A DNA stretch of 23,935 bases, taken from contig JBBSVV010000007.1 in the NCBI GenBank assembly GCA_038046625.1, positions 18,541 to 42,475 of the forward strand, in the 5' to 3' direction. The translations under genes were made by a program, and so were the position numbers. This document shows positions 1 to 23,935 of this stretch, piece by piece. The notes under the pieces were generated by a model. The model was not told the origin of the DNA. It saw only the letters and a list, made by a program, of their open reading frames with translations, and ran no database searches. Source of the stretch: an archaeon. GTDB lineage: Archaea > Iainarchaeota > Iainarchaeia > Iainarchaeales > Iainarchaeaceae. Numbering within the stretch: position 1 is the stretch's first letter; every line of letters starts with the position of its first letter.

Positions 1-1718
1 ACCGGCTCTACGCACGCGTCTCCGCAATTGCATGCTTCGGTTGACTCCCACACCTGCGGGTAGCTCCTGGCACCGGCATCGGTTACTCCGTCGTAATTGT
101 CCTTCGCGTACTTCATTGCCTCCTCAACAGAAGTTTTTCCGTTCCCGTCAAGGTCAGAGCCCGCGACCCCATTAATGCCGCTGATAAGCTTGTCCGTTAC
201 GCTCGAGCCCGTTCCATTGGGTCCGCCGTAGGCCACGTGCTCCGCGGAAGCCGAAGTTCCAACCGTTCTTCCGGGGCCTTTGAGCCAGTCGATTGCAGCG
301 CCGGAGTAGCACGCGTCAATGAAAATGTACGTGTTGCAGTTCGTGATTGAATCCAGCAGCCTGTCGAGCTGTTCACCCCAAATGTCGTCATTGTCTCCAA
401 GGACAATATCAACATCCTGGTCAACCTTAACCACTTTCCATACTCCGCCCCATTCAGTGTCCCCGACTTTTGGGCAGTCCTTTTCTTTTGTTTCCGTGGT
501 TTTCGCTCCCGTGAACCAGTTCTCCCACGTGACCTCGCAATAGTGGCCACCGTGCGTTGAAAAATAAATGAACACAACATCGCAGCAATTCGCCTTGCTT
601 TTTATTGACTGGATTGCGGCTTCGAAATTTGCCCTTGTAACCGCGCCGTCAACCCTCGGATCCGTATTTCCCGGCGGCGCGAGGTAAGTGGTATTTCCGG
701 CCGTAGCACCCTGCCCCGCAAGCATGTCGTTTACGTGGTTCGTGTCGGCCTCAAAATCTCTTCTCGCGTCCCCCTGAATCACCAGCGAATAAATCTTCGG
801 CTCGACTCCGCACGGGCACTGGCTTTTTCTCGGCCCAAGGCCGCTGCCAACTCCCGCAAAGTAAGCATTGCTCTCGCTGCTAAAATTGGCCAAGGGAGCG
901 AAATTCATTTGCTCCGCATTTACAGCGCGCGGCTCCGAGAGATTCCCGTAAACCAATTGCGAGGAATCATTTTCGGTTTCGCTTGGCATGAACAACGGTT
1001 TGCCGTTGATTATGGGCCACCACTGCTCATCGAACGCCAGGTATTCTCCCGAATCCTTTTTCACGAACACAAACCTTGTCGGATGCGCGAACCTCGCGTT
1101 CGGCATGTCATCAATCCAGAAGAACCATGATTCCCATTCGGTTTCCCAAACAAGGCCGTTGAATTCTTTCGGGGCGCGCTCAAAAACCTTTGTGCCCGCG
1201 GGAAGAACCTCGCCGGTAGAGTAAGCCAGTGAAGGCGCGCCCTTAATGACTTCTGAAACCACAATCTGCTTCGCCTGCTCAAAACTTGCTTCTCCGCTGA
1301 AGCCCTCCGGTTTTATCGGCTCTTTCTTCTTCACTCCTTTTTCGAGGGCCTGCTTAAACTCCGTTAGCCTGTTTTTTATTTCCCCGAGCTCCTTCTTTTT
1401 CGCGCTTATTTCATCGGAGGCGGTTTCGCCCGCACTTTCCAATTCCTTGAGAGAATCATCAACTTTTTTTATTGCGGCATTTGCCTCTTCCACGAGCCCC
1501 GATATTTTGCCCGCATTTTTTTCCATGCCGAGCGATTCGGGATTAAAATTTGCCGCAACAGAAGCAGCCTGGCTCTTTGCCTGGTTTGCGGAGGCAAGCG
1601 CGGCCTGAATTTCCTGGCTCTGAATTGTGTCTCCCTTATCCTGCGGGCCCGGAGTTGCACACCCAAGCACCAGCAATAAAGAAAATAAAACTATGGCCTC
1701 TCTGGCTCTAAAATCCAT
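1..1718 (-). CDS. Secreted/lipoprotein caspase-like (clan CD, C13/C14-type) cysteine peptidase, 3' end outside the window
   Basis: Absent from the ORF track because it has no stop in the window; translated by hand from ATG 1718. Lipobox-like MDFRAREAIVLFSLLLVLGC, then a coiled-coil segment, then FIYFSTHGG (His codon 552-554) and IFIDACYSG (Cys codon 309-311), the caspase-fold dyad, and a DLDGNGK Ca-binding-like loop. Confidence 0.85.
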   Translation of the reverse strand, partial: MDFRAREAIVLFSLLLVLGCATPGPQDKGDTIQSQEIQAALASANQAKSQAASVAANFNPESLGMEKNAGKISGLVEEANAAIKKVDDSLKELESAGETASDEISAKKKELGEIKNRLTEFKQALEKGVKKKEPIKPEGFSGEASFEQAKQIVVSEVIKGAPSLAYSTGEVLPAGTKVFERAPKEFNGLVWETEWESWFFWIDDMPNARFAHPTRFVFVKKDSGEYLAFDEQWWPIINGKPLFMPSETENDSSQLVYGNLSEPRAVNAEQMNFAPLANFSSESNAYFAGVGSGLGPRKSQCPCGVEPKIYSLVIQGDARRDFEADTNHVNDMLAGQGATAGNTTYLAPPGNTDPRVDGAVTRANFEAAIQSIKSKANCCDVVFIYFSTHGGHYCEVTWENWFTGAKTTETKEKDCPKVGDTEWGGVWKVVKVDQDVDIVLGDNDDIWGEQLDRLLDSITNCNTYIFIDACYSGAAIDWLKGPGRTVGTSASAEHVAYGGPNGTGSSVTDKLISGINGVAGSDLDGNGKTSVEEAMKYAKDNYDGVTDAGARSYPQVWESTEACNCGDACVEP

Positions 1719-1807
1719 GCTTTTATTGGAATTTTGTTTATTTTAAACCTTTCTTTTTGTCTTAAACAGAAGTTTTGTGCATGCCGGCAAAAAGGCAAAT
1801 AATAAAT

Positions 1808-2018
1808 ATGGGTATCCACAGGGGCGAGGGCGGCAAGGATGCCACGTGGGACACGACTTATTACAAACACTCTGACAAGAAAAATTCTATGTTGGACATT
1901 GATGAGGCAACTGCAGGCCTGCCTGAAAGCATATCATGGGGGCGCCGATACAAGCATTCGCTTTGTGTGCGTCAAAAAGGAAAGCGGTTCCGGCGAATAT
2001 ACGGTTAATTACTCCTGA
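1808..2018 (+). pseudogene. Short, probably frameshifted hypothetical ORF
   Basis: MGIHRGEGG...ISWG continues more protein-like in the +1 frame after the G5 run at 1938-1942 (GADTSIRFVCVKKESGSGEYTVNYS*, TGA 2016-2018). Confidence 0.3.
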
Positions 2019-2022
2019 CGCC

Positions 2023-2072
2023 TTTTTCTTTCTCCCACGCGAGAAAGAAAAAGCTGTGCCAAAAAGAAAGAG
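2023..2072 (+). repeat. Triplex-type element copy 1
   Basis: TTTTTCTTTCTC-CCACGC-GAGAAAGAAAAA-GCTGTGCC-AAAAAGAAAGAG; inverted and mirror match 12/12. Confidence 0.9.
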
Positions 2073-2140
2073 ACTTCAAATTTACACTTTTCTTTTAATG
2101 CATGTTTCCATGTGAAATCAAAGATTTCACGCGGCCCGGT

Positions 2141-2166
2141 CTTTTCGTGTCAACGAAAAGAAAAAA
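2141..2166 (-). repeat. Partial element (hairpin only) in the tRNA-Ser 3' trailer; possible terminator
   Basis: Minus strand TTTTTTCTTTTCGT-TGAC-ACGAAAAG directly after CCA; no third tract. Confidence 0.55.
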
Positions 2167-2225
2167 TGGCGCGGAGAAGGGGATTCGAACCCCCGCTCCC
2201 GTTAGGGAACACGCTTGCTGCAACC

Positions 2226-2274
2226 TTTTTCTTTTCGTTTGCACGAAAAGAAAAACGTTGGCGAAAAAGAAAAG
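2226..2274 (+). repeat. Triplex-type element copy 2 (in the tRNA-Ser intron)
   Basis: TTTTTCTTTTC-GTTTGCAC-GAAAAGAAAAA-CGTTGGCG-AAAAAGAAAAG; 11/11. Confidence 0.9.
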
Positions 2275-2280
2275 TGCTAT

Positions 2281-2331
2281 TTTCTTTCTTTTCCGCTAAC
2301 GCTTTTCTTTCTCTTGCAAGAGAAAGAAAAG
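2281..2331 (-). repeat. Triplex-type element copy 3 (in the tRNA-Ser intron, inverted relative to copy 2)
   Basis: Minus strand CTTTTCTTTCTCT-TGCA-AGAGAAAGAAAAG-CGTTAGCG-GAAAAGAAAGAAA; mirror match 12/13. Confidence 0.9.
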
Positions 2332-2380
2332 GGTTATTCCAGGCGTGCGCATTGGACCGCTCTGCCATCTCCGCAACACC

Positions 2381-2428
2381 TTTTCTTTTTCTTGGCAGAA
2401 AAAGAAAAGCTGTACCAAAAGAAAAAGA
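2381..2428 (+). repeat. Triplex-type element copy 4 (abuts the tRNA-Ser 5' end)
   Basis: TTTTCTTTTTCT-TGGC-AGAAAAAGAAAA-GCTGTACC-AAAAGAAAAAGA; 12/12. Confidence 0.9.
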
Positions 2429-2531
2429 GCCAGAATAAGATTAAAAGCCTGTACCAAAAAAGAAAGCATGGTATTTGCTGATGAAAAAGAGCCTGAATAA
2501 GGTTAAAAAAGCTGGGTAGTGCTGGTTTACT

Positions 2532-3272
2532 TTAATTATATAATTTTTTGATTCCTGTTATGTCCCCGGAATTTAGGTCTCTCTTTTTGGTTTCCCCTTC
2601 GGTTGAGTAACCGTACATTGTTTCCTCGCCGCAGCCCGAATCATAGAGGTCCCCCATTCCTGCCGAGTGCCCTATTTCGTGCGTAATTATGTTTTGCACA
2701 TCCATTTTGCTTGAATCAATTGTAGCGTCTCCCCACTGGAAATCAACCTGATCCAAAAGCATGTCCCACTCTATTAATTCTCTTGTCTGTATTGGTCCGC
2801 CAAAATAGCCCCACACTGTTGTAACTGCAATGGCCCCAGTATTTGAAATGCTTCCAAATGAGAGCGTGTTATTTCCGTCTAAATTCCCGTTGTTGTATGA
2901 CGCATTATAATCTGCTGTTCCGGAACCGAAGATGTTGAATGTAACCTGGTTGTCCCAATTTGCATCCGCTGCGTTAGTAGAATTAACTATTAGTTCTTGT
3001 GATAGCCCTTGCGAGTTTGTAGGGTTTATTTTGTAAGATTCGCTTGTCTTCCATTTCGCGCCTTTCGAGAGGAAACCATAGCAAACAGTGTTGGTGTTGC
3101 CTCCGCCGCCCCCTGCCCAGGGAGGCTTTGCGTAACCTTTTTTGTAGTGTATAAAAGTGATTTTCTCCAGTGGGCCTCTGTCTGCCTTATCATTAGCCTG
3201 TGATGGAAGCGCAAAAGCCAAGCCAACAATCAAAAGGCCGGCAAAACCGAGGATAAAGAAGTTCCTGTTCAC
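2532..3272 (-). CDS. Secreted matrixin-like (M10/metzincin) zinc metalloprotease
   Basis: N-terminal signal peptide; HEIGHSAGMGD (HExxHxxGxxD) and Met-turn ETMYG. Confidence 0.88.
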   Translation of the reverse strand: MNRNFFILGFAGLLIVGLAFALPSQANDKADRGPLEKITFIHYKKGYAKPPWAGGGGGNTNTVCYGFLSKGAKWKTSESYKINPTNSQGLSQELIVNSTNAADANWDNQVTFNIFGSGTADYNASYNNGNLDGNNTLSFGSISNTGAIAVTTVWGYFGGPIQTRELIEWDMLLDQVDFQWGDATIDSSKMDVQNIITHEIGHSAGMGDLYDSGCGEETMYGYSTEGETKKRDLNSGDITGIKKLYN

Positions 3273-3374
3273 GATTATAATACTGCTTTTTTCATTACTT
3301 AAAGTTATCGAAACGTTAATTTCAATTTTTTTTGGCTAAAAGCCATTTTTTCCTGCGCCTGGGCATTCTGAGGC

Positions 3375-3770
3375 TCAACCAATGAAAATAGTGTTTTTCC
3401 CTTTGAGGTGGTAATCCTTGGTCACTATTTTGGCGCTGTTCCTTTCCGCGAGAGTCAGTATGATTGCATCAGCTAGGCTTATCCCATTTATCGCTTGCTT
3501 CAATTTAGAATGCTTTTCGCCCGCCTTGAAATAATCATTTTGGTCCTCGGCTGCCGGAACGGACAATGCCTGTATTGCGCTTGCGGCTAGTGCCCCATTT
3601 TTTCCTTTTCTCAGCACCCTGCTGATTACTTCAGCGGCAACTATGTTTGGTGTCATGATTATGTTGTCTTCCCGCTCGATTATTTTTGTTACCTGCGGAC
3701 CCAATGCCGTGGCTTCAAGGTATTCAATCCACGCGCTCGAATCCATGATAAATTTATTCCCTGACGTCAA
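3375..3770 (-). CDS. vapC: VapC-family PIN domain toxin
   Basis: IMDSSAWIEY...AAEV...ISLADAII...IVTKDYHL PIN acidic motifs; overlaps the upstream antitoxin gene. Confidence 0.88.
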   Translation of the reverse strand: MTSGNKFIMDSSAWIEYLEATALGPQVTKIIEREDNIIMTPNIVAAEVISRVLRKGKNGALAASAIQALSVPAAEDQNDYFKAGEKHSKLKQAINGISLADAIILTLAERNSAKIVTKDYHLKGKNTIFIG

Positions 3771-3954
3771 TCCTATCCTCTTCCGTGAATGGGCTTATGC
3801 CTTTTATTGCGCCGAAGTAACTTTTTTTCGGCCTCTTTACCGTGAGTTCAACGGTTTCATCGGACTTGAGGTTGAGCTCATCAACGACCTTTTTCGGGAT
3901 TCTCGCCATTATCGAGCCGCCGATTTTCTTTGTCTTCACAAGCACCGTTTCCAT
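3754..3954 (-). CDS. AbrB/MazE-type antitoxin (VapB-like)
   Basis: KTKKIGGSIMARIPKKVVDELNLKSDETVEL swapped-hairpin signature; 66 aa, directly upstream of the PIN gene. Confidence 0.85.
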   Translation of the reverse strand: METVLVKTKKIGGSIMARIPKKVVDELNLKSDETVELTVKRPKKSYFGAIKGISPFTEEDRIDVRE

Positions 3955-4019
3955 TAAATCACCAATACAATAAATTATACTTGCAGTTATATTTAAATGT
4001 TTTCAGGGTTCTTAAGTTT

Positions 4020-4439
4020 TTATTGGCTTTTGCCGTTTCCCAATAATCCCAAAATTTCCCGAGTGTTGTAAACCCCGACTTGTTCTTGCTTTTTCAGTTT
4101 TTTGTCATTTGACCAAATAGGGATTCCGAGTTTTATGGCCAACGCAAAGTAATGCTTGTCGTTGATGTCCGGGCTTATTCGTTTTCCTTCGCCTATAAAT
4201 GGTTCCACTTCGTGTTTTGGAATCACCTTTATTTTTTGGAACAGCAAGTCCTTGATGTGCTTGAACTGCCTTGGGTCTGCGCCGCTCTTCATGAAAAGAT
4301 ACGGCGCATATTTTTCAATCTCCTCGAGAACGAAGTAGGGCGTGAAAAGCTCTATCTGCTTTTCCAGTATCATTTTCCTTGTTGTAGAGTCCTTGATGAA
4401 CGCGGCAAAGAGAACATTTGCATCTACAACCAGTTTCAT
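4020..4439 (-). CDS. PIN domain protein (putative toxin)
   Basis: LVVDANVLFAA...EEI...DINDKHYFALA...IWSNDKKL. Confidence 0.88.
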   Translation of the reverse strand: MKLVVDANVLFAAFIKDSTTRKMILEKQIELFTPYFVLEEIEKYAPYLFMKSGADPRQFKHIKDLLFQKIKVIPKHEVEPFIGEGKRISPDINDKHYFALAIKLGIPIWSNDKKLKKQEQVGVYNTREILGLLGNGKSQ

Positions 4440-4441
4440 GG

Positions 4442-4657
4442 CTAATATTTGGCTGCAACCGCCTTGTTTACTTTTCTTCCAAGGCGAAGGGCATCCTTCT
4501 CCGTCAAAGAGCTTTTGGAAAGTATTTCATCCATTTTCTCCAGAACCTCAAGCTTTTCGGCAATCGCCCCACGAGCAACCTCGCTCCACCTGATTTCCCT
4601 GTGCCTGTTCATCCGCTCTTTCATTTTGTCTGATATTGACATTGTCATGCTGACCAC
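4442..4657 (-). CDS. Ribbon-helix-helix antitoxin-like protein
   Basis: SMTMSISDKMKERMNRHREIRWSEVARGAI RHH pattern; likely GTG start at 4657 after a GGTGAG SD; immediately upstream of the PIN gene. Confidence 0.8.
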   Translation of the reverse strand: MVSMTMSISDKMKERMNRHREIRWSEVARGAIAEKLEVLEKMDEILSKSSLTEKDALRLGRKVNKAVAAKY

Positions 4658-4870
4658 AGTTCTCACCAAAGAATATTGCTTCTCAACTATTTAAATAATT
4701 TACGTTAAAAACGTTAATTGCGTGCATGTGCCTATTAGGTATTTGGGCAGGATTCAGAAAGCCTCTGGCGCAACAGTTTCGGCTGTTGGGTGCGAGTACT
4801 ATCTTCATCTTGTGGCTCGATAGTAAATTTGGCTGTTGGGTGCGATAATTATCCACTTTGCAAGGGGATA

Positions 4871-4942
4871 AGCCTCTGGCGAGAATTGAACTCGCGACCC
4901 CGTCCTTACCAAGGACGTGCTCTACCACTGAGCCACAGAGGC
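4871..4942 (-). tRNA. tRNA-Thr(GGT)
   Basis: GCCTCTG/CAGAGGC acceptor, CGTCC-TT-GGT-AA-GGACG anticodon arm, GTTCAATTC T loop; no CCA encoded. Confidence 0.95.
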
Positions 4943-4983
4943 GAAAAAACCTACAAATTAGCGTTGGGAAAGGGTTAAAAAAG

Positions 4984-6237
4984 TCAGTTCAGGCCCTTAA
5001 TCCTTGAAGCAATTTTTTGGGCATCCTCAAAGGAGAATTCCTCCTCCTTGCCCGTTGCAAGCTCCTTGAGCTTGAAGCGCCCGCCCTTCAGTTCGTTCTC
5101 GCCGAGCACAATCACAAAAGGGATGCTTCTCTTGTTCGCGTACTCGAAATTCTTTTTGATGTTCCTTCCAGCGAGATCAATTTCAACTGAAACGCCTTTT
5201 GAACGGATTTTTGACGCGAGCTTTGTCGCCTCGATTCCCTCTTCCTTCGAAAAAGGCATGATGAACAAATCCGTATTCGGGCCGATAATCAATTCGGGTT
5301 CAAGCGCATCAAAAAGCCGGTCAACACCGAAGCTGATTCCGACAGCAGGAGTCGCCTCGCCGCCGTAAAGCCCAATCAATTTGTCATACCTTCCTCCCGC
5401 GCCCATGCTCGGGCCATCATTCAATTTTATTTCAAAAACATTGCCCGTATAATATTCGAGGCCGCGCGCAAGCGAGAGATCAAAAACAACTTCAGCAAAA
5501 TTATTTGCCTTGCAGAGTTCTAAGATCTCCTCTAATTCTTTTAGCGAATCTGTTTGCCCAATTTTTTCTTTTACGCCTTCCAGTGAATTTACAAAAATCT
5601 TATCAAGAATCAAATCATCAATTCCTTTTTCCCTGAATTCGCGGCGCACTTCCTTCTCGCCTATTTTATCAAGCTTGTCAATGCTCCTGAATGCATCCTT
5701 GATCTGTTCCTCTGAAACGCCGCAGCTCTTCGCGAGTTCCTCAAGAACAACCCGATTATTTACAGTGATTTTGAATTCGAACCCGAGTTTCCTCATTACA
5801 TCAACTGAAATCTGCAGTATTTCAAAATCCGCCATCACAGATTTTACTCCCGCAATATCGACATCGGCCTGCGTGAACTCGCGATAGCGCTTTGCCTGGG
5901 GCCTGTCATACCTGTAAACCGTGCTGATGCAGTACCTCTTGAATGGCCTCTGTAGCATCCTGTTCGTTGCAACCACGCGCGCAAACGGAACCGTCAAATC
6001 GTATCTCAATCCTAATTCCCTTTCGCTCTTGTCCCTGAACCAGTAAATTTCCTCCTTTATCGCTTCGCCTCCAGAGCCCTTCGCGGCAAGCAAATCAAAC
6101 TCCTCAACAATCGGTGTCTGCAGGGGCTCGTATCCATAACTCTCGAAAACCCTGCGCAGAACATCTTCAATGAACTGCTTCTTCTTCGCCTGTTCCGGCA
6201 GAAAATCCCGCATACCTTTCACTGTCTGGTAAGGCAT
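4984..6237 (-). CDS. hisS: Histidine--tRNA ligase
   Basis: VKGMRDFLP, LRYDLTVP, YRYDRPQAKRYREFTQ, LARGLEYYTG, GGRYDKL motifs; probable start MPYQ at 6237 with GAGGTG SD. Confidence 0.97.
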   Translation of the reverse strand: MPYQTVKGMRDFLPEQAKKKQFIEDVLRRVFESYGYEPLQTPIVEEFDLLAAKGSGGEAIKEEIYWFRDKSERELGLRYDLTVPFARVVATNRMLQRPFKRYCISTVYRYDRPQAKRYREFTQADVDIAGVKSVMADFEILQISVDVMRKLGFEFKITVNNRVVLEELAKSCGVSEEQIKDAFRSIDKLDKIGEKEVRREFREKGIDDLILDKIFVNSLEGVKEKIGQTDSLKELEEILELCKANNFAEVVFDLSLARGLEYYTGNVFEIKLNDGPSMGAGGRYDKLIGLYGGEATPAVGISFGVDRLFDALEPELIIGPNTDLFIMPFSKEEGIEATKLASKIRSKGVSVEIDLAGRNIKKNFEYANKRSIPFVIVLGENELKGGRFKLKELATGKEEEFSFEDAQKIASRIKGLN

Positions 6238-6343
6238 CAAAAGCACCTCACATAAAGTGCTCTTACTATCGAGTCCCAATAGGGGCGAAGATAGTACTCG
6301 CTCCCCTTGCACCCGACAGGGCGAACCGGCGAAAGGGTTGAAG

Positions 6344-6419
6344 GGCGACCGCTGGGATTTGAACCCAGCTCCAAGGCTCCACAGGCCTCGATCCTAAACC
6401 AGGCTAGACGACGGTCGCC
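6344..6419 (-). tRNA. tRNA-His(GTG) with genomically encoded G-1
   Basis: G-GCGACCG/CGGTCGC-C acceptor, GAGGC-CT-GTG-GA-GCCTT anticodon arm, GTTCAAATC T loop. Confidence 0.95.
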
Positions 6420-6474
6420 ACCAAAAAAAGAGTATTTGCAGAATTTGTTTGTTTGAGTAAGGGTTTCGCGAGAA

Positions 6475-6513
6475 TCAGCGGAAATGCATGTAATGAAGTA
6501 AATCCCTTCTCAT
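6475..6513 (-). CDS. Putative leaderless leader peptide MRRDLLHYMHFR
   Basis: ATG about 30 nt downstream of TATTTAAA (6544-6537); two His codons; upstream of tRNA-His and hisS. Confidence 0.3.
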   Translation of the reverse strand: MRRDLLHYMHFR

Positions 6514-6559
6514 GCACTATTTTAGAGTCCCTTACCTTTAAATAGGTTTTTGCAGGCGC

Positions 6560-8344
6560 TTACTTGGAGACTTTTTCTTCCGGGATGCAGAACGTTCCCC
6601 TGATTTGTTCAACCTTGTCTTTATCTTTTCCGCCGTTCATGCCCGGGCAGGCAAAGTTCCCGGAGTTCACGGAATCAAGCTGCACAAAGCAGCTCGAATT
6701 ATTGTAATCCGCGGGCGCATAGACGAGAGCCATGTAAACAGGTATTTTGCCAGATTCCTTTGTCGAGTAATCATACTCCATTGACGCGAGTGCAGGTGGA
6801 ATTCCCCAGTTTTTGTTATGCAATGGATAGAAACCGTGGCTGGAGTAATTGTCTATGTAGAACTGAATATTGACAAAACCATACGGGTCATCGGCCGATG
6901 CGGCCGTGCAGTTCATGGTAGAAATCCCGTCGGGTTTCCAGCTGAGCCTGTATTCGTTGAACTTCGGGAACTTTTCATTCGGGAAATCCCCGTTCATTGC
7001 ATTTATGGTTGCGCCGGAAGCCTTGAGTGTGCAGTAAGGCACAGCGCACCTGATTATCGAATCAGCGAGCTTCCCCGTTGAATCATAATGGAAGGAAACT
7101 TCCCGCGACTTTTCATCGAAGGTTGCGTCAACTGCCCTAACGATTACTTTGTATGTTCCATCCGAAAAAGAGAACCCAGTTTCAGAGTCAGTTTTGCCTA
7201 TTGTGTATGAATACTTTCCGTTTCCCTCGAAAGTTATTCCGCTGTCCAGCGCAAGGAGCTTTTTGAAAATTCCAGCTTCATTATTTCCTGCGCTGATTGC
7301 CGGCTCGAACTGGCTGCTCGATATGTTGAGCCTGTAAAGGTAAATGTAATAACCGAAATTCGGCTTCTGCTTTATCATCCAATCAATTTTCACTCCTTTG
7401 TTTCCCGTAATTATTCCGTTCTGCAGCGGTGAAACGATTTCAATGAACCTTGAGCCCGGCTGCTCCGTGCACATTTGTATGTTTGCCGCGCTGCTGATTT
7501 TTAATGGGCCGAGCTTTCTCGAGGCATCCGCATCCAGATCAGTGCCCGTTTTGCCGGTGTTTAACTTGCATGACGCCTCGTATGCGCCGCTTAAATCCCC
7601 CTTCACGGAGTAATCAAAGCGCGCATATGTGTTTCCTGAAGTGTCCTCGAAGTAACCCACAAACCTCGAGCCGCTGTTAGTAGGGAAAGTCGCTTCCGAT
7701 TCAACTGAATTCGTGATGTCGCTTATGCCGCACTGTACAGTGGCTTTGCCGTTGCATGTGTCGCTGATTGTGTTTACGTAAAGCAACTTCACGGCCTTTC
7801 CTTTCGGCGCCTGTTCATTGCACGCCTTTATCTCGTAAATGCTTATGTCCACGAATCTTCCCGCTGCGCGCAGAGAATCCGCGTCCAAATCCGTGTCTCC
7901 CTTGAATGCGTTCAGCATGCATCCCAAATCGTAGGTTCCGCTCAATCCTTTGTCCACGTTGATGTCAAACACCGAAGTGAGGCCTCCGGAATCGGTATCA
8001 TGCGCATTCCACACGATTGATTTTGAAGGCAAATTCCTGTAAAGCTCCAAAGAATTGGTTTTTTTGTCAGTTGAACAGGTCACCTTTATCAGGCCGTTGC
8101 ACATGTCAATATCCGCTTTTGCCTCGGTTATTCCCGGGGGCTTGGTGTAATTGTTAGGGGGAATTACGTTGCTGTTTCCGGGGGTGCTTCCATTTCCGTT
8201 CCCGCTTGTGTTGGCAGGAGGCTGTGCCACGGGCTGCGGCGGCGTTGCTCCGTTCCCCTGCTGGTTCGGCTGTGCCTGCTGGGGAGCGGCACAACCCGCA
8301 ACCAAAAGAGCCGCAATAACCAATGTGGCAAAAACAAGTTTCAT
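6560..8344 (-). CDS. Surface lipoprotein with a duplicated Cys-containing domain
   Basis: Lipobox LLVAGC, P/Q/N-rich linker, two ~97-aa repeats each with CNG..V.C, LSG.Y...C.LN, TDLDAD and C.EQ. Confidence 0.85.
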   Translation of the reverse strand: MKLVFATLVIAALLVAGCAAPQQAQPNQQGNGATPPQPVAQPPANTSGNGNGSTPGNSNVIPPNNYTKPPGITEAKADIDMCNGLIKVTCSTDKKTNSLELYRNLPSKSIVWNAHDTDSGGLTSVFDINVDKGLSGTYDLGCMLNAFKGDTDLDADSLRAAGRFVDISIYEIKACNEQAPKGKAVKLLYVNTISDTCNGKATVQCGISDITNSVESEATFPTNSGSRFVGYFEDTSGNTYARFDYSVKGDLSGAYEASCKLNTGKTGTDLDADASRKLGPLKISSAANIQMCTEQPGSRFIEIVSPLQNGIITGNKGVKIDWMIKQKPNFGYYIYLYRLNISSSQFEPAISAGNNEAGIFKKLLALDSGITFEGNGKYSYTIGKTDSETGFSFSDGTYKVIVRAVDATFDEKSREVSFHYDSTGKLADSIIRCAVPYCTLKASGATINAMNGDFPNEKFPKFNEYRLSWKPDGISTMNCTAASADDPYGFVNIQFYIDNYSSHGFYPLHNKNWGIPPALASMEYDYSTKESGKIPVYMALVYAPADYNNSSCFVQLDSVNSGNFACPGMNGGKDKDKVEQIRGTFCIPEEKVSK

Positions 8345-8439
8345 GCTTAAAATTAAGTTATTTCAGTATATAATCCTAATTGAAAATGCGATTGTTTAAA
8401 TAAGAAAAAGCCCTAATTTCAAGCGGTTGATGTTTGTAT

Positions 8440-8556
8440 GCTGCCATTACGAAAGGGGCCTAAGGTCGGATTTAACAGGCATCTCGCAGCATTTGCCCAC
8501 CTGCTTGGTTTCGGGCCAAAGGAACACCTGCGCATGAGGCAGCCCCCAAAGCCCCA
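8440..8556 (-). ncRNA. Candidate structured ncRNA of unknown family
   Basis: GC-rich intergenic block with several stems whose mismatches become G-U pairs on the minus strand; BRE/TATA-like GCCGAAAATTTATTAT upstream (8587-8572). Confidence 0.45.
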
Positions 8557-8647
8557 GCGCCCTGGGCAATAATAATAAATTTTCGGCTTTTTTTCCTTAA
8601 CCTGTTACTGCTAAAAACTCTTCCGCGCAGAATTCTTTCGGTTTCCA

Positions 8648-9325
8648 ATGAACCAAAAAAAGAACATCGCAATCTGCGTCCCCTCGGGGCGCTTTGTCGA
8701 CTTCAGCTTCTTCAAGTCATACGCGAATACGATAGGGCAACTGATGCTGGCTTACAACACCGTTACCCTTACGGTTGCTTCGCCATTGATTGCGGAGAAC
8801 CGAAACGAAATACTCCGCAAGGCCTTTTCCATTGAGGAAAAAACTCCCGGATTCCTGATTGATTATTTGCTGTGGATTGACAACGACATTTCGTTCTCCT
8901 TTGAGCAGGCCAGGAAACTTTTCTCGCACCTCGAAAGCGGCAAGGATTTCATTTCAGGAACCTACTTCAATCTCGTGGGAGAGGAAATAAAGCCGGTCGC
9001 ATACAAAACAAAGGGCGAGGGCTATGAGTGGCTATCCGAAAAACAATTGTTCGGAACAATGGAAGTTGACTCTGCTGGATTCGGTTTCTGCGCAATGAAA
9101 ATGGATGTTTGCCGAAGAGTTTTCGAAAAATTCAAGCCTCGCCCTTTTGACATGCGCTACCTAGCAAATGGCTCCGTCATTACCGAGGACCAGTTGTTTT
9201 GCGAGCGCGCGAAAGAGCTTGGCTATAAAATATGGCTCGACTCGGAATTGGTTGTGAGGCACGCGAAAGGATTCCTGCCGCCGCAACCTTTTTCTTTCTC
9301 TTACAAAGAGAAAGAAAAACCTTGA
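8648..9325 (+). CDS. GT-A fold (GT2-like) glycosyltransferase
   Basis: IAICVPS, RNEI, LLWIDND (DxD), VDSAGFGF, TEDQLFC, VRH motifs; C-terminus runs into a triplex element. Confidence 0.85.
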   Translation: MNQKKNIAICVPSGRFVDFSFFKSYANTIGQLMLAYNTVTLTVASPLIAENRNEILRKAFSIEEKTPGFLIDYLLWIDNDISFSFEQARKLFSHLESGKDFISGTYFNLVGEEIKPVAYKTKGEGYEWLSEKQLFGTMEVDSAGFGFCAMKMDVCRRVFEKFKPRPFDMRYLANGSVITEDQLFCERAKELGYKIWLDSELVVRHAKGFLPPQPFSFSYKEKEKP

Positions 9326-9341
9326 CGAAAAAGAAAGAGAA
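9289..9341 (+). repeat. Triplex-type element copy 5 (between convergent GT and proA ends)
   Basis: TTTTTCTTTCTCTT-ACA-AAGAGAAAGAAAAA-CCTTGACG-AAAAAGAAAGAGAA; 14/14. Confidence 0.92.
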
Positions 9342-9347
9342 AAAAAA

Positions 9348-10646
9348 TCACTTCAGTTTTTTGTGCAGGAACTTTTTCGCATTTTTTCCTGAATAATCCG
9401 CGACAATGTGCCCATTGCCTTTCAGCAAATACTTGTAGCTTAAAAGCGCTTCAACCCCGCTCGGGCCGCGCGCATGTATTTTCCCAGTTGAAATGCCCAC
9501 TTCCGCGCCCTTTCCATACCTGTAACCGTCTGCAAAGCGCGTTGACGCGTTCCAGTAGACTCCAGCAGAATCAACAGCCTGCAGGAATTTTGCGGCATTC
9601 TTCCTGTCTTCTGTTATTATGCCGTCAGTGTGCTTCGAGCCGAACCTGTTTATGTGTTCGATTGCCTCCTCAACACCCTTCACTGTTTTTATTGAAAGTA
9701 TCAAATCGTTGTACTCCGTTGCCCAGTCTTCTTCACTTGCGTTTTTGGCTTCGAAGCCCGCTTTCCCGAGAATCGCGAGCGCCTTTTCATCGCACCTGAG
9801 TTCCACTTTTCCGGCGAGCGCTTTTGCATACTGCGGCAAAAACTTTTTCGCAATTTTTTCATGCACGAGAAGCGTTTCCATTGCATTGCAGACTGCGGGG
9901 TATTGGCATTTCGCGTCCACGCAGATTTTCACGGCTTTTTTGATGTCCGCCTTTTCATCCACGTACTCGTGGCAGATTCCATCAGAATGCCCAAGCACGG
10001 GAATGCTGGAGTTCTCCTGGATGAACTTCACGAATGCGCTGCTTCCCCTCGGGATAATGAGGTCAATGCGGGAGTTCATTTTGATTAGCTCCTGAACCGC
10101 TTCCCTTGAATCAACAAGCTGCACGGCTTCAAAAGGCAAACCAGTTCCTTTCAGAGCGGCCTGAACGCAATCCAGAAGCGCCCTGTTCGTGTTCAATGCC
10201 TCGCTTCCGCCCTTCAAAATCACGGCGTTTCCCGTCTTGATTGAAAGCGAGCTTATCTGAACAAGCGCATCGGGGCGCGCCTCGAAAACCGCGCAAATTA
10301 CTCCTATAGGAGTTGAGATTTGCTCCAGCTCGAGCCCCTTATCGAGAAGCGTTTTTGAAATAGTTTTCCCCACAGGATCAGGCTGTTTCTTCACCCCTTC
10401 AATCTCATGCAGAATTTCGGAAAACTTTTCCTCCGAGAGAAGCAGCCTTTTCAGGAGCTGTGCTGCAAGATTATTTTTTTTGGCTTCGGCAACATCCTTT
10501 TCGTTTGCGGCAATTATTTTAGCTTTGCTTTTTTTCATTTCCAAAACGATGAGTGCGAGTGCCCTGTCCCTTTCTTTTGCGCTTGAAATGCTCATTGCGA
10601 GAAAAGCCTTTTTTGCGAGAACCGCCTTTTCATTTGCTTCGCTCAT
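9348..10646 (-). CDS. proA: Gamma-glutamyl phosphate reductase
   Basis: PIGVICAVFEARP, LKGGSEA, IIPRGS, CNAMETLLVH, NASTRFADG, EVGISTGKIHARGP. Confidence 0.97.
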   Translation of the reverse strand: MSEANEKAVLAKKAFLAMSISSAKERDRALALIVLEMKKSKAKIIAANEKDVAEAKKNNLAAQLLKRLLLSEEKFSEILHEIEGVKKQPDPVGKTISKTLLDKGLELEQISTPIGVICAVFEARPDALVQISSLSIKTGNAVILKGGSEALNTNRALLDCVQAALKGTGLPFEAVQLVDSREAVQELIKMNSRIDLIIPRGSSAFVKFIQENSSIPVLGHSDGICHEYVDEKADIKKAVKICVDAKCQYPAVCNAMETLLVHEKIAKKFLPQYAKALAGKVELRCDEKALAILGKAGFEAKNASEEDWATEYNDLILSIKTVKGVEEAIEHINRFGSKHTDGIITEDRKNAAKFLQAVDSAGVYWNASTRFADGYRYGKGAEVGISTGKIHARGPSGVEALLSYKYLLKGNGHIVADYSGKNAKKFLHKKLK

Positions 10647-11416
10647 TTTCCCGCCTCAAAAAAAGAGCCGGAACAATTTCCGTCAAGAACGCATTTCACT
10701 GCGCCCTTGCGCGCCTTGCATACTGCCGCGCTTATGCCGCGCGAAACGACTTTCTGCACCGCAAGCGTCTTGGATTTTATTCCGCCCAAACCATATTTTG
10801 ATTTCCGGCCGTGCACCATTTCTCCCGCGAGCAGCTGCTTAAGGCTCCTGATTTTCTTGGCCTTGTGGTTCTCCTTGGGATTCTCGGTAAAAAAACCGTC
10901 TACATCTGTAAGCAGAATCATCAAGTCCGCATTGAAATTCACCGCCATCAATGCTGCGAGCCCATCATTGTCCGAGAACGGCTTTGTTTCCGAAAGCGCC
11001 TCGACCGCAACAACATCATTCTCGTTGATTATTGGAATTGCCTTCATTTCAAACAGCTTTTCCAGTGTGCTTCCCAGGTTTGAAAGCGCGCCATGGTTCG
11101 TGAAGACATTCGGAGTCAAAAGGACCTGCGCAATCACTTGGCCATGCTTCCTGAAAGCCTTTTCGTACTCGCTCATCAGAAGGTTCTGGCCTATGGCGGC
11201 CATTGCCTGCCGTGTCTGCATGTCTGGAGGAAAGCCGCGGTGCATTTTTTCAATTCCAAAGCCTATTGCGCCGCTCGTAACAAGCATGACATCTGAACCG
11301 TTTTTCCGCGCTTCGGAAAGTTCCTGCGCAAGGCTCTTGATTATTGATTTATTTATCCTGTCGCCGCGCATCAGGGCGTTGGTCCCAATTTTTACAACAA
11401 TTCTCTTGAACGCCAT
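10643..11416 (-). CDS. proB: Glutamate 5-kinase (no PUA domain)
   Basis: RIVVKIGT, VTSGAI, AAIGQ, PIINENDVV, FSDNDGLAA, LTDVDG; 257 aa. Confidence 0.95.
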   Translation of the reverse strand: MAFKRIVVKIGTNALMRGDRINKSIIKSLAQELSEARKNGSDVMLVTSGAIGFGIEKMHRGFPPDMQTRQAMAAIGQNLLMSEYEKAFRKHGQVIAQVLLTPNVFTNHGALSNLGSTLEKLFEMKAIPIINENDVVAVEALSETKPFSDNDGLAALMAVNFNADLMILLTDVDGFFTENPKENHKAKKIRSLKQLLAGEMVHGRKSKYGLGGIKSKTLAVQKVVSRGISAAVCKARKGAVKCVLDGNCSGSFFEAGK

Positions 11417-11421
11417 TTTTT

Positions 11422-12198
11422 TTATCTCCCTAACTCCTCGCTCCGTTTGCGCGCGGCCGTAACCGTTTCCGAAATGATTTTTTTGAATTCCCCGCTCTCC
11501 AAAAATTTCCTTCCCGCAACCGTTGTCCCGTTAGGCGAAGAAACCATTTCCACAACTTCAATAGGCCGCATATTATTTTCCTTCAACAATTTTGCCGTGC
11601 CCAGAACAGTATTCAAAGCGAGTTCGCGGGAATCCTTTCCACTCAACCCGTTTTTTTCCCCCGCTTCCGCAAGGCAATCAATGAAATATGCCGCAAATGC
11701 AGGCCCCGAGCCGCTCAGGGCCGTAACCGCATCAAACTTTTCTTCAGGCATTTCAACCGCGCTCCCGCATTTCTCCAAAAGGCTCTTTATTATTTTCTTT
11801 TCCGCTGAATTCAGGTTCTGCGAAGTGAAAACATTCATTGATGCTCCCGCAAGCGCATTGATGTTAGGCATCACCCTCACAATCTTCGCTTCGCCTAGAA
11901 CCGATTTCATTGATGAAATTTTTTTCCCCGCTGCAATCGAAACAACTATTTTTCCCTTTGCATCGCTTTTGATTTCCGAAAGCGTTTCGCCAAGGTCCTG
12001 CGGCTTCACGCACACAAAAATAATGCCTGATTTTTTGGCAGTTTCAGAAGCCGAATCGGCAGCTTCAAAGCCGTCCTGCTTCGCCTTTGCAAGCGCCTCT
12101 TTGTTGCGGTCAAAAATAACCGTTTTTTCCCCTGATTTTTTAAGCGAAGACGCGAGCGCAGAGCCCATTTTGCCGAAGCCTATGAAGCCTATCCGCAT
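11422..12198 (-). CDS. proC: Pyrroline-5-carboxylate reductase
   Basis: GFIGFGKMG, VKPQ, SIAAG, VRVMPN, ALSGSGPA, VSSPNGTT. Confidence 0.96.
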   Translation of the reverse strand: MRIGFIGFGKMGSALASSLKKSGEKTVIFDRNKEALAKAKQDGFEAADSASETAKKSGIIFVCVKPQDLGETLSEIKSDAKGKIVVSIAAGKKISSMKSVLGEAKIVRVMPNINALAGASMNVFTSQNLNSAEKKIIKSLLEKCGSAVEMPEEKFDAVTALSGSGPAFAAYFIDCLAEAGEKNGLSGKDSRELALNTVLGTAKLLKENNMRPIEVVEMVSSPNGTTVAGRKFLESGEFKKIISETVTAARKRSEELGR

Positions 12199-12227
12199 GC
12201 ATTAACTCAACCCAGAAAAAGTATTTA

Positions 12228-12410
12228 ATATCAAAGGACAAAAATATGGATACAAAATTTGTCCTTTGATATAGCAGACCACGAAAGTTTTTCGGCATTT
12301 ATGGTGGTCTGCTAGATAGCAGACCAAAAATGTCGCCGAAATATTTTATTGGTCTGCTATAGCTATCAAAAGACATTTAAAAAAGTTTCAGAATTAATGT
12401 CTTTTGATAT
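12228..12410. repeat. A-B-B-A array of four ~45-bp palindromic units
   Basis: Arms ATATCAAAGGACAAA (15 bp), TAGCAGACCAC (11), ATAGCAGACCAA (12) and TATCAAAAGACATT (14), each with a perfect inverted partner. Confidence 0.9.
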
Positions 12411-12469
12411 AAAATCCGAAGATGCGAGCGGAGCGTTTTTTATGCCCTGGCGCACCAATAATGGTTAAG

Positions 12470-13348
12470 CTAAACAGCCCTTGCAGGAGTCCGATAGCGG
12501 TCCTTGAATAAGGTTTTTGGGACTGTTTTACGTTGCATCTGCTCAAGCTCAATGTAGTCTTTTTTTACTTTTATTTTATGCCTAAATATTGAAATAGGGG
12601 TAAAATTGTACCTGCTGTTTTTTCTTTTTAAACTAAATCCTGATTGAAATCTATCCTTAAAGCCTCCTACTAAGATATCTGCCAACTGCACTCCTTCAGA
12701 ATTTGTTTCTTCAGGTTTTTGATATAATTCTTTAAGTTGTTTTTTTAAGTGGATTTTTCCCCAAATGTCTATATTTACCCTATCGGATGATTTATCTTTA
12801 TTTTTTGGCGAGTTGTGGTATTCTATTTGTGGAACCATGTTATTTTGTTCCATGTATCTGATTTGTCTTTCATATCCTTCATATTCATTTGTTGGGGCTT
12901 CTGCGAATAACAGCCAAACTAACTTTGCATACATTTCTGTTTGACACATTTCACTAAAATATTTATATTTTGCTCCAGTACTAAACTCAAAACTTTTTCC
13001 CTCTTTTTCCATTTTCTGAAATTCATTTTTAAGAGAGCTAAAATTGTTGGTGAATGACACAGCAACATCTAACTTTAAATCTGAATTTAACAAATTTTCC
13101 CAAGCTATTTCACGTCTTTTATAAGATCTTATATCTCCATAATGCAACTCTCTTAGATTTGTATTAAGTTTTTTACGAATATTTGAATGAACTTTTATGA
13201 TTTCATCATGTGAATTAGAATGAACGCATCCAACAAAAAATATTGGCTTGCTCTTTTGTGGTAAACCTTCTTCTGGATCTCCAGATTCATCAAAATATAT
13301 GTATTTTTCTGGTTCAAATTCTTCATAAATAAATTTAATTTTTTTCAT
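12470..13348 (-). CDS. DUF3800-family protein
   Basis: N-terminal YIYFDESGD and C-terminal GVQLADILVG motifs; visibly AT-richer than flanking genes. Confidence 0.8.
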   Translation of the reverse strand: MKKIKFIYEEFEPEKYIYFDESGDPEEGLPQKSKPIFFVGCVHSNSHDEIIKVHSNIRKKLNTNLRELHYGDIRSYKRREIAWENLLNSDLKLDVAVSFTNNFSSLKNEFQKMEKEGKSFEFSTGAKYKYFSEMCQTEMYAKLVWLLFAEAPTNEYEGYERQIRYMEQNNMVPQIEYHNSPKNKDKSSDRVNIDIWGKIHLKKQLKELYQKPEETNSEGVQLADILVGGFKDRFQSGFSLKRKNSRYNFTPISIFRHKIKVKKDYIELEQMQRKTVPKTLFKDRYRTPARAV

Positions 13349-13549
13349 AACAAAATTGATTGTAAACTTAATAAATTTCTATCTGAGTTTTAGAACTGCC
13401 TTAGTGAGGAATTTTTTCTTAGGACTCTGCTTTTCTCGGCTTAAACCTTCGCACATCTGAACCTTTGCTCTTGGTGCAAAGGGTTTAATGCCTCCAAAAG
13501 CAGCAGAGCCGTCCACGAAAAAATTCATCCACGAAAAGGAGGTGGTTTG

Positions 13550-13678
13550 ATGAGTTTTTCTATTCAATCCCCAAATAGGGGTGAAATAGTCAGAGCCATT
13601 GAGGCTATCGAGAATGGCGAGGAGCTTACCGACAGGGAGCTCTGGATTCTGGAAGGGCTAGGGGGCGATTTTGAATGA
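13550..13678 (+). CDS. Small hypothetical protein (42 aa)
   Basis: GGAGGTGG SD; MSFSIQSPNRGEIVRAIEAIENGEELTDRELWILEGLGGDFE; ATGA overlap with the next ORF. Confidence 0.6.
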   Translation: MSFSIQSPNRGEIVRAIEAIENGEELTDRELWILEGLGGDFE

Positions 13679-13827
13679 GTCGCTCCGTTTTCCTTTTCAT
13701 TTTCCTATTTTGCATTGCTCCGTTGTTCTGGCTTTATGTCCTCACAGGGAAAGAGTGGCTTTTGGATTTGGCGATGCATGCCCTTTCCTTTTTCTTCGGC
13801 TTTTCTTTTGCGGAGGCGATTCAATGA
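13675..13827 (+). CDS. Small membrane protein (50 aa)
   Basis: MSRSVFLFIFLFCIAPLFWLYVLTGKEWLLDLAMHALSFFFGFSFAEAIQ; ATGA overlaps at both ends. Confidence 0.55.
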   Translation: MSRSVFLFIFLFCIAPLFWLYVLTGKEWLLDLAMHALSFFFGFSFAEAIQ

Positions 13828-14819
13828 CCGCACCGGCAATGTACCCTTCCAATAACTCTTTGATAAAGGTCAATGAACATCTATCCATGCGATTTAATCT
13901 CTTTGATTTGCACGATTCGGCCGAAGACATTAATGTAAGGCGTTTGATAAGGGTTTACTCCGTTGTGCCAAAATACTCACAATTCAAGTCTGGGCCTTGG
14001 GCGGGGCAGGCTATCAGAGTTACTTCATTTCTTAGAAAGGTGAATGAGAAGCTTAAGAAAGAAATCGGCTCAGGATGGAAAAGAGAATGGCTGAATAACA
14101 TCGGCTATAAGTTTGCCCTGAAAAGTATTGGCGATTGGTTTATTGGGAGGGCTTCGGTTCCTTTAATAGCTTTAAAGAAGCTGGAAGTATTTGGTTTGGA
14201 CTGTGAAGTAAGTGTGCTTCTTAACAATTGTAATTATTTTTCTTGTACCACAAGAGCCCCTTATAAATTGCCGCATTTTTTGACTCCTGATTTGGCATAT
14301 CTAACAGGTGCTATACTTGGTGATGGTCACATAAGAAGGACTGAAGATAAAATTTCCTTTGAGGTTTCCGAAAAATGGCTTTCGAATAAGTTTATTGAAA
14401 AAGTTGTAGCTGTTTTTGAACAAAAATTAAGAGAAAGTATTCGCATAGGCCGTGGGAAAGATAAATATTTGGCGAGGTTTGACAATAAATCAGCTAAAAG
14501 ATTGTTCACAAAAATAATTGGAATCCCTTCCGGAAAAAAGTCGCATATTATCACGGTCCCTGAATTGATAAAAGCGTCTTCAAAAGAATGTCAAACCGCT
14601 TTTCTTGAAGGGGTATTTGACACAGATGGTGGGAGCAGAGGCAAGAACCGCCTAGGTTTAACGAGTGCCTCGAAACAGTTCAGGGACGGCATAATTGATT
14701 TACTTGAAGTGCAAGGTATCAATGCTTTTAAGGATGAGTGGGTAAATAAAATGTATAACCGGTCTTACTACGGATTAAGGCTCTCAAAAGGAGTGAAGCC
14801 AAGCTTTATGCAGGAGTAG
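13824..14819 (+). CDS. Free-standing two-motif LAGLIDADG endonuclease-like protein
   Basis: LAYLTGAILGDGHI and AFLEGVFDTDGG motifs; probable start MTAP at 13824 (GGAGG SD); no intein termini; stop TAG lies inside tRNA-Leu. Confidence 0.88.
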   Translation: MTAPAMYPSNNSLIKVNEHLSMRFNLFDLHDSAEDINVRRLIRVYSVVPKYSQFKSGPWAGQAIRVTSFLRKVNEKLKKEIGSGWKREWLNNIGYKFALKSIGDWFIGRASVPLIALKKLEVFGLDCEVSVLLNNCNYFSCTTRAPYKLPHFLTPDLAYLTGAILGDGHIRRTEDKISFEVSEKWLSNKFIEKVVAVFEQKLRESIRIGRGKDKYLARFDNKSAKRLFTKIIGIPSGKKSHIITVPELIKASSKECQTAFLEGVFDTDGGSRGKNRLGLTSASKQFRDGIIDLLEVQGINAFKDEWVNKMYNRSYYGLRLSKGVKPSFMQE

Positions 14820-14893
14820 CGAAGCGGTCAAACGTGCACGGTTTAGGGCCGTGTGGCTTAGTGCCTTCGGAGGTTCGAATCCTCCCTCCTGCA
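14810..14893 (+). tRNA. tRNA-Leu(TAG)
   Basis: GCAGGAG/CTCCTGC-A acceptor, CACGG-TT-TAG-GG-CCGTG anticodon arm, long variable arm, GTTCGAATC T loop. Confidence 0.95.
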
Positions 14894-14898
14894 TAACC

Positions 14899-14951
14899 TT
14901 TTTTCTTTCTCGTTGGAATAGAAAGAAAAAATGTTAACGAAAAAAGAAAGA
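14899..14951 (+). repeat. Triplex-type element copy 6 (tRNA-Leu 3' trailer)
   Basis: TTTTTTCTTTCT-CGTTGGAAT-AGAAAGAAAAAA-TGTTAACG-AAAAAAGAAAGA; 12/12. Confidence 0.9.
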
Positions 14952-15012
14952 GAAAAAGAACCCTGTCCCGTACGGGGCGAGGAAGCATTAAGGGAAAAGA
15001 AAAGTGTATTAT

Positions 15013-15114
15013 TTACATCATGTCTTTGCCTTTCCACGCCCACTTCCCGGATCCGTCAACTTTCATATGTTTCTTGTTTGCATTCTTTGCGTCTTTGTTT
15101 CCCATGCCGAACAT
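15013..15114 (-). CDS. Small basic protein (33 aa)
   Basis: MFGMGNKDAKNANKKHMKVDGSGKWAWKGKDMM; GGGGTGA SD and CCGAAAAAAAGTATTAAAA promoter-like motif upstream. Confidence 0.5.
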   Translation of the reverse strand: MFGMGNKDAKNANKKHMKVDGSGKWAWKGKDMM

Positions 15115-15176
15115 TATTTCACCCCTGTATAAGTAATTCGCCATAGCCGGCTTTTAATACTTTTTTTCGGCAAAAT

Positions 15177-15297
15177 CGCTCCTGCTGGGATTCGAACCCA
15201 GGTCAAGGGCTCGTTCCAACCATTTTTGGTCAAGCTTTTTTGCCTGCAAAAAAGGTTGCCGGAAGCCCTTATGCTATCCGGGCTACACCACAGGAGC
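15177..15297 (-). tRNA. tRNA-Arg(CCG) with a 47-nt intron at 37/38 (15212-15258)
   Basis: GCTCCTG/CAGGAGC-G acceptor; AGGGC-TT-CCG-G|A-GCCCT; perfect BHB (TTCC/GGAA central helix, AACC/GGTT outer helix). Confidence 0.94.
15223..15253 (-). repeat. Miniature triplex-type element copy 7 (in the tRNA-Arg intron)
   Basis: Minus strand AACC-TTTTTT-GCAGGC-AAAAAA-GCTTGACC-AAAAA; same AACC start and 8-nt linker as the longer copies. Confidence 0.75.
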
Positions 15298-15303
15298 AAC
15301 ACC

Positions 15304-15354
15304 TTTTTTCTTTTCTTGGCAGAAAAGAAAAAAGCTGTACCAAAAAAAGAAAAG
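15304..15354 (+). repeat. Triplex-type element copy 8 (abuts the tRNA-Arg(CCG) 5' end)
   Basis: TTTTTTCTTTTCT-TGGC-AGAAAAGAAAAAA-GCTGTACC-(A)AAAAAAGAAAAG. Confidence 0.88.
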
Positions 15355-15438
15355 GGCAAAGAATTGAAAAGCACGCTGGAAGCGTGCCAAGGCCCTGCGA
15401 AGCAGGGGCTGTCGTTCCCGCCGGGCGAAACCGGCGAG

Positions 15439-15510
15439 CGCTCCCACAGGGAATCGAACCCTGATCGTCAGCTCCGCAAGCTGAAATCCTATCCGTTAGA
15501 CGATGGGAGC
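15439..15510 (-). tRNA. tRNA-Arg(GCG)
   Basis: GCTCCCA/TGGGAGC-G acceptor, TCAGC-TT-GCG-GA-GCTGA anticodon arm, GTTCGATTC T loop. Confidence 0.95.
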
Positions 15511-15515
15511 ACACC

Positions 15516-15560
15516 TTTTCTTTTTGTTTGGCCAAAAGAAAAGCTGTACCAAAAGAAAAA
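15516..15560 (+). repeat. Triplex-type element copy 9 (abuts the tRNA-Arg(GCG) 5' end)
   Basis: TTTTCTTTTT-GTTTGGCC-AAAAGAAAA-GCTGTACC-AAAAGAAAAA; 9 triads. Confidence 0.85.
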
Positions 15561-15584
15561 GCCTTGAAAAGAGTTTAAAACCGC

Positions 15585-15690
15585 TTCTCTTTCTTTTTGA
15601 TCACCTTGCAAAGCTTGGCTTTGCGAGGCCTCGCAGAACTTGGGTTCTGCAAAGGACCTTTTTACTTTCTCTTCGCAAGAGAAAGAAAAA
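15585..15690 (-). repeat. Triplex-type element copy 10 with a structured insert in the linker (3' of map)
   Basis: Minus strand TTTTTCTTTCTCTT-GCG-AAGAGAAAG(T)AAAAA-[60 nt]-AAAAAGAAAGAGAA. Confidence 0.8.
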
Positions 15691-15697
15691 GGTTGTT

Positions 15698-16603
15698 TTA
15701 AAGCAAACGAATGACCTTGCCTTCGTGGGCCAAAAGCGTGGTTTCGGCCTGGCAAACGGTTTTCCCTTCCTCTTCCTTCAGCAAAGGAAACGCCATTATG
15801 CACTTCTTCTGCATGAGTTCCCGCATGCCTATTTTGCGCGCAAAATCACTCATTTTCAGGTTCCTTTGCAGCCAGCGCTCCGCAAACGGGAGTTTCGAGT
15901 AATTATCTTCGACAAAAGCAAGTATTTTGCGCGCCTCCATTCCCCGCACCGGAACCTTTTCCGCAACCTGGAAAATCTCGGCCTGCGAGCCTTCCCTTAC
16001 AAAACCTTCGCCGTCGGTTGCAAAAGGCTCAATCGCAATAGCCATTCCTTCCTCTATTTCCCTTGAATCATTGTTCGCAATGTTCGGAATCGAAGGGCCG
16101 ACATGCGCATCGTATTCAGAAACCCCGTGGCCGCTTAAATTCTGTATCGGCCTGAAGCCCTTTGCCCGCAAAGTGCTCTCGATTTTTTTTCCAAGCGCGC
16201 CGACAGAGACACCTTCCTTAAACATTTTCACGGCCTCTTCAAGGGCCTGCTCCGTTGTTTCAACCATTTCCTTGTGCTTTCCTGAAAAATCAATTGTGAA
16301 AGCCGAATCCGCGATGAAGCCGTTCACATGAACGCCAATGTCAACCTTAATCACTGCGCCTTCGAGAAGAACATCTGCCGATTCGAACGAAGGTGTGTAA
16401 TGCGCGGCAACATTATTCATTGAAAGGTTTATCGGGAATGCCGGGGCGCCGCCCTTTTTCCTGATTTCTGATTCAATGTGCTCCGCAAACTCGTAAAGGT
16501 TCGCGCCTTCCTTGAGTTTTTTTGCCGAGAACTCCTGCATTTCCTTTGTGATTTCGCCGGCTTTCCTGTAATTCTCCACAGTCTTTTTGTCCATGAAATT
16601 CAC
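15698..16603 (-). CDS. map: Methionine aminopeptidase type II
   Basis: AFPINLSMNNVAAHYTP, KVDIGVHVNGFIADSAFT, NLSGHG, AIEPFAT, QAETT; start may be MDKK at 16594. Confidence 0.96.
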   Translation of the reverse strand: MNFMDKKTVENYRKAGEITKEMQEFSAKKLKEGANLYEFAEHIESEIRKKGGAPAFPINLSMNNVAAHYTPSFESADVLLEGAVIKVDIGVHVNGFIADSAFTIDFSGKHKEMVETTEQALEEAVKMFKEGVSVGALGKKIESTLRAKGFRPIQNLSGHGVSEYDAHVGPSIPNIANNDSREIEEGMAIAIEPFATDGEGFVREGSQAEIFQVAEKVPVRGMEARKILAFVEDNYSKLPFAERWLQRNLKMSDFARKIGMRELMQKKCIMAFPLLKEEEGKTVCQAETTLLAHEGKVIRLL

Positions 16604-16636
16604 TTAGAAAAGTTCGTCTGGAATGGGTTTTAAAGG

Positions 16637-19096
16637 TTACGTAAATTTGAACAGCGAGCTCTGCTTCCCGCCCTGAATGAGGTCGTCTTTTCCGTAGCCG
16701 AGCTCCTGCATTATCAGCGCAACAGCCGGAAGAATCTGGTGTTCAATGTAATAATCCGCGTCATAATTGCCTTCCGCAACATACTCCTCGAGCTCGGCCT
16801 TGTCCGAAATCTTTTTCGAGTTTCCCTTTGTAACCACGAAAGCTATGATGCTGCCCACGTCAATGTCCTTTCCTCGGTTCATTGCCTTCTGTGCTGCCGC
16901 CACTTGAGGCCCGGGAGAATCATATTTCGAGGGTTTCCTTTTCAATTGCTTCATTATAACCAACTCCGCCTTGGGAACCTTCCCTTCCTTGAGCCTCCTG
17001 ATTACTTCGCGCGTGATAGCAATGGCTTTCTCGGGCTTTCCTTCCTTCAAAATTGCTTCAATCACGCCCTTTTGGGTTTCCTTTGCAATCACGGCCCAGT
17101 CCCGCCTCACATACTCGAAGCCCACAATCTTCAAATTATCCTTGTAATCAATGAGCGCATACTTTTTCTTCGCGGCTCCCCCTTCCTTTTTGGTCACGAA
17201 TATTCCGCGCTTGTAAACCCCGTCAAGCTCAAGCTCCATAGCCTCAGGAAGCTTGGAATTCATTTCCTCCATGAATTCACGCACTTCCTTTTCACCCTTG
17301 CCCTTTGGCATTTCGAGGAAGCAAGAGTCCGTGTCATTATAAAGCACAGTAAATCCAAATTCAGATTTCTCGGCGTCGCTGCTCACCTCGCGGATGTAAT
17401 GCCTGCTCCAGGCGGTTGTGGCGCGTGCTGACTCCCTTGAGTACCATCTCGCACGCGGATAACCAAGGTACCCGTAATGCGAATTCAAAAGAATTTTCAA
17501 TGCGTGCTGCTTAGCATTCACGGTAATGTACTCGTGCGATTTTTTGTCCAATTGCTTTGCCAGCCTCTTCAATTCAATTCGCTTTGCGAGAATCTCCTCA
17601 AGTATTCCGGGCAAAAACCCTTTTTTTTCCTCGCAGAACCAGTCCTTGTCCGGAGAAACATTCTTCCCGTGCCTGCATTTTTCGTGTTCGCACTTCAGCG
17701 TTTCCGGGGAAATGTTGTGCGAAATTATTATTGTGGGGTGCAAAGAGCGGAAATCCAGAACCGCGATGTTTTCATGCAGCCCTGGCACTGGTTCCTTCAC
17801 ATAGCCTCCCTCAAATGTCTGTAAAGTGCGCTGGTTCACTTCGCTTTCCGAAGGCTTGTTCGGAGCCAAACAATTTTTCCCCGAATTTTTGAGTATGAGC
17901 AATTGCTCCACCATCTGCGAGGATGAGGCCCTTGAAGTGTCCTGCAGAGTGAGGTGCAGCATCCTGCACAGCTCCAATTGCAAAGGCAAAAACTCGGTGC
18001 AGAGCTTTACCGTTACCTCTCCGTCCTCGCGGTTGTATTCCACAACCCTGTCTATTTCCCCCCTGTCCCAGAGCTCGTTGATTTCATGCGCCTGAACCTT
18101 TTCCTTGGGTTTTGCAAAAAGCTTTTCCGAAACAGTTTCCAAATCGAATTTAATCAGGCTTACGGCGCCGATGCGCCCCATGAATTTTGTCAATTGGTAC
18201 GCATCAAGGTGTTGTGTTCCTTTCAGCGAGGCTTCGTGGTATAAACCCCGGTTCCTTATGTTAACGGAGCCGAAGCCGAAATCGCATCCAACCCCGAGCC
18301 TCGCGCAGCGCTCCTTTATGTAAGGCAAATCGAATGAATCGCCGTTGTAAGTCACGAGCACATCCAGCTTCATTGCCCTCAAATCAGCCATTATGGCGCC
18401 AAGCATTTCCTTTTCATTCGCGAATATTTTCACGTCCTTTGCCCCGGTTTTTTTGTAAGTGTAAACCACGCCCTTTTTTTCCGTGGCTATGGCACACATC
18501 AGTATGGGGTCTTTTTTCGGGTCTGAAAATCGCCCCGGTGAATAGGTTTCGAGGTCGATTGCCGCAATCCTGAATTCATGATTCGCGCTTTCCCTTGAAA
18601 CAGCCTTTTTGATTTCCTTCCCCTCATGTTCAACCTCTATGCCGGCCATTGGCTTCAATGACTTGTCAATCAGGTACCTGTCCGCGAAAGGTATGTCGAA
18701 TTCGCGCTTTTCGAAAACCCCTTCAACCTCCTCAATTTTGTCGCGGGCCTTTACGAGGTCCTGCGGGTTTCTGAAAAAAATTTTTACCGCGCCTTTTGCG
18801 TTATCCTTTTCGGATTTTTCCGCGCGCAGCGCCTTTGTGCCCTCGCCGAAATCATGGCTTTTCAGCGCGTTGATTGTGGCTTCCGTGTTTTTTGTAAGGA
18901 CATAAAAATACGGGCTGAATGAATGGTCTTCAAGGGACACTATTTCCTTCTCTGTGCTGATGTAAAGCTGTATTATTGCGTTTCCATGTTCGTCGACTTT
19001 GTAATCGCAGTCAAGCAACAACCCAATCACCTTTGAGGGTGATTCCGTTGACGGGGAATGGCTTCGCGGGATTCCATAAAGCTTATTAGCGGCCAT
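16637..19096 (-). CDS. polB: Archaeal family B DNA polymerase
   Basis: Exo motifs DLETY, YNGDSFD, YNRED; polymerase motifs DFRSLHP, KILLNSHYGY, YNDTDS, KKKYA, VRRDW; C-terminal PIP-box-like QSSLFKF. Confidence 0.96.
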   Translation of the reverse strand: MAANKLYGIPRSHSPSTESPSKVIGLLLDCDYKVDEHGNAIIQLYISTEKEIVSLEDHSFSPYFYVLTKNTEATINALKSHDFGEGTKALRAEKSEKDNAKGAVKIFFRNPQDLVKARDKIEEVEGVFEKREFDIPFADRYLIDKSLKPMAGIEVEHEGKEIKKAVSRESANHEFRIAAIDLETYSPGRFSDPKKDPILMCAIATEKKGVVYTYKKTGAKDVKIFANEKEMLGAIMADLRAMKLDVLVTYNGDSFDLPYIKERCARLGVGCDFGFGSVNIRNRGLYHEASLKGTQHLDAYQLTKFMGRIGAVSLIKFDLETVSEKLFAKPKEKVQAHEINELWDRGEIDRVVEYNREDGEVTVKLCTEFLPLQLELCRMLHLTLQDTSRASSSQMVEQLLILKNSGKNCLAPNKPSESEVNQRTLQTFEGGYVKEPVPGLHENIAVLDFRSLHPTIIISHNISPETLKCEHEKCRHGKNVSPDKDWFCEEKKGFLPGILEEILAKRIELKRLAKQLDKKSHEYITVNAKQHALKILLNSHYGYLGYPRARWYSRESARATTAWSRHYIREVSSDAEKSEFGFTVLYNDTDSCFLEMPKGKGEKEVREFMEEMNSKLPEAMELELDGVYKRGIFVTKKEGGAAKKKYALIDYKDNLKIVGFEYVRRDWAVIAKETQKGVIEAILKEGKPEKAIAITREVIRRLKEGKVPKAELVIMKQLKRKPSKYDSPGPQVAAAQKAMNRGKDIDVGSIIAFVVTKGNSKKISDKAELEEYVAEGNYDADYYIEHQILPAVALIMQELGYGKDDLIQGGKQSSLFKFT

Positions 19097-19142
19097 GGTG
19101 ATATTTTAATGCCAAAAACTTTATTATAAGGGTTTTTCAACA

Positions 19143-19637
19143 ATGCCTCCGCACCACCACCAAAGGGAACAAATGCAGCCTCAGGGAATTCCGCAGGGGG
19201 GCAGGCAGTTCGCGCCGAAGGCGCAGACATTCCTCTCAAAAACCAGCAGCGACGTCAGGGCATTGAACACGAGCATCCTGGTTATTTCGCAGAAGCTCAA
19301 GTACATAATCCGCAACGAAAAAATCCTCGCAAGGAACATGCTTGTGCTCAACAAGAAAATAAAGGCGCTGCAGGAAGGCGGCCTGCCGAGGAATCCTGAT
19401 TCCGAAGGCGGCATGGGCGGGGGCTTTTCCGATATGGGCAGGAAGCTCGCGGAAAACTCGGAACTTATAATTTCGCTGCAGTCAGAGCTCGAGCTTGTGA
19501 AGGAAACCTATGCCAAAGCCGAAGACCTCAAGGAAATGAAGTACGTGATTGACTCCATCAACCCGCTCGAGTTCGTAACCGTCAAGGATTTGAATGAGGC
19601 GCTCGGAAAGCATGCGCCGCAGAAAAAAGGGAAATGA
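19143..19637 (+). CDS. Hypothetical coiled-coil protein
   Basis: 164-aa ORF divergent from polB, ATG close to a TTTATTAT box, heptad-like segments. Confidence 0.75.
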   Translation: MPPHHHQREQMQPQGIPQGGRQFAPKAQTFLSKTSSDVRALNTSILVISQKLKYIIRNEKILARNMLVLNKKIKALQEGGLPRNPDSEGGMGGGFSDMGRKLAENSELIISLQSELELVKETYAKAEDLKEMKYVIDSINPLEFVTVKDLNEALGKHAPQKKGK

Positions 19638-19701
19638 ACAACCCAATCTCATCCAAACAATTTACTAAAAAATCCTTATGGTTTCTAAAAATGATAAGTG
19701 A

Positions 19702-19974
19702 TTATGTGACTGCCATTGTTAGCAGCCCTTCGACTTGGAATATTCCTTGTGTTGTAAGCGTGAGGTTGCCATCATCTTCTTTCACAAGTTCGCACTGTTC
19801 AAGTGCTTTCAGACCATTGACCGAATCTTTCCCAAATCTATCAGCTATGTCTTTCTTGCTTACTTTGGGATTGTATTTTGCTAAGTAGAGTAGTATGCCG
19901 ATGTTATTGCCGTACATAAGCACTCCCTTTAGCTTGGTGGCGTCGGCGGCCATTGTTGTTAGATTCTCTCCCAT
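19702..19974 (-). CDS. Small winged helix-turn-helix protein
   Basis: ILLYLAKYNPKVSKKDIADRFG...LKALEQCELVKEDDGNLTLTTQG wHTH pattern; GAGG SD. Confidence 0.7.
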   Translation of the reverse strand: MGENLTTMAADATKLKGVLMYGNNIGILLYLAKYNPKVSKKDIADRFGKDSVNGLKALEQCELVKEDDGNLTLTTQGIFQVEGLLTMAVT

Positions 19975-20033
19975 ATTTTCGCCTCATCTCTTCTCTTGTA
20001 TTTATCTTTAAGGGTCTAAAGTTTAATATATAC

Positions 20034-20699
20034 TTATCTCGATCGGCGCTTATTATGTAGCCTTTTCTCCCATGGTTGATAGTTCGGGCTGTACATTCCC
20101 TTGCCTGTCTGGGCTTGTTTCATTATGATTCCTGTCAGCCTGTATATTCTGAATCTGGCATATGCTAATGCTGTCTGGCTCAACTCGCCTTCTTTATAGG
20201 TTATTATGGTAGGGAACATGCCGATGTACTCACCTGGGTTGTCTTTGTAGCGGCTAAACTTTCCTTCTTCGATGAGGAAAATGACTTTGCCTTGGAGTGC
20301 GTAATTCTCTGAGAGATAGTTCTGCTCCGTTACTGTGCCGGCTCCTTCGCCGTCAATAAAGACTACAAGTTGGTGATGTATGCAGCATGTTTCAAAGACG
20401 GCTGCTTGGCTTAGGCCACCCTTCAAGTTCATGTCGTAATACTTGTCAATGGTTTCTGCATAGAATCCATTGCGGAGTAGAGTATTCCTGACATTCATTA
20501 AGCGCTCCTTCTTCTCGTTAGTACTCCAATCTCCCAGAACCAACGTCTTTATACTCCGCATGACCAGTTTCATTTCAGCTTCTTTCTGCTGTAGTTCCTT
20601 CCTTATCGAGTCGCCCATTTTTTTAAAATCTGGTGACTCAAAATCAGGAATTTGTTCCTCGATGCGCTTCTTGGCCTCGCTGAAATAATCATTCATCAC
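20034..20699 (-). CDS. Hypothetical protein, possibly TIR/nucleoside-deoxyribosyltransferase-like fold
   Basis: KTLVLG...LLRNGFYA...LVVFIDGEGAGTVTEQ pattern; the fold call is tentative. Confidence 0.6.
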   Translation of the reverse strand: MMNDYFSEAKKRIEEQIPDFESPDFKKMGDSIRKELQQKEAEMKLVMRSIKTLVLGDWSTNEKKERLMNVRNTLLRNGFYAETIDKYYDMNLKGGLSQAAVFETCCIHHQLVVFIDGEGAGTVTEQNYLSENYALQGKVIFLIEEGKFSRYKDNPGEYIGMFPTIITYKEGELSQTALAYARFRIYRLTGIIMKQAQTGKGMYSPNYQPWEKRLHNKRRSR

Positions 20700-20762
20700 A
20701 ATTCACTTGTTTGGTTTTGGGTTAGGAAGTGTATTTTAATGTTCTGAAAATAGTCCATTTTG

Positions 20763-20927
20763 TCATTTGGCTTTGAGCTTAGTCTTCATGGCTGACAATT
20801 GCTTTTCCATTTCTTCCATGCGCTTCATGAAATCTTCTGGTGATTTCATGTACTCTGTGAGAACTTTCTCCTCGATTTTCTGCTCAAGCGCTTCCAGCCC
20901 ACCGTAGTTTAAGCATGGGTGATTCAT
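20763..20927 (-). CDS. Short coiled-coil ORF (54 aa), possibly a gene remnant
   Basis: MNHPCLNYGGLEALEQKIEEKVLTEYMKSPEDFMKRMEEMEKQLSAMKTKLKAK, translated by hand. Confidence 0.45.
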   Translation of the reverse strand: MNHPCLNYGGLEALEQKIEEKVLTEYMKSPEDFMKRMEEMEKQLSAMKTKLKAK

Positions 20928-20932
20928 CGGCC

Positions 20933-22435
20933 TCATTCAACACTTAATGTTGGGCGCACCAAAACGCGGTATCCTTTCCTGTTCTTCATCTGTACGCTCA
21001 CATCATTTCCGCTCACAATGCTGAGGTTTGTTTCGCATTCTTTCCTCAAATCCGCGCGAAGGTCAATCATTGAGCCTGCGGAAACCGCAAAAGCCAGCCC
21101 ATTGTTCTGGAATTCCCTCAGCATTTCCGAAATTTCCCTTGAAACAATCAGTTCCTTTTCATTCGGCAGGATTTTTCCCGCTTCAGGAATCACCGCAATC
21201 GCCTTCACATTCCGGCCTTTCCCGCCCTTGAAAAATGCTGAAAGGGAACGCAGTATAGAATGCGCGATTAGTGCGGCGACTTTTTCATCAACCGAATCCA
21301 CGCGTATAACCGTTGCCCTGGCAATGTTGGCGGAGCTTCCCTTCACCATGTCCTCGACATTGTTTTCGCCGCCGAAAATGTTCGGGTAAATTATTTCCGC
21401 AAGCTTCATTATGCGCGCGGTCTTCTGAATCTGGAACTCGCTGAACTCCTCGGTCTGCTTCGTCTTGGAAATCGCCTCAATAAGTTCGGCCGTTGATTTC
21501 ACCTTTCCTTTTGCGAGCACCATTTTGAGTATCCTCGCGAAATCCTTTTCCCCGACGCCGAGGATTTCCGCGAACCCATCGGCAGAAAGAGTGTTCAGGT
21601 CAACCACAATGCTTTCCCCAGGGGTAAGGGTTTTCACGGGGAAGCCAATCGGGTCCAAATCAACCATGTACTTCTGGAGTTCCGCGGAATTCTTGCTGCC
21701 CTGTGCCATTTTCTGGTACGAATTGTCCCGGTCAAAAATTATGGCGGGCGTGCTGGAAAGCAGCGCACCTTCAATGATGACCTGCAGCACCCTTTTCCTG
21801 TCCTTTGGTTCGCCATCCGTGACAATGGTGCGCATGAAGAGCGCGAGCGGCTCGGCCACTTTCTGCCTGTCACGCGTCAGGCCGATTATTACCTCGCCTT
21901 TCGTGACCGATTTCACGACTTTATCGCCTATGCCCTCGGCTGTTGTGTGCGAGGCCGTCGCGAGCAATGGCGTCAACATGGGCTGCGCAAAGAACGCCGA
22001 CTGTACGGACTCATTGGCTTCCGAAATTTCTTCAAGGGTGAGCTCGTATGCCTTTGAAACATCCTTGGTGAGCATGGCCGAGGTTGAAAGCCTTTTTACA
22101 AGAGAATCGACTTCGCGCGTGAAGTCATCTTCCGTCCAGCGCACATAAGCGGGTTTGCTGCCCAATAAAAGGAATTTCATTGTCTGGCTCTCGTCATGCT
22201 TTGTAATGACAAGCGCTTCGCGCGGCAGGGTTTCAACAAACGCCTCTGCGTCCCCCGTCGCGTGCATGACCTTGTAAAGCTCGACAACGGCGCCCTCAAC
22301 CCTATCGAGCTTTTTTTCAAAAACAAGCACCATTAGTATCTTTTCCGGGTTTGAGTAAAGCTCGACCTCGTGCTGCTGGAATTTGCCCGAAAACAGCTTT
22401 TCCCACGGCCCATTGGCTATCCTGAACAGTTCCAT
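20933..22435 (-). CDS. HerA/FtsK-like ATPase-fold protein with degenerate Walker motifs
   Basis: TIVTDGEPKDRKR at the expected Walker A position, PAIIFD, AVIPEA at the expected Walker B position, GLAFAVS strand; 500 aa. Confidence 0.6.
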   Translation of the reverse strand: MELFRIANGPWEKLFSGKFQQHEVELYSNPEKILMVLVFEKKLDRVEGAVVELYKVMHATGDAEAFVETLPREALVITKHDESQTMKFLLLGSKPAYVRWTEDDFTREVDSLVKRLSTSAMLTKDVSKAYELTLEEISEANESVQSAFFAQPMLTPLLATASHTTAEGIGDKVVKSVTKGEVIIGLTRDRQKVAEPLALFMRTIVTDGEPKDRKRVLQVIIEGALLSSTPAIIFDRDNSYQKMAQGSKNSAELQKYMVDLDPIGFPVKTLTPGESIVVDLNTLSADGFAEILGVGEKDFARILKMVLAKGKVKSTAELIEAISKTKQTEEFSEFQIQKTARIMKLAEIIYPNIFGGENNVEDMVKGSSANIARATVIRVDSVDEKVAALIAHSILRSLSAFFKGGKGRNVKAIAVIPEAGKILPNEKELIVSREISEMLREFQNNGLAFAVSAGSMIDLRADLRKECETNLSIVSGNDVSVQMKNRKGYRVLVRPTLSVE

Positions 22436-22519
22436 GCTATCTTTAGGCTTTAGGGGTTAATTAATATATATAAATTTGCCTAAATAGTAAAGTAATAAAG
22501 CGCAAAAACGCAAAAGGTT

Positions 22520-23065
22520 TTGGATTTGGTTTCGAACGATATAGTGATGCAGACCGTAAAGAGAATGCTCTCAAGCGGAGTTGACGAGGCAACCATACGC
22601 TCAACTCTTGAGGGCGTTAACCTCAGCGAAGACGAAATAACCAGGGTCATTCAGGAAGCCAAGGGCGGTTCAACACGGGAAACCAACAATGCAGGGGAAG
22701 AAGTTCAGGAAGGCGAATTAAGCGGCGAACCAGGCGACGATTTGGAGGAAGATGAGGGTTCCGAACAAATCGAATCAATGAGGCAGGAGCAGTCCGCACA
22801 GCACGCAACCACTCACGAGCTGCTTGATGAGCACTCGCAGAAGCTGGATGATGTGCACAGGAACGTTTCGGAACTGCACTCGAAAATGGATTCCGCTTCC
22901 ATTGCCCCTGAAAAGCTCGCAAAGCTTGACACTTTCGATGCGCGCCTCATTTCAATCGAGAAACAGCTCGGCGAAATAAAGGCGAACACGAACGCGCTGC
23001 AATCACTGCTCAAAAAAATTTTGGAAACCGACAGGCAGACGCTGCTCTCGCTGAAAAAGAAATAA
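22520..23065 (+). CDS. Acidic coiled-coil hypothetical protein
   Basis: 181-aa ORF; helical N-terminus, E/D-rich linker, C-terminal heptads; start uncertain (TTG 22520 or ATG 22547). Confidence 0.75.
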   Translation: MDLVSNDIVMQTVKRMLSSGVDEATIRSTLEGVNLSEDEITRVIQEAKGGSTRETNNAGEEVQEGELSGEPGDDLEEDEGSEQIESMRQEQSAQHATTHELLDEHSQKLDDVHRNVSELHSKMDSASIAPEKLAKLDTFDARLISIEKQLGEIKANTNALQSLLKKILETDRQTLLSLKKK

Positions 23066-23133
23066 TTTTTTTGGCTTCAAGAATTTTATGGATTTGCGCT
23101 GCTTTGCCGGGCAAAAAAAACAAGCGTTTTTTT

Positions 23134-23529
23134 TCACTTGAAAAGTTTCGTGATTTTGTCAAGTGCGCTTCCGGCAAGCTCATTGAGCACATTGAACAAC
23201 CCTGTTTTGGGTTCGATTCTTTTCTTCTCGCGCTTCGCCTTCTCCCCCGAAGCAATGGCTTTGGATGAGCTTGAAAGCACGTCCTCCGCAAACTCCTTTC
23301 CGCTCGGGCCCTTTGGCTTTGCCGCCTCCATTTCCTTTCCTTCGGCAGCAATTGTGTCCCCTAGGCCGCGCCACAAGGAGCCAAAAAAACTGAAAATGCC
23401 CGCAAAAATGTTTCCCGCAAGTTCGGCAATGATGAGGAAAACCACCAGGTAGGCTGCCCAAACGATTTGCGCCTGCACAAAGAGAAGCGCAAGCACCAAA
23501 AGAATTACTAACAGTATAATCTGGCGCAT
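23134..23529 (-). CDS. Hypothetical membrane protein
   Basis: Two N-terminal hydrophobic helices and a charged tail; TGATG overlap with the upstream gene. Confidence 0.75.
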   Translation of the reverse strand: MRQIILLVILLVLALLFVQAQIVWAAYLVVFLIIAELAGNIFAGIFSFFGSLWRGLGDTIAAEGKEMEAAKPKGPSGKEFAEDVLSSSSKAIASGEKAKREKKRIEPKTGLFNVLNELAGSALDKITKLFK

Positions 23530-23849
23530 CAGTAGCCCCCGCCCATTCCAAAGAGGTCGCCGTAGCCTCCCCCGGGCGGCTGCTCTCCTTGTTCATCCTT
23601 TGCCGAACCCAGGAGAATCGCCACAATGAGCAGGCCGAATATTGCTATGGGCCACAAATCATCAATGTTCCCCATTCCCACGACAAGGTAAAGCACGCCG
23701 GTTGCGATTATAAACGCGATTATCGTGGAAAGCTTTTTTGAAGTCAGTATGCTTATTATGAGCACCGCAAGCACTATCCATGTTTCATGCACCTGGATTG
23801 CGATGAGCATTATCAAAATCGAAACCAAAAAATTAAATGTGTCCATCAA
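23529..23849 (-). CDS. Hypothetical multi-pass membrane protein
   Basis: About four hydrophobic segments, Gly-rich tail; GAGGTG SD. Confidence 0.75.
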   Translation of the reverse strand: MMDTFNFLVSILIMLIAIQVHETWIVLAVLIISILTSKKLSTIIAFIIATGVLYLVVGMGNIDDLWPIAIFGLLIVAILLGSAKDEQGEQPPGGGYGDLFGMGGGY

Positions 23850-23856
23850 CCGACAC

Positions 23857-23904
23857 CTCGGTTGGGGAGGTACACTACCTCTCGGTTGGGGAGGTACACT
23901 ACCT
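23857..23904. repeat. Perfect 24-bp tandem duplication
   Basis: CTCGGTTGGGGAGGTACACTACCT twice; each unit (plus the following C) holds a GAGGTA-CAC-TACCTC hairpin. Confidence 0.9.
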
Positions 23905-23935
23905 CGATTCTCTCGGTAGGGTTAGCTCGCTTCGC

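Follow-up and report, generated by a model that had tools for sequence, protein, structure and literature searches.

The closest known kind of sequence to the repeat described here is the bacterial intrastrand triplex repeat, known as PIT, BoxC or TMECO (Holder et al., 2015, PMC4666352). As presented in the main text of that paper, class II repeats carry a pyrimidine tract, a complementary purine tract and a second purine tract on one strand, and the TMECO/BoxC consensus is G/C-rich: CCCTCNCCC N3-6 GGGNGAGGG N3 GGGNGAGGG. The ITxF search definition given there covers stems of 6-15 nt and loops of 1-6 nt for both loops (PMC4666352).

How introns arrive in archaeal tRNA genes is an open question, for which the locus analyzed here is an unusually legible case. 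Transposed tRNA introns were reportedly described in Thermoproteales by Fujishima et al. in 2010. Long archaeal tRNA introns may carry cargo, such as the C/D box guide in the tRNA-Trp intron. Disruption of a tRNA gene by a mobile element has been described for Caldiarchaeum (PMC3293823), and archaeal tRNA introns are reported to occur as circles (PMC3326292). The closing passage of a 2026 preprint on Asgard tRNA introns states that "how they arrive remains open".

Here, we analyzed a window, i.e., the whole stretch of 23,935 nt of DNA, from a tiny groundwater archaeon of the DPANN, which belongs to the family of Ca. Iainarchaeum (assembly label G000). Within this window, a tRNA-Ser(GGA) gene is interrupted by an intron that is built from two copies of a structured repeat.

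Results

An intron-containing tRNA-Ser(GGA) gene is overlooked or misnamed by standard tRNA finders

Our reading of the sequence shows that the two exons listed in Table 1, when joined, give a complete class II tRNA cloverleaf with the acceptor stem GCGGAGA/UCUCCGC and the anticodon stem CACGC/GCGUG. Removal of the intron yields the anticodon loop CUGGAAA, and a long variable arm, the T loop UUCGAAU, G73 and CCA complete the molecule. ARAGORN run with introns detects the gene and its 121-nt intron with a boundary shifted by 2 nt, and as a consequence of this misplacement the gene is called Ala(GGC). We assign it to Ser(GGA) based on the long variable arm, G73, and the geometry of the bulges. 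Plain ARAGORN and Rfam both missed the gene in the window, in which only ordinary tRNAs scored above the Rfam gathering score. For annotation this is relevant, since an essential tRNA gene is missed or misnamed by standard tRNA finders. The exon-1 pattern has a single match in the host assembly, which makes this the only Ser(GGA) gene found there. The same assembly contains one PF01974 match, a protein of 207 aa with tRNA_int_endo_N and tRNA_int_endo domains; a single predicted EndA gene is available to excise the intron.

Table 1. Features of the tRNA-Ser(GGA) locus and adjoining repeat copies; positions count from the first nucleotide of the window.
Feature	Position	Strand	Description	Basis
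tRNA-Ser(GGA) gene	2167..2374	-	Class II, CCA encoded, intron at 37/38	Sequence reading and ARAGORN -i
Exon 1	2337..2374	-	38 nt, terminates CUGGAA (anticodon GGA, then A37)	
BHB intron	2216..2336	-	121 nt	Sequence, folds, independent contigs
Exon 2	2167..2215	-	49 nt, first base A38, CCA encoded	
Intron copy A	2280..2336	-	Y-R-mirror R in tRNA sense, i.e., class II polarity	
Parts of copy A			Outer strand 2333-2336, Y arm 2319-2331, loop 2315-2318, R arm 2302-2314, outer strand 2297-2300, third tract 2280-2293	
Centre	2275..2279	-	UAGCA, 5 nt, separates the two third tracts	
Intron copy B	2222..2274	+	Class II on the + strand	
Parts of copy B		+	Flank AACC 2222-2225, Y arm 2226-2237, loop 2238-2243, R arm 2244-2255, third tract 2263-2274	
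Intron 3' flank	2216..2221	-	GCAGCA	Sequence, MFE and constrained folds
Leader copy of the repeat	2376..2429	+	Hairpin foot 5-6 nt from the tRNA 5' end; third tract 2417-2429; class IV in tRNA sense	
TATA-like motif	2439..2446	-	TTTTAATC, candidate promoter (inferred), 10 nt upstream of the third tract of the leader copy	
Partial copy	2140..2165	-	Hairpin only, immediately 3' of CCA	
Additional complete copy	2018..2072	+	~95 nt downstream of the tRNA	

The original prediction had named misassembly and a tRNA pseudogene as the two ways in which it could fail, and we consider such an artefact extremely improbable. Repeats abound in this region, and public-run contigs end at 2347-2377. A different study, however, provides two runs (X5 and X6) whose contigs traverse positions 1800-2376 with 0 differences; the locus is not misassembled. 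The same architecture recurs in five other genomes. Neither does the gene look dead: its exons form an intact class II cloverleaf, it is conserved in relatives, and no second Ser(GGA) gene was found in the assembly.

The intron is bounded by what appears from the sequence to be a near-canonical bulge-helix-bulge (BHB) motif. The bulges AA|U and CA|A, in which the bars mark what we take to be the cut positions in this intron, are correctly placed, and the 3' bulge is formed by intron CA and A38. The central helix contains the pairs C-G, U-A, and G-C, with intron CAG pairing to C32, U33, and G34, and a G.G mismatch at the fourth position. The AACC that begins each copy had been proposed to supply the helix closing the BHB. 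This inner helix, AACC/GGUU, can indeed form, but in the nearest-neighbor model it lies 4.6 kcal/mol above the minimum free energy (MFE; -55.3 versus -59.9) with P about 0.24, and the local outer helices, which covary throughout the family, are favored over it: each intron flank also pairs with its own linker (UAAC/GUUA and CAAC/GUUG). The MFE structure retains the anticodon stem, CUG/CAG, and the CAA bulge. According to this model, the Watson-Crick fold of the intron RNA would consist of three hairpins on a junction, and EndA would capture the BHB conformer of higher energy.

The intron consists of two inverted copies of a three-tract repeat

A single regular expression parses the whole intron, with nothing left over: copy A (57 nt) and copy B (59 nt) lie in opposite orientations on either side of a 5-nt centre. 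This complete split matches the earlier coordinates exactly, together with the original prediction of two inverted copies plus a centre of ~6 nt, and confirms the observation of a real intron made of two repeat copies. Copy A begins with UAAC and C, continues with a pyrimidine arm and a purine arm of 13 nt each that enclose the loop UGCA, and, after C, GUUA, and GCG, closes with a purine third tract of 14 nt. Copy B, in tRNA sense, is of the Hoogsteen-type class IV, in which a third pyrimidine tract is followed by the pyrimidine arm and the purine arm. A search of the 121-nt intron for a C box (RUGAUGA) and a D box (CUGA) found neither TGATGA nor CTGA. Downstream of the gene, the truncated copy that adjoins CCA contains a T6 run which, judged by its sequence, is likely an oligo-T terminator. 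A degenerate three-tract pattern had six matches in the window, and none of 100 dinucleotide shuffles contained a single one; the pattern is not a product of chance.

The third tract covaries with its own hairpin

In the host assembly, 31 of the 39 perfect Y/R hairpins bear a mirror tract, on exactly one side, resulting in 31 repeat copies. In their common plan, an outer helix of 4 bp and a C.C mismatch adjoin a pyrimidine:purine helix of 12-14 bp, whose purine arm is mirrored by a third tract. Third tracts mirror the arm of their own copy over 94% of the length versus 78% for the arms of other copies, a value reached by 0 of 10000 permutations. A mirror fits better than a direct repeat in 26 of 30 copies, among which 24 distinct arms are found. 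When copies from the DNA of relatives are included (114 copies), canonical triplets occupy 1365 of 1474 stem positions, and the third tract carries G at 265/318 C-G pairs versus 30/1149 T-A pairs. Stems measure 9-15 nt and the second spacer, four nucleotides of which pair with the 5' flank, is 7-8 nt long in 100/114 copies. Depending on the position, the outer helix is Watson-Crick paired in 49-69 of 84 copies versus 26-39 after shuffling, with 0/1000 shuffles reaching the observed values, and C.C occupies the mismatch site in 62/84.

Hairpins contain an internal mismatch in only nine of the 114 copies (five T:G, two C:A, two other), which left a wobble-asymmetry test for the folding strand powerless. 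In all seven distinct imperfect hairpins, the third tract matches the pyrimidine arm; this agreement fits a fold of the Hoogsteen strand, in which the complement of the pyrimidine arm is the central strand. Both polarities preserve the pattern equally well, and this strand symmetry argues against a function that is linked to the host transcript. When paired with each other, the two third tracts showed no specific covariation, with duplex energies of -13.55 kcal/mol for own and -13.46 kcal/mol for swapped partners. On these near-equal values, we rejected a middle hairpin between the third tracts as a selected feature; a third tract goes with the hairpin of its own copy rather than with the third tract of the other.

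The copies combine a Y tract, a complementary R tract, and a mirror third tract, which is what defines the intrastrand triplex motif (class II / class IV of Hoyne and of Holder) at the sequence level. Covariation of three tracts is a sign of a triple helix that comparisons rarely reveal, and we infer that the pattern is probably kept because one strand forms an intrastrand triple helix. A composition rich in T.A-T with isolated C.G is best fitted by the Hoogsteen (pyrimidine-motif) strand. Purine-motif DNA triplexes rich in A/T are weak, and this counts against the triplex interpretation.

Copies adjoin tRNA exons and other gene ends

Wherever a copy lies beside a tRNA gene, be it in a leader, a trailer, or an intron, its hairpin foot points toward the exon. 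Foot-proximal placement holds for 29/29 leader and 10/10 trailer calls, and the intron calls comprise seven beside the 5' splice site, which are class II, and six beside the 3' splice site, which are class IV; this sample includes overlapping calls and many orthologous Ser loci. In gene sense, trailer and 5'-splice-site copies read Y-R-R3, and leader and 3'-splice-site copies Y3-Y-R. Further copies are located immediately 3' of RNase P RNA and 23S rRNA, and others 6-10 nt past stop codons. An Rfam search around 15 other copies returned 23S, RNase P RNA, and one tRNA, and nothing else. Protein genes break the foot rule, as stops adjoin either side of the element, 10 of them within 4 nt of the foot and 7 within 5 nt of the third tract; these counts derive from distances to stops and starts rather than from an automatic ORF map, which spurious ORFs inside the low-complexity repeats make unreliable. 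A TATA-like motif is found 16-19 nt before the third tract in five leader copies and is placed elsewhere or absent in the others. Since only these five share the spacing, we rejected a fixed promoter geometry at leader copies.

The number of pattern matches per family genome ranges from 0 to 39, and the repeat is specific to the Ca. Iainarchaeum family lineage. Viral contigs contained at least 112 pattern stretches; among the 80 that were examined, nearly all were T/A homopolymers and about six resembled real copies.

Relatives carry all states of the intron at a single site

The tRNA-Ser(GGA) gene is present in 19 of 23 family genomes. What makes this site valuable is that these 19 relatives display all states: six alleles contain two copies, two contain one copy, one contains four tandem copies, four have an intron free of the repeat, six are intron-less, and mosaics between genera occur, in which A and B halves are exchanged. 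All intron alleles occupy the same 37/38 site, including the short repeat-free introns of G016 (17 nt) and G005 (33 nt). The two-copy architecture spans three genera in its six genomes. Copy A is 93-95% identical between the host and G022/G019, whereas exon 2 is merely 81-83% identical, which could reflect selection acting on the intron RNA instead of a recent exchange. Intron copy B of G013 is identical to the leader copy of the same gene over ~75 nt, including a nested foreign insert. Together with the copies outside introns, this range of alleles fits the earlier suggestion that the repeat colonizes BHB introns as a tolerated site.

Discussion

The interpretation that we prefer, and to which we give an even chance from the sequence comparisons, is that of a gene-boundary repeat acting at the DNA level, whose copies are passengers in a splice-competent intron. 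Such a repeat would work or spread on the DNA level, with its T-runs, of which one direction has one and the other has two, serving as archaeal oligo-T terminators. The intron interior would be a tolerated landing or recombination site while the BHB still forms, intron copies would be gained, lost, multiplied, and swapped through DNA recombination, and EndA would remove them from the pre-tRNA. Several findings count against this interpretation: the two-copy layout persists across three genera, T-runs in the leader or intron should hinder transcription of the tRNA itself, and the inner BHB helix is a minority conformer in the thermodynamic model, with G.G in the central helix. Our analysis found no mobility enzyme or mechanism for the repeat, and a terminator role leaves the foot-toward-exon rule unexplained.

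That rule would follow if the repeat were a purely selfish, small non-autonomous mobile DNA whose three-stranded fold is the single-strand intermediate of a transposase or recombinase, since insertion beside stem-forming DNA (acceptor and anticodon stems) would generate it symmetrically. Presence and absence do differ among close relatives, with tandem arrays, mosaic alleles, and the 0 to 39 matches across genomes of one family; in the frame of the element, our reading of the sequence is that leader and trailer copies both follow the same acceptor-stem 3'-strand sequence, and the covariation of flank and linker resembles that of a guide and its target. We nevertheless regard purely selfish DNA as unlikely. 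There is no target-site duplication, as the GGAA|AGCG junction is found in intron-less and intron-bearing alleles, and terminal inverted repeats are missing from a single copy. The host assembly lacks a Y1 (IS200/RAYT-type) transposase, which is present in only 9/23 family genomes, with no flanking copies at 3/3 inspected loci, and the arms vary by coordinated changes rather than as near-identical recent copies (24 distinct among 30). A different possibility is that the intron RNA or, as raised in the original prediction, the excised and circularized intron is functional, and circular archaeal tRNA introns are established (PMC3326292). Copy B, U-rich, U-rich and A-rich in order, could form an 11-triple U.A-U / C+.G-C helix that stabilizes the circle, holds a splice-competent shape of the pre-tRNA, or binds a factor. 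Such a function would agree with the two-copy layout in six genomes of three genera, the conservation of copy A above exon 2 between genera, the nearly always perfect hairpins (9/114 with an internal mismatch), and the match of third tract and pyrimidine arm in 7/7 distinct imperfect hairpins. However, six relatives lack the intron and four have repeat-free introns, copy number differs (1, 2, or 4), identical copies are found in untranscribed or oppositely transcribed contexts, and the intron has neither C/D boxes nor an Rfam family. Moreover, copy A and every single-copy intron seen have purine-motif polarity, which, to our knowledge, RNA does not adopt. The proposed function of the circle thus found no support, and we consider a functional intron RNA quite unlikely.

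The order of the intron is exactly that of a trailer copy plus a leader copy, as it would be in the relic of a split tRNA in which the trailer element of a 5'-half gene was fused to the leader element of a 3'-half gene. Copy B also terminates in GGUU-GCAG (GCGG in G019), resembling the leader/tRNA junction GGTT|GCGG, and in G013 it is identical to the leader copy of the gene. The latter identity is accounted for by content turnover, as recent gene conversion, and a TATA-like motif lies between the copies in 0/12 intron copies. Since no split Ser(GGA) was seen among the 19 relatives and repeat-free short introns share the site, a split origin appears highly improbable.

A more far-reaching proposal, which we put forward as tentative and on balance unlikely, concerns the repeat as a structure. 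It may be among the longest natural Hoogsteen triple helices, with 11-14 consecutive U.A-U / C+.G-C triples and a 4-bp clamp, acting at gene boundaries either in RNA or in nascent RNA on DNA. Its role could then be that of a bidirectional, structure-assisted terminator or of an end-protecting cap directly before RNase P/EndA cleavage sites. Insertion of the repeat beside stems would, in this case, give archaeal tRNA genes a direct and still active way to gain and remodel BHB introns. A triplex-type repeat that adjoins RNA processing sites makes natural triplex biology accessible to simple tests.

Comparison with known systems

With the bacterial triplex repeats, as portrayed in the main text of PMC4666352, the archaeal repeat has in common the three-tract plan, a complementary strand of the pyrimidine-motif class, many intergenic copies, a copy number that differs strongly between close relatives, and an unassigned function. 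TMECO is G/C-rich and has a fixed consensus and a 3-nt second loop, whereas the archaeal copies are A/T-rich with isolated G.C and have variable, covarying arms; with T/A-rich arms such as CTTTTCTTTCTCT, we rejected membership in TMECO/BoxC. The second spacer of 7-8 nt places the archaeal copies outside the ITxF definition, so that the settings of that database would miss most of them. Unlike the bacterial repeats, for which the main text of PMC4666352 never mentions tRNA, they adjoin tRNA exons and fill tRNA introns. In the literature searched, which covered few subscription journals, triplex-type repeats were nowhere described at tRNA genes of archaea; the ITxF supplementary tables might list archaeal motifs.

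REP/BIME elements of bacteria come with RAYT transposases. The archaeal repeat resembles them in being a short hairpin outside genes, in lying at gene ends, and in frequently forming inverted pairs, and it differs in the third mirror tract, in arms that are not near-identical, and in having no conserved associated Y1 transposase. A REP/RAYT system was rejected on this last point, PF01797 being absent from the host assembly, which is 85% complete, and detected in 9/23 family genomes, with 0/3 inspected loci flanked by copies. We likewise rejected a MITE, for which terminal inverted repeats per copy and duplicated bases beyond an ambiguous A at GGAA|AGCG are missing. Like the tRNA-Trp intron, the intron described here is long, lies at 37/38, and is expected to be excised and circularized; in contrast to it, its 121 nt have no C or D boxes and its content is a genome-wide repeat.

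The MALAT1/MEN-beta-type triple helix sits upstream of a tRNA-like structure that is cleaved by RNase P. Leader copies and copy B similarly present U-rich, U-rich, and A-rich tracts followed within 4-10 nt by the tRNA 5' end or a splice site. This resemblance is one of layout and implies no homology; the polarity is reversed in trailer copies and in copy A, and transcription of the first tract is putative. Finally, in contrast to the cases from Thermoproteales and Caldiarchaeum, as far as the available accounts describe them, the filler here is a structured repeat of small size, found for the most part outside genes (leaders, trailers, and ORF ends), with no linked recombinase. Common to all of these cases are related sequences in the introns of different tRNA genes, a rapid gain and loss of introns, and mobile DNA as the proposed source of the intron.

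An intron built of repeat copies in a tRNA-Ser(GGA) gene

A class II tRNA is encoded on the minus strand of the window. Its acceptor stem is GCGGAGA/UCUCCGC and its anticodon stem CACGC/GCGUG; the variable arm is long, the T loop reads UUCGAAU, the discriminator base is G, and the gene encodes CCA. Between CUGGAA of the anticodon loop and A38, 121 nt are inserted; our reading of the sequence places this intron at the canonical position 37/38, with the boundaries given in the original prediction. Neither Rfam tRNA nor default ARAGORN matched the gene. ARAGORN allowing introns (-i) found it with a 121-nt intron but set the intron 2 nt off and, because of this shift, named it tRNA-Ala(GGC). We rejected that identity on our own reading, since G73 and a variable arm of this length fit tRNA-Ser. 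An exon-1 pattern has one match in the window's own genome assembly (G000, 85% complete), and this is therefore the sole Ser(GGA) gene seen there. In two public runs of another study, contigs match 1800-2376 base for base, so the misassembly that had been considered a danger can be set aside. An essential gene escapes standard detection and, since only 34 tRNA genes were found in the assembly, further interrupted ones may be hidden in it.

Three parts account for the entire intron: copy A of a repeat, a short centre, and copy B with its 3' flank (see Table). This split leaves no remainder and bears out the predicted composition of two inverted copies. Each copy consists of a pyrimidine arm, a purine arm and a third tract that mirrors the purine arm; the hairpin base opposite the loop is called the foot. 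A degenerate three-tract pattern has six matches in the window; 100 shuffles gave none.

Table. Features of the window
Feature	Position	Strand	Description
Truncated trailer hairpin	2140-2165		last element after exon 2 of tRNA-Ser(GGA)
tRNA-Ser(GGA)	2374..2167	-	exon 1, then copy A (trailer type) and copy B (leader type) in the intron, then exon 2; preceded by the leader copy
Intron	2336..2216	-	121 nt
Copy B	2222-2274		same element as copy A, opposite orientation; then GCAGCA
Intron centre	2275-2279		5 nt
Copy A	2280-2336		57 nt; UAAC, C, 13-nt pyrimidine arm, loop UGCA, 13-nt purine arm, C, GUUA, GCG, 14-nt purine tract
Leader copy of tRNA-Ser(GGA)	2376-2429
Direct repeat, 26 nt, TTCGGCTGTTGGGTGCGAG...	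4778-4853 and 21935-21960		two occurrences just downstream of tRNA-Thr(GGU); different from the three-tract repeat
ORF, 225 aa	8648-9325		stop inside hairpin of copy 9289-9341
Full repeat copy	9289-9341	+	between two convergent genes
ProA-like gene	9348-10646	-	ends 7 nt from third tract of copy 9289-9341
Inverted repeat, 45 nt	12270-12361		76% complementary, 2-nt spacer; between proC-like and DUF3800 genes; unrelated to the three-tract repeat
ORF, 382 aa, LAGLIDADG_3 domain	13671-14819	+	end about 10 nt inside 5' end of tRNA-Leu(UAG)
tRNA-Leu(UAG)	14809-14894	+
tRNA-Arg(CCG)	15177-15297	-	47-nt intron
Full leader copy of tRNA-Arg(CCG)	15296-15354

Splicing motif and predicted fold

The intron carries a probable bulge-helix-bulge (BHB) motif in which one pair is mismatched. 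Its 5' bulge is A36 A37/U and its 3' bulge CA/A38, where the slashes mark what we take to be the cut positions; the central helix comprises C32-G, U33-A, G34-C and a G35.G mismatch, and AACC/GGUU could provide the inner helix. The assembly contains one splicing endonuclease gene, encoding 207 aa with N- and C-terminal EndA domains.

Folding from anticodon stem to anticodon stem under Watson-Crick rules predicted as the best structure one of the shapes suggested earlier, three hairpins on a junction, at -59.9 kcal/mol. Copy A and copy B each form one hairpin, extended by their own outer helix, and the two third tracts pair to make the one between them; this fold keeps the CAA bulge, CUG/CAG and the anticodon stem. 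With the canonical BHB forced, including AACC/GGUU, the value was -55.3 kcal/mol. The proposed closing helix AACC/GGUU can therefore form but is a minority in the ensemble (P about 0.24), which favours the local outer helix (about 0.7). The whole pre-tRNA region is much stabler than shuffles (z = -8.8). Across six introns, the middle hairpin showed no specific covariation (own pairs -13.55, swapped pairs -13.46 kcal/mol) and each third tract tracks its own hairpin, which speaks for a three-stranded constraint over pairing between the copies. In the intron RNA only copy B has the polarity of a Hoogsteen triple helix (U-rich, U-rich, A-rich); that of copy A is purine-motif, a polarity not known for RNA triple helices.

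Three-way covariation in the repeat family

In the G000 assembly (986 kb, 57 contigs), 39 hairpins are perfect pyrimidine/purine with arms of at least 9 nt, and 31 of them have a mirror purine tract on exactly one side. Arms vary, with 24 distinct ones in the 30 non-redundant copies. Third tracts mirror their own arm over 94% of its length versus 78% for the arms of other copies, a sum reached in none of 10000 permutations, and a mirror fits better than a direct repeat for 26 of the 30 copies (three ties, one loss). When copies from fetched DNA of relatives are included (114 copies), T-A·A or C-G·G triplets occupy 1365/1474 stem positions. A third-tract G stands opposite 265/318 C-G pairs versus only 30/1149 T-A pairs; the exceptions lie at stem ends, with just 8 mid-stem. 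Copies A of the relatives G015 and G013 differ by a one-base length change shared by all three tracts.

The linker, whose pairing the original prediction had not seen, joins four of its bases to four 5'-flank bases beyond a conserved mismatch (C.C in 62/84 copies). This outer helix lies only 2-3 nt from the third tract and covaries, as in CAACC/CGTTG, TAACC/CGTTA, AAACC/CGTTT and CAGCC/CGCTG; at each position 49-69 of the 84 copies have a Watson-Crick pair, versus 26-39 in shuffles (observed reached in 0/1000). Among hairpins with internal mismatches (C38, C5 and C34 in G000; L016, L068, L197 and L205), all seven distinct cases have a deviant purine arm, while the match between third tract and pyrimidine arm is intact, a pattern from a small, partly related sample that points to the Hoogsteen strand. 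The composition, rich in T.A-T with isolated C.G, points the same way. One variant, AAAGGAAAA, is common to three unrelated loci among these hairpins.

Placement at gene boundaries and in other introns

The foot faces the tRNA in 29/29 leader calls (third tract, pyrimidine arm, purine arm in tRNA sense) and 10/10 trailer calls (pyrimidine arm, purine arm, third tract), and inside introns the distance to the 5' splice site is 4-9 nt for the 7 calls in trailer polarity, that to the 3' splice site 3-12 nt for the 6 calls in leader polarity; overlapping calls and many orthologous Ser loci make these counts overstate independence. In G000, 14/31 copies are at or in tRNA genes; elsewhere the repeat lies directly 3' of RNase P RNA and, as a hairpin-only copy, 3' of 23S rRNA. 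Others sit 6-10 nt past stop codons of long ORFs or upstream of ORF starts. Stop codons of protein genes abut either side of the element, within 4 nt of the foot (10) or 5 nt of the third-tract side (7), and the foot-toward-gene rule is therefore specific to RNA genes. Words similar to TTCGGCTGTTGGGTGCGAG... follow tRNA-His and, in the relative G001, tRNA-Ser.

ARAGORN reported ten intron-bearing tRNA genes in G000. Several of these contain the repeat: under strict criteria Ser(GGA) has two copies and Ser(UGA) one, Pro(CGG) has a short copy (arm 8, mirror 7), and by eye we recognised two degenerate tandem copies in Tyr and a miniature copy with 8-nt arms and a short A tract in Arg(CCG). In the Thr, Glu, Leu(CAA), Ala and Met introns no repeat was found by eye.

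Intron turnover among relatives

The window's HisRS gene shares 83% identity with its Candidatus Iainarchaeum andersonii counterpart and otherwise matches Iainarchaeum/Diapherotrites MAGs, which assigns the lineage, as judged from sequence, to the Iainarchaeia (DPANN). The repeat pattern occurs in 20/22 other family genomes (up to 39 matches each; backward-pattern controls 0-6) and in 52/215 genomes of the phylum sample, sparsely outside the family, where a pattern tuned to the family's arms may undercount.

tRNA-Ser(GGA) was detected in 19/23 family genomes, and the proposed comparison of alleles revealed every state at 37/38, here given by genus (g1-g6). There is no intron in G012, G004, G018, G008 (g4), G014 and G002 (g2); two inverted copies in G000 (g1), G013, G019 (g5), G022, G021 and G015 (g4); and one copy in G001 (g1) and G003 (g3). 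Four near-identical tandem copies of 47 nt each, in the same polarity, fill the intron of G009 (g5, locus L052). Introns without the repeat occur in G016 (17 nt) and G005 (33 nt), both g5, and as a different insert of about 70 nt in each of G006 (g6) and G011 (g2). Thus, g4 alone has both intron-less and two-copy alleles. No target-site duplication was found at the intron junction when intron-less and intron-bearing alleles were compared.

The two-copy introns are mosaic. Two variants of copy A cross genera (G000, G022, G019 versus G015, G021, G013), whereas copy B groups G000 with G015/G021 (85%) and G022 with G019 (95%). Between G000 and G022/G019, identity reaches 93-95% in copy A but only 81-83% in exon 2. 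In G013 (L050), intron copy B equals the gene's own leader copy over about 75 nt, including a foreign structured insert of about 45 nt nested in both hairpin loops, and this identity points to a putative recent gene conversion between leader and intron. In G000, where hairpin-only copies lie behind 23S rRNA and two tRNAs, sequence related to the insert follows them.

Interpretation

The three-tract pattern is as well preserved in one polarity as in the other, whether the setting is transcribed or transcribed in the opposite sense, which makes it probable that the constraint does not come from a function of the host transcript. We see roughly an even chance that the repeat is a DNA-level gene-boundary element. 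Its T-runs would act as archaeal oligo-T terminators in both directions, as established knowledge of archaeal termination suggests; an intrastrand triple helix would keep the three tracts; and the intron copies would ride along as passengers where they are tolerated, with recombination turning them over. Our confidence is moderate because this reading does not account for the foot-toward-exon rule, because T-runs in leaders and introns should hinder tRNA transcription, and because selection on RNA could underlie the conservation of copy A.

Such selection would fit a functional intron RNA or circle, which we nevertheless consider unlikely. A purely selfish mobile element is rather doubtful: a Y1 transposase gene, tried as a candidate, is present in 9/23 family genomes but absent from G000, and all three inspected Y1 loci lack flanking copies. 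Each exon of tRNA-Ser(GGA) looks as if it were a separate gene with its own flanking copies; a split-gene relic seems very improbable. An artefact is hardly credible given the identical contigs from another study.

Comparison with known systems

In the literature searched, with subscription journals and supplements outside its scope, we found no description of triplex-type repeats at archaeal tRNA genes. The MALAT1 triple helix runs U-rich, U-rich, A-rich, followed by an RNase P site, and its layout recalls the same order here, as a lead only. Introns of Thermoproteales tRNA genes reportedly transpose. This and the mobile-element model of tRNA gene disruption outlined for Caldiarchaeum (PMC3293823) are the nearest precedents for intron gain.

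For the element itself, the nearest described kind is the bacterial intrastrand triplex repeats (PIT/BoxC/TMECO). By the definitions of Holder et al. 2015 (PMC4666352), a class II motif runs from a pyrimidine through a purine to a reverse-Hoogsteen purine tract, and in class IV a Hoogsteen tract precedes the pyrimidine and purine tracts. As TMECO is described there, with a consensus rich in G/C and a second loop of 3 nt, the archaeal copies are not members, and their second spacer of 7-8 nt lies outside the ITxF search settings given in that text. The bacterial and archaeal repeats nevertheless share the three-tract plan.

Follow-up and report, generated by a model that had tools for sequence, protein, structure and literature searches.

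A dispersed archaeal repeat with an intrastrand triplex signature, placed hairpin-first at tRNA and other gene edges

The stretch of archaeal DNA analysed here (23,935 nucleotides; the window) holds three GGTACAGC sites, each of them an ordinary copy of a repeat of about 55 nt that is dispersed in the genome. There are 31 three-tract copies in the 1-Mb genome of the host, a tiny groundwater archaeon. The robust positional rule of the family is its polarity: the hairpin end lies to the gene and the third tract points away. On balance, we believe that the family is a dispersed, self-propagating fold-back triplex repeat which sits hairpin-first at gene edges and would supply a leader hairpin at three tRNAs of the window. 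To our knowledge, intrastrand triplex repeats are known in bacteria, but without a function or a positional rule. The archaeal variant is A/T-rich, its three-way covariation is explicable by Hoogsteen pairing only, and its polarity is strict, the hairpin end being flush with the tRNA cutting points (5' end, 3' end and intron junction). It gives a handle on whether such triplexes form in cells and on how archaeal tRNAs acquire introns, leaders and trailers.

Copies in the window and anatomy of the repeat

The GGTACAGC sequence was present three times in the window, always on the minus strand (Table 1), whereas 0.17 matches were expected and 0 of 100 shuffles gave three. An earlier note on this DNA had stated that these copies (copies 4, 8 and 9) stop with GGTGT or GGTGTT directly before a tRNA, at a gap of 5-6 nt, and share one orientation. 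The gap is as claimed, and the common orientation is that of the sense strand of the adjoining tRNA. The minus-strand order of copy 4 is CTCTTTTTCTTTT-GGTACAGC-TTTTCTTTTTCT-GCCAAG-AAAAAGAAAAG-GTGTT, followed by GCGGAG (tRNA +1 at 2374). At the junctions of copies 8 and 9 on the same strand, GGTGTT is followed by GCTCCTG (tRNA +1 at 15297) and GGTGT by GCTCCCA (tRNA +1 at 15510), respectively. In secondary-structure prediction, the putative leaders folded as single hairpins of -12.8 to -19.9 kcal/mol.

ARAGORN -i called the locus at 2374 as Ala(GGC) with a 121-nt intron. We set this call aside and read the locus as a probable tRNA-Ser(GGA), based on the anticodon loop CUGGAAU, the long variable arm and G73. 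This gene was absent from the Rfam matches at the gathering threshold.

Table 1. Features of the window that belong to or adjoin the repeat family
Feature	Position	Strand	Remarks
Family copy, GGCACAG linker	2022..2073	-	94 nt downstream of tRNA-Ser
tRNA-Ser(GGA), read from its sequence, intron ~120 nt	2167..2374	-	intron with two family copies head to head
Intron copy inside tRNA-Ser(GGA)	2221-2274	-	
Intron copy inside tRNA-Ser(GGA)	2280-2336	+	
Copy 4, pyrimidine arm, loop, purine arm and GGTGT clamp	2376..2408	-	predicted hairpin -18.7 kcal/mol
Copy 4, linker GGTACAGC	2409..2416	-	final 5 nt pair with GGTGT, including the G.G mismatch
Copy 4, pyrimidine third tract CTCTTTTTCTTTT	2417..2429	-	mirror of purine arm, 12/12 match
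TATA-like TTTTAATC, copy 4 locus	2439..2446	-	30 nt upstream of linker G
Half element preceding the TTTTAATC box	CTTTCTTTTTT 2456-2466, GGTACAGG 2448-2455	-	same layout at L032 and C21
Second, canonical-looking TATA box TTTTTTAACC, copy 4 locus	2501..2510	-	aligns with promoter of same-genus orthologue
Family copy, GTCAAGG linker	9289..9347	-	between convergent genes; third tract flush with stop of aldehyde-dehydrogenase-family ORF
Family copy, GTTAACA linker	14894..14960	-	hairpin end flush with tRNA-Leu(TAG) 3' end
tRNA-Arg(CCG), 47-nt intron	15177..15297	-	Rfam and ARAGORN -i
Copy 8, full element	15299..15356	-	third tract 15342-15356, linker GGTACAGC 15334-15341, hairpin and clamp 15299-15338
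TATA-like TTTTCAAT, copy 8 locus	15363..15370	-	29 nt upstream of linker G; weakest of the three
tRNA-Arg(GCG)	15439..15510	-	ARAGORN and Rfam
Copy 9, full element	15511..15561	-	third tract 15551-15561, linker GGTACAGC 15543-15550, hairpin and clamp 15511-15547
TATA-like TTTTAAAC, copy 9 locus	15573..15580	-	30 nt upstream of linker G

On one strand, the repeat consists of a pyrimidine third tract, a linker of 7-8 nt, a pyrimidine/purine hairpin of 14-15 bp and a 5-bp clamp. The tracts are 9-16 nt long and are composed of T/C and A/G, with approximately 80% A/T. The median span was 31-33 nt in every context (5', 3' and intron). The third tract is the mirror, and so the Hoogsteen partner, of the purine arm, and this relation is kept while the tracts vary between copies. 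Among the 31 host copies, the mirror matches were perfect or near-perfect, e.g., 12/12 and 15/15. In a set of 101 copies picked by the linker only, which contained 53 distinct purine arms, the mirror match was perfect in 75 copies versus 25 when the tract was read as a direct repeat, and shuffled partners gave a mean of 17.5 and a maximum of 27 perfect mirror matches (300 shuffles). The Watson-Crick arms were perfect in 82 copies of this set. A G.G mismatch was found in the clamp of 91/118 copies, and mismatches within the tracts were C.A on the strand of the pyrimidine third tract in 9 of 14 cases and never U.G.

A third tract that goes on mirroring the purine arm while the sequences vary is the signature of an intrastrand triplex. 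A mirror repeat cannot be produced by polymerase copying, which argues for a three-stranded fold under selection. The three consecutive tracts with a Hoogsteen-compatible third fit the definition of the intrastrand triplex motif (ITxF or PIT), and the triplex is predicted on this basis. According to the available part of the source, ITxF searches used a stem length of 6-15 nt and a loop length of 1-6 nt, and those of Hoyne a loop length of 0-10 nt (PMC4666352). The archaeal tracts of 9-16 nt accord with the stem setting. The archaeal linker, taken as the second loop, is 7-8 nt long, beyond the ITxF loop setting and within that of Hoyne.

Polarity, linker variants and turnover

The earlier note had also proposed that the hairpin faces the adjacent gene. 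This was true for 50/50 tRNA-flanking copies (12 in the host and 38 in relatives, where loci were sampled by linker pattern and the related genomes are not independent). In the host, seven of these copies are sense-oriented at the 5' end of a tRNA and five are inverse at the 3' end; in the relatives, 20 lie at 5' ends and 18 at 3' ends. The spacing was tight in all 50. Across the family, the clamp end of the hairpin is 0-2 nt from the edge of a mature RNA or from a stop codon, or overlaps that edge by one base. No third-tract end came within 8 nt of any tRNA, the nearest being 10 nt away in the relatives and 16 nt in the host. The edges met by the clamp are tRNA 5' ends, tRNA 3' ends, exon-intron junctions, the 3' end of RNase P RNA (one flush copy) and stop codons (five flush copies, -3 to +5 nt). 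For 26 of the 87 copies in relatives, no tRNA was called nearby.

The linker subtype had been assigned to particular gene contexts as well, and this rule fails when it is tabulated over the host genome and the relatives. Of eight host copies with GGTACAG, three are at tRNA 5' ends, two are at 3' ends (Trp and Ala-GGC, inverse) and three are elsewhere, and CAAG or AACG linkers are found on 4/7 host copies at 5' ends. In the relatives, GGYACAG occurred four times at 5' ends versus 14 times at 3' ends, and CAAG/AACG 16 times versus twice. The tendency in the relatives is opposite to the earlier claim. The linker of the Ser-GGA copy is GGTACAG in the host, GTCAACG in a congener and GCCAACG in genome G012. 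This indicates that the linker variant (GGTACAG, CAAG or AACG) is a mark of lineage and no positional code.

The GGYACAG linker was present in 41 of the 201 phylum genomes sampled, with bursts of 14, 14, 13 and 9 copies, and was absent from 4/6 congeners of the genome with 13 copies. The Arg(CCG) orthologue of the same genus has neither the intron nor the upstream element, and the Arg(GCG) gene of a congener has an element with a different tract sequence. A copy at the 3' end of tRNA-Lys is present in G001 and G008 and missing from the host. MITE- or REP-type elements are marked by a target-site duplication or by an associated transposase, and the results showed neither. The 31 host copies had no consistent target duplication, and the one 30-nt flanking direct repeat among them lies beside a scaffold gap. 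Y1 transposase (PF01797), TnpB (PF07282) and reverse transcriptase (PF00078) were not found in the 85%-complete host genome.

Promoter spacing and explanations of the positions

For an archaeal TATA/BRE promoter, the definition used was an A/T-rich box (about 8 bp) that precedes a purine start by 24-31 nt. A ruler count gave 30, 29 and 30 nt from the start of the TATA-like box down to the first linker G at the three window loci, as the earlier note had stated. A TATA box followed some 30 nt later by GG recurs at a few loci (the three in the window, C21, L026, L032 and L048). The TATA-to-GG distance is 33 nt at the tRNA-Ser(TGA) of C21, 27 nt at the Arg(GCG) of G001, 30-31 nt at L032 of G003 and 31 nt at L048 of G020. 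Among the 20 5' copies of relatives, the box lies at -27 to -31 from the linker in two and at -45 to -58 in eight, and no TATA-like box was found by the pattern used in the other 10. Gly-GCC and Val, two of the seven copies at 5' ends in the host genome, have no box near -30. At element-less tRNAs of the host, the TATA boxes are 31-57 nt from +1, and the implied leaders are therefore 0-25 nt long. When the sole TATA-like box is 45-58 nt upstream of the linker, the third tract should be within the transcript. A DNA-level or open-complex role is not common to the whole family.

At the window loci, the copy would fill the space between the TATA-like box and the tRNA. The precursors of these tRNAs would then begin with a 5' leader that includes at least the hairpin, and RNase P, whose RNA gene is present in the host, may remove this leader. 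We suppose that the family propagates itself with fast turnover, and that copies persist where RNA gets trimmed off or transcription stops; the T-runs of the repeat may act as terminators. As the copies face either way with respect to transcription, the selected three-stranded fold is more likely one of single-stranded DNA than of RNA. The would-be leaders hold T5-T6 runs and host tRNA terminators are T6-T7, a likeness which is awkward for a transcribed leader. The copies also keep the same side of the same tRNAs across genera (Ser, Cys and Gly-GCC at the 5' end; Pro, Trp and Ala at the 3' end), which could mean a host function and not a selfish repeat.

Such a function might be punctuation: with T-runs on both strands, the repeat would act at gene ends as a terminator in both directions or as an insulator, and triplex and hairpin would reinforce pausing. 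We consider this unlikely, though several observations agree with it. One T-run reads away from the gene and two read toward it. The trailers of element-less tRNAs begin with T6-T7 runs, and the first arm of 3' copies gives such a run right after the discriminator base. Five copies lie within 5 nt after stop codons and one lies between convergent genes. However, T-runs alone do not need the exact three-way covariation, and in a 5' copy the two T-runs, which come after the upstream TATA box and before the tRNA, would cut short the transcript of that very tRNA. Terminator activity was also absent in the bacterial triplex repeats tested earlier, according to the available part of that report (PMC4666352).

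A second explanation, which we regard as quite doubtful, is that the pre-tRNA leader contains a triple helix of RNA. In sense copies, the transcribed third tract would form U.A-U and C+.G-C triples on the hairpin, and RNase P cutting at +1 would bury the 3' end of the upstream RNA in the helix, capping the precursor or stabilising the upstream transcript. The order of Hoogsteen U, Watson-Crick U, A-rich tract and RNase P site is that of MALAT1 as given in the available parts of three reports (PMC8457004, PMC4836648, PMC13541005). The box positions that predict a start upstream of the third tract in 8/20 relatives' 5' copies fit this explanation; so do the same-strand gene ends 46-136 nt upstream of 5/7 host 5' copies and the RNase P RNA gene found in the host genome. 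However, 23/50 tRNA-flanking copies are inverse, and their sense RNA would offer a purine third strand. A purine third strand is not known to form stable RNA triplexes. The preference for C.A over U.G mismatches also speaks against a fold of RNA, archaeal transcription should stop at the T5-T7 runs of the third tract, and the nearest TATA boxes of the three window copies would leave the third tract untranscribed. By analogy, sense copies before tRNAs that are transcribed whole, fold into a triple helix and are cut by RNase P at the 3' edge would be an archaeal MALAT1-like module, the repeat also seeding tRNA introns; we give this extension little credence. If it were true, the upstream transcript would gain a nuclease-resistant end, or a stable leader RNA would result.

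The model of the earlier note places the start at the linker GG, so that the third tract (-13 to -1) melts in the open complex, and assigns this DNA-level role in initiation to the GCTGTACC subtype. The window spacing speaks for it, and the same arrangement, with TATA followed after about 9 nt by the third tract and then GG, recurs at C21, G001 Arg(GCG), L032 and L048. In archaeal promoters, a T-rich tract just upstream of the start would suit promoter-proximal melting. The model is nevertheless very unlikely in our view. Against it are the eight 5' copies of relatives whose only box is 45-58 nt upstream of the linker and the 10 where none was found, Gly-GCC and Val, the subtype not being bound to 5' leaders, and the 23 copies at tRNA 3' ends, where a promoter role is impossible; a plain H-DNA promoter element also needs no purine arm on the same strand.

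A promoter inside the element, with the linker as BRE, the pyrimidine arm as weak TATA, a start in the GGTGT clamp and a nearly leaderless tRNA, would account for the fixed 5-6-nt gap, but it is highly improbable, as the A-rich half of the local TATA consensus is missing from the arms, and identical arms and spans are found in 3' and intron copies, from which a promoter would read antisense into the tRNA. In its favour, the arm begins 32-36 nt before +1, equal to the shortest TATA-to-+1 distance at element-less tRNAs (31-36 nt), and half elements exist with a true TATA right after the linker (GGTACAGG-CTTTTAATC, GGTACAGC-TTTTAATC and GGTCAAGC-TTTTAA).

Comparison with known repeats

The bacterial potential intrastrand triplex repeats are the PIT elements, BoxC and TMECO (Holder et al. 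2015, PMC4666352). In the available part of that paper, PIT elements carry their three tracts one after another on a single strand (a pyrimidine arm and a purine arm with a loop between them, then a short loop and a mirroring purine arm) and are dispersed, intergenic and numerous in both orientations with no known mobilising gene, as in the archaeal family. No link to flanking gene classes is reported there. Their tracts are of the G/C-rich CCCTCNCCC type, whereas the archaeal tracts are A/T-rich and would give T.A-T or A.A-T triads. The archaeal second loop is a conserved 7-8-nt linker, partly in the clamp with its G.G mismatch, and the archaeal copies lie hairpin-first and flush with tRNA ends, intron junctions and stop codons. 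The TMECO/BoxC consensus in the same source is G/C-rich, CCCTCNCCC-N3-6-GGGNGAGGG-N3-GGGNGAGGG (PMC4666352); the archaeal T/C and A/G tracts do not match it, and membership was rejected.

RNA of the sense copies would share with the MALAT1 and MEN-beta ENE, as far as the available descriptions go, the order of U-rich Hoogsteen strand, U-rich Watson-Crick strand, A-rich tract and an RNase P site before a tRNA or tRNA-like fold. However, the archaeal Hoogsteen strand is a free 5' tail and that of the ENE is a side of an internal loop, and about half of the archaeal copies are in an orientation unable to form such an RNA helix. REP/BIME and MITE-like elements are likewise short, structured and high-copy at gene ends, with lineage-variable copy number and turnover between close relatives. 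In contrast, the archaeal repeat showed no terminal inverted repeats and no regular target duplication, no RAYT or Y1 transposase gene was found in the 85%-complete host genome, and its mirror-repeat third tract has no counterpart in those elements. As in H-DNA, there is a mirror repeat, here made up of the third tract and the pyrimidine arm with 7-8 nt between them. H-DNA does not need a complementary purine arm on the same strand, whereas all three tracts covary in the archaeal repeat.

Position and polarity of the repeat family

On the minus strand of the window, GGTACAGC occurs three times against 0.17 expected, and three occurrences were reached in 0 of 100 shuffles. At each site, a pyrimidine tract, GGTACAGC, a second pyrimidine tract, a 4-8-nt loop and a purine tract complementary to the second pyrimidine tract follow one another. 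The purine tract is followed by GGTGT or GGTGTT and then, with no gap, by the first base of the tRNA. An earlier note had described these sites, and its positions, tRNA gaps and TATA-like spacings were all correct when recounted. The gene at the first site was taken as Ser(GGA) because of its anticodon loop, long variable arm and G73.

Coordinates of the tRNA genes, repeat copies and neighbouring features
Feature	Location	Remark
tRNA-Ser(GGA)	window 2167-2374	ARAGORN -i call: Ala(GGC) with 121-nt intron
GGTACAGC before tRNA-Ser(GGA)	window 2409-2416 (-)	TATA-like octamer starts at 2446, 30 nt upstream of first linker G (ruler count)
Two TATA modules upstream of tRNA-Ser(GGA)	window 2421-2510 (-)	TATA+TTATTCWGG+CTCTTTTTC
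Palindrome	window 12270-12361	near-perfect, 90 nt, 45-nt arms
LAGLIDADG-domain ORF	window 13671-14819 (+)	382 aa, runs into tRNA-Leu(TAG) 5' end
tRNA-Leu(TAG)	window 14809-14894	triplex-type copy flush with 3' end
tRNA-Arg(CCG), with intron	window 15177-15297	GGTACAGC upstream at 15334-15341
Hairpin in the 47-nt intron of tRNA-Arg(CCG)	window 15231-15258	CAACC...GCTTG-type hairpin with short A/T arms; same-genus orthologue without intron
GGTACAGC before tRNA-Arg(CCG)	window 15334-15341 (-)	octamer starts at 15370, 29 nt upstream (ruler count)
tRNA-Arg(GCG)	window 15439-15510	GGTACAGC upstream at 15543-15550
GGTACAGC before tRNA-Arg(GCG)	window 15543-15550 (-)	octamer starts at 15580, 30 nt upstream (ruler count)
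Mirror tract of map-side hairpin	window ~15585-15598	set apart from its hairpin
Family hairpin	window 15651-15699	downstream of M24 peptidase (map) stop
23S rRNA 3' end	C15:1-2064 (locus L105), end at 478	then pyrimidine/purine hairpin 499-523
RNase P RNA gene	C15:1626-1999	
Full element	C15:2000-2064	flush with RNase P RNA gene 3' end
Clamps followed by orphan tRNA 3' ends	C7:11135-11189; C50:141-191; loci L003, L029, L032	orphan ends begin in T-loop (Thr, Cys, Ser)

A whole-genome scan for a hairpin plus third tract found 31 copies of the three-tract element in the host genome (986 kb, 57 contigs, 85% complete). Twelve of them are no more than 5 nt from a tRNA gene: seven in sense orientation at 5' ends (Gly-GCC, Val, Ser-GGA, Arg-CCG, Arg-GCG, Ser-TGA and Cys) and five in inverse orientation at 3' ends (Pro-GGG, Val, Trp, Leu-TAG and Ala-GGC). 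By our own arithmetic, about 0.05 element ends would be expected by chance equally near the 68 tRNA boundaries. Each of the twelve has its hairpin end against the tRNA and its third tract directed outward. Two more copies occupy the Ser(GGA) intron in a head-to-head arrangement, their hairpins toward the exons. One copy is flush against the 3' end of the RNase P RNA gene, and five have their hairpin end -3 to +5 nt from a stop codon. Only one copy sets its third-tract end against a gene.

For the relatives, two linker patterns were searched, and 80 stretches were fetched and scanned with the same script and ARAGORN, which yielded 87 non-redundant copies from 16 genomes. Together with the host genome, 50 copies flank a tRNA (27 at 5' ends, 23 at 3' ends). 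In all 50, the distance from the end of the purine run to the ARAGORN-called boundary is 1-6 nt, and the clamp end is effectively 0-2 nt from the mature tRNA end or overlaps it by a single base. The proposed polarity, with the hairpin facing the gene, thus holds for 50/50 copies. The fixed position claimed for one linker subtype is real, but belongs to the family as a whole, at both tRNA ends.

Around 15 element-bearing stretches of the host genome, Rfam at E <= 0.01 contributed nothing new beyond the 23S 3' end, RNase P RNA and two tRNAs, and gave no identity for the neighbours of copies such as C6:1398, C50:141 and C5:51 at that threshold. At map, the mirror tract is separated from its hairpin by a 55-nt insert with small GC-rich hairpins, GAGGCCTC among them. 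A GAGGCCTCG module similar to that of this insert follows the hairpins behind tRNA-Ala(CGC) and tRNA-Leu(CAA).

Linker subtypes and predicted three-stranded pairing

The GGTACAG linker had been read as a code for tRNA leaders. This subtype-to-context rule fails. Of eight GGTACAG copies in the host genome, the three window copies lie at tRNA 5' ends, two (Trp and Ala-GGC) abut 3' ends in inverse orientation and three lie elsewhere, one of these flush with a stop codon. The linkers GGCCAAG, GGTCAAG or GTCAACG are found in 4/7 of the 5' copies. Among relatives the tendency is reversed (4 GGYACAG copies at 5' vs 14 at 3' ends).

Linker type and tRNA context of the relatives' copies
Linker	tRNA 5' end	tRNA 3' end	Intron	Far or no tRNA called
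GGYACAG	4	14	3	14
AACG-type	8	0	3	11
CAAG-type	8	2	0	3
Other linkers	0	2	7	8

A likely reason for the reversal is that the element and the tRNA often share an end base: the final G of GGTTG commonly serves as G+1 of the tRNA, and the initial A of ACACC as its discriminator A73. Linkers and tracts also differ between genomes at orthologous tRNAs. The Ser-GGA linker is GGTACAG in the host genome, GTCAACG in the congener G001 and in G008, and GCCAACG in G012. On these comparisons, we take the linker variant to carry no positional meaning.

The first tract mirrors the purine arm, matching, for example, at 12/12, 14/14 and 15/15 positions, and therefore a parallel Hoogsteen third strand on that arm is possible. 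On the complementary strand, the order of parts is pyrimidine arm, loop, purine arm, linker and mirror purine tract. The tract sequences vary from copy to copy. Among 101 copies from the host genome and relatives, picked on linker and tract composition only, 75 had a perfect mirror match, against 25 under a direct-repeat reading. Random re-pairing of the tracts (300 shuffles) averaged 17.5 perfect mirror matches and reached 27 at most; the comparison of 75/101 with 17.5 is no probability, since kin copies are not independent. Because templated copying cannot make a mirror relation, the straightforward reading of these sequences is selection on three-stranded pairing. The clamp beside the tracts has a G.G mismatch in 91/118 copies.

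The nearest described class is the bacterial potential intrastrand triplex repeats (PIT, BoxC, TMECO; PMC4666352). They share the three-tract logic; the archaeal element differs in composition, linker, host domain and positional rule. No description of triplex-type repeats at archaeal tRNA genes was found in full-text literature searches; the supplements of PMC4666352 on ITxF-searched genomes might include archaeal matches.

Predicted leaders, promoters and the form of the fold

At element-free tRNAs, boxes such as TTTAAA, TTTTTAACC and TTTTATAAAA start 31-57 nt before +1 by our counts, a spacing that predicts leaders of 0-25 nt. The host genome has an RNase P RNA gene. We read the three window sites as ordinary family members in the 5' leader region. 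Most likely, the tRNA would be transcribed with at least the hairpin as a leader, predicted to fold as a single hairpin of -12.8 to -19.9 kcal/mol, and then trimmed by RNase P. The family may persist at sites of RNA trimming or transcription end. A copy kept on the same side of the same tRNAs across genera could, however, indicate a host function. The proposed leader would also contain T5-T6 runs resembling local terminators, which count against it, and a role of the element as terminator or insulator, although unlikely, should be kept in mind.

Sense copies might instead form an RNA triple helix, since their strand order resembles that of the MALAT1 triple helix with its downstream RNase P site. 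We regard this as somewhat less likely still. Relative to transcription, the two orientations are equally frequent, so that the selected three-stranded fold is more likely one of single-stranded DNA than of RNA. Fourteen tract mismatches were found in 118 copies of the host genome and relatives, with C.A on the third-tract strand in 9/14 and T.G never; read from the complementary strand, they are thus G.T wobbles. Several are variants passed down within one sub-lineage, and fourteen are too few for an RNA-vs-DNA decision.

The earlier note had placed the transcription start in the linker and favoured a DNA-level or open-complex role. The three window boxes resemble the element-free tRNA consensus, TTTTCAAT being the weakest. 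The box lies 33 nt from the linker at Ser-TGA on C21, 27 nt at Arg-GCG of G001, 30-31 nt at locus L032 of G003 and 31 nt at locus L048 of G020. No box was present near -30 at the Gly-GCC and Val 5' copies of the host genome. Of the relatives' 20 5' copies, scanned with our TATA pattern, 2 had a box at -27 to -31, 8 had one only at -45 to -58, where the predicted start lies upstream of the third tract, and 10 had no match. A start in the linker is plausible but unproven for a subset of copies, and an open-complex role of the element seems improbable. An internal promoter is very unlikely; the median hairpin span of 31-33 nt is equal across contexts and hence does not discriminate for it.

Between the two modules upstream of Ser(GGA) lies a half element consisting of a third tract and GGTACAGG, and the distal module aligns with the congener's Ser(GGA) promoter. 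The half-element-plus-TATA layout is also found ahead of tRNA-Ser(TGA) on C21 and of Ser genes of two other genera. Half elements with a true TATA box straight after the linker were seen in several genomes. From these layouts, repeat pieces and promoters evidently interconvert.

Turnover and spread

At the orthologous locus of G001, a GGTACAGC copy stands ahead of Arg(GCG) with the same GGTGT|G junction and different tracts; Arg(CCG) follows 17 nt after Arg(GCG), without element or intron. A copy at the 3' end of tRNA-Lys is present in G001 and G008 and absent from the host genome. The GGYACAG linker pattern was found in 41/201 genomes sampled across the phylum, with 0/19 outside the order, and a control with the reversed pattern was almost never found. 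Copy numbers were as high as 14, 14, 13 and 9 in four genomes drawn from three families, and the 13-copy genome has congeners of which 4/6 have none. This patchy, bursty distribution fits a self-propagating repeat. Genes for Y1 transposase, TnpB or reverse transcriptase were not found in the 85%-complete host genome. Only one candidate target duplication was seen in the 31 copies; it lies beside a scaffold gap and was not counted as insertion evidence. Contigs from four DNA runs break at elements, and the joints at these breaks come from one repeat copy matching another.

At five sites, TTCTGG comes after the clamp GGTGT (GGCTG at L029) and leads into an orphan tRNA 3'-end copy. The one at C7:11135 forms a 30-nt direct repeat adjoining a scaffold gap. 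At the palindrome in the window, one public run yields DNA contigs in which 12271 is joined to 12360 and the 88 nt between them are missing, with TA at both ends. The gap suggests presence or absence of a MITE-like insert, different from the triplex family.

Follow-up and report, generated by a model that had tools for sequence, protein, structure and literature searches.

How introns arrive in archaeal tRNA genes is an open question. We address it here for the tRNA-Arg(CCG) gene of a small archaeal genome, a case that traces the body of a canonical intron to a genomic repeat family and raises the question of whether sequence has passed between intron and intergenic positions. The gene lies within a 23,935-nt stretch of DNA (the window) that belongs to genome G000, an assembly of 986 kb in 57 contigs. 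The host is a DPANN archaeon of the Iainarchaeum group, a tiny organism from groundwater, because its family-B DNA polymerase (PolB) shares 94% identity with the enzyme of Candidatus Iainarchaeum andersonii SCGC AAA011-E11.

The gene was defined by covariance-model alignment. RF00005 matched it with 45.7 bits along the whole model (positions 1-71), and the anticodon loop carried an insertion of 51 nt. ARAGORN missed the gene in its default run, and with introns allowed it reported Arg(ccg) with a 47-nt intron. Excision of this intron restores a cloverleaf tRNA-Arg(CCG), the alignment placing the insertion between positions 37 and 38. The gene is composed as follows, with arrows marking the splice sites.

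15177..15297, minus strand: tRNA-Arg(CCG) gene including its intron, identified by RF00005 and ARAGORN -i; exons align collinearly with the sister genome's intronless orthologue
15259..15297, minus strand: 5' exon, tRNA positions 1-37, from covariance-model alignment and helix write-out
15212..15258, minus strand: 47-nt canonical intron at site 37/38, with splice sites in the 3-nt bulges GG↓C and CG↓A
15177..15211, minus strand: 3' exon, tRNA positions 38-73, from covariance-model alignment and helix write-out

The initial annotation had placed an intron with a perfect BHB at this position, and its coordinates proved exact. The splicing motif begins with the 5-bp anticodon stem, followed by a 3-nt bulge (CG↓A), a 4-bp central helix (UUCC/GGAA), a second 3-nt bulge (GG↓C) and a 4-bp outer helix (AACC/GGUU). 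All 13 pairs in the three helices are Watson-Crick, and the motif is a strict helix-bulge-helix-bulge-helix (hBHBh') at the canonical 37/38 site. Minimisation of the folding energy of the pre-tRNA gave a rod of -55 kcal/mol, and the cloverleaf with splicing motif reached -45.5 kcal/mol when enforced; that energy minimisation does not favour the cloverleaf is usual for tRNAs. In the enforced-cloverleaf fold, U5 was paired with A5 within the intron. By eye, the intron contained no C/D-box guide RNA motifs, and no target-site duplication was seen at its borders, the junctions reading ...TTCCGG↓C... and ...ACG↓AGCC.... None of the contigs from four DNA runs over 14700-15800, a region of patchy cover, joined across the intron. 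Judged from its sequence, the intron is probably spliced in vivo.

A potential concern is whether the host carries the machinery for removal of such an intron. The gene for the EndA splicing endonuclease (PF01974) is present in G000 at C4:8542-8802, with a score of 90.3 bits against a cut-off of 27. No match to the ligase RtcB (PF01139) was found in G000, an 84.6%-complete genome with at least 10 predicted tRNA introns. RtcB is present in all five of the relatives searched, and in the sister genome it is split in two pieces at contig ends. Its absence from G000 is likely an assembly gap.

We examined the repeat family of the host genome by a genome scan for hairpins with a pyrimidine 5' arm, a purine 3' arm and a stem of at least 9 bp. 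The scan returned 50 such hairpins, 34 of which are followed by a linker of 6-9 nt and then by a second purine run that mirrors the first. Across all 50 hairpins, without selection, the mirror match within a hairpin's own copy was 0.715, compared to 0.59±0.014 for permuted copies, a value reached in none of 5000 permutations; a direct-repeat control barely departed from the permutation level. The mirror relation is specific to each copy. By the definitions of Holder et al. 2015 (PMC4666352), the design is that of a class II intrastrand triplex motif. The linker motif is also enriched in several other families of the order (for example, 41 vs 6 in G121).

The copies are concentrated around tRNA genes, 21 of the 50 hairpins lying inside them or within 40 nt. 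Upstream copies are found at 7 of 34 tRNAs with a spacing of 3-6 nt, and downstream copies at ten tRNAs, where the distance to the gene end is 3-9 nt in nine cases and 36 nt in the tenth. The hairpin points towards the gene and the third strand away from it in all seven upstream copies and in all five triplex-type copies located 3-6 nt downstream; copies within introns likewise have the hairpin beside the exon. The module occurs in 5 of the 10 ARAGORN-predicted introns of G000 (Tyr, Ser-GGA, Arg-CCG, Ser-TGA and Pro-CGG). What these five introns of different tRNAs have in common is the module design and short stretches of sequence, not the whole intron. Three loci of the window with full-size copies serve for comparison with the Arg intron.

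2168..2374, minus strand: tRNA-Ser(GGA), with an intron of two inverted full-size copies closed by AACC...GGTT (the ARAGORN label Ala-ggc is wrong)
9284..9345, plus strand: intergenic full-size copy with linker CCTTGACG at 9320-9327 and a mirror third strand matching at 14/14 positions
15298..15352, plus strand: full-size copy directly upstream of tRNA-Arg(CCG), hairpin beside the gene; absent from the sister genome

Several further observations concern copies of the repeat and the sequence around them. Sub-threshold Rfam matches at 2221-2336 and 9290-9350 (plant microRNA families, yeast telomerase RNA) were rejected as artefacts of repeat composition. At about 11100-11170 of contig C7, the copy 36 nt downstream of tRNA-Thr(TGT) is followed by an apparent duplicate of the tRNA 3' end (GGATCTCGCCGAGGGCT), an arrangement that resembles an integration scar. 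A contig from DNA run X6 (depth 5) differs behind tRNA-Leu(TAG), at window 14903-14983, where it has a 22-nt plain hairpin in place of 79 nt of the copy; because that contig carries the replacement, this copy is variable in natural populations. The same tRNA gene (14809-14894, plus strand) is overlapped at its 5' end by about 10 nt of a LAGLIDADG_3 open reading frame of 382 aa (13671-14819, plus strand). Elsewhere in the window, at 12270-12361, TAGCAGACC motifs form an imperfect palindrome with 45-nt arms that are 76% complementary and a 2-nt spacer; related sequence is found in the sister genome at L001 10205-10262.

The interior of the tRNA-Arg(CCG) intron reads, in order, AACC, T6, GCAGGC, A6, GCTTGACC and A5, then T-GGTT-GGAACG, in agreement with the interior that had been described for it. 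Its parts are listed here from the 5' end of the intron.

15254..15257, minus strand: AACC, repeat 5' flank and 5' strand of the outer helix, pairing with GGTT at 15218-15221
15248..15253, minus strand: T6, shortened pyrimidine arm, from the sequence and alignment to copies
15242..15247, minus strand: GCAGGC, hairpin loop of the mini copy, from the sequence
15236..15241, minus strand: A6, shortened purine arm, from the sequence and alignment to copies
15228..15235, minus strand: 8-nt linker GCTTGACC, which with its flanks is 19/19 identical to C21 7021-7039
15223..15227, minus strand: A5, occupying the position of the mirror third strand, from the sequence
15218..15221, minus strand: GGTT, 3' strand of the outer helix, pairing with AACC at 15254-15257
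15212..15217, minus strand: GGAA and CG, the tRNA-specific tail, GGAA pairing with nt 32-35 (UUCC) and CG forming the 3' bulge with exon nucleotide A38

Only the last 6 nt of the intron are specific to tRNA-Arg(CCG). When the intron was compared with the whole genome by BLAST, its best match other than itself was the 19/19 identity over A6-linker-A5 (E 1e-4). The same full-size copy, C21 6993-7039, which lies just upstream of tRNA-Ser(TGA), is also identical to the intron at 11/11 collinear positions over CAACC-T6. CAACC followed by a T-run also opens full-size copies, for example those at C21 6993, C3 5855, C3 7972 and C6 1327. A gapped local alignment placed 35 of the first 36 nt of the intron on the C21 copy with two gaps, both within the hairpin. 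The alignment score was 49.5. In 1000 shuffles of the intron that preserved its dinucleotides, aligned to the same set of 30 non-intron copies of G000, the score was 24.1±3.6 (maximum 39.25), and none of them reached the observed value. Three control introns (tRNA-Glu, tRNA-Leu and tRNA-Met) did not exceed their own shuffles in the same test. The A4-linker-A4 motif occurs 36 times in G000 and 0-1 times in each of 20 block shuffles, an enrichment of about 200-fold. The specific form A4-GCTTGACC-A4 with near variants gave 35 matches in 17 of the 23 genomes of the host's family, with none for reversed-pattern controls.

The Arg copy exhibits the traits specific to the family, namely the 5' flank (C)AACC, the C.C mismatch at the hairpin base and an 8-nt linker of consensus type, and it has the strand order of pyrimidine arm, loop, purine arm, linker and purine third strand. 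It is unlike the other copies only in its very short 6-bp A/T hairpin. The stem of 6 nt is below the 8-nt chance threshold stated in PMC4666352, whereas full-size copies have 10-16 nt, and the copy is too short and too homopolymeric to count alone as a triplex motif. Note that mirror symmetry tells nothing about this copy, as its two purine runs consist of A alone. Furthermore, folding of A5 back along the hairpin and formation of the AACC/GGUU helix would be mutually exclusive in the mini copy, because one nucleotide separates A5 from GGUU. A pattern for an abundant 'mini' subfamily (T5G-N3-10-A4-linker-A4) was tried and rejected, since it gave six matches in 4 of the 23 family genomes and five of these had served to write the pattern.

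It had been proposed that the Arg intron body shares its origin with the Ser intron and with the intergenic copies, and the collinear identity of flank, runs and linker, together with the occurrence of the design in 5/10 introns, supports this well. The individual resemblances on which the proposal was built also hold: the tRNA-Ser(GGA) intron is closed by AACC...GGTT in the same manner, and the Arg linker agrees with the intergenic linker CCTTGACG at 6/8 positions. The 19-nt identity to a copy in the same genome could reflect recent exchange instead of conservation, but the linker is the family-wide consensus.

We also examined the orthologous genes of relatives. The gene covariance model was run on all 23 family genomes and identified tRNA-Arg(CCG) in 12 of them; in the other 11 the best matches were other tRNAs. 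An intron at 37/38 is present in 10 of the 12 genomes, with lengths of 23-186 nt.

G005: intron of 23 nt, short stub
G004: intron of 41 nt, mini
G000 (host genome): intron of 47 nt, mini
G022: intron of 47 nt, degenerate
G014: intron of 49 nt, mini
G018: intron of 103 nt, one copy and other sequence
G015: intron of 140 nt, two inverted full-size copies
G012: intron of 142 nt, two inverted full-size copies
G021: intron of 148 nt, two inverted full-size copies
G019: intron of 186 nt, two copies and an insert
G001 and G008: no intron in tRNA-Arg(CCG)

In most of the ten introns, A(A/G)CC and a T-run make up the 5' end, and an A-run precedes GGTT (GCTT in G019) and GG(G)AA at the 3' end; the G005 stub, the G004 mini form and G015 are exceptions. 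The stretch from the A-run through GGTT-GG(G)AA is common to the introns of G000, G014, G012, G021 and G022. Loops related to GCAGGC are found in G014 (GCATGGC) and G004 (GGAGGC). The gene of G014, a member of another genus, is syntenic with that of G000 (PolB, Arg-GCG, Arg-CCG, Leu-TAG), and its 49-nt intron is identical to the G000 intron at 38 of 51 aligned columns, loop included; for the G004 intron the figure is 33 of 47. An identical intron in a relative lacking the repeat would have spoken for chance similarity, and G014, with its look-alike intron, carries the repeat family (four motif matches vs one control, with typical linkers). Introns of the same design are not confined to this gene. 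The tRNA-Arg(GCG) gene, intronless in G000, has 37/38 introns of this kind in G020, G002, G010, G003 and G013 (L079-L082, L077), where the tail is GCAA and matches the gene's own anticodon loop UUGC, and 37/38 introns of the same design are found in Gly, Pro and Trp tRNAs of other family members.

The sister genome, G001, has a PolB 94-95% identical to that of G000, and its syntenic tRNA-Arg(CCG) is intronless. The spacer between tRNA-Arg(CCG) and tRNA-Arg(GCG) is 16 nt in the sister and 140 nt in G000, and the upstream full-size copy is absent as well. In the window, the region between the tRNA-Arg genes at 15353-15437 contains three short G+C-rich hairpins, then an A/T-rich box, then the full-size copy, and the whole block of about 125 nt is missing from the sister, where 16 nt separate the genes. 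The introns of tRNA-Pro(CGG) and tRNA-Ser(TGA) in G000 are also absent from the sister, and those of tRNA-Ser(GGA) and tRNA-Tyr contain different repeat copies in the two genomes. These data indicate that the turnover of introns and repeats between G000 and its sister is fast. A separate difference was observed behind tRNA-Leu(TAG), where the sister has three tandem units of about 31 nt (L001 9835-9930), each with a pyrimidine run and linker-like CGTTAAC/CACTAAC, and G000 has one complete copy.

The proposal that intron gain would track repeat abundance was not borne out in this one close pair, the sister having 29 linker motifs vs 36 in G000 (reversed-pattern controls, 5 and 4) and lacking three introns. 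We also considered, as a possible proof of recent traffic, an intergenic look-alike in G000 at C39 ~7120-7170. It is conserved at the orthologous sister site, which is 97% identical over 1 kb and has a deletion of 6 nt, and a comparable copy in G007 is flanked by unrelated genes.

We used a quick PolB tree to examine the order of events. G000 and G001 are nested with G004 and the G012 group (SH-aLRT 98), with G014 outside. On this single-gene tree, in which one node is unresolved and the G014 row is only 30% filled, intron presence and absence require two changes, whereas a gain-only history requires about seven gains by hand count. The mini forms (G000, G004, G014) are interleaved with the two-copy forms (G012, G015, G021, G019), so that the tree demands several reductions or replacements of the interior; plain vertical inheritance with a single reduction does not fit it. 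In tRNA-Tyr, the exons are the same in G007 and G020, but the hairpin interior of the intron is 15 nt shorter in G020, and this pair provides a direct precedent for intron shrinkage. The PolB genes of G002 (C61) and G014 (C31) are themselves interrupted, with open frames of 1253 and 790 aa and the PolB match in two blocks, and look intein-like.

We consider it likely that the tRNA-Arg(CCG) intron is an ordinary intron spliced by EndA, that its body is a dispensable, decaying copy of the repeat, and that the termini of the repeat give the closing helix. The pre-tRNA would fold into the helix-bulge-helix-bulge-helix motif, EndA would cleave within both 3-nt bulges, and the exons would be joined by a ligase, which in relatives is RtcB. 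The intron body would be a copy, reduced in size, of the Iainarchaeales triplex-type hairpin repeat, with the repeat terminus AACC and its inverted counterpart GGTT forming the outer helix of the splicing motif, and the dispensable interior would shrink, swell or be swapped over time. The intron itself would be old in the family, reduced to a 6-bp A/T hairpin in the G000 lineage, lost precisely in the sister and lost in G008. That the intron can be dispensed with is supported by the intronless genes of G001 and G008. Comparison among the relatives suggests, in keeping with this reading, the polarity of events (old intron, loss in the sister, reduction from full to mini) and a body without a function of its own. 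One feature that speaks against this explanation is that the sister also lacks the upstream full-size copy, such that a two-part gain in G000 at one locus could account for the difference.

The first alternative is a recent gain, according to which a mini or full copy inserted into an intronless tRNA-Arg(CCG) after the split from the sister, with traffic from intergenic position to intron. We consider this unlikely, although several observations are in its favour: the closely related sister has an intronless syntenic gene and an empty upstream site, the linker with its flanks is matched 19/19 within the same genome, and the tRNA-Ser(TGA) intron of G000 is absent from both G001 and G015, from which it follows that intron gains may occur. 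The homologous mini-intron in the syntenic gene of G014, a different genus, and the same-ended introns at this site in 10/12 family genomes stand against it, as do the roughly seven independent gains vs two losses on the PolB tree and the lack of a target-site duplication where the intron meets the exons. We regard a fresh insertion as improbable; because of the G014 homologue and the same ends in 10/12 genomes, the intron is likelier to be old and to have been lost in the sister. The traffic that the initial annotation proposed is thus supported in one respect, as the missing intron of the syntenic sister gene means that something moved, and not in the other, as the G014 mini-intron and the shared ends argue against a recent arrival. 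Any traffic between intron and intergenic positions may have run in either direction.

A more speculative arrangement, which we regard as rather doubtful, would extend the pattern around tRNA genes to a general rule: repeat copies would flank every tRNA exon on both sides (in the leader, at either end of the intron and in the trailer) with the hairpin to the exon, facing copies would pair to present the exons to the endonuclease, and the 47-nt Arg intron would be the minimal working form. If this held, introns could arise at the DNA level from copies whose termini give the closing helix, and a break between facing copies would result in split tRNA genes as in other DPANN archaea.

It is improbable, in our judgement, that the intron body is a working part of the RNA or DNA, such as a handle that holds the exons, a triplex or protein site that protects or times the pre-tRNA, or a U6 signal for pausing or termination. 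A role of this kind would agree with the confinement of the repeat to discarded pre-tRNA parts (leader, trailer and intron) with the hairpin beside the exon, a rule obeyed by 7/7 upstream copies, by 5/5 triplex-type copies 3-6 nt downstream and by the intron copies; with the mirror covariation, which points to selection on three-strand pairing; and with the occurrence of the mini form with a similar loop in three genera. Against it, the gene works intron-free in G001 and G008, and the orthologous introns range from 23 to 186 nt with differing interiors. A 6-bp A/T stem with A5 as third strand also has a length that is common in scrambled genomes according to Holder et al. 2015 (PMC4666352). 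In addition, the closing helix and the A5 fold-back would be incompatible in the mini form.

A chance or convergent resemblance, in which an intron whose sole requirement is a closing helix readily acquires a GC-rich spacer and short runs of A or T, is very improbable: the homopolymer runs are of just 5-6 nt, leaving mirror symmetry without weight, and the C39 look-alike, conserved in the sister, need not be a repeat copy, but the alignment score was reached by 0/1000 shuffles, the control introns were negative against their own shuffles, the linker motif is some 200-fold enriched over shuffles, and flank, both runs and linker stand in family order.

The preferred reading of an old, spliceable intron with a decaying repeat body has the consequence that the repeat's own ends make the helix that renders the Arg intron spliceable. 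One orthologous site within one family is found empty, with a 23-nt stub, with a mini copy, with one copy or with two inverted copies, providing a testable series for intron birth, decay and loss, and a possible stepping stone to split tRNA genes. Within the full texts searched, which included few subscription journals, we found no literature on triplex-type repeats linked to tRNA introns, on this repeat or on tRNA introns of Iainarchaeum. New here are the orthologous series at one intron site, the differences between the sister genomes and the statistics that connect the mini copy with the repeat family.

The intron is similar to canonical archaeal BHB introns in its 37/38 position, its strict hBHBh' geometry, its pairing with nt 32-35 and the presence of EndA in the host. 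It differs from them in that its body is a member of a dispersed repeat and its outer helix is made from the termini of that repeat. According to the review by Yoshihisa (2014; PMC4090602), tRNA introns otherwise need no conserved sequence. A parallel is found in the transposed introns of Thermoproteales (Fujishima et al. 2010, Mol Biol Evol 27:2233, as summarized in PMC4090602), where similar introns occur across tRNA identities and differ between close relatives; spread at the DNA level is suspected there, by a mechanism given as unknown. The two systems are alike in having similar intron sequences in differing tRNAs of one genome, which in G000 concerns the module design and short stretches, and in turnover between close relatives. 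The present system belongs to the Iainarchaeales lineage, every case observed occupies the canonical site, and the module also occurs in tRNA leaders, tRNA trailers and gene ends. Unlike the Thermoproteales introns as summarized, the G000 module is a hairpin with a mirror strand and changes size within one orthologous intron.

In its design the repeat resembles the class II intrastrand triplex motifs of bacteria (PIT/BoxC/TMECO), which, according to Holder et al. 2015 (PMC4666352), are dispersed conserved repeats with a pyrimidine arm, a purine arm and a mirroring purine third strand on one strand. Compared with these motifs, the G000 repeat is archaeal, has A/T-rich in place of G/C-rich sequence, and keeps a fixed orientation to the tRNA exons with which it is associated.

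The repeat is also similar to MITEs and other small non-autonomous repeats of prokaryotes, being short, structured, dispersed and variable in presence between close relatives. AACC and GGTT are inverted ends, but, unlike in MITEs, no direct repeat flanks the Arg intron, there is no linked transposase, and the insertion sites are discarded parts of pre-tRNAs. In the split tRNA genes of Nanoarchaeum, complementary leader and trailer sequences beside the exon ends unite the exons in a motif that EndA can cleave. The tRNA-Arg(CCG) gene, in contrast, is continuous, and its complementary parts are the two ends of one intron.
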